Assembly (NCBI GenBank): GCA_049472275.1
Contig: JBLIRL010000002.1
Location: forward strand, 1 to 35,921
DNA length: 35,921 bases
Direction of reading: 5' to 3'
Source: Thermoplasmatota archaeon
GTDB taxonomy: Archaea > Thermoplasmatota > Penumbrarchaeia > Penumbrarchaeales > Penumbrarchaeaceae
The number at the start of each line of letters is the position of its first letter. The first letter of the stretch is position 1. The position numbers and the translations under genes were made by a program. This document shows, one piece after another, positions 1 to 35,921 of this stretch. The notes below the pieces were generated by a model. The model had not been told where the DNA came from. It did no database searches and saw nothing but the letters and a program-made list of their open reading frames with translations.

Positions 1-437
1 ACGGGTTCCAGAACGGGAACCTTCGCCAGCATTCCGAAGAATCTCGTATCCTCGGCATTCTGAGAGGAGAACTGCTGCGGATCATCGGCTGTCACGACCA
101 CAAGACCCCCTCTGACACCGGTGACCGATATGACTGTAAGTGCATCTGCGATAAGGTTCACACCCAGCATCTTGGTCGTCATCAGGGACCTCACACCGGC
201 GAGCGCCCCACCTGCTGCGACCTCGAAGGCGACGGCCTCATTGACCGAGAACTCGGCGTGGAAACCGATTTCCGGGGCCACATCGCCCAATCTCTCCATT
301 ATTGTCGATGCCGGCGTTCCAGGATAGGCAGCTGACACGACCACTCCCGCTTCCAGACAACCTCTGGCGACAGCCTCGTTCCCCGTGAGCAGGACCTTGT
401 CACCAGCTGCTCCAAGTATCCTATGCTTCTTTGGCAT
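1..437 (-). CDS. iorA: Indolepyruvate:ferredoxin oxidoreductase alpha subunit (IorA-type 2-oxoacid:ferredoxin oxidoreductase), N-terminal ~145 aa; gene runs off the window edge
   Basis: Not in the ORF track because it is open at the window edge. My translation of the minus strand from ATG 437-435 is MPKKHRILGAAGDKVLLTGNEAVARGCLEAGVVVSAAYPGTPASTIMERL...GGLVVVTADDPQQFSSQNAEDTRFFGMLAKVPVLEP. This fits the conserved IorA N-terminus (GNEA.ARG..EAGV...YPGTP; ADDP...SSQN..D.R). It starts 30 nt downstream of the megasynthase stop on the same strand, with no T-run in between. Confidence 0.75.
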   Translation of the reverse strand, partial: MPKKHRILGAAGDKVLLTGNEAVARGCLEAGVVVSAAYPGTPASTIMERLGDVAPEIGFHAEFSVNEAVAFEVAAGGALAGVRSLMTTKMLGVNLIADALTVISVTGVRGGLVVVTADDPQQFSSQNAEDTRFFGMLAKVPVLEP

Positions 438-467
438 GGCAATTCACACCCGATCAATGAATGATGC

Positions 468-3400
468 TCATTTCCCCTCGATACAGACCGTCAGCACGTA
501 GGCAGATGGAACATGTGCCTGGACCTTGCTTTCTTCATCCCCATGGTTCACGAAGACCTCGAATGATATTCCGCCCTTGTTCGGAAGTTTGACCACCTCG
601 GTGCACTGGACGGACCGAAGGTCGACCGAAAGACCCAAGCCCTTCATCTTCAGATATGATTCCTTGGCAGAGAAGAACAGGGTCTGCATTACATTCTCGC
701 CCACGTCGTATTCCTTCTGCTTCCTCTTGATCAATTCGGCCTCTTCGATGGTGAATGCCTCATCCACGAAGGACAGATCCCTATGCTCGGCCAGTTCTAT
801 ATCGACCCCGTGGACGCTGTCGGAAACGGAGCAAACGGCCCATCTGTGGGAATGTGAGATCGATATCTCTATCTTCTTGCCTTCTGCAAGGGCGTAGGGT
901 TTCCCCCCCTCCTCGGTCATTATCTTTATCGACCGTGTGGGTACAACCCTGTATTTCTCGGTGGCGAGATACCAGAGGACGGCCATCTTTGCGCAGACCC
1001 TCCCCATCGTATGCTCCCTTCTCCTCTTCTGGGTCATCTTCTCGTTGACCAATCCTTTCCATTCTTCCTCATCGAAATATTTCACGTAGTTCTCTAGGTC
1101 CTCCGGGGCTGAATCCAGATCTATCCTGAAGACCCTGGCTCCCTCACCGGGACTGTGAAACTCCTCGTAATGGACGGAGTGGTCCCCCTTCAGCTCTCCC
1201 TCGTAGGCCATCATGGACTTCAGCTGGTAATCCCTGAAGGAGAAGCGAACGTTCCCATCCCCGTCCACGAAGTCCACGTCGAACTTGAACGTGGTGTCCT
1301 CCCTGCCCTCGAACCTTACCCAGGCGAGGCCGGGTTCCGATGTGAAGGTATCGACGTGATATTCGATAGAACCCACCTTGGTGGGAAGCGCCATCAACTT
1401 GAACCTGTCAAGAACGTACGCCCCCGCGGTCTGGAAACCGCATTCGGTCTGCATCGGAGCGGTGAGTATGTCGCTGTTGGTCCATCCTGTTGCAGGATCG
1501 AACATGTCGGAGGGCGCCGGTCTGTAGACGCCAACGAGCTCACCGTCCTTCAGGACCTCCATCCCCTCGAGGACCTGGAATCGCGGACCGTGGAAGAGGT
1601 GTTCATATATCTCGGGCCTCAGGACCTGGGCGAGCACGTTCCGGGGTTTCAGGGGATGGTCCATGACCTTCTGGCACTCCCGGGATCTAGTTCCCATAAC
1701 GACACTACCGTTGTAATGTTCCACCTGGACCTCCTTCCCAGTCTTCTTGGATCGGAGGATCGAATACACCCTGAGGGTGACTATCGTCTCGTCATCACCT
1801 TCCGATTCAATTCCGCCCTCCACGAAGAGGTCGAGCTGCTCCTTTACGTTCACAGCTTTCTTGAACCGGATATCCCGAAGCTCGACGACCTCCTTGTCGG
1901 AGCAAAGCGTTTTGGCAGTCTCCGCGAAAAGCTCCATCCCCATCACTCCCGGAAGAACCATCGTACCCATTATCGAATGGTCCGGAAGGAACCTTTCCCT
2001 TTTCCCATCCAGGGATCTTCTGACATGAATCCTGGTCCCGGTGTTCTCTATCACCTCGTCCAGGAGAGGCCCCGGACCTTTGGGGATCGAAGGTTCCTTA
2101 TCGACTTCGTTCGGCAACTCCGGAGACGACTCTTCCTTCATAGGTGGATGAATTCCCTCGGACCATTTCAGGATACCACCCTTGTCCATCGGTCCAAGGG
2201 ATCCTGAGTAATATATCTCCCTCTCCTTCCCGTGAAGGATCTCCGATATTGCATATTCGATCCCGTCATCGGCTGGTATGAAGGTTATGCCGCCCATCTC
2301 GAGGAGGGTCTTGACAGCTCCTCTTGAGGCCATGCCAACATTTGCCCATGCTGACCACCCAACTGCCTTGAATATGCAGTCAGGATGGTATTTGAGCAGG
2401 GCGCCCCTCAATTTGGCAATGGTATCATTCGCACTGCTGTAGTCCACCTGTCCGGCGTTGCCGAACCTGCCAGCTACAGAGGTGAAGGTAAGGAAGAACT
2501 TCACGGGATGGTCCCTTGTTGCTCCGATGACAGCCTTCGCTCCCTGAACCTTGATATCGAAAACCCTGTCGAAATCCTCCTCTTTCTTGGAAAGCAGGGA
2601 TTTCGACTGCTCAATCCCCGCCGCATGGATGATCCCATCTATCCGGCCGGCCTCGGCTGCGATCCTGGATATGGCCTCCGCATCCCTGATATCTGATCTG
2701 TGATAATGAGGCTCGGAACCCATGGATTCCAGCTCCTTCAGGAGTTTGTGGACACCGATGCTCCTCGTTATCCTCGAGAATTCGCGATCGAGCATTACCG
2801 GTGTTACCTTCTTTCCTTCGTCGATCAGCGCCTTTCTGATCTCCTCCTTCTTCGCTGCAAGCCCCTCCTCATCCAGTTCGGACAGTTCCTCCGTATCCGG
2901 AAGAAGCTCTGCGATGTCTATTATGTGGAACTTCAGCTTGGCCCTCTTGGCAAGTCCCTTAATGATCTCCGCCGTAATGCCTCCCCCGCCACCGGATACG
3001 AGTATCGACATGCCGTCAACCAGATCGATATTGGGCCGTCTCGGAGGTAAGAATATCCTCATAGCCGGGAGATACCTCCTGATGCCATCGCTCCCCACCT
3101 CTAGGGGATGGCCCTCATTGGAAACCTCTGCAAGTAGGAGATCACATGCACTCTCGACCCCGATCCCGGGGTCCACGTCAAGGGATATCACGTCGGCATC
3201 CGGATATTCACGACCCACCGCCTTGGTGAAACCCGAGATGCTGCCGTTGAACGGATTCACACTTCGGTCCAGGGCGAACCTGCCACCCATTCCGGTGATG
3301 GAGTAGAGGAATCCTCCCTCCTTCAGCCTCCTGTCCAGGGACTTGCAGGTCCGAAACAGCAATTTCGATGTGGATGCCGACAGTCTTTCCCAGTCCTCCG

Positions 3401-6400
3401 GGTCCGGATCGGCTTCCAGGAACAGCGGGGAGATGCAGACGATCCCCTCGATCTCACCTATGGCTTCCTCGTCGTAATCGAACATACCCTGGGGGATATG
3501 GAATGCATCGATCCCCAGCTTCTCCTCCACTACAAGGGCCGAACCCTCGTCCCCGCCGATAATGAGCGCCTTCCTCCCCCTGACCGGACTTTTCCCGGTC
3601 TCCAGCATCGGAGCCTCGTCCGATTGGAGGACCCATCTGTTTATCCTCCCTTTCAGCTGCTCCTCGGATAGCTGTTCCACACTCACTTCCTCCTCTTCAT
3701 CGACGGAGGGTTGCTCCCGCTGCTCCGCCACGCCTGTCGAAACAACGTAATCGATGATCTTCCTTAGAGTATTGAGGTCCGTGAGATTGATAGAGTCGTC
3801 CCTCGGCAGGTTGAACTTCTCCCTTGCCATCGCGAATAGCTCCACCTGTTTCACCGTGTCTATACCGAGATCGGCCTCGAGGTCCAGGTCGAGCTCGAGC
3901 ATATCTTCAGGATAGCCTGTCTTCTCGGCCACGATCTCGATGACCTTCGTCTTGACGTTCTCCCAGTGATCGGAGCTTCCCGTTTCGGAACTCGCCTCCG
4001 GTGGTTCCTTCTTCTCGACCGCCTTCTCCACGACCGGCGCCGGTTCTCGGGAAATGGCTGATATCTGCACTGGCTCGGTTACCGTTGTAACGGACCAGAT
4101 CTTGCCTACAACATAATCTATGATCTTTCTCAGGGTGTTGAGCTCGGAGAGGTTAACGGAATCATCCTTGGGCAGAGAGAAATCCTCCCGGGCGGTGGCG
4201 AACAGCTCCACCTGTTTCACCGTGTCTATACCGAGATCGGCCTCGAGGTCCAGGTCGAGCTCGAGCATATCCTCAGGATAGCCTGTCTTCTCGGCCACAA
4301 GTGATATCACGATATCCTTCGCATTGTCCCAGACCTCCTGGCTAGAGGAAGGCCGGGGAGCTGTTTCATGTTCAGGTTCCGGTTCTGGTTCTGGTTGGGG
4401 TTCGGGTTCGGCCTCCCGAGCAGGGGCGGCATCCTCGACCTCCGTCCCCCCGGAAGGGAGCGCCTTTTTCTCCTCTCTGATCGGGATCTCCCCTCCCATC
4501 TTCTCGATAACATAGTCGATGATCTTTCTCAGTGTATTGAGGTCCTGCAGATTGATGGCATCATCCCTGGGAAGATCGAAATCCTCCCTTGCAAGTGCAA
4601 AGAGCTCCACCTGCTTCACCGTGTCTATACCGAGATCGGCCTCGAGATCGAGGTCCAGCTCCAGCATGTCATCGGGATAACCTGTTTTCTCGGATACCAG
4701 TGCCACGACCTTGTCCTTGACCTGGTCCCACCGGTCGATCTCCTCCTCGGCTTCCACCTCAATCTTCTTCTCCTTGTCACCACTGTCTACCTCCACCTCG
4801 ACCTCCTCGGTGATGTGGACCGGTCTTCTCTCCTCCGCGACCCGTCCTTTGCCAGATTTGATCTCCTTCTTGTGGATGATGTAATTGATTATATGTCTCA
4901 ATGTTGGAAAGTCCCTCAGGTTCACGCCCTCGTCCTTGGGAAGTTCGAAATGAATCCTAGCAGCTCCGAACAGTTCCACCTGTTTCACGGTGTCGATGCC
5001 GAGATCGGCCTCGAGGTCAGCATCTATGTCGATCGTGTCCTCCGGGAATCCCATCTTCCGGGCGAATATCCCGACAACCTGCTCCTTGACCTCCCTGAAG
5101 ATCGCCTCGTCAACGGTCTCCGCTATCTTCCTCTGATATCCTATCTCGGAGGATTCCCTTCTCACAGCCCTGTGGGGGATAAGATGGTCCCTTCCCGAGT
5201 CCTTGAGCCTCAGCACGTTCCTTTCTACCTCCAGCTCGACGGGTTCTGTGGTTGCTACCGAACGAAGCCATGCCTCGTAACGATCACGAGAAATGTACCG
5301 GTCTCTCGAATCCGGCCTCTTCATGAGCAGGAAGGACAGCTGGGATCCGAAACCGGCTGCCAGTCTCAATCCGTAATGTCGGTCATGCTTGCCTCCCCTT
5401 GAAAGCTGCATGCCCTCGAACTGCCTGTCAATGTGATGGGGATCGAGGTTCGCAATGGGTATCTCGAAACCGTTCTCGAGGCATTTGACAAGCACAGGGT
5501 CCTCAAGACACGCTCCGAAGGCATGCCCTGTGTAACCTTTCGTGTTAAGAATGACGATGTCCCTGAAATTCTCCCCGAAGGTCCGCCTCAGCGACTCCAC
5601 CTCGGCCGCCGAGGAACCGCCCCTTGCAGGGGTGTACGTCTCATGGGACATGAAAAGCATATCGGAGGCTATCTCCTCCCTCTTCAGACCGTGCATCCTT
5701 TCCATCTTGTGGATGAACCTGTCCATTGACCTAGCGATATGCGCCACGTCCAGCCTGGAACCGTGGAATGCGGAGTTCCCGATATGCGAGCCCAGAACCT
5801 CGACTATCGGGTTCATACCCCTTCTTCGCGGCTCTTCCTCGGCTTCCACGACCAGCGCGGCGACGCCGGAACCGAGTATCATCCCCTTCCTTCGCTCATC
5901 GAAGGGGATCGCTGCATTCTTGATATCCTTCTCGTTCGTCAGGGCTCCCATCGCCAGCAAGGAAGAGCCGAACCATTCCATATTGGCATCCGAGGCCGGG
6001 TCATCGGCTCCAAGTACGATAACGCGTTTGCACCTTCCGGATTGGATCCAATCCTGTGCAATGCCCACAGCGATGGTCGATGTCGCGCATGCGGAGTTAA
6101 CATGGATGTTCGGACCTTTGGCCTTGATGTACTGTGCGAACTGCGAATGCCCCATGGCAAGGACCCTGAACATGAAATTCCTCGGGAAATGGTATTCCTT
6201 AACCCCCTCGTTCATGCCGAGGGCTTCGAACTCTTCCTGGAGTTCCGTATCCTTCACCCTTTTCCTGACAGCCTCGATGAGCCTTTCCCTTTCCTTTCCG
6301 ATCGCCTTGTGTATCTTTGCCGTGTAGTACTGCGCAAGTTCGGTCAACAGCCTGTCGATCCCGGGGAACGCCGATGCGAAAATGATCCCAGTGTCCTCCT

Positions 6401-9400
6401 GAAGCTCCAGCGGAAGTTCCCAATCCTCGGGCAGGAAGGACCCCGTGGAGGTCTGCGAATATCTCTTCACAAGAGGTATGCCGGCATCCTTCAGGGAGAG
6501 GAGTCCCGCACCGAAGGCAAGCTGCGAGGTGATATCCAGTGAATCGATCAGACTCTCGGGAACACCGAACTCCTCGTTGAGATCGAAGGGACTCAGTCTT
6601 CCTGCGAACTGTGCCACCTTCGTACCATCGTCCAGTTTGACCATCTCGGCGGAACCGTCCGGCTTCTTGTCGAGCCTGATGATGTTCTTGTCGATGAATC
6701 CGGTCTTCTGTTCTTCCGTTAGGGCCTCTATGAGATTCCTCCCCTGAACCAGGAGGTCCAGGTTCTCCTCCGCGAATACCTTTTTAAAACTCCCGGGGAG
6801 ACCGAATGCGGCACCCGAGATCACCACCCTTGCTCCTCTCCTGGTCGGTGCCGTGGTCCCGGTGCCGGAAAGGTCCACGTCATCCCGGAAGGGTTCCTCT
6901 ATGGCTGCCTTGCCGGGAACGGACCCATGTATCTCCCTCAGGAACCTGTCGATGGCTTCCTTGTTGGAGGACAGGAACTCATCGAAGGAAGGTGATCTGT
7001 CGCTGACCGATGGAGCACCTGTGGCACCTTGGACGACGGGTGGGATGGATGACTCGGACGGGCCAAGGCCCTCTGACCCTCTGCTTGTGGGCATATCCTT
7101 GACGAAGCCGTCCAGGGCGTCGAGGAACTCGGAGGTGAAGAATTCGCGGTCATCCTTCGCGGGGATCCTCAGGTCGAAACCGAGGGACCAAAGGAAGGAG
7201 ACCATCTCGTTGAAGGTGGACATCCCGCCCTTCTTCGGATGGTTGGAAGTTATCGGAAAGACCATGCCCTTTTTGACCTCGTCTTCCATGAGATTGTAGG
7301 CGAAGGAAGTGAGGGCCCTTTTCGGTCCCACCTCGATGAAGGTCCTGCAGCCGTCCGCGTAGGCCCTTTCCACCTGGGAGATCCACTCCACCGATGAGGC
7401 TACCTGCTCTTTTAAAAGGTCGAGTATATCCTCCTTTATCCTTTTCGGATCGCCCTCCATCGGATAGTAGTCACCGGTAACGTTGGAAAGGAGAGGTATC
7501 TTCGGGGGATTTATCGTCAGCTTCGAGAGGTAATCACGAAGTATATCCTTCACGGGTGCAACCACACCGGAGTGGAAAGCATGCGAGACGGGAAGCTGGA
7601 CCGCTTCTATGCCGCGCTCCTCGAACTTCCTGATGGCCTGGTCAACGGCTTCCGACTGCCCCGCGATGACCGTCTGGACCAGACAGTTCTTGTTTGCGGG
7701 AATCACATATCCATCGACCTCCGAGATAACTTCCTCCACCACATCCAGTCCGGCCATCACCGAGGCCATCTTTCCGGGATCGTCGACCTTTAGGTCCCTC
7801 ATCTCCCTACCCCTTGCCGAGACGGCTTTCAGGGCGTCCCCGAAATCCATCACTCCCGATGCTATCAGCGCACCGTACTCCCCGAGGGAATGCCCCATGG
7901 CAAGATCGGGTTTCACACCAAGCCTCTGAAGTAGCTTGTACATGGCGGTATCCACTGTCAGCATGGAGGGCTGATTGAACTCAGTCCTCCTGAGGGTCTC
8001 GGAGGCCTCCTTGTATTCAGGTGTCTTCGGTTCCACATCCCGGAATACGTAGGTCGACAGCGGCTCAGGGATCAGGTCCTCCATCACGCTGTCGGCCTCG
8101 TCGAAGGTTTCCCTGACCATTTTGAACTTGTTGCGAAGCTCCCTGAACATGTTGATGTACTGGGAACCCTGTCCCGGGAACATGAAGCAAACCTTGCCGT
8201 GGTCCATTCTCTCCCTGTCGCCAACGAATATCCCCTTTGCGGCAAGAGCCAGCAGTCCCTTCTCGTTCATTCCCACCTTCTTGAGCATTTCGACCTGTTT
8301 CGCCAGATGCTCGTGGTCCCTTGCGGATATGCCGAGCCGGTACCTGCCTTCGTAGGACGGCATCGTGAAGGCATCTCTCAGCCTGCCTCCCGATTCGAAC
8401 AATTCGCTTGCCTTCTTGACAGAATCTTCTGCCTGCCTCAGAAGATCGAGGGGATTGTCGGATGAAAACAGGAAATATTCGGCCTCCTCCTCCTGGTGCT
8501 CCTTCAGGTATGATCTTACACCCTCAAGGTCAACTTCCCTTCCGGCCTCGCCCGGGTCCTGTACCGGGGATCCTGGCTCGTCGCATTCCCGTACGCCTTC
8601 CGATGCCCCCTTTGCAGCCTTCCAAGCTTCATAGATCTCGCTGTCGAACTCCTCGAGTATCACATGAAAGTTGGTCCCTCCGAACCCGAATGCGGAAACA
8701 CCGCACCTTCTCGGTACATCCTCTTTCTTGCGAACCCACTCCTTCGCTTCGGTGATGACGAAGAAGGGGGAAGTGCCCCAATCATAGTAAGGATTCGGTC
8801 TCTCGAAATTTATCTGGGGAGGCAGTATCTTATTCTTTATCGCCAGAAGTGATTTTATCATACCGGCGGCTCCCGCTGCGGATTTCAGGTGCCCGATCTG
8901 GGATTTGATGGACGTCAGTCCGATGGATCCATTGGGCATATCCTTGAAGAACTGGTCCAGGGAATTGAGCTCCGCAACATCTCCAACGGCTGTGGAGGTT
9001 CCATGCGCCTCGATGAAGGATATGGTGTCGATATCCACCCCGGCGTCCGCATAGGCGTTCTTCAGGGCGAGGGTCTGCCCCTCGGGATTGGGGGCAGTTA
9101 TCCCCTTGGCCTTTCCGTCACTGGATGCACCTATTCCTCTCACGACACCGTAGATCTTGTCCCCGTCGTTCACGGCATCATCCAGGCGTTTGAGTATTAT
9201 TATTCCCGATCCCTCTCCCATAAGGAAACCGTTGGCTCCTTCTGCGAATGGACGCGATCCGTCCGGGGTCAGGGCGCCTATCTTGCAGAATTCCACGAAG
9301 CTCTGGGAGGTCATGACCGAATCGGTTCCGCCGGATACGGCGATGTCTATCTGGTCAAGAAGCAGTGCGTTCCTTGCCGTATGGACCGCTGCCAGAGAGG

Positions 9401-11123
9401 ACGCGCATGCTGCGTCGGTGATGAAGTTGGGACCCTTCAGATTGAAGAGATTGGCGAGCCTTCCGGAAGCGATGTTCGGAAGGCAGCCCGGCATGGAATC
9501 CTCGTTTATCTGAATAATTTTTTCGTCCATTATCCCATGAACCGCGTTCTTTATCCTGACCCTGGCATCCTGGGGAAGGTTCTTCCACTCCTCGACCTCG
9601 TCCATCCAGGCATAAAGATTGTCGAAGGAAACCCTGAGCGCCCCCCAGTCCCTGTTCTCTCCACCGCCGGAGTTGGAGACGATGACCCCTATCCGTGTCC
9701 TGTCCACCTCGCTGTTGTCGATAAGCCCGGAATCTATCAAAGCCTCCTTGCAGGCCTTCATGGCGTACCTCTGGTAGCGATCGATCTGCTCGAAGAGTTT
9801 TGGGGGAAGCCTGAACTCCCTGAAATCCATGTCGAGATCGGTTATGAAAGCTCCGATCTTGGTATAGGTCTTGTCAGGCTTCTTCCTGTCAGGATCGTAA
9901 TAGTACTTCCAGTCCCACCTGTCCTTGGGCACCTCCATGGACGCGTCCACACCATCCAGGACCGCCTTCCAGAAATTATCGGTCCCGATGCCCTTCGGGA
10001 AAACCGAGCCGATACCCACGACGGCGATCGACCTGTCGTGATAGTCCTCCGGGACGGGCATTCCATCTACCGTGATCTCACTTCTGTCCAATTTTTCCCC
10101 CTCCTTTGTATATTCCGTTTCAATCGCATCCTTGACAGCTTTCTCCGTTGCCGACACCGGGGCAAGGTCAGACAGTGCCTCCTCGACACCGCCGTAGGAT
10201 TCAAGCTCCCTCGCTTCCGACAGTTCCTCGCCCGCCGGATACAATATGCCGCCCCCTCCCTTCAGGGAAGAAGCGACGAGCTCCTTCATGCTCTCCTTCA
10301 AAGTAATGTATACGGTCTTCGGATCCTCATCCTGATCGACCATTGCCTTCTCGAGATTTGTCAGGTCGCTCCTCGTGGCATCATCGGCAATGAACCTGTG
10401 CGGCCTTCCGATGGACTCTCCGACAAGGAACGTGTCCCCGCTCCTGTGGGCATCAATCAGTTCCCTGAGTGCTTCCGGGAGAGAGGCCTCCGATGTGGAG
10501 AACAGCTGGGAATCCATCACCAGACCGGATATCCCGAGGTCCCGGGCCTTCCCGAGGTCGGAGAGGGGTATGCCTCCTCTCACGATCAGAGGCCTGTCAT
10601 CGACCTCCTTGAGGACCTCGGCCAGGAGGTCTTTTGTGCTGAGTTCGGAAACCCTTCCTCCACCCTCCCGGCCCCTGAGTATCAATGCATCCGCCCCTGC
10701 CTGCGAGGACGCCTCCGCCTCCTCAACTGTACATACCTCCTGGAAGACCTTCAGCCCCATGGACCGGGCCGTCTCGTATATGGTCGACCTGACCATGTCG
10801 GGTATGGTCTCCTTCGGCATGGATACGAGGAGTTTCATTCCGTCGGGAAGCTCGCCGGTTATCAGGGATTGGAGCTTCTCGCTCATCGGGTCCACGCGGA
10901 CCCCGAAATCCACCGATGATCCGTCCATTGCCCTCAGGAGTTCCGCTATTCCATTTGAATCGACGTACTCCAGGTCGATGACCCCCATGGCTCCGGCCTT
11001 GGAAGCGGCCATGGCGAGTCCTGGGTCGGTCTGCCCGGGAGGATTATAGACAATTATGTCCATACTTGTACGAAGTAGAGAGCCTACTGTCTCAACACTA
11101 ACTCTGTCCGTTCCTGAACTCAT
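468..11123 (-). CDS. Type I iterative PKS / PUFA-synthase-like megasynthase, 3,551 aa: ER-like(NMO/FabK/PfaD TIM barrel)-KS-AT-KS-ACPx4-KR-DH-PPTase
   Basis: Uninterrupted 10,656-nt ORF with a GGTGA motif 4 nt upstream of ATG 11123. Motifs read from the translation follow. NMO/FabK-like barrel: [23 protein letters not shown]. KS1: DAAC573ASS, EAH707GTST, GH745LKSAAG. Malonyl-type AT: PGQGSQ, GHS1079LGE, H1181AFH. KS2: NSAC1679ATS, SH1827ET, TGH1867AFG. Four ACP-like repeats: [12 protein letters not shown] with T2045/2168/2301/2423. KR: [9 protein letters not shown], DY2895SSAN. PKS-type DH: H3049[17 protein letters not shown]. Sfp-type PPTase: GKPY, [21 protein letters not shown]. My residue count closes exactly on 3551. 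Confidence 0.92.
   Translation of the reverse strand: [3551 protein letters not shown]
471..1151 (-). other. Domain: Sfp-type 4'-phosphopantetheinyl transferase fused at the C-terminus, aa ~3325-3551
   Basis: [69 protein letters not shown] and [14 protein letters not shown] match the Sfp-family motif order (GKP; (F/I)S(I/H)SH; G(I/V)D(I/L)E; (F/W)(S/C)xKE(S/A)xxK). Confidence 0.8.
1200..2072 (-). other. Domain: PKS-type (double hot-dog) dehydratase, aa ~3018-3308
   Basis: LPDH3049[11 protein letters not shown] matches HxxxGxxxxP (His codon 1977-1979). [12 protein letters not shown] matches the GYxYGPxF-like motif. A second hot-dog half follows and ends near FRDYQLKSM. Confidence 0.75.
2196..3656 (-). 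other. Domain: ketoreductase (structural plus catalytic subdomains), aa ~2490-2976
   Basis: Pseudo-Rossmann segment [16 protein letters not shown]; catalytic Rossmann segment [23 protein letters not shown] (Ser2710 codon 2994-2996); [22 protein letters not shown]2895SSAND. Confidence 0.8.
3741..5105 (-). repeat. Four tandem ACP-like domain-encoding repeats (units ~4875-5105, 4506-4736, 4107-4337, 3741-3971), spaced 369/399/366 nt between equivalent positions
   Basis: Each unit encodes ..V..KTGYP(E/D)[31 protein letters not shown].DD.(I/V)NL..[11 protein letters not shown].. (unit 1 is more divergent). The DNA repeat is visible directly: 95 nt at 3838-3932 match 4204-4298 with one mismatch. 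The linkers are acidic, low-complexity or PEPEPQ-type. Confidence 0.88.
5316..6833 (-). other. Domain: second ketosynthase KS2 (aa ~1431-1936) with intact Cys-His-His, placed between AT and the ACP array
   Basis: [13 protein letters not shown] N-terminus, PNIHVNSAC1679ATSTIAVG (Cys codon 6087-6089), FMSH1827ETYTP, [8 protein letters not shown]1867AFGA, [13 protein letters not shown] C-terminus. It has a long insertion (~aa 1470-1640) compared with KS1. Confidence 0.75.
7302..8198 (-). other. Domain: acyltransferase (malonyl-CoA:ACP type), aa ~976-1274
   Basis: [10 protein letters not shown], GHS1079LGEYGA (Ser codon 7887-7889), and VSHAFHSG, where the HAFH motif is classically associated with malonyl specificity. 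Confidence 0.9.
8646..10037 (-). other. Domain: ketosynthase KS1 (aa ~363-826), canonical Cys-His-His
   Basis: [13 protein letters not shown] N-terminus, [10 protein letters not shown]573ASSLAAV (Cys codon 9405-9407), EAH707[8 protein letters not shown], IGH745[22 protein letters not shown] C-terminus. Confidence 0.9.
10389..11066 (-). other. Domain: FMN-dependent enoyl-reductase-like TIM barrel (nitronate monooxygenase/FabK/PfaD family), aa ~20-245, approximate borders
   Basis: [65 protein letters not shown] and [31 protein letters not shown] parallel the NMO/FabK motifs (PM.G....LA.AVS.AGGLG; GAD.....G.EAGGH; P....GGI.DG). The usual His of E(A/S)GGH is Arg157 here. Confidence 0.55.
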
Positions 11124-11438
11124 GGTCTCACCAGGGAAGGCAATTCACTCAACGTTGAATGCGCATTTTCCCCTAACATGAAATGGTTAATAAAAATTAT
11201 GTTCTATTAGTAATGATTTTTTTTACTTTTTTAACTCGATGTCGAAGAAAACAATAAAAAAATGGAATGAAAAGGACGACAACATCTTAACATAATTGTA
11301 TCAATGAGTGAATTAACGGTAATAAAGGTCTCAAACCTTCTGGCCGCGGGTAAAAACCTCCATAATAGTCAATTACACCATGGACGAACGTTAACCTCCA
11401 TGAAGATATCAAATGGGTGAAGTGGTCCTAAGCCAGCG
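11124..11438 (-). promoter_or_regulatory. AT-rich intergenic region carrying the likely megasynthase promoter (TATA-like TTTTTATTAA on the minus strand at ~11187-11198, ~65-75 nt upstream of the ATG)
   Basis: 315 nt that is visibly far more AT-rich than the flanking coding DNA. It holds the only strong TATA-like element upstream of ATG 11123. A 10-nt inverted repeat, AATTCACTCA (11142-11151) and TGAGTGAATT (11305-11314), brackets the AT-rich core. Confidence 0.4.
11247..11262 (-). terminator. Candidate archaeal oligo-T terminator for the RDH-like gene (minus-strand TTTTTTTATTGTTTT)
   Basis: Plus-strand A7 run at 11256-11262 followed by AAAA reads as T7..T4 on the minus strand, ~180 nt downstream of stop 11439. 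A T5 run (11352-11356) lies closer to the stop. Archaeal termination commonly uses oligo-T tracts. Confidence 0.3.
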
Positions 11439-12359
11439 TCAAACGCTTCCCGGAAGCTTCCTCGGTACCTTTTCTGGGTGTTCCCTGTAATGGGCGTTCA
11501 ACCTCTTGACGGCATCTAAAAATCTGCCCATATCCTCGTGCTTTCTGTTGAAAGGACAGACCTTGATGCAGATACCGCATCCGTCATATTTCGCGAACTC
11601 GGGAAGGCATCTGTAGGGATCGATCGTGTATTTCAGATGGCCTCTTTCCATGGACATTGTCCTTGAGATCGCATCGCCCAGGCATTCATCGGCGCATATC
11701 TGGCATCTCTCACAGAATTCCTGAACGCCCATGTCGATCCGGTGACCCTGGGGGAGCTGAAGCTCGGTGGAGATGACACCCAATCTCACTCTTGGACCGA
11801 ACTCCGGTGTGATCAGCAGGCCCAGCATTCCCACCTCACCCAGGCCTGCATGGACAGCGGCAATCGGATTCAATACGGTCGGGGGATCCCCGAGGAAGGT
11901 CCTGACCTGATGCCCCCTCGCCCGGTAACCCATGGACCTTATGAACTCTGCAGATTTCTGGACGATCCAGCCCAGCCTCCAGTAGGCGCGCAATGCCTCC
12001 TTTCCCGCAGGAGGATCAGGAGCCGTATCGATGGCGGAATGGTCCATCTCCAGACCGAGAACCACGGCGAAATCTCCCGGAACCTCGGCCCCCTTGAAGA
12101 CCATGCCCGGCAGTATCCTTGTGAAACCTATGACAGATGCCCCGGCGGCCATCGAGAATTGCCTCAATCTCCCTGCAGCCTCCTCCGGTGAGGAGAATTC
12201 GATCCTCTCCGTGTTCACCGGTCCGTCCAGGCTCGTATACTGGTTCTCCTCGATGTCCGTCACCCAGAACTTCTCCTCCGGCGATGACTTAGTAAGATCC
12301 TGGTAATGCTCCACCATGTATCTGAATATGTTTCGATATTCGGGAGGTTCGAAAGCCAT
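11439..12359 (-). CDS. Reductive-dehalogenase/epoxyqueuosine-reductase (RdhA/QueG)-family Fe-S protein, cytoplasmic, 306 aa
   Basis: The N-terminal two-thirds resemble the RdhA/QueG fold (AAGASVIGFTRI, FAVVLGLEMD, AYWRLGWIVQKSAEFIRSMGYRARG). The C-terminus has two ferredoxin-type clusters (CERCQICADEC and CGICIKVCPFN). No twin-arginine signal and no TM segment. Confidence 0.6.
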   Translation of the reverse strand: MAFEPPEYRNIFRYMVEHYQDLTKSSPEEKFWVTDIEENQYTSLDGPVNTERIEFSSPEEAAGRLRQFSMAAGASVIGFTRILPGMVFKGAEVPGDFAVVLGLEMDHSAIDTAPDPPAGKEALRAYWRLGWIVQKSAEFIRSMGYRARGHQVRTFLGDPPTVLNPIAAVHAGLGEVGMLGLLITPEFGPRVRLGVISTELQLPQGHRIDMGVQEFCERCQICADECLGDAISRTMSMERGHLKYTIDPYRCLPEFAKYDGCGICIKVCPFNRKHEDMGRFLDAVKRLNAHYREHPEKVPRKLPGSV

Positions 12360-12493
12360 GACGCTCCCGGTTAGGGTTTATCGGGGAATAATACTTTCGT
12401 GATTATGTCCGCTGGTTCTGGTTGATTATTTATACTCGTGGGTACTAGAGAATACCAAGGGTCTTGTGAAGGTACCGGAGAAGGTGTGGTGAA
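12360..12493. promoter_or_regulatory. Divergent promoter region (RDH-like gene leftward, surface protein rightward)
   Basis: TATA-like TTATTTATAC at ~12427-12436, ~60 nt upstream of ATG 12494, which has GGTGTGGTG just upstream. On the minus strand, AGTATTATTCC at ~12385-12395 lies ~30 nt upstream of ATG 12359. Confidence 0.3.
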
Positions 12494-15400
12494 ATGAGAG
12501 CTAAAACAATATCCATGGTCTCGCTGCTCATCCTGTCACAGTTGGTCGCCATGATGCTCGGAGGGGCGGTCGGGGACCATCCCAGGGAGATAGAGCTCGT
12601 GGACGAGGTGCTCACCTACGAGACACTGGTCCTGATACCACCGGGTGAGGATTTCTTCGTGGCCTTCGATCCATCCCGGGGTGAATTGATCCCCAAGGAC
12701 ATCCCTCCCCTCGAGGCACCCTGCCTGGAGGCCATCGAGCTCGTCCCGGAATGGATGAGGATGAACCTTACACACAAGTTTCGGCTCCTATCGGGCCTGG
12801 ACAGGATAGCCATGGCGAATCTTATACTGAACTCACCCAACGAGAGCTACCGCGATGAGATCGGTTTCGTAATCGCCCATTCGACCCCGGAGACCCTGAC
12901 CGATGATGACTTCTTCCCCCAGATCATCACCCACAACGCACAGCTCATCTACGAGCATGAGAAACTCCTGGATTACGTCAGGATAATGGAGAAGGACGAT
13001 CACACAACACTTTCCTACAGACAGTCCGACGATTCCTGGGTCGAGCTGTCAAGGGACGACTACTACTGGTTCGTGGTACATCCGAAGCTCGGGGACGAAC
13101 TTCCGACGTACATAGACCCGAACTATGATTATACGAGCGATCCTCCCTTCGACAGGAACCATGGTGTCGCACCCCCAACCGGCAAGTACTGGAGGGAATG
13201 GTTCTTCGAGTACAACAAGACCGGAAAGCCGCTCCTGCTCGACCAGCTTCGAGGAATGAATACTACCCTGGATGCAATAAGGGCCATAAACGGGTGGATA
13301 GGCGCTTCCATGGTCTTCACATCGGATAACGAGCGCCCGGTTCAGCCTGTCAGGATCTATGTCAAGGGACAGGGGCGATGCGGAGAATATCAGGACATGA
13401 GGTCAGCGGCCGCAAGGGCTGCACTGATACCCGTCATAGCGACAAGCAATCCCGCGGAAGACCATGTTTGGAACGAGTTCTGGGACCTCGGGTGGCACCA
13501 TTGGGACGGCATGATCGATAATCCTCACGCTTACGAGAAGGGATGGGGTAAGACACTCTCATCGGTTTGGAACAGCAGGGGTGACGGCTATGCTTGGTCC
13601 GTGACCTCGAGATATTCGGAAACGGCTGTCTTCGACATCATCGTCGATGACTCCTCCTTCATGCCTGTTGACGGGGCAGAGGTCAGCGTGTACACCGAGA
13701 ACTTCTATCAACCAGAGATCAGGTCCGAGACCTTCGGTTCAGTAACCGACAGCAACGGAAGGGTCTCCATAGAGCTCGGTGATCTCAGGAACTACTGGGG
13801 AAGGGCCGATACATCCGACCTCGGATCGGACCCCACCAATCCGATCTCCCAGAACGAGATGGCGATGAACACCACTGCGGGCGAGGAATACGACATCCAC
13901 TTCCGCGTCCCCAGGTCGGCTCCCAGCCTCATGGTCGGAGTGTCCGGTCATCGACCTCTTCCGTCTGAGAACGACGATCCCATCTTCTCCATCGATTTCG
14001 AGGTGGTGGGGCAGATAACCCGAGGAGATGCAAGGGTAGCCCCGGGCAGGTACGATCTCTACAAGGAAGGGGGCAACATAGATTTCTTCATCACAAACGA
14101 GTTGCATATGGCCGCATATCACAACGATCTTCCCGTTACCGGTTGGGAGTTCCATCAGAGGACCACCGCTCAGAACGTCAGCTATCGGGTCGCCTCCAAT
14201 CTGACATGGTTCTATGTCCTGTCCAACGGTTTCTCTCAGCAGACCTACAAGATAGTGAAATTGAAGGCTGCCGTCATGACGGAGACCTATATCAACATCG
14301 AGACCCCAATCGAGGGACAGAGGATCTCCTTCGGCGAGATTTTCGATATCTCGGGTATCGTAATGACCTCGATGGTCGAACCGCTCGTCGAGATATCCCT
14401 TGATAACGGCCACAACTGGAGACCGAGTACTGTGGAAACCGCGGAGAACGGAACATATCGTTACACCACGACCATGAGCATCATACCGGCCGATCCAGCA
14501 AAGATAACGAACCTCCCCATGGAAGGGAGGATCATGGCGAGGATAGCGGGAAAGAACGGGACCATAGTCTCTTCTTCCATCCTCTGGGTCGACGACATCG
14601 ATCCGGAGATCCAGGGAGAGCTGGACAGATCAGTTGTCCATCAGGGAGATGTCATCGTGGTGAAAGGAAGGATCTGGGACAACATGGCAGTGGAGTCCGC
14701 ATATTATTCCATAGATTCAAGCGGAGGCGGCCGAAGGCTCGATCTCGTGAACGGTACAGAATACGAGATGGAGGTCTCAACCGCAGGAATGACACCCGGA
14801 ATCCACCAGATCTGGATCTCGGCCGAGGACCTCTACGAAAATCACGCTCGAATGAACCTGACCTTCAAGATACTCGAAGGGGACCCTCCAAGAATCGAGA
14901 TCCTTTCACCCGGGACCCTGACCGTTCACAGGTACGGCGGTCCCATCGAAGTCAAAGGGAGGGTCAGGGACAATTCCGCAATCGGGCAATTATGGATCTC
15001 GCTCGGGAACATGAGGGCCGATGAGTTCGATGTCGATATGATCGACGATCAGGGATACTTCACCCACACGATCGATTACTCGACCAGCTCCCTGGATGAG
15101 GGAGAACAGGACCTGGCGATCTCGGCGGTGGATACCGCCTACAACCTTGCGGAGGAAGTTCGAACGATCATACTTGACGGTGAGAGGCCGAAAATGGAAC
15201 TCGATAATTCTGAGAACATGGTGGTGGCTCCGAATACGGATCTCGAGATTTCCGGTATGCTCCGAGATGACCACGGCATAGGATATGTGGAGGCCATCGT
15301 GAACGAAGCCGACAGCCAGGAGGTCCGTTTGAACAGGGGATCCGGGACCTTCTCCCTTGAGCTCGATTCGAACTTCGATCTTAACGAGGGGGAGAACATC

Positions 15401-16081
15401 GTCTTGTTCCGGGGATATGACAGCGTTGGATGGATGGTCGAGGAGGAGATCAGGATAACTGTGGATGGAAAGGCGCCCACTCTGGATTTCGAAGAATCAC
15501 CTTCCTACGTGATGAAGGGGGACATGCTCGACCTGAGGATGTTGATCGATGATGATGGCGAGATCGCCAGCATTGTCCTTCTCATCAGCGGATCGGGTGA
15601 GATCGATATCACCGACCACCTCGACGTGGCCGAACTCGATTTCGCCATCGATACCGGCGATATGCGTACTGGACTCTCTGATGTCACAGTCCGAGCGACC
15701 GATGCGGCGGGCAATATCGCCACTGGCAGCATCTCGGTAAATGTGATCACGGACTCACTGGATTCGGACAACGACGGTGTTCCGGACTGGTGGGAATACC
15801 TTTACTGGTTGAACCCTTTCTTCTTCGACAGCGATCTGGACCCCGACGAGGACGGTTTCACCAATCTCGAGGAGTTCCTTGGAAATGACAGGGCTTGGGG
15901 GGAGGAGGATGACTCGACCGATCCCAGGGATACCCTTTCCAGGCCAAGGGAGATCCCGTCAGGAGCATCGATCGCGATATTTGTCATCCTGATAATCGTG
16001 TTCATGGTGATCATACTGACAGTCCTCCTCGTCCTGGGGCTGATCTTCTCAAGGAAGAGGAAAGTTCAGTACACGTCGTAG
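12494..16081 (+). CDS. Large secreted, C-terminally membrane-anchored transglutaminase-like (PNGase/cysteine-protease fold) protein with Ig-like repeats, 1,195 aa
   Basis: Signal/anchor MRAKTISMVSLLILSQLVAMMLGGAVG. Transglutaminase-core triad GRC296GEYQDM (Cys codon 13379-13381), EDH324VWNEFW, WHHWD338G. The C-terminal ~600 aa are repeated beta-sandwich modules. Acidic Ca-binding-like DSDNDGVPDWWE and DSDLDPDEDGFTNLEE follow, then TM ASIAIFVILIIVFMVIILTVLLVLGLIF and an RKRK tail. Multiple N-x-S/T sequons. Confidence 0.75.
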   Translation: MRAKTISMVSLLILSQLVAMMLGGAVGDHPREIELVDEVLTYETLVLIPPGEDFFVAFDPSRGELIPKDIPPLEAPCLEAIELVPEWMRMNLTHKFRLLSGLDRIAMANLILNSPNESYRDEIGFVIAHSTPETLTDDDFFPQIITHNAQLIYEHEKLLDYVRIMEKDDHTTLSYRQSDDSWVELSRDDYYWFVVHPKLGDELPTYIDPNYDYTSDPPFDRNHGVAPPTGKYWREWFFEYNKTGKPLLLDQLRGMNTTLDAIRAINGWIGASMVFTSDNERPVQPVRIYVKGQGRCGEYQDMRSAAARAALIPVIATSNPAEDHVWNEFWDLGWHHWDGMIDNPHAYEKGWGKTLSSVWNSRGDGYAWSVTSRYSETAVFDIIVDDSSFMPVDGAEVSVYTENFYQPEIRSETFGSVTDSNGRVSIELGDLRNYWGRADTSDLGSDPTNPISQNEMAMNTTAGEEYDIHFRVPRSAPSLMVGVSGHRPLPSENDDPIFSIDFEVVGQITRGDARVAPGRYDLYKEGGNIDFFITNELHMAAYHNDLPVTGWEFHQRTTAQNVSYRVASNLTWFYVLSNGFSQQTYKIVKLKAAVMTETYINIETPIEGQRISFGEIFDISGIVMTSMVEPLVEISLDNGHNWRPSTVETAENGTYRYTTTMSIIPADPAKITNLPMEGRIMARIAGKNGTIVSSSILWVDDIDPEIQGELDRSVVHQGDVIVVKGRIWDNMAVESAYYSIDSSGGGRRLDLVNGTEYEMEVSTAGMTPGIHQIWISAEDLYENHARMNLTFKILEGDPPRIEILSPGTLTVHRYGGPIEVKGRVRDNSAIGQLWISLGNMRADEFDVDMIDDQGYFTHTIDYSTSSLDEGEQDLAISAVDTAYNLAEEVRTIILDGERPKMELDNSENMVVAPNTDLEISGMLRDDHGIGYVEAIVNEADSQEVRLNRGSGTFSLELDSNFDLNEGENIVLFRGYDSVGWMVEEEIRITVDGKAPTLDFEESPSYVMKGDMLDLRMLIDDDGEIASIVLLISGSGEIDITDHLDVAELDFAIDTGDMRTGLSDVTVRATDAAGNIATGSISVNVITDSLDSDNDGVPDWWEYLYWLNPFFFDSDLDPDEDGFTNLEEFLGNDRAWGEEDDSTDPRDTLSRPREIPSGASIAIFVILIIVFMVIILTVLLVLGLIFSRKRKVQYTS

Positions 16082-16992
16082 AGCCCGTTCACGCTCAGAT
16101 ATCTCTGCCCGGTATCGGCAAAAAGCGGGACTATCAGCTTCCCCTTGTTCTCAGGCCTCACCGCGAGCTCTCTCGCTGCGAAAGCGTTCATACCTGATGT
16201 GATCCCAACCAGGAGACCTTCCTTGGCTGCGAGCTCCCGGCATGTCTCGAATGCCTGCTCCTCTGTGACGGTCATTATCTCGTCGATCAGATCCCTGTTC
16301 AGAAGCCTGGGTATGAAACCGGGGCTTGTCCCGGCCTGCCGGTGTGGTCTGAATATACCCTTCGATATCATGGGGGCGATATGAGGTTCGGTCCCTATCA
16401 CCTTGAAGGATGGTCTCCGATCCTTGATGACCCGTGCGACCCCCATCGCCGTTCCGGTGGTTCCGAGAGCGGGAACGAAGATATCTATCATCCCATCGGT
16501 ATCCCTCCATAGCTCCTCGGCGGTCGATCGGATATGGGCGAGGGTGTTGTTCGGGTTCCCGTGCTGCTCGATATAGAACGAGTTGGGTATCTCCTCGAGG
16601 AGCTCGAGAGCCCTCTTCTTCGATCCGGTGGTTCCGAGATCGGCAGGTGTTAGTTCAAGCTCCGCTCCGAACATCTTCAGAAGCTGCTTCCTCTCGTCGG
16701 TCTGGATCTCGGACATGCATATCCTCAACCTGTATCCTTTCATCGCACAGATGAATGCAAGGGCAAGTCCGGTGTTCCCCGAGGTGGCCTCTATTATGGT
16801 CGCGTCATCGTCCAACCTGCCCTCCTTCTCGGCAGCTTCGATCATACTGAGGACGGGTCTGTCCTTGACACTGTAGGGATTGAAAAGCTCCAGCTTTGCT
16901 GCTATCCTCGCATCCAGGCCTTCTCCGAACCTGTCGAGGTATACCATTGGCGTGTTCCCGATGAGGTCCAGGATGCTCCCCTTTATGTTCAT
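16066..16992 (-). CDS. cysK: Cysteine synthase / O-acetylserine sulfhydrylase (PLP-dependent, CysK/CysM family), 308 aa
   Basis: IGNTPMVYL, PLP-lysine motif NPYSVKDR, EATSGNTGLALAF, ALGTTGTAMG. The length and end-to-end motif order are typical of the family. Confidence 0.9.
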   Translation of the reverse strand: MNIKGSILDLIGNTPMVYLDRFGEGLDARIAAKLELFNPYSVKDRPVLSMIEAAEKEGRLDDDATIIEATSGNTGLALAFICAMKGYRLRICMSEIQTDERKQLLKMFGAELELTPADLGTTGSKKRALELLEEIPNSFYIEQHGNPNNTLAHIRSTAEELWRDTDGMIDIFVPALGTTGTAMGVARVIKDRRPSFKVIGTEPHIAPMISKGIFRPHRQAGTSPGFIPRLLNRDLIDEIMTVTEEQAFETCRELAAKEGLLVGITSGMNAFAARELAVRPENKGKLIVPLFADTGQRYLSVNGLYDVY

Positions 16993-17092
16993 GACCTCTC
17001 AAGGACCAACAACAGATAAATCGGTTTCCGACGAACCCACGACAAACTCTTAATAATCCCTCGAGGTTATTTGTCCGGTCGGAGGCCCCTAT
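16993..17092. promoter_or_regulatory. Divergent promoter region: TATA-like element for cysK (minus strand, ~17015-17022, ~27 nt from the ATG, implying a leaderless mRNA) and for the FN3 gene (TTAATAAT 17050-17057)
   Basis: Minus-strand CGATTTATCT is centred ~27 nt upstream of cysK ATG 16992. Plus-strand TTAATAAT lies ~40 nt upstream of TTG 17093, with GGAGG at 17081-17085. Confidence 0.35.
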
Positions 17093-18589
17093 TTGCGTTT
17101 TGGGAAGAACGGGACGGTTCTCATTATCATATCATTGATGATTCTTCTCGATGGGGTCCAGATCCTGTCCCCCATATTTCCTGGGGTTTCCAATTCGGGA
17201 GCCAGGGGGGCGCCATCTCCCCCTGAGAACGTCTCGGCTTCTCTGGTTTCCCGGGATGTCATAGAGGTCTCTTGGGACCCACCTTCCTCCGATGGGGGGA
17301 TCCCTATCATCTCGTACGATCTCCTGAGGTCGATGGACGGAGGCATATACATTCCGATCACATCATCGAACTCCACATCCGGCAGGCAATCATACTGGGA
17401 TGCGGATCTGGAGCCCGATCACAATTTTTCATACAGGGTTTCGGCGAGCAACCAGAACGGTTCATCCCCGCTGAGCGAGGAAGCCTGGATCATTTTAGAG
17501 GCTCCACCGAATTCACCGAATAACCTTACCGCCATTTCGGGGGATGGAAAGGTATACCTGCAATGGGAAGAACCGGAACCCAGAATATATTCGGGTATCG
17601 ATGGATACAGTATAGCTCTGTATTTCGAGGGTGAATGGATTGAACCCTCCATGACAAAACCCTCGAACGCCACATCCTGGGAGATCACGGGTCTCGAGAA
17701 CGCCGGAGATTACTATGCCGAGCTCGTTGCCTTCAATAGTATAGGCGGATCCGAACCTGCGGGCGTCTCGTTCTCTCCCGGCGCTCCTCCATCACCTCCG
17801 ACCAACGTCAGGATCGCCGCGGAAGGCTCGTCTGCCGTCATATCATGGAACACGCCGGGGAACAACGGGGGGTACCCCGTGGTCAGATATCATGTGTTCA
17901 GGAAAGTGAATAACGGCTCGATCGAGGTGGTTGGTACGAGACCCAGCGGTGCAAGGAGCCTCACAGACCACGGTCTGGAGCTCGACACCCGCTACCATTA
18001 TTACATCAGGGCGGAGAACATCATCGGTTTCTCCCTGCCGAGCGAGGTGGTCGAGTTCTTCAAACCCACGACATACAACGTTCCGCTTCCTCCAAATATC
18101 ACTCTGGCAAGGAAGGGAGTGCTCTGGATCGAGATCCACTGGGAAGCTCCTCCGGCACAAGCGGGGGCCCCGATCACGGAATACAGGGTCTATAGAACCC
18201 ATTTCGACAAGGGACGTTTCGAGAACACAACCACGGTTGGTCCGAACTCCACCCTATTCAACGACACAGATGTCAAATACGATATCAACTACACTTACCG
18301 CATATCCGCCGTGAACCGCATCGGTGAATCAGGGAAGGGCGACCCAGTTACCATAAGGGTCAGAAACCTGTCCGAACCTTCACCCGAGGTCAACATCACC
18401 GGCAAAGTGAAGAAGGACCACAGAGCCTTGATCTTCGGAGCCATCGGGGGACTCGTGATCGTTGCGATCTCCATCTTTCTCTATTTCTTCATGACCAGGG
18501 AGATTCAGATCGAACCTCCTCCCGGGGACGGGGAATCGTACGAGGATAACCTCACCGTTAGGATCGACCGCGGTCAAGGACCCTCTTGA
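17093..18589 (+). CDS. Surface-anchored protein with four fibronectin type III domains, 498 aa, TTG start
   Basis: Four FN3 openings: PSPPENVSASLVSRDVIEVSWDPP, PNSPNNLTAISGDGKVYLQWEEP, PSPPTNVRIAAEGSSAVISWNTP, PLPPNITLARKGVLWIEIHWEAP. Each is followed by Y.(V/L).R and (V/I)SA.N..G motifs. N-terminal anchor MRFGKNGTVLIIISLMILL; C-terminal TM ALIFGAIGGLVIVAISIFLYFFM. About 15 N-x-S/T sequons. A GGAGG motif sits 7 nt upstream of TTG 17093; the next in-frame ATG (17138) would remove the charged n-region. Confidence 0.75.
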   Translation: MRFGKNGTVLIIISLMILLDGVQILSPIFPGVSNSGARGAPSPPENVSASLVSRDVIEVSWDPPSSDGGIPIISYDLLRSMDGGIYIPITSSNSTSGRQSYWDADLEPDHNFSYRVSASNQNGSSPLSEEAWIILEAPPNSPNNLTAISGDGKVYLQWEEPEPRIYSGIDGYSIALYFEGEWIEPSMTKPSNATSWEITGLENAGDYYAELVAFNSIGGSEPAGVSFSPGAPPSPPTNVRIAAEGSSAVISWNTPGNNGGYPVVRYHVFRKVNNGSIEVVGTRPSGARSLTDHGLELDTRYHYYIRAENIIGFSLPSEVVEFFKPTTYNVPLPPNITLARKGVLWIEIHWEAPPAQAGAPITEYRVYRTHFDKGRFENTTTVGPNSTLFNDTDVKYDINYTYRISAVNRIGESGKGDPVTIRVRNLSEPSPEVNITGKVKKDHRALIFGAIGGLVIVAISIFLYFFMTREIQIEPPPGDGESYEDNLTVRIDRGQGPS

Positions 18590-19757
18590 GCTCCTGGTTC
18601 AGGGCCGGGACCATCTGAAGGACATCTCCCACGAGACCGACATCAGCCAACTTGAAGATCGGGGCAGTCGGATCCTTGTTTATCGCCACTATGAAATCAG
18701 AACCCCGCATGCCCACCTGATGCTGAATCTTCCCCGATATCCCGCATGCTATGTAGAGCTTCGGCGAGATGGTCTTTCCCGTCTGTCCAACCTGGTCTGA
18801 CCTCGGTCTCCACCCCGAATCCACGGCCACCCTGGAGGCTCCCACGGCTCCTTTCAGTGTGTCAGCCAGGTCCTCGAGCAACCTGAAGTTCTCCGGAGAT
18901 CCCATACCTGCACCGCCCGCAACCACGATATCCGATTCCTCGATGCCCTTGACACCTTCCCTGGAGGTGCTCACGATCTCAAGTATCCTGACTGCGAGTT
19001 CATCGGTCCTGACGTTCACAGGCACTTCGATCACCTCGGGTTCCTTCCCTTTTCCACCCTCCGCTCTGAAAACGTTGGGCCTTACCGTTGCCATCTGAGG
19101 TCTCACATCGGGGGCCACGATATCCGCCATGATGTTGCCGCCGAATGCAGGTCTCGATTGTATCAAGAGACCGTCCGAGATCGATAGACCGGTACAATCT
19201 GCGGTCAATCCGACCGCGAGCGTTGCGGCGACCCGGGGAGCGAGGTCCCTCCCGATGTGAGTGGCGGGAAAGAGGACGATGCTCGGACTGTGCTTCAGAA
19301 TAAGACCCGAAACGATTGGCGCGAATGATTCGGTGAGATACTGTTCAAGGGTCTTATGTTCCGCGAGATAGACTATATCCACGCCGTGATCTCCCAGCTG
19401 TTTTGCGAAATTTCCGATCCTATCCCCGAGCAGTATCGCTCCGACATCCTCGGATAGCTCATCTGCGAGATCTCTGGCCTTTGTCGCGAGTTCCAGGGCG
19501 GAGGAGGAGAGCCGGCCGTTCCTGACCTCGCAGAATACCCACACACCGCGGTAAGTGGTACTGTCAACCTCCCTTCCGCGAGGGTGCTCGAACTCGATTG
19601 CATCGAAACTGCATAACTTCACACAAACGCCGCATAGAGTGCATTCCGGTCCTATCTCGGCCTTTCCATCCACCATCCTTATCGCGTTGAAAGGGCACCC
19701 CTTAGAACATGCCGTGCAGCCAACGCATTTATCCCCGATTATCTCGATCCCCATCAC
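18558..19757 (-). CDS. etfA: Electron transfer flavoprotein alpha subunit with an N-terminal 2x[4Fe-4S] ferredoxin domain
   Basis: CVGCTACSKGCP and CTLCGVCVKLCS, then an ETF-alpha body ending in the FAD motif PKLYIACGISGKIQHQVGM. The start is either GTG 19757 or, more likely, ATG 19754, which overlaps the etfB stop (TGATG). Confidence 0.85.
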   Translation of the reverse strand: MMGIEIIGDKCVGCTACSKGCPFNAIRMVDGKAEIGPECTLCGVCVKLCSFDAIEFEHPRGREVDSTTYRGVWVFCEVRNGRLSSSALELATKARDLADELSEDVGAILLGDRIGNFAKQLGDHGVDIVYLAEHKTLEQYLTESFAPIVSGLILKHSPSIVLFPATHIGRDLAPRVAATLAVGLTADCTGLSISDGLLIQSRPAFGGNIMADIVAPDVRPQMATVRPNVFRAEGGKGKEPEVIEVPVNVRTDELAVRILEIVSTSREGVKGIEESDIVVAGGAGMGSPENFRLLEDLADTLKGAVGASRVAVDSGWRPRSDQVGQTGKTISPKLYIACGISGKIQHQVGMRGSDFIVAINKDPTAPIFKLADVGLVGDVLQMVPALNQELKRVLDRGRS

Positions 19758-20560
19758 CCATCACCTCCGATGATCTTCCTCTCAACTAGGATCTCCGCCA
19801 GCTGTCTCGTCATCTCCCCCGTGTCTCCCTTCAGCATCCTCGTATCGTCCCTTGCGGGCGGGGAATAGGTCCGCCTAACCTGGGTCGGGGAGCCCGCGAG
19901 TCCCAGATCATCCTCGTTTGCCTTGACGGCCTTATGGTCAAGGACCTCGTAGGGCTTTCTCCTTGCTTCCATGATTCCCGGGAGCGGTGCGACCTTCGGA
20001 ACGAAGGAGGGTGATGGGATGCAGGTAACCAGGACTGGCATTCTCGATTCGAGAACCCTTGAACCGTCCTCAGTCTGCTGCGTGACCTGAAGTCTTCCGT
20101 CATAGGTCAGGGATAACTTCTCCGCATAGGTAATCTGTGCAAGGCCAAGAAGCTCAGCCATCTCCGGTCCGACCTGGGCGGTGTCCCCGTCGATCGCCTG
20201 GAGTCCGCAGAATACGATGTCCGCATTACCTATCTTCCTCACGGCGTGTGACAGGGCAACGGAAGTAGCCCATGTATCGGAACCCGCGAAAACCCTGTCC
20301 GAAAGCAGATAGGCCCGGTCCGCACCGAGGGCCAGGGATTTCTGAAGGACCCTTCTGGCCTGAGGGGGGCCCATCGAAAGTACGATCACCTCGATATCAT
20401 CCCGGGAACCCTTCAACCTGAGAGCCTCTTCGAGGGCGAAATGGTCGTAGGGATTGAGGATCGACTCGACCCCTTCTCTGACCAGGGTATTTGTCTTCGG
20501 ATCGATCCTTACCTCCGTCGTGTCGGGAACCTGCTTTACGCATACAACGAACCTCATCAA
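19754..20560 (-). CDS. etfB: Electron transfer flavoprotein beta subunit
   Basis: MMRFVVCVKQVPDTTEVRIDPKTNTLVREGVESILNPYDHFALEEALRLK is a textbook EtfB N-terminus. A GGAGGTGA motif lies upstream. The gene starts 9 nt after the ACAD stop. Confidence 0.9.
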   Translation of the reverse strand: MMRFVVCVKQVPDTTEVRIDPKTNTLVREGVESILNPYDHFALEEALRLKGSRDDIEVIVLSMGPPQARRVLQKSLALGADRAYLLSDRVFAGSDTWATSVALSHAVRKIGNADIVFCGLQAIDGDTAQVGPEMAELLGLAQITYAEKLSLTYDGRLQVTQQTEDGSRVLESRMPVLVTCIPSPSFVPKVAPLPGIMEARRKPYEVLDHKAVKANEDDLGLAGSPTQVRRTYSPPARDDTRMLKGDTGEMTRQLAEILVERKIIGGDG

Positions 20561-20569
20561 CTCACCTCC

Positions 20570-22213
20570 TCACTTCGCCCTGAAGACCTCCACAAGCTTC
20601 GTCGCAACAAGGTCCATGTCCTGGACCAGCCCTCGCTGGGCGGCGATCACCTTCAACAGACCTGTCTCCTCCACCATGGATGATGAATCACCCGAACCCG
20701 CACCCATCACGAGCTCGATGCCTTCGAGAATCACCTTGTGCGCCGTCCTCCTGGCCATTATCCTGGCCATCGCCCTCATAGTCTCCAGATCGTAGGGGAA
20801 CGCATCGCTTATAACGCCGGAGGATGCTGTCTCGCTGAATACCATGGAGACCTCCGCCTCGGCGGTGAGCTCGCCGAGCTTGAACATGACATGCTGGTTC
20901 CTGGTGAGCTTCTGCTGCCTGCATCTCTCGTAGACCACGTTGAGAGCGTTCAAGGCCAGACCGATATGGTCCGCTCCAACGTTGGAGGCACTCTCGTGGA
21001 GCCTGGTCGAACGCCTTGAGAGATCGTGGAAATGGGTTGACCTGGATTTCATATGGTTCTGCCAGCGGTTGCGGGCAATGGTCATCTCCATGATCTCGTT
21101 GGTCCCCTCGTAGATCTGTGTTATCTTGACGTCCCTCTTGATCTTCTCGACCATGTACTCCCGAACGTACCCGTAGCCACCAAGGGCCTGTATCGCATCC
21201 TCGGCCGCATCGTTCGCGGCGTTGGTCGAGAAATATTTGGCGATCGCACCCTCGGTCTGGAGGTCCTCATCCTCTCCGTCGAGCCTGTGTGCGACATATT
21301 CGATGTATGCCCTCGCAGCTGCAAGCTTGACAGCGTGGGGAACTATCAGTTTGTGGGTATAGCCCTGCTTCTCCGAGAGGGGACCTCCCGCCTGTACCCT
21401 CGTCTGGGAATATCTGACCGCCCTTTCCAGGGCTTCCTGGCCAGCTCCCAGGCCGAATGCGGCCACCATCAGCCTCGTGTATCCGAACACTTCCTGCGCC
21501 TGGGACAGTCCAAGACCCTCGATTCCGCCGATGAGATTCTCCGCGGGGACGTAGATATCGTCCATCGTGTACGCCACGGTATTTGCGAGCCGGATGCCGT
21601 GCTTGTCCTCCGGAACCCCGTACTTCATCCCCTGGGTCCCGGATGGTACGATGAACCAGCTCACGCCGTTCTCCACCTTTGCCAGGATGACGTGGATATC
21701 TGCGATGCCGCCGTTCGAGATCCATTGCTTCGATCCGCTGATGCGGTAGCCGATCACCCTGCCGTCCTCCATGACCCTGCTCGCAGTGCTTGTTAGGGCC
21801 CCCAGGTCCGAACCGGCCTCGGCCTCGGTGGCCCCGTAGGAAACGAGCAGACCCTCTGAGGCGACCCTTCCCACCCACTTCTCCTTCTGTTCCTCCGTTC
21901 CCCCCACCCTGATCGGATCTAGTCCCAGGAAGGTCGCGAAAATCCCTGTCGCAATACCAAGATCGATCCTTGCAAGATACTCGCACACCCTGTAGGCGTC
22001 GTATGTTGAGGCCCCGAGTCCTCCGTATTCCTCGGGGATCATCAACAGGTGAATCCCCAGCACGTCGTGGGCGTACATCCTCTGCAACCCGTCCTTGGGA
22101 AACTCACCATCGTGATCCAGATTCAGCAGGTATTCCTCGGGTAGGTTCTGTCTGGCATATTCCCTTAGGCTCTCAATTATGAGGTCTCTGGTTTCCTGAT
22201 CGAAGCCTGGCAT
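20570..22213 (-). CDS. Acyl-CoA dehydrogenase with a ~170-aa C-terminal extension
   Basis: ACAD signatures [15 protein letters not shown] and [33 protein letters not shown]. The ORF track starts at GTG 22222; I prefer ATG 22213 (MPGFDQ...), which is preceded by GGTGGTG. It sits directly upstream of etfB-etfA. Confidence 0.85.
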
Positions 22214-22287
22214 GAGCACCACCGGATGATGGTCGGGAGAACGATCCGGGGACCGGCCCCTTCCACGGGAGGGGGCCTAATAATCAC

Positions 22288-22299
22288 TTATATATATGG
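22288..22299 (-). promoter_or_regulatory. TATA-like element (minus-strand CCATATATATAA) upstream of the ACAD-etfBA operon
   Basis: It is the only AT-rich block between 22214 and 22388 and lies ~80 nt upstream of ATG 22213. Confidence 0.3.
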
Positions 22300-22388
22300 A
22301 TTTGGAGAACCAACTTATATTATCGTCGAAGTGTTTGTGGATATATGAAATGGCCTCTTCCATCATCCGGGAGATAACCGGTGGAATA

Positions 22389-22637
22389 TCATGAGGAGGA
22401 TGTGGCCTGCTCCCTGGACCTTCTGACATCGATCCAGAGCACGAAACCATACCTCGCCATTATGATATTGTACCCCATCAGAAGGAACAGCACTGACCCG
22501 AGAATGAAGCTGGAGCTCATTCCCTGAATGTAGAAGAAGACCGCCGTGACCGTGATGAACAGAGGAAATAGGACATTCATGAGAAGCAGCTGTTTGAGGA
22601 ATATCTCCATCTGGTTGTGGAGGGTGTTCTTACACAT
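22389..22637 (-). CDS. Small hypothetical membrane protein (82 aa, two predicted TM helices)
   Basis: I trimmed the 163-aa ORF to internal ATG 22637 (MCKNTLHNQMEIFLKQLLLMNVLFPLFITVTAVFFYIQGMSSSFILGSVLFLLMGYNIIMARYGFVLWIDVRRSREQATSSS). The longer version would run through the AT-rich promoter region and overlap the FtsX gene start. No recognisable family. Confidence 0.4.
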   Translation of the reverse strand: MCKNTLHNQMEIFLKQLLLMNVLFPLFITVTAVFFYIQGMSSSFILGSVLFLLMGYNIIMARYGFVLWIDVRRSREQATSSS

Positions 22638-22771
22638 CGTTATCAGATCAAAATACAATTCTCTATGGTTATTAAGTACGGGATGTTTTTGTATTATTGG
22701 AGGAAAAACGAAATAACGGTCCGACCCTGCATGTCCAAAACGGATTAATAGACGGTAATTCATGAAATGCC
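22638..22771. promoter_or_regulatory. AT-rich divergent promoter region (small membrane protein leftward, FtsX-type permease rightward)
   Basis: ATTAATAG at 22744-22751 is centred ~24 nt upstream of ATG 22772, which would suggest a leaderless mRNA. Minus-strand CTTAATAACC lies at ~22672-22681. Confidence 0.35.
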
Positions 22772-25700
22772 ATGGAGCTGGTCCCGCCCGTACTCGTCCT
22801 GATAGCAGGCGGGGCGCCCGTAATCCTGCTCGTTCTGCTGTTAATCCTGGGCGTCTCGACATCCACGAACAGGGCGTCAATGATGCTCGGGCTGAGGCTC
22901 TTTGTACGGAATCTCAAGGAAGGCGCCTCCCGGATGATCCCGGTGGCGCTCCTCGCATCCATTGTCGTCTCATCGCTTTCCGTGGGGGACGGCCTTCTTC
23001 TGATGGTCGAACGGAATACGGATGCGAACCTATCCGGTGTTGATGTTGTCGTCTCCTTCCCCTCTCCCGTGGACAAATGGGTCATCCAGGGGTCGATCCC
23101 TGGCCCAGCAGGACCTGTTGCCGACTGGGATATGATGCTCTCCTATGACGGTATAGCAGAATCCGAACCGGCAGGGAGGAGGAACGATGTGAGGGTCATG
23201 GGAGTCTTCAACGGCGGGGAGACGATCCTCGGTATCCGGAGGGCGGTCAGCGGGGAGCTGGAGGAGTTGGAGGAAAGGACCGATGCCTACGTCAATCTCG
23301 AGATGGCACGGTCACTGGACCTTGAAAAGGGCGATACCTTTACCCTCTCGATATATGATAGGGGAGCTGCCCAGGACAATCTTCTGGGCTATTCATCAGA
23401 TTCCCTGCCCGTCGTTCAGCTGACGGTCGCCGACATCATAGCGAACAAGGGGATAGGGAGGTTCCGCCAGGATGCTCTTTCGAAGGTCGATCCGATCTGC
23501 GTGATGCATCATCACTACCTGAGGGACAGGCTCGGATTGATAGACGGTGTCAATACCATGCTCATCGATATGGAAGATGACAGGGTGGAGGAGGGCATCG
23601 ATCTCATAACCGAAAGTCTGGATGAATGGCTCACAATGGAAGACGCAGGTTTCAGGCTTGAGCTCAAGGACGACCGGATGATCCTGACCCACAGGGATTT
23701 CTTCTTCCATCCGGAGGATGTGGGATTGGACCCTGGTTCCGGGACGCTCTCCTATTTCGTTGACAGGTTGGACAAGGGCACCGTTGAAGACAATCCTGAT
23801 CCGCTTGGCCTTTCTTATTCAGTCGTCGTCGGCCTTCAGGACAATCACACATTCAGAGGAGATGGATACCCATCCCAACCACATTGGATATCCCCTTATA
23901 ATCTAACGAGGGGGGAGGTGATCGTCAACAACTGGACAGCTGAAAGGATGGAACTCGCTTCGGGGATTCCCCTCACGCTCACCTACAGGAGGGTCTCGGA
24001 ACTTGGTACACTGATGGAGGAGAAGAGGTCCTTCAAGGTAGCAAAGATAGTTCCAATGGAGCACTGGATGGCATGGGATGGCTGGATGCCCGATCTTCCC
24101 GGGATCACTGAAGCGCCGTCCTGCGGCGACTGGGACCCCTCCTTCGAAATTGACGTTGATTCACTCACCGACGGCGATTTCGAATACTGGGACGTGTACA
24201 GGACTGCGCCCAAATGCATGATCCATGTCGAAGATGCAAGGGAGATGTGGGGAGTGACCACGGGTAACACCACCCTTGTTGTCCTCAAGGAAGGAAACCT
24301 CACCTATGATGATCTCATAGCGCAGGAAGCGATCCTTTCAGAGCATATCACCGTTGAAAGCATGGGAGGTTCCGTGAGAAATGTCAGAAAGGAAGCGCTG
24401 GATTCATCAAGGGCAATGCTGATCTTTCCTGGAATGTTCCTGACGTTCGGCTCCATCATCATGATAGGATCCCTGCTCGTGCTCTACGCCCTGTTCAGGG
24501 ACCTGGCCGGTAAGCGAGCCCATACCTGGGGGATACTAAGGGCCGTTGGTGTCACCAGGAAGGACCTGCTCGTAACAGGGACCTTCGAAGCACTTGTTCC
24601 GATACTGGTCGGAGGCGGTCTCGGAATACCTTTAGGTTACATTATCGGATATGCCCTGAATCTCGGTCTCGGAAGTGCATGGTCGGATTCCGTGGAGGGG
24701 GCGGGTGTGCCCTTCTCGGTCTCAACCTCCACCATAACCATATCCCTGGGTCTTTCGGTCCTGTTCGGTCTTATCCTCGCCGTGGCATCCATCATCAGGG
24801 AGGCGATGGCAGCTCCCATCGCCAACATCAGGGACGAGGACCCGACAGTTTCCTCATTCGGGAGACGGGGCAGGGTCGGGATCATAATCGCCGGTCTGCT
24901 CATCATCGAATTCGGCCTGTGGGCACTAGCTGCCGGTTCAACCATCACCGGGATGACCTCGGCGGGATTCTTCGTGACGGGGTCAATACTGGTGTCGTCC
25001 GGATCCGGACTTCTCCTCTACCTTCTGATTGCCAGGGTGCGCTACAGGTCCGATCTTTCGCTGATGGTCTCCTCCAACCTCTCGAGGAGACCCGGCAAGA
25101 ATCCGCTGTCGATAGCCATACTGTCCCTCATGCTGACCCTGGCCCTCTCACTTACTTTCATGGGCTCGCTCCTTGAGGAGGATGTTTCCTCTTCATATGA
25201 TGAATACGGGGGAGGATTCGCTTGGGTGGTCGAAACGGCGATCCCCCATCGAGGCGAGGTCGAGCTCCCAGGTATGGAGGTCTCCGTCCTTCTCTCGATA
25301 GGCGAGGAAGGAGGCACCTGCTCGAACATCAATGCACCTTACCCGCCCAGGCTTCTCGGTGTGGAGGATGATTTCCATCTGGTTTCCGATTTCGGACTCC
25401 TTTCCAGACTCGACAGGTTCGGATCGGACGGGGACGTATGGACGGGGCTCGATTCGGAGATAGACGGCAGGATACCGATCCTTGTTGACCAGAACACTTT
25501 GCTGTGGATCTACTACGAGGATCTCGGATCGGAGTTCAAACTGGATTCAGAGGACGGCACGGAATTGACGCTTGTTGTGGTAGGCATCCTCGAGCCGTCG
25601 GTGCTCACAGGAACCTTCGTTCTCTCCAAATCCATAATGAAGCAGTGGTTCCCGTCAATGGCAAGGCCGACCTATTTTCTGATATCCGGTGATGGAGTCG

Positions 25701-26185
25701 AGGAGGAAAGGGAGAAGATATCCGAGGCCTTTTCGGATTCCCTCCCGAAGATCGAATGGGTGGGAGAGCTTGCAAGAGAGAACCTGGATTACGAGCTGTC
25801 CTACCTGTATCTGTTTCGTGATTTTCTTATGTTCGGCCTTTTGGTTGCCATGGCATCAGCGGCAATATTCGCACATGCAAGGGCTCTTTCGCTGAGGAAG
25901 GAGATGATCTCGCTCCGGTCCATCGGTGTCACCAGGATAAGGTCGGTGCAGTACTTCCTTGCAGAGAACATGGTCGTGTTCTCCGTTGCCACGGTCGCAT
26001 CTGTCGCCGGTTCGGTGATATCGATATTGATCTTCGGCGGCCTTGGCGGGGGCGCTCCTTCTCCTGGAACCTCTATCCCGTCGGCGATCGTGATAGGGGC
26101 CTTTCTTCTCGTATCCCTCATCGTGAGCCTGATATCATCAATGACAGCGATCCGCTCTTTCTCCGGCCTAACCCACAGGAACTGA
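22772..26185 (+). CDS. ABC-transporter-type permease with two FtsX/MacB-like domains and two large extracytoplasmic domains, 1,137 aa
   Basis: MMLGLRLFVRNLKEGASRM resembles the classical FtsX-family N-terminus, so an alternative start at ATG 22880 is plausible. First FtsX module: MLIFPGMFLTFGSIIMIGSLLVLYALFRDLAGKRAHTWGILRAVGVTRKDLL. Second module: YLYLFRDFLMFGLLVAMASAAIFAHARALSLRKEMISLRSIGVTRIRSVQYFLAENMV. About 10 TM helices in total. No ATPase gene is adjacent. Confidence 0.8.
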   Translation: MELVPPVLVLIAGGAPVILLVLLLILGVSTSTNRASMMLGLRLFVRNLKEGASRMIPVALLASIVVSSLSVGDGLLLMVERNTDANLSGVDVVVSFPSPVDKWVIQGSIPGPAGPVADWDMMLSYDGIAESEPAGRRNDVRVMGVFNGGETILGIRRAVSGELEELEERTDAYVNLEMARSLDLEKGDTFTLSIYDRGAAQDNLLGYSSDSLPVVQLTVADIIANKGIGRFRQDALSKVDPICVMHHHYLRDRLGLIDGVNTMLIDMEDDRVEEGIDLITESLDEWLTMEDAGFRLELKDDRMILTHRDFFFHPEDVGLDPGSGTLSYFVDRLDKGTVEDNPDPLGLSYSVVVGLQDNHTFRGDGYPSQPHWISPYNLTRGEVIVNNWTAERMELASGIPLTLTYRRVSELGTLMEEKRSFKVAKIVPMEHWMAWDGWMPDLPGITEAPSCGDWDPSFEIDVDSLTDGDFEYWDVYRTAPKCMIHVEDAREMWGVTTGNTTLVVLKEGNLTYDDLIAQEAILSEHITVESMGGSVRNVRKEALDSSRAMLIFPGMFLTFGSIIMIGSLLVLYALFRDLAGKRAHTWGILRAVGVTRKDLLVTGTFEALVPILVGGGLGIPLGYIIGYALNLGLGSAWSDSVEGAGVPFSVSTSTITISLGLSVLFGLILAVASIIREAMAAPIANIRDEDPTVSSFGRRGRVGIIIAGLLIIEFGLWALAAGSTITGMTSAGFFVTGSILVSSGSGLLLYLLIARVRYRSDLSLMVSSNLSRRPGKNPLSIAILSLMLTLALSLTFMGSLLEEDVSSSYDEYGGGFAWVVETAIPHRGEVELPGMEVSVLLSIGEEGGTCSNINAPYPPRLLGVEDDFHLVSDFGLLSRLDRFGSDGDVWTGLDSEIDGRIPILVDQNTLLWIYYEDLGSEFKLDSEDGTELTLVVVGILEPSVLTGTFVLSKSIMKQWFPSMARPTYFLISGDGVEEEREKISEAFSDSLPKIEWVGELARENLDYELSYLYLFRDFLMFGLLVAMASAAIFAHARALSLRKEMISLRSIGVTRIRSVQYFLAENMVVFSVATVASVAGSVISILIFGGLGGGAPSPGTSIPSAIVIGAFLLVSLIVSLISSMTAIRSFSGLTHRN

Positions 26186-26203
26186 AGGTATTCCTCCATA
26201 ACG

Positions 26204-26210
26204 TATAAAT
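26204..26210 (+). promoter_or_regulatory. TATA-like box (TATAAAT) ~27 nt upstream of ATG 26234; possible internal promoter giving a leaderless transcript
   Basis: No SD-like motif precedes ATG 26234, and the TATA-to-ATG spacing matches the archaeal TATA-to-TSS distance. Confidence 0.3.
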
Positions 26211-26233
26211 CGGAATGATACAGCTTCGTACCC

Positions 26234-27520
26234 ATGGATGATCGTCCGGGGGGACCGTCACAATTCCCGATATTGGCCATAGCGGCGGTCCTTCTAATCT
26301 CCGTTGGAATATCCTCGGTCAGTGCCGGGGGTGACTGGATCTCCTTCAGGGGGAACTTGCAGAATACCGCTGCCTCGCACCAGGACCCCGGCAATCTCAC
26401 AAAGAGGTGGGAGTTCGAGGCCGATTCGTCCATAACGACCTCTGTCGTCATCGGTGACGGGTATTCCATCTTCGGTACATTCAACGGTAGCGTGTATCGA
26501 CTGGATACGAATGACGGGGCCGTCCAGTGGGAGATGAACCTGGATGCCCCGGTCCAATCTACACCCGCATTGGATACCAAGAGAGGGGCTGTTTACATAT
26601 GCGACAGCTCGGGGACCGTGACCAGCCTCCATCTCGTGAACGGAACCGTGAAATGGCAGTGGGTTCCCGAGGACGGGAACGACATACGGTCCTCCCCTCT
26701 GGTTGACGACAAGATCTATTTCGGGTCCTACGACTCCTATCTTTATGCTCTCGAGACCGATGGGAGACTGGCATGGAGGTTCGAAGGATGTCTCGGATGG
26801 ATACACACCTCACCGTCAAAAATGGGCGATATGGTCTATTTCGGATCATGCGACGGTATGATGAGGGCCGTCTCCGCTAGTACCGGAGAGGAGGTGTGGA
26901 ACTTCACATCCGCATACATTCCGTCCTCCCCAGCAATATCCGAAGGTAGAGTATATTTCGGGGCTTATGACTCCAATTTCTATTGTATCGATGCCTACAA
27001 CGGCAGCTTGATCTGGAACACGACACTCGGTAACAACATCTATTCATCTCCTTCCGTGAACGGAGAAAGTGTGGTTGTTGGCTGTGATGACGGCAAGCTC
27101 TACTGCATGGATGCCGGATCTGGTGATGTGCAGTGGGTCTTGGACCTCGGCCCTTCTCCGCTGGAGAGCTCCCCGCTTATAGCAGGGGGGCGCACCATGG
27201 TCTGTTATGATCAGGGAATGATCGTTGCGGACCTGGAGAGCGGTATTGTCAAACAGAGGTTCCTGTGGGGGAACAGCGCCGATGTTTCACCCTCGACCGG
27301 CAGAGGGCTGGTCCTTTTCGGGGATGCGCAGGGCTATGTATACTGCCTCGAGAGCGGCAAGGTAGTGGATGATGACGATGACATGCTGGACCTCAACGAT
27401 GAGGTGGATGCGAGGAGGGACGTCATCTTCTTTGCGGTCGGTATGTTCCTTGTCGTCAACGTACTACTGTTCGTTTTCCTCAGAAAATACAGAAAGATCA
27501 GAAAGAACAGCAGGGATTGA
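26234..27520 (+). CDS. PQQ-like (BamB-type) beta-propeller repeat protein, signal peptide plus C-terminal TM anchor, 428 aa
   Basis: Repeated blades: GSVYRLDTNDGAVQWE, GTVTSLHLVNGTVKWQW, YLYALETDGRLAWRF, GMMRAVSASTGEEVWNF, NFYCIDAYNGSLIWN, GKLYCMDAGSGDVQWV, GYVYCLE. N-terminal FPILAIAAVLLISVGISSVSA. C-terminal poly-Asp, then VIFFAVGMFLVVNVLLFVFL and a basic tail. Confidence 0.8.
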   Translation: MDDRPGGPSQFPILAIAAVLLISVGISSVSAGGDWISFRGNLQNTAASHQDPGNLTKRWEFEADSSITTSVVIGDGYSIFGTFNGSVYRLDTNDGAVQWEMNLDAPVQSTPALDTKRGAVYICDSSGTVTSLHLVNGTVKWQWVPEDGNDIRSSPLVDDKIYFGSYDSYLYALETDGRLAWRFEGCLGWIHTSPSKMGDMVYFGSCDGMMRAVSASTGEEVWNFTSAYIPSSPAISEGRVYFGAYDSNFYCIDAYNGSLIWNTTLGNNIYSSPSVNGESVVVGCDDGKLYCMDAGSGDVQWVLDLGPSPLESSPLIAGGRTMVCYDQGMIVADLESGIVKQRFLWGNSADVSPSTGRGLVLFGDAQGYVYCLESGKVVDDDDDMLDLNDEVDARRDVIFFAVGMFLVVNVLLFVFLRKYRKIRKNSRD

Positions 27521-27613
27521 ACATTTGGGAATGTCCCCATAACCCTTATGTACAATGTCCCGTAATTGACTGGCTGTAGGGATGGGGTGGTCGTCTACAT
27601 CCGGGGGATCGTG

Positions 27614-29296
27614 ATGGGAACCTTGAAGCAATGGAATTTTGGATGGACCGGATTGTTTCCGGGTTTCCTTATTGTTATGTTAACGATAGCTTCATTGATA
27701 ACTCCTCTTCGATCGGACGGAGTGTGGACCGAATGGCGGGGCGACCCTCTTCATCTGGCCGAGGTGACCGGGGAGCTTCCCCCTGTAGGGGAGTTGATCT
27801 GGTCGTATCAGACCGGTGATCAGGTCCTCTCATCATCCGTTTTCTACGACGGGGGAATGCTCATCGGGTCTGACGACGGCAATATCTACTGCATGGAACT
27901 CGATACCGGAGAGGTCCTCTGGAAATTCAAGACATCGGGCTCCGTTCAGGCAACACCGATGATAAGGGACGGAAAGGCGTACTTCGGGTCCTTCGATGAG
28001 AACCTCTACTGCATCTCGCTACCGGAAGCGGGAAGCGGGGGAAGCGCTTCGCTTGTCTGGAACGTCACACTCCACGGCCAGGTCCTCTCATCCTGCCACT
28101 GGTATGTCGATTCCGTCATAACGGCAGACAACTCAGGACGTCTTTACAGAGTTGACGCATCGGGAAACATCCTCTGGGAGACAGACCTTTCTGACCTGGA
28201 CATATGGGCCTCACCTCTCATACTCGAGGAGGAGGGGAGGGCGCTCATAGGGGATATCGGCAGCAGGCTGTGGCTCGTGGACCTCGAGGAAGGCGACGTC
28301 GTCTGGGAGAAGACTTTCGAGGGGAGCACCGAACTTTATTCATCAGGCACCTACCAAAACGGGGTCTATTACACCCCGGGAGGCCTTGATGAGAAGTTCT
28401 ACGCCGTACGGGTCTCCGATGGAGAGGTCCTCTGGTCCTTCGACTGCGGACATGCCGCGTATTCAACACCCGTCATCCGAGATGACCGCATCTATTTCGG
28501 TTCATTCGAGATCATGTGGTGCATCCCACTTGAGGACCCGGACGGAAACGGCAACATATCTGCAGAGGAGGTGATCTGGTCGTCACCGACGAATGATTAT
28601 CAGGGCGGATCCTCACCTCTCGTTGTCGGGGGAAGGGTCTATATCGGATCGGACGACTGGAACCTGTACTGTTTCGACAGCGATACCGGCGAGGAGATAT
28701 GGACCTTCGAGACGAAGGGGTATATCTACTCGTCGCCGGCTCTATACGGGGAAAGGATCTATTTCGGATCCTCCGACAGGAACATATACTGCTTAGGTGA
28801 GAGGCCTCCCGGTCTGGTTATCGAGGCTGTTCCCGACCTGAGGGAGATGACCTCCGACAACACCACCCGAATCACGATTACCGTTTCGGACGACGAGGGA
28901 AGTCCTGTAGGGGAGGCCGATGTGACCTTCACTTCATCTGCGGGTTTCATTGCCTTCGATGAAGAGGGAAACACAAGACTGGATCATATCACTGACAGCG
29001 AGGGCAGACTCATCGTCTACTACATTCCCGTCCAGGTCAGTTCAAGATCGACAATAGATATCAACATCAGGGCCGAGAAAACCGGGCTCAGCTCCTCCAC
29101 CCAGCTCCTCCAGGTCATAGTGGAACCGGGAGAGGGGGGAGGCCAATCGACAAACGAAGTGGGGGAGGATGTTGAAAAAAGGGTGCCTTACATAGCGGCC
29201 ATAATTATTCTCGTGATGGTCAACGTCATTCTCTTCCTGGTCGTAATGGTCTGGTTCATCCGCAACAGATACGAGGACCGGGAGGTGGGAAATTGA
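27614..29296 (+). CDS. PQQ-like beta-propeller repeat protein with a C-terminal Ig-like (Big_1-like) domain and TM anchor, ~560 aa
   Basis: Blades: GNIYCMELDTGEVLWKF, NLYCISL, GRLYRVDASGNILWE, RLWLVDLEEGDVVWE, KFYAVRVSDGEVLWSF, NLYCFDSDTGEEIWTF, NIYCLG. Ig-like module: TRITITVSDDEGSPVGEADVTFTSSAG...RLIVYYIP. TM: YIAAIIILVMVNVILFLVVMVWFI. The ORF track starts at TTG 27566; I prefer in-frame ATG 27614 (MGTLKQWNFGWTGLFPGFLIVMLTIASLI). Confidence 0.8.
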   Translation: MGTLKQWNFGWTGLFPGFLIVMLTIASLITPLRSDGVWTEWRGDPLHLAEVTGELPPVGELIWSYQTGDQVLSSSVFYDGGMLIGSDDGNIYCMELDTGEVLWKFKTSGSVQATPMIRDGKAYFGSFDENLYCISLPEAGSGGSASLVWNVTLHGQVLSSCHWYVDSVITADNSGRLYRVDASGNILWETDLSDLDIWASPLILEEEGRALIGDIGSRLWLVDLEEGDVVWEKTFEGSTELYSSGTYQNGVYYTPGGLDEKFYAVRVSDGEVLWSFDCGHAAYSTPVIRDDRIYFGSFEIMWCIPLEDPDGNGNISAEEVIWSSPTNDYQGGSSPLVVGGRVYIGSDDWNLYCFDSDTGEEIWTFETKGYIYSSPALYGERIYFGSSDRNIYCLGERPPGLVIEAVPDLREMTSDNTTRITITVSDDEGSPVGEADVTFTSSAGFIAFDEEGNTRLDHITDSEGRLIVYYIPVQVSSRSTIDINIRAEKTGLSSSTQLLQVIVEPGEGGGQSTNEVGEDVEKRVPYIAAIIILVMVNVILFLVVMVWFIRNRYEDREVGN

Positions 29297-30495
29297 ACGG
29301 GAATATCTGCCTGCCCCGACTGCTTGCTATAATGATGCTTGCTCTCCCGCTCCTTGGTCTTCCAGGATCGGGTGGCCCCTCCGAAATAGAACCCTCGAAT
29401 ATCGAGGTACTATGGAAGTACACCAAGGAAGATAACGAGGCGACTTTCTGGAAACTTGACTGGTCCCCGGACGGGAACCTCATCGCGGCAACGTTCTTCG
29501 ACGACAGATGCGTGATTCTGAACGCCGCCGATGGCAGTGTGTTCAAGGAGCTCGACCTCTCCCTCCCCAGGACAAGGTGCGATGGCTTCGCACCTGACAG
29601 CCTGAACCCTCTCAGGGCGTGCTGCTTCTCACCCGATGGCAAATATCTTGCGGTTGGGGGAGACGACCTTGTGGTCATGGTCTACGATACGGAATCCTGG
29701 GAGGTCAAGTACGAGCTCACGGGGCACACCGGGTCCATACTCGCACTCGATTTCTCCCCTGACGGAGAATATCTCGCGTCCGGATCCGGGACGGACAAGG
29801 TCATACCCCAGAACGCCGGAGAGAACCAGACCAGGATATGGGATATGGAGACTGGAGAGCAGGTACTGGTTCTGGGTGGTCACAGGGACGGAGTGCTGGC
29901 AGTGAAGTGGTCAAACGGCGGGGACAGGCTTGCGACGGCCTCGGACGACAGGACCCTCAGGATCTGGGAAATACCTTCGGGCAAGGAATTGATGAACACC
30001 AGCGGACACACTTCCGGTATTCTGGATGTTGACTGGACCCCCGACGATCAGATGTTGATCACCGGGTCGAGGGACTACAAGATCAAGGTATGGAACGCCT
30101 CAACCGGAGAAACCCGGAGCACATGGTCCGATTACAACTGCGTGAGGTCGGTGGATGTTCACCCCACCGGGACATACGCTGCGACCTCAGGTGTCGACCT
30201 CACATTGAAGATAAGGGATATGGGAACGGGGACGGAGCTTAAGGTCGTCAAGGACGGGGTCGAGCAGCATGCAATGGTGATGTCCTCCAGATGGTCCCCG
30301 GACGGGAGGCTTCTCGCTTCCGGTCTTGGCAAGAGCCACACGGTGATACTGTACGGCTTCGGTTCGGAGAGCAGCGATGGGGGCGTCATATCCACGGGGA
30401 CCATTACCTGGATAGTGATCGGGACCATCTCCGTGGTCTTCATCCTGGCACTGTTCTATCCCCTGAGATGGACCATCAGGAGGAGGAGACCTTGA
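29293..30495 (+). CDS. WD40-repeat beta-propeller protein predicted to be extracytoplasmic (signal peptide plus C-terminal TM anchor), 400 aa
   Basis: WD repeats: LTGHTGSILALDFSPDGEYLASGS, GGHRDGVLAVKWSNGGDRLATASDDRTLRIWE, GHTSGILDVDWTPDDQMLITGSRDYKIKVWN, VRSVDVHPTGTYAATSGVDLTLKIRD, SSRWSPDGRLLASG. N-terminus MNGNICLPRLLAIMMLALPLLGLPGSG; C-terminal TM ITWIVIGTISVVFILALFYPL followed by RRRR. TTG start overlaps the upstream stop (TTGA), with GGAGGTGG ~6 nt upstream. Confidence 0.78.
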   Translation: MNGNICLPRLLAIMMLALPLLGLPGSGGPSEIEPSNIEVLWKYTKEDNEATFWKLDWSPDGNLIAATFFDDRCVILNAADGSVFKELDLSLPRTRCDGFAPDSLNPLRACCFSPDGKYLAVGGDDLVVMVYDTESWEVKYELTGHTGSILALDFSPDGEYLASGSGTDKVIPQNAGENQTRIWDMETGEQVLVLGGHRDGVLAVKWSNGGDRLATASDDRTLRIWEIPSGKELMNTSGHTSGILDVDWTPDDQMLITGSRDYKIKVWNASTGETRSTWSDYNCVRSVDVHPTGTYAATSGVDLTLKIRDMGTGTELKVVKDGVEQHAMVMSSRWSPDGRLLASGLGKSHTVILYGFGSESSDGGVISTGTITWIVIGTISVVFILALFYPLRWTIRRRRP

Positions 30496-31790
30496 GATCG
30501 AATGGTCTTGTTGTCCCTGCCGTCATAATTTCATTGATTTTGATGGTTGTACCTCCGGTCAGTGGAGAGGTCACTCCGGACCAGCTTACCTCGGGTATCG
30601 GGAGGTTCATGTCCATAATCTGCGAGGATGTGGATTCCGACGGAAGGATGGAGATCCTCTTCGGCTCCTACGATGGTTATGTGGTCTCGGTGGAGCATTA
30701 TGCCGGAGAATATCAGGTCGACTGGACATCCCCGAGGTACGGTACGAGGGTCTGGGGTCTCAGGGCAGGGCAGTTCGATGACGATGAGAACATCGAGATA
30801 GTGATCGGTGACGGCGATGGTGAGGTCAGGGTCCTCGACGGTAAGACCAAGAAGGTCGAGTGGGAATCCGTGACACTGGTTCGGGACGCCCACGGAATAC
30901 TTCTACATGACCTAGACCATGACGGAAGTAACGAACTGATAGTGGGTACGGGGTTCAAGACCGATCAGGGCTGGGGGCAGGTCTACTTCTTCAAACCCGA
31001 CAGCCCTGAACCCTACGATACACTTCCTCCCTTCGATTCCAGATTGAGGGAGTTGGATGTCGTGGACGTCGACGGGGACGGCGAGGAGGAATTGATAGTC
31101 TGCTCGGGTGTCTCACTCGGTGATATCAGAGGTGAAGGATACATACGGGTGTTCGACCTGGCAACAAAGAAGCTCGAATGGAAGAGCCCGGACCTTCAAG
31201 GCTGCACCGAGGGACTCAAGGTCATCGACCTGGAAGGAGACGGGACGCTCGAGATCGTCGTCTCCAACGGATACAGGTACCGTGAGGGATGGTGTTACAT
31301 TTTCAGGTACGACGGAACGGATTACAGAAGGATCTGGAGGAGCGAGAACCTTGGACCCAAGGCTTACGGTCTGGATGTCGCCGACATTGACAACGACGGT
31401 ACCCTGGAGATAGTGGTATCGAACATGGACGGCCACATATTCGTTTACGATGGTGTCACCAGGCAGCTCGAGTGGAAGTCAAAGAACCTCGGCAGGGATA
31501 TCCTGGGGATAACCATCGCCGATCCGGACAAGGACGGACAGCTCGAGATCATTGCTGGCCAAGGAGGCTACAACGGCAAGGGAGACTTCACATCGGGATA
31601 CGTTACACCGCATGTTTACATCATAGACGGGAGCACCAAGGAGATAGAGGAGGTGATGGGAGAGGTCGATCCGGTCCTGCAGTGGCTCAAGGTAGCCACG
31701 TACGTCCTAGTCGGGATCGTTCTCGTTCAGGCCGCGGTCCTTTCCAGATTGTGGCTCAGGCACATCAGGAATCGGGGGGCAAGGAAATGA
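30492..31790 (+). CDS. FG-GAP/VCBS (integrin-alpha-like) beta-propeller repeat protein, signal peptide plus C-terminal TM anchor, ~432 aa
   Basis: Seven Ca-binding-type repeats: DVDSDGRMEILFGS, DDDENIEIVIGDGDG, DLDHDGSNELIVGTG, DVDGDGEEELIVCSG, DLEGDGTLEIVVSNG, DIDNDGTLEIVVSNMDG, DPDKDGQLEIIAGQG. I trimmed the 499-aa ORF to TTG 30492, giving (M)RSNGLVVPAVIISLILMVVPPVSG. That start overlaps the WD40 stop (TTGA) and follows GGAGGAGGAG. C-terminal TM: VATYVLVGIVLVQAAVL. Confidence 0.75.
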   Translation: MRSNGLVVPAVIISLILMVVPPVSGEVTPDQLTSGIGRFMSIICEDVDSDGRMEILFGSYDGYVVSVEHYAGEYQVDWTSPRYGTRVWGLRAGQFDDDENIEIVIGDGDGEVRVLDGKTKKVEWESVTLVRDAHGILLHDLDHDGSNELIVGTGFKTDQGWGQVYFFKPDSPEPYDTLPPFDSRLRELDVVDVDGDGEEELIVCSGVSLGDIRGEGYIRVFDLATKKLEWKSPDLQGCTEGLKVIDLEGDGTLEIVVSNGYRYREGWCYIFRYDGTDYRRIWRSENLGPKAYGLDVADIDNDGTLEIVVSNMDGHIFVYDGVTRQLEWKSKNLGRDILGITIADPDKDGQLEIIAGQGGYNGKGDFTSGYVTPHVYIIDGSTKEIEEVMGEVDPVLQWLKVATYVLVGIVLVQAAVLSRLWLRHIRNRGARK

Positions 31791-32782
31791 AGGGGACCTA
31801 CAAGGGGAGGAACATCAGACCCTTCAGGTTCCTGGTCCAGCTGATCGGACTCGGTTTCATGTTCGGACAGATGCTCGGTCTCCCGCCATTCGGTACGCAT
31901 CCGCTTCTTCGCAGGATATTCCTGCCGAATGCTTCATGCCGGTATATCAACGAAGCTCCGACCTCATGCTACTACTATCAGCTGCAGGATGGTCTTACCC
32001 AGGGGTACACGAACGCCTACATAGACGTAATAATCATGGTCCTGATAGTACTCCTGCTTATAATCATCCTGGGAAGGATGTGGTGCTCCTGGCTCTGTCC
32101 CTTCGGTCTCGTGCAGGAGGGACTGACAAAGCTCCGAGAGCTCACGGGCCTCCCGCCGTTGAAAATGAAATGGAGGACGAGGGTAGTACTGAGACGGGTG
32201 AAGTACACGCTCCTCTTCTTCACCGTGCTGTTCTCGATCCCTATCGGGATCTCGGCGCTGGGCATCCTGGACTGCCAGTCCACACTCGCACTGCCGTTCT
32301 GCCAGGTCTGCCCCGCAAAAGGTTTCTTCACGGTTTCCCAGCAGGTCCTTGGGCTGGAACCATGGTCAACTACCCTGCCCTGGCTTGCGCTTGGGTCCCT
32401 GGGACTCTTTCTGATCTCCGGGTTCTTCATCGAGATGGCTTTCTGCAGAATCTGTCCGATGGGAGGCGTGATGGCTCTTATGAGCAGGTTCTCCCTGCCC
32501 TGGCTGAGGAAGGATCCGAACAAATGCACGAAATGCAGGATATGCCTCAGGGTCTGCCCACTTGACCATGATCGCGTTTACGAGGATATGAAGGCTGACG
32601 ATGTCGGCAGCGAGGATTGCACACTGTGCGGTAAATGCGTGGAAATGTGCCCGGAGGAAGGATGCCTGACGCTGATGTACGGTCCTATTTCGGTTAAAAG
32701 TTCTAAAAGACCGAGGAAGATGGGGCTCTCGAGACTGATCGACAGAATCAAAAAAGACACGGAGGCGGGAAATGGAAAGTGA
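31787..32782 (+). CDS. NapH/NosR/MauN-type integral-membrane polyferredoxin (4 TM, CxxCP motifs, C-terminal 2x[4Fe-4S]), ~331 aa
   Basis: I trimmed the ORF to ATG 31787, which forms an ATGA overlap with the upstream stop. Motifs: WCSWLCPFG, FCQVCPAKG and FCRICPMG at the ends of TM helices; C-terminal CTKCRICLRVCP and CTLCGKCVEMCP. Four hydrophobic helices. Confidence 0.75.
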   Translation: MKGTYKGRNIRPFRFLVQLIGLGFMFGQMLGLPPFGTHPLLRRIFLPNASCRYINEAPTSCYYYQLQDGLTQGYTNAYIDVIIMVLIVLLLIIILGRMWCSWLCPFGLVQEGLTKLRELTGLPPLKMKWRTRVVLRRVKYTLLFFTVLFSIPIGISALGILDCQSTLALPFCQVCPAKGFFTVSQQVLGLEPWSTTLPWLALGSLGLFLISGFFIEMAFCRICPMGGVMALMSRFSLPWLRKDPNKCTKCRICLRVCPLDHDRVYEDMKADDVGSEDCTLCGKCVEMCPEEGCLTLMYGPISVKSSKRPRKMGLSRLIDRIKKDTEAGNGK

Positions 32783-34112
32783 AGGCCCAAGATACCTCAA
32801 GGACAAGGATGGATACTTCTCCCAGGAACAGAGGGACCGGACCAAGAAGAGATCCAAGGAGATGGAGTCTTCGGTCAGTTCCACGTTGAAGAAGCAGAGG
32901 AACCGACCTAGATCCATGGCGTACTTCGATGAGGTCCACAAGTACGGCGGCGCGCGCTATCACGAGCTCAAGGAGTTCCATGACAAGGGAGGGAAGATCG
33001 TGGGAACTCTCTGTGTGATGGTCCCGCTGGAACTCATCTATGCAGCAGGAGGAGAGGCTGTCAGGATGTGCTCCGGATATTACGAACCTGTCCATCCGGC
33101 CAACGAGCTGCTCGGGGATGCGGGCCTCTGCCCCATGGTCAAATCGACGCTTGGGACGAAGATGGTCTCCTCCAATCCCCTGGTGGATTTGATCGACCTC
33201 GTCGCCGGACCGGCAACCTGTGATGGAAAGATGAAGCTGGCAGAGATATTGGAGGACTGGGTACCGGTCGTGATGATGAACATCCCCAGGGTGAAGGTCG
33301 GGGACACCTCCTCGGACCTGTGGGTCAAGGAGCTTATACACCTCAAGCGGAACCTCGAAGACCTGACTGGACGACAGATAAGGAAGAGGGCGCTCATCGC
33401 CGAGATTAAGAAGTGGAACGAGGCAAACCAGCACTGGTCCGAGCTACTCGAGATGAGAAAATCCCAAAAACCTCCGATCTCCGGCAGGGATGCGATGCTG
33501 GTGGTCCAGGCGACCCAGTTCGATCATATCGGAAGATGGAACAAGAAGGTCCGAGAGCTCATCGCGGAGCTCAGGGAGATCCAGAAGAAAGGACTTTTCG
33601 CCGGTGAGGAAGGGGCGGCCAGGGTCCTGCTCTCCGGTTCTCCCATGATGTACCCCAACTTCAAGATCCCCTCGATCATAGAGGAATCGGGCGGGACCAT
33701 CGTGACCGACGAACTTTGCACGGGCTACCGGCTCATGGCGGACCCCGTCATGGTCGACGGTCTGTCCAAAAAGGAGATCTACCAGGCCCTCGCAGACAGG
33801 TACTTCTTCCCATGCACCTGCCCCTGCTTCTCCCCCAATGACGAGAGGGTCCGGAGAATGAAGGAGGCCATCAAGGCCTTCGGTATCGAAGGGGTTGTCT
33901 TCCATACACTCAGAGGCTGTCATCTCAACAACCTCGAGGCCACAAAGATCGAACTCTCGCTAAGGGAAGAGGGGATACCAATGCTCAAGCTAGAGAGCGA
34001 ATACGACGAGGGTGATATCGAGCAGGTCAGAACGAGGGTCGAGGCATTCGTCGAGATGATCAAGGCAAGAAGGGAGTTCAGAATGTCACATCCTTCGGAG
34101 GGCAAAAAGTGA
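32772..34112 (+). CDS. 2-hydroxyacyl-CoA dehydratase / benzoyl-CoA reductase BcrB/C-family subunit (possible double-cubane-cluster-type protein), 446 aa
   Basis: Family-typical layout GGKIVGTLCVMVPLELIYAAGGEAVRMCSG, GLCPMVKS, PATCDGKMK, RVLLSGSPMMYP, DELCTGYR, FFPCTCPCF, VFHTLRGCH. There are at least 7 conserved-looking Cys. ATG 32772 overlaps the upstream gene by 11 nt and follows GGAGG. The first ~48 aa are basic and low-complexity, so ATG 32916 (MAYFDEV) is an alternative start. Confidence 0.72.
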   Translation: MESEGPRYLKDKDGYFSQEQRDRTKKRSKEMESSVSSTLKKQRNRPRSMAYFDEVHKYGGARYHELKEFHDKGGKIVGTLCVMVPLELIYAAGGEAVRMCSGYYEPVHPANELLGDAGLCPMVKSTLGTKMVSSNPLVDLIDLVAGPATCDGKMKLAEILEDWVPVVMMNIPRVKVGDTSSDLWVKELIHLKRNLEDLTGRQIRKRALIAEIKKWNEANQHWSELLEMRKSQKPPISGRDAMLVVQATQFDHIGRWNKKVRELIAELREIQKKGLFAGEEGAARVLLSGSPMMYPNFKIPSIIEESGGTIVTDELCTGYRLMADPVMVDGLSKKEIYQALADRYFFPCTCPCFSPNDERVRRMKEAIKAFGIEGVVFHTLRGCHLNNLEATKIELSLREEGIPMLKLESEYDEGDIEQVRTRVEAFVEMIKARREFRMSHPSEGKK

Positions 34113-34999
34113 CGGAAGGAGAGAGTGAGAGAGGACCCTACGACCTGGGCATCGATGTCGGAGCAATAAGCACCAAGCTGCTGATGATGAAGGAGGGGAA
34201 GGTCGAGGGTACAACTATTTCCAACACATCCATGGAACCGGGGAAGCTGGCCGAGAAGTTGAGGGAAGAGCTGCTATCATCCATGGGTCTGAAGAATAAG
34301 GATATCGGATATACAGTTGCCACCGGTCAGGGACGGAGGTCCGTTGAGTTCGCTGACATGGCCAGGACCGACATCACCACATTCGCCCGGGGAGCCCACA
34401 GTCTTGATCCGGATGTTGATATCGTTGTTGATATCGGAGGACACGGGATCAGGGTCATGAAGATGGGAGAGATGGGCATCATATCCGATTTCAGGACGAA
34501 CGACAAATGCTCTACGGGGACCGGCTGCTTCATGGATACGATGGCAATGGCCCTGGAGGTCCAGATAGAGGATGCGGGGGAGAGATCGCTCCACTCCAAA
34601 CTTGCCGAGCATGTCAACGCCACCTGTACTGTATTCGCGGAATCGGAGGTGGTTTCCCTCATTGCCAAGGGTAAGGCCACAGAGGACATACTTGCGGGCC
34701 TTCATCAGATGGTGGCCCGCAAGATAGTGGCACTTGTGAACTCCACACAGTCCAAGGGCAAGGTCCTTGTCTGCGGCGGTGTGGCAAGGAACGCCGGGGT
34801 GGTGGAGGAGATAAGAAAGACCCTAAACCGGGAGATGGTTGTGCCGGAGATGCCTCATATGGTGGGAGCGCTCGGAGCTGCTTTGATGGCACCGCGGCCG
34901 AGGAACGCCCTAAAGCCGGAGCAGGAGTTCAAAGCACAGGAGGAGACCAGGGTTCAGACGACCACCTTCCTTGACAGATTGCTGAGGTGGAAGGCATGA
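34109..34999 (+). CDS. HgdC/BcrA-D (BadF/BadG/BcrA/BcrD) family ATPase, activator (archerase) subunit 1, 296 aa
   Basis: Acetate/sugar-kinase-fold phosphate motifs LGIDVGAISTKLLMM and VVDIGGHGIRVMKM. Bridging-cluster Cys motifs NDKCSTGTGCFMD and ATCTVFAESEVVSL. GGVARNAGVV. GTG start in a GTGA overlap, preceded by GGAGGG. Confidence 0.85.
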   Translation: MTEGESERGPYDLGIDVGAISTKLLMMKEGKVEGTTISNTSMEPGKLAEKLREELLSSMGLKNKDIGYTVATGQGRRSVEFADMARTDITTFARGAHSLDPDVDIVVDIGGHGIRVMKMGEMGIISDFRTNDKCSTGTGCFMDTMAMALEVQIEDAGERSLHSKLAEHVNATCTVFAESEVVSLIAKGKATEDILAGLHQMVARKIVALVNSTQSKGKVLVCGGVARNAGVVEEIRKTLNREMVVPEMPHMVGALGAALMAPRPRNALKPEQEFKAQEETRVQTTTFLDRLLRWKA

Positions 35000-35784
35000 T
35001 CACCGCAGGTGTGGACCTCGGATCGACCTACGTGAAGGCGGCCATAGTCAAGGATTGGCAGAGGGTTGGCCATGGCGTTTCCCCGACCGGACATGATCAC
35101 GATGTGACGTCAAAGAAGGTCCTGGAGTCCGCCCTGGAGATGGCGAGCCTCCGGATGGAGGAGATAGACCACATCGTTTCAACGGGATACGGCAGGAGGG
35201 TTACGAGCCTTGCACACTCGAATATCAGCGAGATCTCAGCGAATGCCAGGGGGGTTCAGTGGCTTGGATCCGAGCTCGGGGTCAGGACAATTATCGATAT
35301 CGGAGGCCAGGATACCAAGGTCATCGCCCTTGACGACGACCTCCAGATGATAAATTTCGCCATGAACGATAAATGCGCTGCCGGAACCGGCAGGTTCCTC
35401 GAGGTCCTTGCAAGGGTCCTCGAGGTTCCGCTGGACGACATGGGTCCGGTGTCTCTTAAGAGCAAGGACCCTGTTGACATCACCACAACCTGCCTCGTAT
35501 TCGCGAAATCGGAGGTGGCCAACCTGATCTTCCAGGGTTACCCCAAGGAGGACATCATAATGGGCATCCACAAAGCGGTCGCGAGAAGGCTTGTGGCCAT
35601 GGCTAAGAAGGTCGGTGTCCGAGATGTCGTCTTCTTCGATGGAGGACCTGCGAAGAACATCGGTATGGTCCATGCAATGGAAAGGGAGCTCGGCAGGAAG
35701 ATGTACGTTCCGGACATGCCTCAGATCGTCACGGCGACCGGGGCTGCTATCCTCGCGGCGGAGGAGCTCGGCAGGAAGAAGTGA
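34996..35784 (+). CDS. HgdC/BcrA-D family ATPase, activator (archerase) subunit 2, ~262 aa
   Basis: MITAGVDLGSTYVKAAIV, IIDIGGQDTKVIAL, NDKCAAGTGRFLE, TTCLVFAKSEVANL, GGPAKNIGMV. I prefer ATG 34996 (ATGA overlap with the upstream stop, GAGGTGG upstream) over the track start at GTG 34987. Confidence 0.85.
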   Translation: MITAGVDLGSTYVKAAIVKDWQRVGHGVSPTGHDHDVTSKKVLESALEMASLRMEEIDHIVSTGYGRRVTSLAHSNISEISANARGVQWLGSELGVRTIIDIGGQDTKVIALDDDLQMINFAMNDKCAAGTGRFLEVLARVLEVPLDDMGPVSLKSKDPVDITTTCLVFAKSEVANLIFQGYPKEDIIMGIHKAVARRLVAMAKKVGVRDVVFFDGGPAKNIGMVHAMERELGRKMYVPDMPQIVTATGAAILAAEELGRKK

Positions 35785-35785
35785 A

Positions 35786-35790
35786 TTTTT
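35786..35790 (+). terminator. Oligo-T tract (TTTTT) immediately after the operon's last stop codon; candidate archaeal terminator
   Basis: The sequence reads TGA-A-TTTTT-CATATTGATT. It is the first T-run after roughly 8 kb of overlapping or closely spaced genes. Confidence 0.3.
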
Positions 35791-35841
35791 CATATTGATT
35801 ACCTGGAAAGGAATTTCTACCGGTTGTCCCCTGCCTGATCG

Positions 35842-35921
35842 ATGAGGAGACCGATCGATACGCACGGGCCGTCCTTCTATCTATCGGTACTGATGATCAT
35901 GCTGATTTCGGTGATGATATC
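35842..35921 (+). CDS. Start of a hypothetical membrane protein (partial, runs off the window)
   Basis: ATG 35842 gives MRRPIDTHGPSFYLSVLMIMLISVMI..., a charged n-region followed by a hydrophobic stretch. Only 26 codons are visible. Confidence 0.25.
   Translation, partial: MRRPIDTHGPSFYLSVLMIMLISVMI

What the first reader, a model, noticed from the sequence alone, without database searches (positions are those of the whole stretch)
468..11123. Self-contained 3,551-aa PUFA-synthase/PKSE-like megasynthase in an apparently archaeal locus
Seen: one ORF encodes, in order, an FMN-type ER-like barrel, KS, malonyl-type AT, a second KS with intact Cys-His-His, four tandem ACP-like domains, KR, a PKS-type DH and an Sfp-type PPTase. 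No thioesterase or other release domain occurs in the ORF or the window. Established: PUFA synthases split these activities over PfaA (KS-AT-ACPn-KR-DH), PfaC (KS-CLF-DH-DH), PfaD (ER) and PfaE (PPTase), and enediyne PKSE is KS-AT-ACP-KR-DH-PPTase. Inference: this looks like PfaD + PfaA + an extra KS + PfaE fused into one self-priming polypeptide holding every activity needed for a full reductive acyl-chain cycle. The surrounding signals look archaeal (TATA boxes ~27 nt from ATGs, AGG/AGA/ATA codons, IOR, sequon-rich anchored surface proteins). Archaea as a rule lack ACP, AcpS and type I FAS/PKS and build isoprenoid lipids, so a resident assembly line of this kind would be unusual. Codon choice inside the ORF (for example GGT ATA GAC ACG for G-I-D-T, and frequent AGG/AGA) matches the neighbours, which argues against very recent transfer.
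Basis: partly seen in the sequence, partly recalled or inferred. Interest (0 to 1): 0.9.

Follow-up and report, generated by a model that had tools for sequence, protein, structure and literature searches.

The report
Archaeal PfaA-like lipid megasynthase, threonine carriers
A Thermoplasmatota archaeon carries an intact 3,551-residue fatty-acid/polyketide-type assembly enzyme of a widespread but uncharacterised family, and its carrier domains have threonine where every known carrier protein has the cofactor-bearing serine.

Summary
ORF 468-11123 (minus strand) encodes 3,551 aa with the stated domain order, and every Pfam hit exceeds its gathering score. No thioesterase was found in the window.

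The locus is archaeal. Seventeen species-level Thermoplasmatota MAGs carry homologues at 45-78% identity, and five of them hold the same single giant ORF. Flanking genes are syntenic (iorAB, AMP phosphorylase, adenylate kinase, a TBP gene), and codon usage matches the neighbours (r = 0.965).

The interpretation needs three corrections.
1. The architecture is not unique. KS-AT-KS2-ACPn-KR-DH(-PPTase) is the core of a family with at least 513 representative clusters across many bacterial phyla and Asgard archaea. It best fits the uncharacterised 'Type R secondary lipid synthase' of Shulse & Allen 2011.
2. The N-terminal barrel is the degenerate paralogue of a two-barrel module and lacks the QGPMA, GGH and GTxY motifs. 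The protein is probably not self-sufficient for enoyl reduction. An orthologous long acyl-CoA dehydrogenase with EtfAB (18558-22222) is the likely trans partner.
3. All four carrier domains read LGIDTV. Thr replaces the phosphopantetheine Ser in 339 of 360 carrier domains family-wide, and I found no report of this.

Product and release step remain unknown.

The parts
468..11123 (-). Megasynthase ORF, 3,551 aa: ERdeg-KS1-AT-KS2-ACPx4-KR-DH-PPTase.
   Evidence: The same architecture is seen in P0143 (3,514 aa; 90% identical over the KS2 query) and in L006, L013, L014, L015 and L021.
10224..11066 (-). N-terminal NMO/FabK-fold barrel of the degenerate class (aa ~20-300). R157 sits where FabK has its His.
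   Evidence: Pfam NMO 46.3 bits. FabK TIGR03151 54.8 bits against a cut-off of 453. PDB FabK E 2e-12, with the alignment showing GGGR vs GGGH, VRGGI vs AAGGI and DSQL vs GTRF. A low-confidence AF2 model (pLDDT 58) best matches nitroalkane-oxidase/NMO and FabK-type barrels. Family motif table.
8634..10034 (-). KS1, a PfaA-like ketosynthase (aa 364-830; C573, H707, H745).
7254..8195 (-). Malonyl-type acyltransferase (aa 977-1290; GHS1079LGE, HAFH).
   Evidence: Pfam Acyl_transf_1 127.7 bits; FabD TIGR00128 201 bits. Motifs.
5256..6857 (-). KS2, a family-specific FabF-like ketosynthase of about 530 aa with an intact triad (C1679, H1827, H1867). This is probably the domain called 'CLF' in Type R clusters.
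   Evidence: PDB best hit is mitochondrial KAS/FabF at only E 1e-19. No NCBIfam family reaches its cut-off. Homologues at 40-64% identity are followed by a sharp drop to about 30% NodE/FabF-like proteins. 513 representative clusters at E<=1e-30.
3735..5090 (-). Four tandem carrier (ACP) domains, each reading DLGIDTVKQVELF. Attachment-site Thr codons lie at 4989-4991, 4620-4622, 4221-4223 and 3855-3857.
   Evidence: Pfam PP-binding, four stretches. The Thr aligns with the Ser of PigH and FAS ACP structures. DNA copies are only 64-80% identical, so repeat collapse is unlikely. Family-wide count: Thr 339, Ser 10.
2154..3245 (-). Ketoreductase with its structural subdomain (aa ~2627-2990).
   Evidence: Pfam KR 86.9 bits. 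Aligns to PfaA model positions 1912-2258. Motifs.
1212..2069 (-). PKS-type double-hotdog dehydratase (aa 3019-3304; H3049xxxGxxxxP, ExxxQ).
   Evidence: PKS_DH_N 41.3 bits and PS-DH 35.9 bits. Motifs.
471..1106 (-). C-terminal Sfp-type phosphopantetheinyl transferase (aa ~3340-3551; GVDIE, FSAKES).
   Evidence: Pfam ACPS 36.5 bits. AusB, HetI and EntD models hit below their cut-offs. Invariant columns.
1..437 (-). 5' part of iorA (indolepyruvate:ferredoxin oxidoreductase alpha). It starts 30 nt after the megasynthase stop codon and is probably co-transcribed.
   Evidence: It is 77-87% identical to the gene in the same position in L007, L010, L011, L013, L015, L016 and L017. Pfam TPP_enzyme_C/POR_N/Fer4. 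iorB follows in L016.
20570..22222 (-). Long acyl-CoA dehydrogenase (550 aa, with a C-terminal extension). Candidate trans-acting partner of the megasynthase.
   Evidence: Pfam ACAD N, M and C domains. Best NCBIfam hit is acryloyl-CoA reductase AcrC, below cut-off. It is 57%, 62% and 51-58% identical to ACADs lying directly upstream of KS1 in bacterial loci L027, L023 and L030.
18558..20560 (-). EtfB (19754-20560) and ferredoxin-fused EtfA (18558-19757), in one operon with the ACAD.
   Evidence: EtfB model, AcrB/AcrA models. An Etf beta-alpha pair also sits beside the megasynthase in L023. An EtfA 3' end lies at the edge of Asgard locus L028.

Best explanation
This is a functional, resident gene of a Thermoplasmatota archaeon. 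It encodes an iterative type I synthase of the PfaA-like 'Type R secondary lipid synthase' kind.

Inferred mechanism:
1. The fused Sfp-type PPTase converts the four tandem carrier domains to their holo form. The arm must be attached to Thr (T2045, T2168, T2301, T2423), because that is the only hydroxyl residue at the canonical site.
2. The HAFH-type AT loads malonyl units from malonyl-CoA.
3. Two catalytically complete ketosynthases extend the chain by decarboxylative condensation: the PfaA-like KS1 and the family-specific KS2. They probably act on different chain-length ranges.
4. KR and the PS-type DH give a trans-2-enoyl intermediate.
5. The N-terminal barrel is a pseudo-ER and does not reduce it. 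Enoyl reduction, if it occurs, is supplied in trans, most plausibly by the orthologous long acyl-CoA dehydrogenase with ferredoxin-fused EtfAB at 18558-22222. This would resemble Bcd/Acr-Etf enoyl-thioester reductases.
6. The product is a long acyl chain, either fatty-acid-like or partly unsaturated. It is released by an unidentified trans factor or by AT-mediated transfer.

Shown: the domain content, intact motifs, archaeal host, family distribution, Thr at the carrier site, and the degenerate motifs of the barrel. Inferred: Thr modification, the division of labour between KS1 and KS2, the ACAD-Etf role, the product and the release step.
For: - Domains and motifs.
- Archaeal and vertically conserved. 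Seventeen Thermoplasmatota loci at 45-78% identity. Five full-length single ORFs at 57-76% identity over about 3,450 aa. A TBP gene lies 840 nt downstream in L002. Flanks are syntenic: iorAB, AMP phosphorylase, DnaJ/HEAT, ADK, HAD. RSCU r = 0.965. The Thermoplasmatota KS2 sequences form one clade.
- Family. KS2 homologues occur in Asgard archaea and many bacterial phyla. There are 513 clusters at E<=1e-30. The core KS1-AT-KS2-ACPn-KR-DH is present in 67 complete-looking representatives. The Type R description matches in domain order, ACP number, PPTase, ACC and host phyla.
- Thr carriers. In a few members Ser occupies the same position (ACP1 of L014 and L021; P0151), as expected if the site is functional.
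- Pseudo-ER. The canonical domain is invariant for QGPMA / E[AC]GGH / AGGI / G[TS]xY. The window domain reads YNPPG / EGGGR / VRGGI / DSQL.
- ACAD link. Three of the four ER-less bacterial loci examined have the orthologous ACAD immediately upstream of KS1.
- Malonyl-CoA supply genes lie next to the synthase in L009, L023, L027, L028 and L030.
Against: - No biochemical or expression data exist.
- Phosphopantetheinylation of Thr has not, to my knowledge, been demonstrated for any carrier protein. E. coli ACP S36T is reported as unmodifiable (recalled, not checked here).
- In the window the ACAD-Etf operon is 7.4 kb from the synthase, with four unrelated genes between them. In L016 the corresponding interval lacks it. 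These ACAD/Etf genes could simply serve beta-oxidation or amino-acid fermentation.
- The degenerate barrel is itself under clear purifying selection (51-76% identity among archaeal homologues), so it has some function. A non-canonical reductase activity is not excluded.
- Type R membership rests on the published description, not on a tree with reference sequences.
Confidence: 0.5

Rival explanations
1. The polypeptide is a fully self-contained, self-priming fatty acid synthase, and the N-terminal barrel is an active FMN-dependent enoyl reductase. Saturated fatty acids would be made from malonyl-CoA and NAD(P)H with no partner protein.
For: The barrel has the NMO/FabK fold, passes the Pfam NMO threshold, and is strongly conserved in all archaeal homologues. 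Arg at the FabK His position could still stabilise an enolate. The barrel sits where relatives carry an ER module.
Against: All three sequence motifs that are invariant in the canonical ER domains of this family, and that are present in the FabK structures, are replaced. In 16 of the 19 representatives that contain this degenerate domain, a canonical ER follows it. That suggests the degenerate domain does not supply the activity itself. The FabK model scores 55 bits against a cut-off of 453.
Confidence: 0.2
2. A polyene or poly-unsaturated chain synthase. With KR and DH but no working ER, the enzyme would behave like the enediyne PKSE, which shares the KR-DH-PPTase C-terminus. It would make a conjugated polyene or hydroxy-polyene lipid. 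The ACAD-Etf genes would be unrelated.
For: There is no canonical ER. The C-terminal DH-PPTase fusion resembles that of PKSE. 48 of 67 complete-looking family members lack any ER domain. Locus L026 has aromatic ammonia-lyases and no ACAD or ER, which looks more like a specialised-metabolite cluster.
Against: The orthologous ACAD is tightly coupled, even overlapping, with KS1 in ER-less bacterial loci. Family members that do have an ER module show that reduction is part of the family's repertoire. Adjacent ACC genes suggest high-flux, lipid-type synthesis. No PKSE-type hotdog thioesterase or enediyne cassette is present.
Confidence: 0.22
3. The contig is bacterial, and the 'archaeal' assignment is a binning artefact.
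For: All evidence comes from MAGs. The gene family is mostly bacterial. The window itself holds no rRNA, tRNA or universal marker gene.
Against: Seventeen species-representative MAGs from many independent studies and binners agree. A TBP gene lies on the same contig as a homologue. Contigs of up to 102 kb share flanking synteny. The window's iorA fragment is 77-87% identical to those contigs. Codon usage is uniform across the window.
Confidence: 0.03
4. An inactive relic: the Ser-to-Thr carriers and the degenerate ER mark a decaying gene.
For: There is Thr at every carrier site, and the barrel is degenerate.
Against: The 10.6-kb ORF has no stop codon. Every catalytic motif is intact and conserved at 57-76% identity across species. 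Thr is the rule in 121 of 125 family proteins that have carriers, so it is a family trait and not decay.
Confidence: 0.03

Closest known systems
Type R 'secondary lipid synthase' gene clusters (Shulse & Allen 2011, PMC3098273): Koribacter, Solibacter, Elusimicrobium, Roseiflexus
   Same: One pfaA-like gene with KS-MAT-'CLF'-ACP(3-6)-KR, an associated PPTase, and sometimes an ACC gene between them. It is spread over Acidobacteria, Elusimicrobia and Chloroflexi, the same phyla that turn up among the KS2 homologues here. The product is unknown.
   Different: The window gene is archaeal. It has the PPTase fused to the C-terminus and an extra N-terminal degenerate NMO-like barrel. The domain the paper calls CLF keeps its active-site Cys here. 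The paper mentions neither Thr carriers, nor the ACAD/Etf partner, nor archaea.
Bacterial PUFA synthase PfaABCDE (Type A/B)
   Same: A PfaA-like backbone (TIGR02813 996 bits), tandem ACPs with acidic/Pro-rich linkers, a malonyl AT, KR, a PS-type DH, and dependence on an Sfp-type PPTase.
   Different: There is no PfaC (KS-CLF plus two FabA-type DH/isomerases), no PfaB and no PfaD-type ER. KS2 is inserted between AT and the ACPs. Carriers are Thr, not Ser. Everything is on one chain.
Enediyne polyketide synthase PKSE (SgcE/CalE8): KS-AT-ACP-KR-DH-PPTase
   Same: An iterative type I enzyme with a KR-DH-PPTase C-terminus and self-phosphopantetheinylation. No ER.
   Different: PKSE has one ACP, no second KS and no N-terminal barrel. 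It works with a hotdog thioesterase and the enediyne cassette, none of which is present here. PKSE structures were not among the best PDB matches of KS1-AT.
Bcd/EtfAB and AcrABC enoyl-CoA reductase complexes of anaerobes
   Same: The window's ACAD, EtfB and EtfA hit AcrC, AcrB and AcrA best. EtfA carries an N-terminal 2x[4Fe-4S] domain, as in some bifurcating Etf systems.
   Different: Scores are below the equivalog cut-offs. The ACAD has a 150-aa C-terminal extension. Its conserved neighbour is a megasynthase, which suggests an ACP-bound substrate.

Membership tests
Type R secondary lipid synthase (Shulse & Allen 2011) | A single pfaA homologue with the order KS-MAT-'CLF'-ACP(3-6)-KR. | tested here: met
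   KS1-AT-KS2-ACPx4-KR(-DH). Relatives have 6 ACPs. Description.
Type R secondary lipid synthase (Shulse & Allen 2011) | An associated PPTase, optionally with an ACC gene. | tested here: met
   The PPTase is fused here. It is a separate gene downstream of an ACC in L027 and L030. An ACC lies next to the archaeal homologue in L009.
Type R secondary lipid synthase (Shulse & Allen 2011) | The proximal KS falls in the Type R clade of the published KS tree. | not testable with these tools
   Reference sequences (Roseiflexus, Koribacter and others) could not be fetched. Only the overlap in host phyla (Terriglobales, Elusimicrobia, Chloroflexota) supports it.
PUFA synthase (PfaABCDE) | PfaA subfamily model TIGR02813 at or above its cut-off. 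| tested here: not met
   996.2 bits against a cut-off of 1010.1, so marginally below.
PUFA synthase (PfaABCDE) | PfaC with KS-CLF and two FabA-like dehydratase/isomerase domains. | tested here: not met
   No FabA-like hit in the ORF or in any window ORF. KS2 keeps Cys1679, so it is not a CLF.
PUFA synthase (PfaABCDE) | A PfaD-type FMN enoyl reductase with canonical motifs. | tested here: not met
   Only a FabK model hit at 54.8 bits (cut-off 453). The motifs are replaced.
PUFA synthase (PfaABCDE) | Tandem ACPs with the LGIDS phosphopantetheine serine. | tested here: not met
   LGIDTV in all four carrier domains.
Enediyne PKSE | KS-AT-ACP-KR-DH-PPTase with a single ACP. | tested here: not met
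   Four ACPs, an additional KS2 and an N-terminal barrel.
Enediyne PKSE | A neighbouring hotdog thioesterase and the enediyne cassette genes. | tested here: not met
   None found among the window ORFs or in the flanks of the archaeal homologues examined.
FabK/NMO-type enoyl-ACP reductase | TIM-barrel fold of the NMO family. | tested here: met
   Pfam NMO 46.3 bits against 28. Foldseek best hits are nitroalkane-oxidase/NMO and FabK-type barrels, but the model is weak (pLDDT 58, TM 0.45-0.55).
FabK/NMO-type enoyl-ACP reductase | The GG(M/P)MA, E-x-GGH and G-T-x-(F/Y) motifs. | tested here: not met
   YNPPG, EGGGR and DSQL occupy those positions.
4'-phosphopantetheine carrier protein (PP-binding) | Four-helix ACP fold matching PF00550. 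| tested here: met
   Four stretches, 79.1 bits. PDB ACP hits.
4'-phosphopantetheine carrier protein (PP-binding) | A conserved Ser at the start of helix II as the attachment site. | tested here: not met
   Thr aligns with the Ser of PigH and of FAS ACP structures. Whether the Thr is modified cannot be tested here.

The most novel reading that the evidence does not exclude
The KS2-containing megasynthases would form a large family spanning both prokaryotic domains: many bacterial phyla, Thermoplasmatota, and Heimdall-, Hod- and Promethearchaeota. Their carrier domains would be O-phosphopantetheinylated on threonine, a modification not described for any carrier protein. The family would give some archaea, including Asgard lineages, a native ACP-dependent route to fatty-acyl-type chains. 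That route would use a pseudo-ER/ER barrel pair, or an ACAD-Etf complex, for enoyl reduction.
Probability: 0.35. Interest if true: 0.9.

Novelty: new variant of a known kind. Interest (0 to 1): 0.72.

Why it matters
Archaea are textbook examples of organisms that lack ACP, AcpS and type I FAS/PKS and that build isoprenoid ether lipids. Here an intact ACP-dependent acyl-chain assembly line, carrying its own activating enzyme, is stably inherited in a clade of sediment and anoxic-water Thermoplasmatota. Close architectural relatives occur in Asgard archaea, which bears on the 'lipid divide' and on how a fatty-acid membrane could arise in an archaeal lineage.

Independently of the host, the family-wide Thr at the prosthetic-group site is a concrete, cheaply testable anomaly in carrier-protein biochemistry. 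The degenerate/canonical barrel pair and the coupled ACAD-Etf also suggest unexplored solutions to the enoyl-reduction step. The bacterial members ('Type R') have had no assigned product since 2011, as far as the searchable literature shows, so any product assignment would annotate hundreds of gene clusters.

Tried and rejected
- A full-length homologue search with the 3,551-aa protein timed out. The exact protein is not on record in the contig index.
- The word-indexed protein search listed only proteins under about 1,000 aa in these searches, so architectures had to be recovered from genome loci and from the representative library.
- The first alignment, with two distant DH-PPTase proteins, was too divergent for the genome scan. 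It was redone with close sequences.
- No tRNA or Rfam feature was found to help taxonomy.
- A search with the ER-like domain alone found a single hit, another Thermoplasmatota ER-KS fragment. It gave no outside context. The decisive comparison came instead from Asgard locus L028.
- The AF2 model of the barrel built from a two-sequence alignment was weak (pLDDT 58). I used it only to confirm the fold class.
- The NJ tree of KS2 could not be rooted, because the outgroup sequences failed the coverage filter. The direction of inter-domain transfer is therefore undetermined.
- The archaeal single-chain ACC in L009 is not orthologous to the bacterial cluster ACC in L027 (25% identity). The ACC association looks convergent rather than inherited.
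- Collapse of the ACP repeats as the reason for 4 versus 6 ACPs was rejected. The DNA copies are 64-80% identical, and P0143 also has four.
- Literature searches for Thr-type ACPs, the LGIDT motif, archaeal or Asgard PKS/FAS, and follow-ups on Type R found no characterisation.
- HglE membership was considered but could not be tested, because no model or reference sequence was available.
Full report
**1. The observation**

The window contains one uninterrupted ORF on the minus strand, 468..11123, of 3,551 aa with an ATG start.

Pfam places the following, each above its gathering score:
- an NMO-type barrel at 121-268 (the FabK model covers 32-281);
- KS at 364-830;
- an acyltransferase at 980-1290;
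- a second thiolase-fold KS, roughly 1423-1956;
- four PP-binding domains;
- KR at 2761-2902;
- PKS_DH_N with PS-DH at 3019-3304;
- an ACPS-type PPTase at 3439-3547.

The NCBIfam PfaA model scores 996 bits against a cut-off of 1010.

Both ketosynthases keep Cys-His-His (C573/H707/H745 and C1679/H1827/H1867). The AT has GHSLGE and the malonyl-type HAFH motif. KR, DH and PPTase motifs are intact.

The seventeen other ORFs that tile the window were scanned, and none is a thioesterase, a FabA-like dehydratase or an ACP. Two residue-level features that it missed are covered in sections 4 and 5.

**2. Whose gene is it**

The window has no tRNA or Rfam feature, so taxonomy came from relatives.

- The C-terminal DH-PPTase region finds partial proteins annotated Thermoplasmata/Thermoplasmatota.
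- A scan of one genome per GTDB species returned 17 loci, all from Thermoplasmatota MAGs from many studies, at 45-78% identity. One distant Myxococcota locus (31%) also appeared.
- Five of these loci (L006, L013, L014, L015, L021) hold a single ORF of 3,695-3,786 aa. It is 57-76% identical to the window protein over about 3,450 aa and has the same domain order, including the N-terminal barrel.
- L016 is the same gene interrupted by a scaffold gap. L012 is split into four ORFs.
- Flanks are syntenic. iorA follows the synthase in the window (30-nt spacer) and in seven other loci, and iorB follows in L016. AMP phosphorylase-like, DnaJ/HEAT, adenylate kinase and HAD genes recur.
- In L002 a TATA-binding-protein gene lies 840 nt downstream.
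- Codon usage of the synthase matches the other window genes (RSCU r = 0.965, GC3 0.69).

The gene is archaeal and long-resident. A binning artefact is very unlikely.

**3.

KS2 is only distantly related to solved FabF/KAS structures (E 1e-19), and no NCBIfam family claims it.

It nevertheless has homologues at 40-64% identity in:
- Heimdall-, Hod- and Promethearchaeota;
- Chloroflexota, Acidobacteriota, Gemmatimonadota, Actinomycetota, Elusimicrobia, Myxococcota, Desulfobacterota, Calditrichota and Gammaproteobacteria.

Below these the scores drop sharply to about 30% identical NodE/FabF-like proteins.

An exhaustive HMMER pass over 1.84 billion cluster representatives gave 513 proteins at E<=1e-30. 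Many are 2,500-4,000 aa.

I mapped the window's domains onto the top 144 representatives. Of these, 67 look complete and share the core KS1-AT-KS2-ACPn-KR-DH. They divide as follows:
- 48 have no ER-type domain;
- 16 have two N-terminal NMO-like barrels;
- 3 have only the first barrel, and this group includes P0143, the representative closest to the window protein (90% identical over KS2);
- 23 have the PPTase fused.

Shulse & Allen (2011, PMC3098273) described a 'Type R' secondary lipid synthase: one pfaA homologue with KS-MAT-CLF-ACP(3-6)-KR, a PPTase gene and sometimes an intervening ACC gene. They found it in Acidobacteria, Elusimicrobia and Chloroflexi, with the product unknown, and the paper does not mention archaea. 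The match in order, ACP number, accessory genes and phyla makes this the closest catalogued class.

I found no later characterisation. A Shark Bay BGC survey had noted a novel PKS in a Heimdallarchaeota MAG, with PUFA KS domains the nearest hits (PMC7472256). A marine survey lists T1PKS as the second commonest BGC class in archaeal genomes.

**4. Threonine carriers**

All four window carrier domains read DLGIDTVKQVELF. The Thr aligns with the phosphopantetheine Ser of the PigH and FAS ACP structures.

In the five full-length archaeal homologues, 28 of 30 carriers have Thr. ACP1 of L014 and L021 has Ser.

Fragments from bacteria and Asgard archaea show the same LG[IV]DTV. Across the 144 representatives, 339 carriers have Thr, 10 have Ser and 11 are unclear. 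Of the 125 proteins with carriers, 121 are all-Thr.

The domains are otherwise well conserved and repeated 3-6 times, and Ser and Thr interchange at this one position. The simplest reading is that Thr is the functional attachment site.

I found no report of this. Established carrier-protein biochemistry is Ser-specific. That statement rests on my own knowledge.

**5. The 'ER' is a pseudo-ER**

The barrel matches FabK only weakly: 55 bits against a cut-off of 453 and E 2e-12 to PDB FabK.

Alignment to FabK structures shows three substitutions:
- GGGH becomes GGGR (R157);
- AAGGI becomes VRGGI;
- GTRF becomes DSQL.

The Promethearchaeota homologue (L028) has two barrels before KS1. The first is the counterpart of the window's domain (24% identity). 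The second is canonical, with PIIQGPMA, ECGGH and GTAY.

A family-wide alignment confirms two classes. The canonical class is invariant for QGPMA / E[AC]GGH / AGGI / G[TS]xY. The degenerate class, which includes the window and all Thermoplasmatota homologues, has none of these motifs.

A low-confidence model (pLDDT 58) still finds nitroalkane-oxidase/NMO and FabK-type barrels as its best folds.

So the window enzyme has KR and DH but no recognisable catalytic ER.

**6. A recurrent partner**

In bacterial loci without any ER domain, an acyl-CoA dehydrogenase lies directly upstream of KS1. In L027 it overlaps KS1 by 4 nt. It is also present in L023 and L030. ACC and PPTase genes lie downstream.

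The window's 550-aa ACAD (20570-22222) is 57%, 62% and 51-58% identical to these three, including across its C-terminal extension. That is higher than the identity between the synthases themselves (38-47%).

In the window the ACAD forms an operon with EtfB and a ferredoxin-fused EtfA (18558-20560). L023 has Etf beta-alpha next to the synthase, and Asgard locus L028 begins with the end of an EtfA gene. The best NCBIfam hits are the acryloyl-CoA reductase AcrC, AcrB and AcrA models, all below cut-off.

I infer that ACAD-EtfAB is the trans enoyl reductase of ER-less family members. Alternatively it could be a desaturase acting on the ACP-bound chain.

The inference is weakened in two ways. The window operon is 7.4 kb from the synthase, and it is absent from the corresponding interval of L016.

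**7. Mechanism, committed**

- Self-priming by the fused PPTase on Thr carriers.
- Malonyl loading by the AT.
- Iterative extension by two active ketosynthases.
- Ketoreduction and dehydration in cis.
- Enoyl reduction in trans by ACAD-EtfAB (my estimate is about 45-50%), by the degenerate barrel (about 20%), or not at all, giving a polyene (about 20%).
- Release by an unidentified factor.

The core claim, a functional and resident archaeal iterative synthase, I rate at about 0.9. Malonyl-CoA supply genes sit beside the synthase in L009, L023, L027, L028 and L030, but none lies in the window.

**8. Comparison and verdict**

The enzyme works like a PfaA/PKSE-type iterative synthase. It fails the defining tests for a PUFA synthase: no PfaC or FabA-type DH, no PfaD-type ER, Thr carriers, and a PfaA model score just under the cut-off. 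It also fails those for PKSE: multiple ACPs, an extra KS, and no thioesterase or enediyne cassette.

It fits the description of the uncharacterised Type R class, of which it is an archaeal variant with a fused PPTase and a pseudo-ER.

Novelty: a new variant of a known kind.

The architecture is widespread, and archaeal PKS genes have been glimpsed before. On the other hand, the Thr carriers, the barrel pair, the ACAD-Etf link and the conserved presence in Thermoplasmatota and Asgard archaea are new and testable.

Noticed in passing
window 1-437 (-) and 438-467; also 11139-11148: iorA starts 30 nt after the megasynthase stop codon. The same gene order (synthase, iorA, then iorB) holds in seven other Thermoplasmatota loci. 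Both start codons are preceded by the same decamer, GTGAATTGCC (447-438 and 11148-11139). An IOR could supply aryl-acetyl-CoA or other starter units, but this is untested.
   Followed up: partly
L009 5006-11329: In one Thermoplasmatota MAG a 2,108-aa single-chain acetyl-CoA carboxylase lies directly downstream of the synthase. It has BC, BCCP, the ACC_central domain (which I recall as typical of eukaryotic ACCs) and CT. It is only 25% identical to the single-chain ACC of bacterial cluster L027.
   Followed up: partly
L028 5879-9641 (Promethearchaeota MAG GCA_048937635.1): The Asgard homologue has two tandem NMO-like barrels (degenerate, then canonical) before KS1. Biotin ligase, ACC carboxyltransferase, thiolase and a B12-radical SAM gene lie upstream. 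The barrel pair recalls the ER heterodimer reported for thraustochytrid PUFA synthase (title only seen, PMC13311796).
   Followed up: partly
L024 10001-11644 (Heimdallarchaeota LC_2); L025 10001-11698; L029 3082-5175: Stand-alone KS2 proteins of 547-565 aa exist with no other PKS domain within 10 kb. L029 has a stand-alone KS2-ACP of 697 aa with a Ser-type carrier (LGVDSV). It lies beside the same ADK-HAD-HAD block that flanks the full synthase in Thermoplasmatota loci.
   Followed up: no
L026 3220-6341: One family member (host not identified) has two aromatic ammonia-lyase genes immediately upstream of KS-KS-AT-KS2-ACP-KR-DH, and neither an ACAD nor an ER. This hints that some family members use aryl starters.
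   Followed up: no
window 11439-12359 (-): The gene directly upstream of the synthase encodes a 306-aa Fe-S protein. It resembles reductive dehalogenase and QueG (TIGR02486, 113.6 bits against a cut-off of 160). A 315-nt AT-rich spacer separates it from the synthase.
   Followed up: no
window 31472-35784 (+): A NapH-like polyferredoxin is followed by a double-cubane-cluster protein (NF040772, 354.6 bits against 350) and two BcrAD/HgdC-type activator ATPases. Together they form an ATP-dependent anaerobic reductase module.
   Followed up: no
window 12494-16081, 17093-18589, 22772-31790: There is a run of large secreted or surface proteins: a transglutaminase-like protein with Big domains, a protein with four fn3 domains, an FtsX-like 1,137-aa protein, and PQQ, WD40 and FG-GAP beta-propellers. 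ORFs 30291-31790 and 31472-32782 overlap by 319 nt, so one of the two start codons is probably wrong.
   Followed up: no
window 3735-5090 vs L006, L013, L014, L015, L021: The window, and the 90%-identical representative P0143, have four carrier domains where the other full-length Thermoplasmatota homologues have six. The DNA copies are 64-80% identical, so this looks like a real difference and not an assembly collapse.
   Followed up: yes

What the first reader, a model, noticed from the sequence alone, without database searches (positions are those of the whole stretch)
3741..5105. All four tandem ACPs carry Thr in place of the phosphopantetheine-accepting Ser
Seen: every ACP-like repeat reads ...DLEADLGIDTVKQVELF.... 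The position aligned with the Ser of the universal DS(L/I/V) carrier-protein motif (PUFA-synthase ACPs: LGIDSIKRVEI) is Thr2045, Thr2168, Thr2301 and Thr2423. The codons are ACC at 4989-4991 and ACG at 4620-4622, 4221-4223 and 3855-3857. Four copies using two different Thr codons rule out a sequencing artefact, and no Ser lies anywhere in the helix-II motif. Established, from memory and not checkable here: Ser-to-Thr substitution at this site in E. coli ACP yields non-modifiable apo-protein with AcpS. Inference: the cis-encoded PPTase may have co-evolved to O-phosphopantetheinylate Thr, which would be a carrier-protein chemistry I do not know to be described. Alternatively these domains tether intermediates differently or are non-functional. 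The strong conservation of the rest of the motif, and apparent gene conversion between copies, argue against decay.
Basis: partly seen in the sequence, partly recalled or inferred. Interest (0 to 1): 0.88.

Follow-up and report, generated by a model that had tools for sequence, protein, structure and literature searches.

The report
Carrier proteins with threonine attachment site
All four acyl-carrier domains of this archaeal fatty-acid/polyketide megasynthase carry threonine where every characterised carrier protein has the cofactor-bearing serine. This is a conserved trait of a large, uncharacterised enzyme family in bacteria and archaea, which points to a cofactor linkage that I could not find described.

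Summary
ORF 468-11123 (-) encodes a 3551-aa synthase: ER, KS, AT, KS2, four ACPs, KR, DH, PPTase. Its four PF00550 domains read DLGIDTVKQ, with Thr2045 (ACC) and Thr2168/2301/2423 (ACG). Sequence and structure alignments place Thr on the phosphopantetheine-bearing Ser at the start of helix II.

It is a family trait, not private to this window. In the 120 closest full-length homologs the column is T 559, S 8, other 0. In 81 loci it is T in 270 of 271 domains, using all four Thr codons. The family matches the uncharacterised "Type R" secondary-lipid synthase of Shulse & Allen 2011. It occurs in Chloroflexota, Acidobacteriota, Elusimicrobiota, Myxococcota, Thermoplasmatota and Asgard archaea.

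All eight Ser sit in ACP1 of Thermoplasmatota orthologs. Ser (AGC) and Thr (ACC) have swapped there about three times, and no other residue appears, so a hydroxyl is selected.

An Sfp-type PPTase with intact catalytic residues is fused or adjacent in 57 of 62 complete loci.

The best reading is that Thr is O-phosphopantetheinylated by a PPTase lineage that accepts Ser or Thr. This is not shown biochemically. Ten literature searches found no report of it. I found no PPTase signature specific to Thr.

The parts
468..11123 (-). Megasynthase ORF of 3551 aa with domains ER(NMO)-KS-AT-KS2-ACPx4-KR-DH-PPTase. The public gene call P0121 starts 37 codons later and gives 3514 aa.
4866..5099 (-). ACP1 (aa 2009-2086), the divergent copy, 55% aa identity to ACP2-4. 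Attachment-site Thr2045 is codon ACC at 4989-4991. Orthologs carry Ser (AGC in L082) or Thr here.
4497..4730 (-). ACP2 (aa 2132-2209). Thr2168 is codon ACG at 4620-4622. This domain was modelled (pLDDT 91.6), and Thr is the first residue of helix II.
4098..4331 (-). ACP3 (aa 2265-2342). Thr2301 is codon ACG at 4221-4223.
3732..3965 (-). ACP4 (aa 2387-2464). Thr2423 is codon ACG at 3855-3857. It shares a 68-nt identical run with ACP3 over the motif.
471..1061 (-). C-terminal Sfp-type 4'-phosphopantetheinyl transferase domain (aa ~3355-3551). ISHS, GVDIE and FSAKESYLK align with Sfp H90, D107/E109 and E151/K155.
8634..10034 (-). KS1 (aa 364-830) with the Cys/His/His motifs DAACASS, EAHGTST and KSQIGHL.
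7254..8186 (-). Acyltransferase domain (aa 980-1290) with the GHSLG motif.
5199..6686 (-). Second KS-like domain, the 'CLF' of Type R (aa ~1480-1975). It keeps Cys (NSACATS), SHETYT and KGYTGH.
2244..3446 (-). Ketoreductase region (aa ~2560-2960; Pfam KR match 2761-2902).
1212..2069 (-). PKS-type dehydratase (aa 3019-3304) with the motif HSIMGTMVLP (HxxxGxxxxP).
10224..11066 (-). N-terminal NMO/FabK-like enoyl-reductase domain (aa ~20-300). Among the fetched loci it was found only in the archaeal ones, and Pfam lists it in several archaeal homologs including Asgard.
18558..22222 (-). EtfA (with an N-terminal ferredoxin domain), EtfB and a 550-aa acyl-CoA dehydrogenase. An ACAD lies near the synthase in 45 of 81 related loci and ETF in 14 of 81. 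A link to the synthase is inferred only.

Best explanation
The four domains are functional acyl carrier proteins of an iterative PUFA-synthase-like megasynthase. Their 4'-phosphopantetheine arm is attached to the hydroxyl of Thr, the first residue of helix II, instead of Ser. The C-terminal Sfp-type PPTase domain of the same polypeptide (a separate gene just downstream in most bacterial relatives) transfers the arm from CoA. This PPTase lineage accepts either Ser or Thr.

Shown here:
- The position of Thr in the fold.
- Family-wide restriction of that column to Thr, rarely Ser.
- Repeated Ser/Thr exchange at the orthologous site.
- Intact catalytic motifs in KS, AT, KR, DH and the PPTase.
- Tight PPTase linkage.

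Inferred:
- That Thr is actually modified.
- That the cognate PPTase does it.
- That the substitution has a functional pay-off, for example insulation from housekeeping AcpS or ACP phosphodiesterase, or a linkage less prone to beta-elimination.
For: 1. Register. PF00550 matches four times. phmmer alignments put T on the DS(L/I) Ser of solved ACPs. The AF2 model places Thr37 at the helix II N-terminus and its best structural matches are ACPs.
2. A hydroxyl is selected. The column reads T 559 / S 8 / other 0 in the 120 best whole-synthase homologs and T 270 of 271 in 81 loci. Thr codons are ACG 129, ACC 119, ACA 16, ACT 8. In domains that carry the full motif the column is Thr or Ser.
3. Natural Ser/Thr swaps. 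ACP1 of Thermoplasmatota orthologs is S in 8 and T in 6, in the same motif DLGID[S/T]VKQV. The Ser codon in L082 is AGC, against ACC in the window. A neighbour-joining tree implies about three switches. A bacterial representative, P0339, reads S-T-T.
4. No alternative carrier. Bacterial members have Thr in every ACP of the synthase. The window protein has no Ser-type ACP.
5. The synthase is otherwise intact: an uninterrupted 3551-aa ORF with KS Cys/His/His, AT GHSLG and DH HxxxGxxxxP.
6. PPTase. Sfp residues H90, D107, E109, E151 and K155 are conserved. A PPTase ORF is present in 57 of 62 loci that have at least 3 kb downstream of the DH ORF. It lies on the same strand in 56 of 57, with a median gap of 36 nt.
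7. Scale. A profile search of 1.84 billion representatives gave 1671 proteins at E<=1e-30, though that count also includes Ser-type PUFA-like proteins.
Against: - No biochemical evidence exists that any PPTase modifies Thr. The one tested precedent, E. coli ACP S36T with AcpS, is negative (PMC3340395).
- I found no PPTase sequence feature that separates Thr-type from Ser-type systems. The clade-conserved E-P-R after DxE is also present in the Ser-type P0320.
- The loci were retrieved with a pattern that contains DT. Only the whole-synthase search and the profile search are free of that bias, and even the profile was built from Thr-type domains.
- A trans-acting Ser-ACP elsewhere in the bacterial genomes cannot be excluded from 20-kb loci.
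Confidence: 0.72

Rival explanations
1. The Thr-ACP array is not phosphopantetheinylated. It serves a structural or docking role, and a separate Ser-type ACP (housekeeping AcpP or another carrier encoded elsewhere) carries the intermediates.
For: E. coli ACP S36T is unmodifiable. Bacterial hosts have a FAS II AcpP. Some Thermoplasmatota orthologs keep one Ser-type ACP1 ahead of the Thr copies.
Against: - The window protein and every bacterial homolog sampled lack any Ser-ACP in the synthase.
- From general knowledge, archaeal hosts lack FAS II ACP.
- The column is restricted to T/S, with no Ala, Gly or Asn among 567 domains. That is not expected for a non-reactive scaffold.
- The whole helix II recognition motif is invariant.
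- A dedicated PPTase is retained next to, or fused with, the synthase.
Confidence: 0.12
2. Thr is modified, but with a different prosthetic group or by direct O-acylation. One example is a phosphoribosyl-dephospho-CoA type arm as in citrate lyase or malonate decarboxylase ACPs.
For: The hydroxyl is conserved, but the chemistry attached to it was not observed here.
Against: - The linked transferase is an Sfp-type PPTase with all CoA/Mg/catalytic residues.
- My domain searches of the loci used only the window's own synthase, ETF and ACAD domains, so a CitX/MdcG-type transferase was not looked for.
- The domains match PF00550 and FAS/PKS ACP structures.
- From general knowledge, direct acyl-O-Thr could not reach the KS, KR and DH active sites.
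Confidence: 0.06
3. The domains are decaying or non-functional, and the synthase is a relic.
For: None beyond the missing Ser.
Against: - The 3551-aa ORF is intact with all catalytic motifs.
- 13 of 78 ACP columns are invariant across 36 divergent sequences.
- The Thr is kept through all four synonymous codons.
- The trait is conserved across many phyla and both prokaryotic domains.
Confidence: 0.02

Closest known systems
'Type R' secondary lipid synthase gene cluster (Shulse & Allen 2011, PMC3098273): Koribacter, Solibacter, Elusimicrobium minutum, Roseiflexus
   Same: The architecture is KS-MAT-CLF-ACP(3-6)-KR followed by a PPTase. The host phyla match (Acidobacteria, Elusimicrobia, Chloroflexi). 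The product is unknown.
   Different: That paper never mentions threonine (0 occurrences). The window version is a single archaeal polypeptide with an N-terminal ER and a fused C-terminal PPTase. The named Type R genomes themselves were not inspected here, and KS phylogeny was not run.
PUFA synthase PfaA tandem ACPs (TIGR02813; motif LGIDSIKRVEI)
   Same: Both have tandem ACP repeats separated by low-complexity linkers. The flanking motif (E/D)LGID-x-(I/V)K is shared. The window protein scores 996 bits on TIGR02813. Ser-type PUFA-like proteins are the next class found by the ACP profile.
   Different: The attachment residue is Ser in PfaA and Thr here, and the following residues are SIK[RK] against TVKQ. 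The TIGR02813 score is below its cutoff of 1010.1. KS2, DH, ER and PPTase are fused in the window protein.
Enediyne iterative PKS (PKSE, e.g. CalE8/SgcE): KS-AT-ACP-KR-DH-PPTase
   Same: Both have a C-terminal integrated Sfp-type PPTase after KR-DH in an iterative type I synthase. This is from my own knowledge; the CalE8 ACP paper PMC3107222 was listed but not read.
   Different: PKSE has one ACP with Ser, no second KS and no ER. Homology to PKSE was not tested here.
E. coli ACP S36T mutant
   Same: It carries the same residue change at the same structural position.
   Different: It is an engineered change that gives non-modifiable, non-functional apo-ACP with AcpS (PMC3340395). Here Thr is the conserved wild-type state and is paired with an Sfp-type PPTase.
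Sfp-type (group II) phosphopantetheinyl transferases
   Same: The PPTase domain aligns to Sfp (1QR0/4MRT, E = 3e-8), with H90, D107, E109, E151 and K155 conserved.
   Different: The presumed acceptor is Thr. The clade carries E-P-R where Sfp has K112-P-I114. That motif is also present in a Ser-type relative, so it is not a Thr determinant.

Membership tests
PP-binding carrier protein (Pfam PF00550) | Profile match above the gathering score | tested here: met
   79.1 bits against a cutoff of 20.8, with four matched stretches.
PP-binding carrier protein (Pfam PF00550) | Helical-bundle ACP fold with the attachment residue at the N-terminus of helix II | tested here: met
   The AF2 model has pLDDT 91.6 with helices 2-16, 37-50 and 67-77. 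Foldseek top hits are ACPs with TM 0.75-0.88.
PP-binding carrier protein (Pfam PF00550) | Conserved Ser in the D-S-(L/I/V) motif as the 4'-phosphopantetheine acceptor | tested here: not met
   All four domains have Thr at that column.
PP-binding carrier protein (Pfam PF00550) | Actually carries 4'-phosphopantetheine | not testable with these tools
   This needs mass spectrometry of the expressed protein.
Type R secondary lipid synthase (Shulse & Allen 2011) | pfaA homolog KS-MAT-CLF-ACP(3-6)-KR with an associated PPTase | tested here: met
   The domain order is KS-AT-KS2-ACP4-KR-DH-PPTase. The same gene set is found in 81 loci. A PPTase is linked in 57 of 62 complete loci.
Type R secondary lipid synthase (Shulse & Allen 2011) | Placement of the proximal KS domain in the Type R clade of their KS tree | not tested
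   No reference Type R sequences (Roseiflexus, Koribacter, E. minutum) were retrieved. The assignment rests on architecture and host phyla.
Type R secondary lipid synthase (Shulse & Allen 2011) | PPTase with x(G/D)xP (P1a) and hShxH (P1b') motifs | tested here: met
   The window has GGKP and ISISHS. The clade consensus is G.P and SisH (motif definitions).
PUFA synthase PfaA (NCBIfam TIGR02813) | Score at or above the curated cutoff | tested here: not met
   996.2 bits against a cutoff of 1010.1.
Sfp-type PPTase (PF01648) | Profile match and the catalytic/Mg/CoA residues (Sfp H90, D107, E109, E151, K155) | tested here: met
   PF01648 scores 36.5 bits against a cutoff of 25.

The most novel reading that the evidence does not exclude
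O-(4'-phosphopantetheinyl)-L-threonine is the native prosthetic linkage of a whole, phylogenetically very broad clade of PUFA-synthase-like megasynthases ('Type R'). In some Thermoplasmatota and Asgard archaea these may be the host's only carrier proteins, if archaea lack FAS II ACP as generally held. It is installed by an Sfp-type PPTase lineage that accepts Thr, which housekeeping AcpS does not. That would be a second natural acceptor residue for a modification held to be Ser-specific, and a ready-made orthogonal ACP/PPTase pair.
Probability: 0.68. Interest if true: 0.85.

Novelty: new variant of a known kind. Interest (0 to 1): 0.8.

Why it matters
The serine acceptor of 4'-phosphopantetheine is treated as invariant in fatty-acid, polyketide and non-ribosomal peptide biosynthesis. 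From my own knowledge, the PROSITE pattern PS00012 requires Ser at this position, and Ser-to-Thr is used in the laboratory as a null allele (PMC3340395).

A large natural clade that uses Thr would add a new post-translational linkage. It would show that PPTase acceptor specificity is wider than assumed. It would also warn that motif-based tools may score these ACPs as inactive.

It could supply an ACP/PPTase pair insulated from host AcpS or AcpH for pathway engineering. The family's product is unknown. Its presence in Thermoplasmatota and Asgard archaea as a complete, self-activating fatty-acyl synthase bears on the question of fatty-acid-type lipid synthesis in archaea.

The hypothesis can be tested with one co-expression and an intact-mass measurement.

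Tried and rejected
- **Sequencing artefact or private mutation.** Rejected: the same Thr is present in hundreds of homologs through all four codons.
- **Mis-registered alignment.** Rejected by the Pfam match, the phmmer-PDB alignments, the AF2 model and Foldseek.
- **Another conserved Ser in the domain as the true site.** Rejected: the invariant columns are G17, E30, A31, D32, L33, G34, D36, T37, V38, K39, Q40, L61 and T66. None is Ser.
- **A Thr-specific signature in the PPTase.** The clade consensus keeps the Sfp catalytic motifs and has a conserved E-P-R after DxE. The fused PPTase of the Ser-type relative P0320 (DSVKVA ACPs, same architecture) has the same E-P-R. No determinant was found.
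- **Literature.** They covered Thr with phosphopantetheine phrases, DTV/LGIDT motifs, S36T, Type R organisms and archaeal PKS. None turned up Thr as a natural acceptor. The PMC id I recalled for the Beld et al. PPTase review was not held. Absence from this library is not proof of absence.
- **First ACP-region protein search.** It returned only proteins of 376 aa or less, apparently a length cap relative to the query. That made the family look like free-standing ACPs. The 2966-aa query corrected this.
- **Strong gene conversion among repeats.** Only a local 68-nt tract between ACP3 and ACP4 was found.
- **Not attempted.** Modelling an ACP-PPTase complex, because the structure tool returns no coordinates or contacts.
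Full report
**1. The observation**

The window holds one very long ORF on the minus strand, 468..11123, encoding 3551 aa. Pfam gives this domain order:
- NMO-type enoyl reductase, aa ~120-270
- KS, 364-830
- AT, 980-1290
- a second KS-like domain, ~1480-1975
- four PP-binding domains
- KR, 2761-2902
- PKS dehydratase, 3019-3304
- ACPS-family PPTase, 3439-3547

The motif GID[ST] occurs four times. Thr2045 is ACC at 4989-4991, Thr2168 is ACG at 4620-4622, Thr2301 is ACG at 4221-4223, and Thr2423 is ACG at 3855-3857.

**2. Register**

phmmer of ACP4 against all PDB chains aligns DLGIDTV with DLGVDSI (PigH), DLGADSL (Plasmodium ACP) and DLDVDSL (S. coelicolor ACP). E. coli ACP was also a hit. An AlphaFold2 model of ACP2, built on 36 family sequences, has mean pLDDT 91.6. 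Thr37 opens helix II, H37-50. Its best Foldseek matches are acyl carrier proteins, with TM 0.75-0.88. So Thr occupies the structural position of the phosphopantetheine-bearing Ser.

**3. It is a family trait**

- **ACP-region search.** Among the 120 best hits, every repeat of about 105 proteins reads DLG[IV]DTV. About 13 lower-ranked proteins read DLGIDSI, the classical PUFA type.
- **Whole-synthase search.** A query of aa 355-3320 does not depend on the ACPs alone. It returned 120 full-length homologs. Their attachment column reads T 559, S 8 and nothing else.
- **Genome scan.** The search pattern contained DT, so this count is of Thr-type domains by construction. In the 79 loci kept plus two others, 270 of 271 ACP domains carry Thr. 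The single Ser sits in a different ORF.
- **Codons.** Thr codons across the loci are ACG 129, ACC 119, ACA 16 and ACT 8, so selection acts on the amino acid.
- **Profile search.** A word-index-free HMMER search of 1.84 billion representatives found 1671 proteins at E<=1e-30. Among the best 150, the proteins fall into two sharp classes: Thr with TVKQ, and Ser with SIK[RK]. The 1671 therefore include Ser-type proteins.
- **Hosts.** These include Anaerolineae and Chloroflexia (Oscillochloris, Chloroploca, Kouleothrix), Acidobacteriota, Elusimicrobiota, Myxococcales, Gemmatimonadota, Leptospiraceae, Ilumatobacter, a cultured Amycolatopsis, Thermoplasmatota, and Heimdall/Asgard archaea.

**4. Origin of the window**

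The closest homologs are Thermoplasmatota MAG proteins at 59-77% identity. Locus L082 is syntenic with the window: ferredoxin-EtfA, a PALP enzyme, a transglutaminase-like protein and a Fer4 protein lie next to the synthase. The window is therefore very probably from an uncultured Thermoplasmatota archaeon.

**5. The natural experiment**

All eight Ser residues lie in ACP1 of Thermoplasmatota orthologs (patterns STTT, STTTT, STTTTT). They sit in the same motif, DLGID[S/T]VKQV. Six other orthologs, including the window, have Thr there.

In L082 the Ser codon is AGC, one transversion from the window's ACC. That explains why ACP1 uses a different Thr codon from ACP2-4.

On a neighbour-joining tree of the KS-AT-KS2 region, the bacterial and Asgard outgroups and the basal Thermoplasmatota sequence have Thr. 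The tree has no bootstrap and is indicative only. Ser appears once, and Thr returns at least twice. A bacterial representative, P0339, also reads S-T-T.

In domains that carry the full motif the site is Ser or Thr. The few other residues sit in degenerate or poorly aligned copies, such as one DLGIDAVKQR repeat. This is the pattern expected if the side-chain hydroxyl is what matters, that is, if this is the attachment site and both residues are serviceable to the cognate enzymes.

**6. The rest of the machine is intact**

- KS1 has DAACASS, EAHGTST and KSQIGHL.
- AT has GHSLG.
- DH has HSIMGTMVLP.
- The PPTase domain aligns to Sfp (1QR0/4MRT, E = 3e-8). ISHS, GVDIE and FSAKESYLK match Sfp H90, D107/E109 and E151/K155.

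In related loci the genes are KS-AT-KS2, ACPn, KR-DH and PPTase, fused to varying degrees. Of 62 loci with at least 3 kb downstream of the DH ORF, 57 have a PPTase ORF. It is on the same strand in 56 of 57, with a median gap of 36 nt. Bacterial members have no Ser-type ACP in the synthase, so either Thr is loaded or these conserved synthases have no carrier.

**7. Mechanism and its limits**

The best explanation is that Thr is O-phosphopantetheinylated by the linked Sfp-type PPTase.

I looked for a Thr-specific adaptation in the PPTase and did not find one. Seventy clade members share SisH, G.DlE, wsaKE..LK and an E-P-R triplet where Sfp has K112-P-I114. However, P0320 has the same architecture with a fused PPTase and ACPs reading DSVKVA, and it has the same E-P-R. 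So the evidence favours a PPTase lineage tolerant of both residues over one retooled for Thr.

Why Thr is fixed is open. Candidate reasons are insulation from AcpS or AcpH, or a linkage more resistant to beta-elimination. These are inferences from general chemistry, and none was tested.

**8. Comparison with what is known**

The architecture and host range match the 'Type R' secondary lipid synthase of Shulse & Allen 2011: KS-MAT-CLF-ACP(3-6)-KR plus a PPTase, in Koribacter, Solibacter, Elusimicrobium minutum and Roseiflexus, with product unknown. That paper contains no mention of threonine. I did not inspect those named genomes or run their KS phylogeny, so the Type R label rests on architecture and taxonomy.

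The protein scores 996 bits on the PfaA model TIGR02813, just under its cutoff of 1010. The KR-DH-PPTase tail resembles enediyne PKSE; that is from my own knowledge and was not tested.

Ten full-text searches found no report of Thr as a natural phosphopantetheine acceptor. The library lacks most subscription journals, so this is not proof.

**9. Verdict**

Thr as acceptor is the best reading, at about 0.7. It is a clade-wide trait of a known but uncharacterised cluster type, not a peculiarity of this protein. A specially co-evolved PPTase is not shown.
- Novelty: a new variant of a known kind.
- Interest is high, because the Ser acceptor is regarded as invariant and the claim can be tested with one co-expression and a mass measurement.

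Noticed in passing
window 5199-6686 (-), aa ~1480-1975: The second KS-like domain, called 'CLF' for Type R clusters, keeps a full Cys/His/His set: NSACATS, SHETYT and KGYTGH. These motifs are conserved in nearly all of the 120 homologs: N[AS]AC.., SHET[YF]T in 117 of 120, and KG.TGH in 106 of 120. Canonical chain-length factors lack the Cys, so this may be a second active ketosynthase.
   Followed up: partly
window 18558-22222 (-); also L001 993-4465, L082 1-893: Genes for EtfA (with an N-terminal 2x[4Fe-4S] ferredoxin domain), EtfB and a long (550 aa) acyl-CoA dehydrogenase lie near the synthase. An ACAD is present in 45 of 81 related loci and ETF in 14 of 81. Most bacterial clusters lack the ER domain. 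An ACAD/ETF pair might therefore supply enoyl reduction, or it may be unrelated beta-oxidation.
   Followed up: partly
window 468-11123 (-); P0144, P0151, P0140: A complete, self-activating bacterial-type fatty-acyl/polyketide megasynthase (ER through PPTase in one chain) is encoded in Thermoplasmatota. Close homologs are annotated from Heimdallarchaeota and 'Asgard group' MAGs. The NMO/ER fusion was seen only in the archaeal versions. This is relevant to fatty-acid-type lipid synthesis in archaea.
   Followed up: partly
L001 14320-18189: In a bacterial Thr-ACP cluster, the PPTase gene is followed on the opposite strand by a wax-ester synthase/DGAT, Fe-alcohol dehydrogenase fragments and an aldehyde dehydrogenase. 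This hints at a wax-ester or fatty-alcohol product for at least some members.
   Followed up: no
P0139 (3371 aa), residues 167 and 291: One homolog carries two extra Thr-type ACP domains at the N-terminus, upstream of the KS, in addition to the internal array of four.
   Followed up: no
window 32772-35784 (+): A 2-hydroxyacyl-CoA dehydratase D-component (HGD-D) is followed by two BcrAD/BadFG-type activator ATPases. This is a radical dehydratase module typical of anaerobic amino-acid or aromatic fermentation.
   Followed up: no
window 26234-31790 (+): Four consecutive genes encode secreted or membrane-anchored beta-propeller repeat proteins (PQQ/WD40/FG-GAP-like repeats by eye), each with a C-terminal transmembrane helix and a basic tail. 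No domain search was run on them.
   Followed up: no
window 4368-4450 (-), aa ~2225-2252: The ACP2-ACP3 linker contains a Pro/Glu repeat, EPEPQPEPEPEPE, which gave a spurious Pfam hit to trypanosome procyclin (PF05887). The other linkers are unrelated in sequence and length.
   Followed up: no
window 11013-11123 (-): The public gene call for this protein (P0121, 3514 aa) starts 37 codons downstream of the first ATG of the ORF (3551 aa).
   Followed up: no

Follow-up and report, generated by a model that had tools for sequence, protein, structure and literature searches.

The window, a 35,921-nt stretch of archaeal DNA, carries on its forward strand a conserved unit of nine genes (22772-35784) that is longer than first described (Table 1). 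Its products are an FtsX-type permease (g0), two PQQ-like propellers (g1 and g2), a WD40 and an FG-GAP propeller (g3 and g4), a NapH-like 4-TM Fe-S protein (g5), a double-cubane cluster protein (DCCP, g6), and two archerase ATPases (g7 and g8). An earlier, sequence-only reading had described seven translationally coupled genes, and the six start/stop overlaps it listed all lie where it placed them. The extent of the unit has changed, however. Both g0 and g1 sit on the same strand behind small gaps (48 nt between g0 and g1, 93 nt between g1 and g2) and co-occur with the cluster in orthologous loci, where the position of g1 upstream of g2 is conserved; the unit therefore begins upstream of g2.

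Table 1. Genes, junctions and flanking signals of the nine-gene unit, in window coordinates.
Feature	Position	Strand	Basis
TATA-like box TTAATA	22745-22750	+	22-27 nt upstream of g0 ATG, read from sequence
g0, FtsX-type duplicated permease, 1137 aa	22772-26185	+	Pfam FtsX 1.2e-10; weak ADOP, MacB matches
TATAAA	26204-26209	+	25-30 nt upstream of g1 ATG, read from sequence
g1, PQQ_2/BamB-like beta-propeller, 428 aa	26234-27520	+	PQQ_2 2.8e-52
g2, second PQQ_2-like propeller with membrane-proximal Ig-like (Big_1-like) domain and C-terminal TM anchor, 560 aa	27614-29296	+	profile match, hydropathy
g2/g3 overlap, TTGA	29293-29296	+	read from sequence
g3, WD40 propeller with signal peptide and C-terminal TM anchor, 400 aa	29293-30495	+	WD40 8.3e-51
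g3/g4 overlap, TTGA	30492-30495	+	read from sequence
g4, seven-bladed FG-GAP/integrin-like propeller with C-terminal TM anchor, 432 aa	30492-31790	+	FG-GAP_3 1.8e-21
g4/g5 overlap, ATGA	31787-31790	+	read from sequence
g5, NapH-like 4-TM Fe-S protein, 331 aa	31787-32782	+	Fer4_5 x2, Fer4_10
g5/g6 overlap, 11 nt, ATGGAAAGTGA	32772-32782	+	read from sequence
g6, double-cubane cluster protein (DCCP; HGD-D fold), 446 aa	32772-34112	+	HGD-D 1.8e-96
g6/g7 overlap, GTGA	34109-34112	+	read from sequence
g7, archerase-type ATPase (BcrAD_BadFG), 296 aa	34109-34999	+	TIGR00241 194 bits vs cut-off 125
g7/g8 overlap, ATGA	34996-34999	+	read from sequence
g8, archerase-type ATPase, 262 aa	34996-35784	+	TIGR00241 236 bits
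TTTTT, candidate archaeal oligo-T terminator	35786-35790	+	2 nt after g8 stop
Truncated ORF start, MRRPIDTHGPSFYLSVLMIMLISVMI...	35842-35921	+	translation compared with family f18 in L001, L010, L011, L014

GGAGG-like Shine-Dalgarno motifs precede the starts of g3 (GGGAGGTGG), g4 (AGGAGGAGGAG), g6 (CGGAGGCGG), g7 (CGGAGGGC), and g8 (TGAGGTGGAAGG) by 5-12 nt. Ahead of g5 it is weaker (GGGGGGCAAGGAA), a difference that had already been remarked on from the sequence. The TTG and GTG starts are supported by independent public gene calls: in orthologous loci (L001, L002/L003, and L007) most of these junctions are likewise called with a 4-nt overlap. Unlike the internal genes, g0 has no Shine-Dalgarno motif, and the TTAATA upstream of it is a candidate promoter for a leaderless first gene; an internal Met near 22880 offers g0 an alternative start. 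The TATAAA before g1 is a possible internal promoter. At the other end, TTTTT is the single run of at least five T on the forward strand between 22772 and 35921, in line with the earlier remark that the first T-run terminator candidate comes only after 35784. Sense-strand T5 runs are rare in all genes of the window (3 in 21 kb; about 1.8 expected per 13 kb), so the run taken alone is weak evidence for a terminator. The truncated ORF behind it is probably an ortholog of a secreted, lipobox-like protein of about 200 aa (family f18) encoded downstream of the ATPases in the closest relatives, a family without a Pfam or NCBIfam match.

The first five products are predicted to face the cell exterior. 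Hydropathy gives g0 about 10 TM segments and two large extracytoplasmic domains. No ABC ATPase lies near g0, nor any Walker-A protein upstream in the relatives checked, and in 25 archaeal loci such a permease (23-60% identity) accompanies the cluster. By hydropathy, each of the four propellers carries both a signal/TM segment and an anchor at its C-terminus; in g1 these are residues 11-29 and 397-415. By their scores with the PQQ alcohol dehydrogenase model TIGR03075 (59 bits for g1, 48 bits for g2; cut-off 480), g1 and g2 are no PQQ dehydrogenases. The WD40 propeller g3 has 78 residues conserved in at least 90% of 17 orthologs, and C96 and C283 are each kept in at least 90%. The best conserved extracellular subunit is g4, which bears repeated DxDxD...E calcium-type motifs, has 115 residues conserved at the same level among 21 orthologs, and retains 42-81% identity across 84 loci.

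The membrane protein g5 has on its cytoplasmic face a CX3CP motif (C100, C104) and a CX2CP motif (C220, C223) on K/R-rich loops, followed by a C-terminal domain with two CxxCxxCxxxCP [4Fe-4S] motifs. Its AlphaFold model (pLDDT 72) agrees with the four hydropathy helices. These features, together with best NCBIfam matches to NapH (84 bits, cut-off 234) and NapH/MauN (79 bits, cut-off 213), reject a generic ferredoxin. The NapH-type character ascribed to g5 by the sequence-only reading thus stands, in topology and in motifs, whereas identity with NapH itself does not, since the scores fall under the family cut-offs, a NapG/NapA partner is missing, and the predicted outer loops carry four cysteines (C51, C61, C172xxC175) that are absent from E. 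coli NapH. These loop cysteines are retained in about 85% of 77 relatives. Judged by sequence, g5 is NapH-like and not a NapH. Published work describes NapH-like proteins as modular conduits for electrons across the membrane (PMC8238504).

Profile searches bear out the families assigned earlier to the cluster genes, and for g6 they refine the HAD-family assignment to a double-cubane cluster protein, as it passes the NCBIfam model NF040772 (354.6 bits, cut-off 350). The seven-Cys motif is complete (C81, C100, C120, C150, C316, C350, C383), and g6 aligns end-to-end with the Carboxydothermus hydrogenoformans DCCP (6ENO/7YYL; E 1e-70). The seventh, non-ligand cysteine near the active-site opening is kept, which is easier to understand if g6 is a catalyst with a substrate of its own than if it only relays electrons. 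In class I benzoyl-CoA reductase, the [8Fe-9S] cluster relays electrons. The boost gained from ATP would be lost if the electron went on to ordinary [4Fe-4S] clusters, except where these are themselves very low-potential. The ATPases g7 and g8 both align with HadI (4EHT) and retain both cluster-bridging cysteines. The more divergent paralogue, g7, aligns over its full length and conserves NDKCSTGTG and ATCTVFAESE, while g8 (E 5e-63) is the most conserved gene of the cluster (median identity 69%, 34 loci). The physiological substrate of DCCPs is unknown (PMC7317905).

The linkage of these genes is not specific to this contig, as gene-neighbourhood comparison, proposed earlier as a check, makes plain. 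Among 68 archaeal loci with three or more of the five central genes, colinearity is kept in 66, and 39 have the full set. The order propellers, NapH-like protein, HGD-D protein, ATPases recurs in MAGs and metagenome contigs of Thermoplasmata, Thermoplasmatota, and Methanomassiliicoccales, including loci where the identity of the NapH-like protein to that of the window drops as low as 32-34%. A reciprocal search seeded with the FG-GAP propeller, counted over loci with enough flanking sequence, recovers the NapH-like gene in 36/36, the DCCP in 25/25, a WD40 gene upstream of g4 in 29/29, a PQQ gene in 19/19, and an ATPase in 15/19; linkage to propellers persists even where identity drops to about 40%. 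In loci of the Methanomassiliicoccales type, no ATPase gene lies within 10 kb. In a marine clade the DCCP is fused to one ATPase (757 aa), an independent gene fusion. In most archaeal loci the FG-GAP and NapH-like genes are separated by a gene for a DsbD_2-like protein (hhalign 96.8%), which the window's own clade has lost.

The NapH-like, DCCP, and ATPase genes also stand side by side in about 40 bacterial loci spread over many phyla, where their partners are a TonB-dependent receptor (TBDT), a DUF4198 metal-capture protein, and ExbB, with a DsbD_2 protein beside the core in 19 loci. The partner f7 of these bacteria is related to DUF4198 (hhalign 98.5%), and its beta-sandwich weakly resembles the Ig-like region of g2 (residues 414-466; hhalign 87%, E 4e-6, 48 columns). 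Zcp, which captures zinc in the periplasm, is a member of the DUF4198 family (PMC13515064). The NapH-linked DCCPs group together in a single clade, distant from the soluble C. hydrogenoformans protein. Of the 36 bacterial loci scanned, 15 are immediately preceded by a cobalamin riboswitch on the same strand (67-117 bits; gathering score 31.5), and CobN-like, CbiB, CobD, and BtuC-like genes adjoin several loci. Cobalt transport and cobalamin metabolism are the main targets of such riboswitches (PMC7689651), and by these signals many of the homologous bacterial operons belong to the B12 regulon. The cobalt/cobamide link extends to the archaeal unit through homology alone, as no cobalamin riboswitch or cob/cbi/btu gene occurs in any archaeal locus scanned. 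Archaeal DCCPs make up a sister clade of the bacterial ones with riboswitches and are not nested within these, and the riboswitch is absent with the bacterial DCCPs closest to g6 (Sedimenticolaceae and Alphaproteobacteria; 40-42% identity). The Myxococcota versions of the module adjoin an SBP_bac_11 ABC importer instead, which suggests that substrates probably differ between lineages.

The coupled junctions, colinear loci, reciprocal search, propeller anchors, and DCCP-ATPase fusion argue that the nine genes are a functional unit, which we tentatively read, at a probability of about 0.45, as a machine that spans the envelope and uses ATP-boosted low-potential electrons to acquire, by reduction, a trace metal or cofactor, possibly cobalt or cobamide. 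Outside, the orphan permease with its large extracellular domains and the four anchored propellers would form a capture platform. The link from this platform to the cytoplasm would be g5, which bears cysteine motifs at either face and, inside the cell, a 2x[4Fe-4S] ferredoxin domain. There, a heterodimeric g7/g8 archerase would spend ATP to push an electron onto the [8Fe-9S] double cubane of g6, and low-potential electrons would be exchanged between g6 and the ferredoxin domain of g5. Spent at the membrane or outer face, these electrons could then mobilise by reduction a scarce species bound to the platform. We infer the physical complex, the electron path, and its outward direction. Chemistry outside the cytoplasm is suggested by the g5 loop cysteines conserved in this branch and missing from E. 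coli NapH, by the role of NapH-like proteins as conduits, and by the kinship of f7 with DUF4198. A trace metal or cofactor is the most likely substrate, with cobalt or cobamide as leading candidate, given that the bacterial core is paired with TBDT, DUF4198, and DsbD_2-like proteins, and many of these loci lie under cobalamin riboswitches near CobN/CbiB/BtuC-like genes. The conserved linkage and the NapH topology of g5 favour the earlier idea of a trans-membrane redox module. That idea came with the remark that no described system was known to combine these components, and no description of propellers with a NapH-like protein and a DCCP/archerase was found in the searchable literature.

A somewhat doubtful alternative would have the platform and permease (with the DsbD_2-like protein where present) capture and import only, leaving the DCCP as terminal cytoplasmic reductase, for example of Co(II)/Co(III)-corrinoid to Co(I) or of another small molecule, and the NapH-like protein as a membrane-tethered ferredoxin that brings archerase and DCCP to the site of import and supplies the ATPase with electrons. 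This follows the flow of the known DCCP system, from a ferredoxin-type donor via the ATPase and DCCP to the substrate (PMC7317905), and ATP-driven Co(II) to Co(I) reduction is an established need served by RACE-type activators (Table 1 of the same paper). The TonB-dependent receptors of the bacterial version import and do not export, and g6 matches the class-I C. hydrogenoformans DCCP without large gaps and shares all seven cysteines, including the one near the active-site opening. Yet import followed by reduction leaves unexplained both the four conserved cysteines predicted in the g5 outer loops and a NapH-like, DsbD_2, DUF4198, and TBDT cluster that has no DCCP (L009), and it names no electron source for the NapH-like protein.

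Electrons might also run inward, a direction the sequence-only reading had allowed ("or the reverse"): the propellers would oxidise an extracellular donor, the NapH-like protein would bring the electrons in, and the ATPases would boost them so that the DCCP reduces a very low-potential cytoplasmic acceptor, an ATP-driven reverse electron flow. NapH-like proteins do adjoin extracytoplasmic PQQ alcohol dehydrogenases, where inward flow has been proposed (PMC8238504). A NapH-like paralogue is paired with a PQQ_2 propeller in four bacterial loci. Such uptake nevertheless appears improbable, as g1 and g2 are not PQQ dehydrogenases, we know of no redox cofactor in WD40 or FG-GAP propellers, and the bacterial partners are uptake proteins (TBDT, DUF4198, ExbB) under B12 control and not oxidases. 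Least probable by far, and already contradicted by the conservation data, is a conventional acyl-CoA radical enzyme (a 2-hydroxyacyl-CoA dehydratase or class I benzoyl-CoA reductase with activators) beside unrelated surface genes by chance: g6 does match HGD-D and, more weakly, HadC, BcrC, and BzdN, its orthologs are publicly annotated as "2-hydroxyacyl-CoA dehydratase" or "BcrC/BadD/HgdB", and an acyl-CoA dehydrogenase/EtfAB set lies upstream, but both enzyme types need two HGD-D subunits where one is present, those weaker matches reach 75-88 bits where the cut-offs stand at 421-700 and g6 does pass the double-cubane model, genes for a CoA ligase or transferase are missing (as the earlier reading had said), the propellers stay linked in 36/36 and 25/25 loci, and the dehydrogenase set is on the other strand and recurs only in L001, the sole relative with an upstream neighbour identified.

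The cobalamin riboswitches on related bacterial clusters, which imply switch-off by B12, provide the first physiological lead for the DCCP/archerase reductase family.

Nine consecutive open reading frames (g0-g8) occupy the + strand between 22772 and 35784, and constitute a conserved, probably physically coupled module. They encode an FtsX-type permease (g0), two PQQ_2-like propellers (g1 and g2), a WD40 propeller (g3), an FG-GAP propeller (g4), a NapH-like Fe-S membrane protein (g5), a putative double-cubane cluster protein (DCCP; g6), and two archerase-type ATPases (g7 and g8). The sequence-only reading had delimited a seven-gene unit (27614-35784); its seven genes do share this strand, but the conserved set numbers nine, taking in g0 and g1 upstream in the same orientation. 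Six start/stop overlaps had been proposed between g2 and g8, and all fall exactly where that reading placed them (see table). GGAGG-like motifs are likewise present 5' of the g3, g4, g6, g7, and g8 starts, with a weaker one 5' of g5. The unusual TTG and GTG starts are supported by orthologous contigs, since public gene calls there put 4-nt overlaps at most of the same junctions.

Positions of the two upstream members, the overlapping gene junctions, and the terminator candidate
Feature	Position	Strand	Basis or remark
g0, FtsX-type permease	22772-26185	+	conserved set member
g1, first PQQ-like propeller	26234-27520	+	conserved set member
Junction g2/g3, TTGA	29293	+	sequence
Junction g3/g4, TTGA	30492	+	sequence
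Junction g4/g5, ATGA	31787	+	sequence
Junction g5/g6, 11-nt overlap ATGGAAAGTGA	32772-32782	+	sequence
Junction g6/g7, GTGA	34109	+	sequence
Junction g7/g8, ATGA	34996	+	sequence
TTTTT	35786-35790	+	sole T>=5 run in 22772-35921; 2 nt past the last stop

The expectation that the first T-run terminator candidate would come only after 35784 also holds. However, T5 runs are scarce on the sense strand of every gene in the window (3 in 21 kb), so their absence from within the cluster is weak evidence for a single transcript and is not significant alone. Intergenic gaps around g0, g1, and g2 measure 93 and 48 nt. The g0 and g1 ATGs each have a TATA-like box 22-30 nt on their 5' side and no Shine-Dalgarno motif, an arrangement that would fit leaderless archaeal first genes. 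A scan for sigma-70 promoters and hairpin terminators, a type of scan unsuited to an archaeon, returned matches near shuffle expectation. No tRNA or Rfam family was detected in the cluster or in five archaeal relatives, save one sub-threshold snoRNA match. This match, to the C/D-box sRNA sR42 (30557-30617, - strand, inside g4 on the opposite strand), reaches 21.7 bits where the gathering score is 38 (E 0.16) and is probably due to chance. A mechanically called 163-aa ORF (22389-22880, - strand), which has no family match, overlaps the beginning of g0, and a small, hydrophobic peptide of two helices would be encoded by its 3' portion; g0 therefore has two candidate starts, 22772 and an internal Met close to 22880. 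In the closest relatives, a secreted protein of ~200 aa is encoded 3' of the ATPases, and its N-terminus seems to start at 35842 in the window.

Other genes of the window encode diverse products. A 3551-aa ORF (468-11123, - strand) carries a type I PKS/FAS-like domain set that is unusual for an archaeon: NMO-like, KS, AT, three PP-binding, KR, and two PKS dehydratase domains, with a 4'-phosphopantetheinyl transferase at the C-terminus. Also present are a 306-aa protein bearing a Fer4_16/Fer4_7 double-cluster domain (11439-12359, - strand) and two predicted surface proteins, a 1195-aa transglutaminase-core/Big-domain protein (12494-16081, + strand) and a 498-aa protein with four fn3 domains (17093-18589, + strand). 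Divergent from the cluster is a Bcd/Etf-like set (18558-22222, - strand) comprising an acyl-CoA dehydrogenase (550 aa), EtfB (268 aa), and EtfA (399 aa) with an N-terminal 2x[4Fe-4S] ferredoxin domain. The acyl-CoA dehydrogenase adjoins the cluster in a related locus (L001) too, on the other strand.

To follow the cluster through other genomes, g5 homologs were traced into public contigs, their alignment was then scanned against one genome per GTDB species, and the fetched loci were compared by tblastn with all nine proteins. The source organism is a Thermoplasmatota archaeon, and the closest g5 relatives (83-84% identity) come from metagenome-assembled genomes (MAGs) so named. The FtsX, PQQ(-PQQ), WD40, FG-GAP, NapH-like, DCCP, and ATPase genes keep the same order and strand in Thermoplasmata, Thermoplasmatota, and Methanomassiliicoccales MAGs. 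At least three of the five central genes occur in 68 of 89 non-duplicate archaeal loci, 39 of which hold all five, and 66 of the 68 are colinear on one strand, even though identity to the window falls as low as 42% for g4, 32% for g5, and 39% for g6. Reciprocally, JGI metagenome contigs were scanned starting from the FG-GAP propeller, and loci with enough flank were counted. The propeller is accompanied by the NapH-like gene in 36/36 loci, the DCCP in 25/25, WD40 in 29/29, a PQQ propeller in 19/19, an ATPase in 15/19, and FtsX in 5/8. The notion that the linkage is unique to this contig thus fails decisively.

Variation among archaeal loci is itself informative. In a marine clade, which includes a TARA contig, the DCCP is fused to one ATPase, the first, in a protein of 757 aa (732-765 aa in L004-L006, 10957-13230, and P0172-P0183), providing independent evidence that both proteins work together. 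A DsbD_2 gene of this clade (L004-L006) adjoins the FtsX-type gene, which is inverted there. Most loci with g4 identity of 67% or less encode an extra multi-TM, Cys-rich protein between the FG-GAP and NapH-like genes, which profile comparison identifies as DsbD_2-like (hhalign 96.8%, E 2e-10). No copy of this gene exists anywhere in the window; the window's clade has lost it. Methanomassiliicoccales-type loci (L024-L028, L030, L031, and L033) have no archerase ATPase within 10 kb, and Kelch propellers and PQQ-repeat proteins (~700-1560 aa) follow the DCCP instead. Recurrent archaeal flanking families are Kelch propellers, a GNAT acetyltransferase, a radical SAM protein, and a small secreted protein. 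Proteins labelled '[Eubacterium] cellulosolvens' (L151, CDLUMC010000044.1; P0067; P0204) are encoded on a 12-kb contig whose neighbouring genes are of archaeal type (AcnX swivel domain, DUF92), where a 256-aa ORF without a Pfam match occupies a position like that of the DsbD_2-like gene and is followed by NapH-like and DCCP genes; this contig is probably archaeal and mis-binned.

The g6 product aligns end to end with the soluble DCCP of Carboxydothermus hydrogenoformans (DCCP_Ch; E 1e-70), matches the HGD-D family PF06050 at 1.8e-96 over residues 81-430, and passes the NCBIfam model NF040772 marginally (354.6 bits, cut-off 350). Its seven-cysteine motif, comprising six cluster ligands and one cysteine near the active-site opening, is complete (C81-X18-C100-X19-C120-X29-C150-X165-C316-X33-C350-X32-C383). 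Each of these residues aligns with a cysteine of DCCP_Ch (PDB 6ENO), with two spacings one residue off the published pattern. By sequence, g6 is accordingly assigned as a putative double-cubane cluster protein. The g7 gene overlaps both g6 and g8, and with 194 and 236 bits the two products clear the cut-off of 125 for TIGR00241, which together with PF01869 models archerases/acyl-CoA dehydratase activases. Alignment to HadI (4EHT) indicates that g7 and g8 keep both cysteines that bridge the inter-subunit [4Fe-4S] cluster, within NDKC(S/A)xGTG and xTCxVFA(E/K)SE. Systems of this kind deliver very low-potential electrons at the cost of ATP, and the natural substrates of DCCPs are unknown (PMC7317905).

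DCCP_Ch with its ATPase reductase DCCP-R (PDB 6ENO, 7YYL/7YZM/7YZQ) is the closest described system, sharing with the archaeal cluster end-to-end homology of the DCCP, the seven-cysteine motif, and an archerase-family ATPase with both cluster-bridging cysteines. The C. hydrogenoformans system, however, is soluble and two-component, with a homodimeric ATPase and no membrane partner. The archaeal cluster instead encodes two different ATPases, which are predicted to form a heterodimer, with a fusion seen in some relatives. A NapH-like membrane protein is its obligatory partner and a DsbD_2-like protein a frequent one, and the extracytoplasmic capture proteins are specific to the lineage. Class I benzoyl-CoA reductases (Bcr, Bzd, and Mbd; PDB 8S02, 9G87/9GAI) resemble it in that a heterodimeric archerase module feeds an HGD-D-fold protein, and both g7 and g8 match MbdQ/MbdP well. 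In these reductases an [8Fe-9S] cluster serves as electron relay. They act on aryl-CoA with two HGD-D subunits (BcrB/C or BzdN/O) and two ATPase subunits, whereas the archaeal cluster has one HGD-D gene, and g6 was rejected as such an enzyme on this count and on its scores (BcrC 77 vs 421, BzdN 75 vs 454, and BzdO 31 vs 449 bits). Assignment as a 2-hydroxyacyl-CoA dehydratase was rejected as well, given one subunit in place of alpha and beta and a HadC score of 88 vs 700 bits. As the sequence-only reading had remarked in finding no CoA-ligase, CoA-transferase, or pathway genes, no CoA-activating gene is present in the cluster.

The g5 product contains two Fer4_5 motifs and a C-terminal two-cluster ferredoxin domain, and its best named matches are NapH (NF007013, 84.2 bits vs a cut-off of 234) and NapH/MauN (TIGR02163, 79.1 vs 213), both below threshold. 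Hydropathy, the positive-inside rule, and an AlphaFold model (pLDDT 72) agree on four predicted transmembrane helices with a cytoplasmic N-terminus. TM2-TM4 are called by hydropathy, while TM1 (~17-36) falls under the threshold and rests on the AlphaFold helix. Both Cys-Pro motifs, CX3CP (C100, C104, P105) and CX2CP (C220, C223, P224), are predicted to lie on K/R-rich cytoplasmic loops, with the ferredoxin domain also cytoplasmic; its CxxCxxCxxxCP motifs are both invariant. This predicted layout matches the experimentally determined topology of E. coli NapH. It is in line with the NapH-type architecture ascribed to g5 by the sequence-only reading, albeit at sub-cut-off scores. Foldseek of the model against the PDB returned nothing at E<=0.001.

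Two loops of g5 that are predicted to face outward carry C51, C61, and C172-x-x-C175-P. C61 and C175 are invariant among 27 orthologs, and all four cysteines are kept in ~85% of 77 relatives, with or without an adjacent DCCP. The corresponding residues of E. coli NapH are S, D, E, and N, and its counterpart of CX2CP is CX3CP. The modelled topology would therefore give g5 a branch-specific four-cysteine site on the presumed outer face, which may bind a metal or an Fe-S cluster or work as a redox-active dithiol pair. No NapG, NapA/NapB, or mau partner genes were found in the window or in any related locus examined. These missing partners, the sub-cut-off scores, the CX2CP motif, and the extra loop cysteines rule out a true NapH; g5 is NapH-like in architecture, not a NapH.

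With NapH of the NapGH quinol dehydrogenase, NosR/NosH, PceC/RdhC, MauN, and CcoG, a NapH-like cupric reductase, g5 is predicted to share an architecture of four TM helices in which TM2 is followed by CX3CP, TM4 by a second Cys-Pro motif, and the C-terminus forms a cytoplasmic 2x[4Fe-4S] domain. Members of this family are used modularly, joining cytoplasmic or membrane electron pools to extracytoplasmic partners, and are viewed as modular transmembrane electron conduits (PMC8238504). The g5 locus differs from these systems in lacking NapG/NapAB, an FMN-binding domain, and nos or rdh genes; its partner is a DCCP/archerase, which is undescribed for any NapH-like protein.

The extracytoplasmic side of the cluster consists of propellers and a permease. 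Each of g1-g4 begins with a signal/TM segment and ends in a TM anchor with basic residues behind it, and these proteins are therefore considered surface-anchored. The g4 product is a seven-bladed FG-GAP propeller with repeated DxDxD...E motifs, and g1 and g2 match the non-enzymatic PQQ_2/BamB-like repeat. True PQQ dehydrogenases are ruled out for the latter pair by scores far below the cut-offs of TIGR03075 (59 and 48 bits vs 480) and TIGR03074 (25 and 31 vs 833). The 1137-aa g0 product is a duplicated FtsX-type permease with ~ten TM segments and two large extracytoplasmic domains. In these features it resembles MacB/FtsX type VII ABC permeases and the orphan duplicated ADOP permeases, although its matches to ADOP and MacB are weak and score far under family cut-offs. 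MacB/FtsX transporters need a cognate ABC ATPase gene, whereas none encoding an ABC ATPase or nucleotide-binding domain occurs in the window, or upstream of or next to the FtsX orthologs checked. In Bacteroides, the surface-exposed beta-propeller lipoprotein BtuG, together with accessory surface proteins, traps vitamin B12 and passes it to a transporter (PMC6143338, PMC10404256, PMC13616437). Surface beta-propellers can thus serve cobamide capture, as in BtuG/BtuB/BtuH. For g1-g4, which are likened to BtuG only as surface propellers, this is an analogy, not evidence, and the Bacteroides system has no redox module, unlike the archaeal cluster.

Homologous operons extend into bacteria, where NapH-like, DCCP, and single ATPase genes are adjacent in ~40 loci from Desulfobacterota, Syntrophales, Sedimenticolaceae, Alphaproteobacteria, Spirochaetes, Synergistaceae, Fibrobacteres, Planctomycetes, and others. 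Neighbour clustering defines an operon of a TonB-dependent receptor (TBDT), an anchored DUF4198-like protein (family f7, hhalign 98.5% to DUF4198, or f14, a 95.8% match to f7), NapH-like protein, DCCP, ATPase, DsbD_2 protein, and often ExbB. The core shares its gene order with the archaeal one at identities of 28-35% (g5), 28-42% (g6), and 39-51% (g8), often with a DsbD_2-type membrane protein, and capture proteins are encoded immediately upstream, as in archaea. In place of the archaeal FtsX-type permease and four propellers, however, stand the TBDT, ExbB, and the DUF4198 beta-sandwich protein. In a rough neighbour-joining tree, the NapH-linked DCCPs all group in a single clade that a long branch separates from DCCP_Ch, and the archaeal propeller-linked DCCPs are monophyletic inside it. 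One bacterial locus (L009) holds a NapH-like, DsbD_2, DUF4198, TBDT, and ExbBD-TonB cluster without a DCCP, so the NapH-like/DsbD_2 chassis looks like the basic membrane unit, to which DCCP and ATPase are an added module.

The Myxococcota module is preceded by an SBP_bac_11 ABC importer and by a pair consisting of a NapH-like paralogue and a PQQ_2 propeller. Such pairs occur in four bacterial loci of different phyla (L039 7303-9841, L068 5447-7976, L048 653-3281, and L088 6664-9227), beside NapH-like/DCCP genes in three of the four; an ABC ATPase gene lies upstream in L039 and L048, and the SBP_bac_11 importer precedes the pair in L039. In Bathyarchaeia (L046, L052, L057, L058, L062, L073, L079, and L083), longer NapH-like proteins (237-588 aa, mostly 540-590) are encoded next to a NosD-like beta-helix protein and, in five loci, a ~190-aa protein of neighbour family f19, without a DCCP. 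The Bathyarchaeia set is a different NapH-like module.

The bacterial operons also provide a lead to the substrate. An Rfam scan of 36 bacterial loci detected cobalamin riboswitches at 67-117 bits (gathering score 31.5), directly upstream of the operon on the same strand in 15 of them, and further riboswitch and TBDT units often lie nearby. Neighbours of cob/cbi/btu type occur in ~10 bacterial loci (CobN-like chelatase subunits in six, CbiB in three, a CobD-type aminotransferase in four, and BtuC/FecCD-type permeases in three). Units of riboswitch, TBDT, and CobN-like gene (1269-1374 aa) stand beside NapH-like/DCCP operons in L059 (13956-20255), L064 (13062-16871), and L054 (3496-7620). Most cobalamin riboswitches govern the transport of cobalt and the metabolism of cobalamin, while some act on B12-independent isozymes (PMC7689651), and the periplasmic zinc-capture protein Zcp belongs to the DUF4198 family (PMC13515064). 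Riboswitches, cob/cbi neighbours, and DUF4198 proteins together therefore place the module of these bacteria in the cobalt/cobamide economy. No cobalamin riboswitch was found in the proteobacterial group or in L009, L039, L040, L048, L068, L074, L086, and L088, which include the Myxococcota loci. Unlike the bacterial operons with their single ATPase, riboswitch control, and cob/cbi neighbours, the window and the five archaeal loci scanned contain no such riboswitch, and no archaeal locus contains cob/cbi/btu genes. Trace metal or cofactor acquisition with a reductive step is the safest generalisation, and we infer cobalt or a cobamide to be the best specific substrate candidate.

The sequence-only reading had proposed a candidate novel transmembrane redox module, and the conserved linkage supports it as a module whose parts are probably physically coupled; the substrate and the direction of electron flow we infer. 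In the favoured model, g7/g8 and g6 would form a cytoplasmic energising module coupled to the ferredoxin domain of g5. The g5 protein, with the DsbD_2-like protein in most relatives, would then act on a species bound to the propeller/FtsX platform, either at the membrane or on its outer face. This model is favoured because of the NapH-like conduits, the reductase CcoG, the low-potential electrons of DCCP/archerase systems, and the relay role of the [8Fe-9S] cluster. Nearly on a par is a model in which the substrate is first imported and then reduced in the cytoplasm, g5 serving as a tethered donor; it fits the retained active-site cysteine of g6 better than the favoured model. Electron uptake in the inward direction is less likely, as none of the propellers is a quinoprotein enzyme. 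The conservation data, and the failure of g6 in tests of membership in such families, contradict the idea that a conventional acyl-CoA enzyme lies beside the surface-protein genes by chance.

The most far-reaching reading is of a previously unrecognised envelope machine, to which we assign a probability of roughly 0.3. ATP-energised, very low-potential electrons would pass from the DCCP through an all-Fe-S/cysteine conduit, without cytochromes or quinones, to the outer face for the reductive release or capture of cobalt, cobamides, or another inert trace-metal complex on a four-propeller platform. The chance that the cluster is a truly novel kind of ATP-driven system for reductive acquisition across the membrane is realistic, though below even. 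The component families are all known, and what appears to be new is their combination. In full-text literature searches, no account was found that joins DCCP/HGD-D proteins with NapH-like proteins, polyferredoxins, TonB, DUF4198, or the B12 riboswitch, though earlier mention in B12-regulon work is possible.

DCCPs are widespread ATP-driven reductases with nitrogenase-like reactivity, still in search of their natural substrates. A large clade of them is always found with a NapH-like membrane protein and extracytoplasmic capture proteins, and the bacterial module belongs to a B12/cobalt regulon, which opens the substrate question to experiments on cobalt and cobamide uptake and reduction. The family thereby gains its first testable physiological context. 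If the envelope machine exists as described, it would be the first physiological function for DCCPs and an archaeal functional counterpart of TonB-dependent reductive metal uptake, and DCCP/archerase would be a new type of partner for NapH-like electron conduits. For Thermoplasmatota, a conserved surface complex of several propellers is defined by the cluster and given a plausible task. The cluster also hints at a way in which anaerobes poor in cytochromes might perform redox reactions at the membrane or across it.
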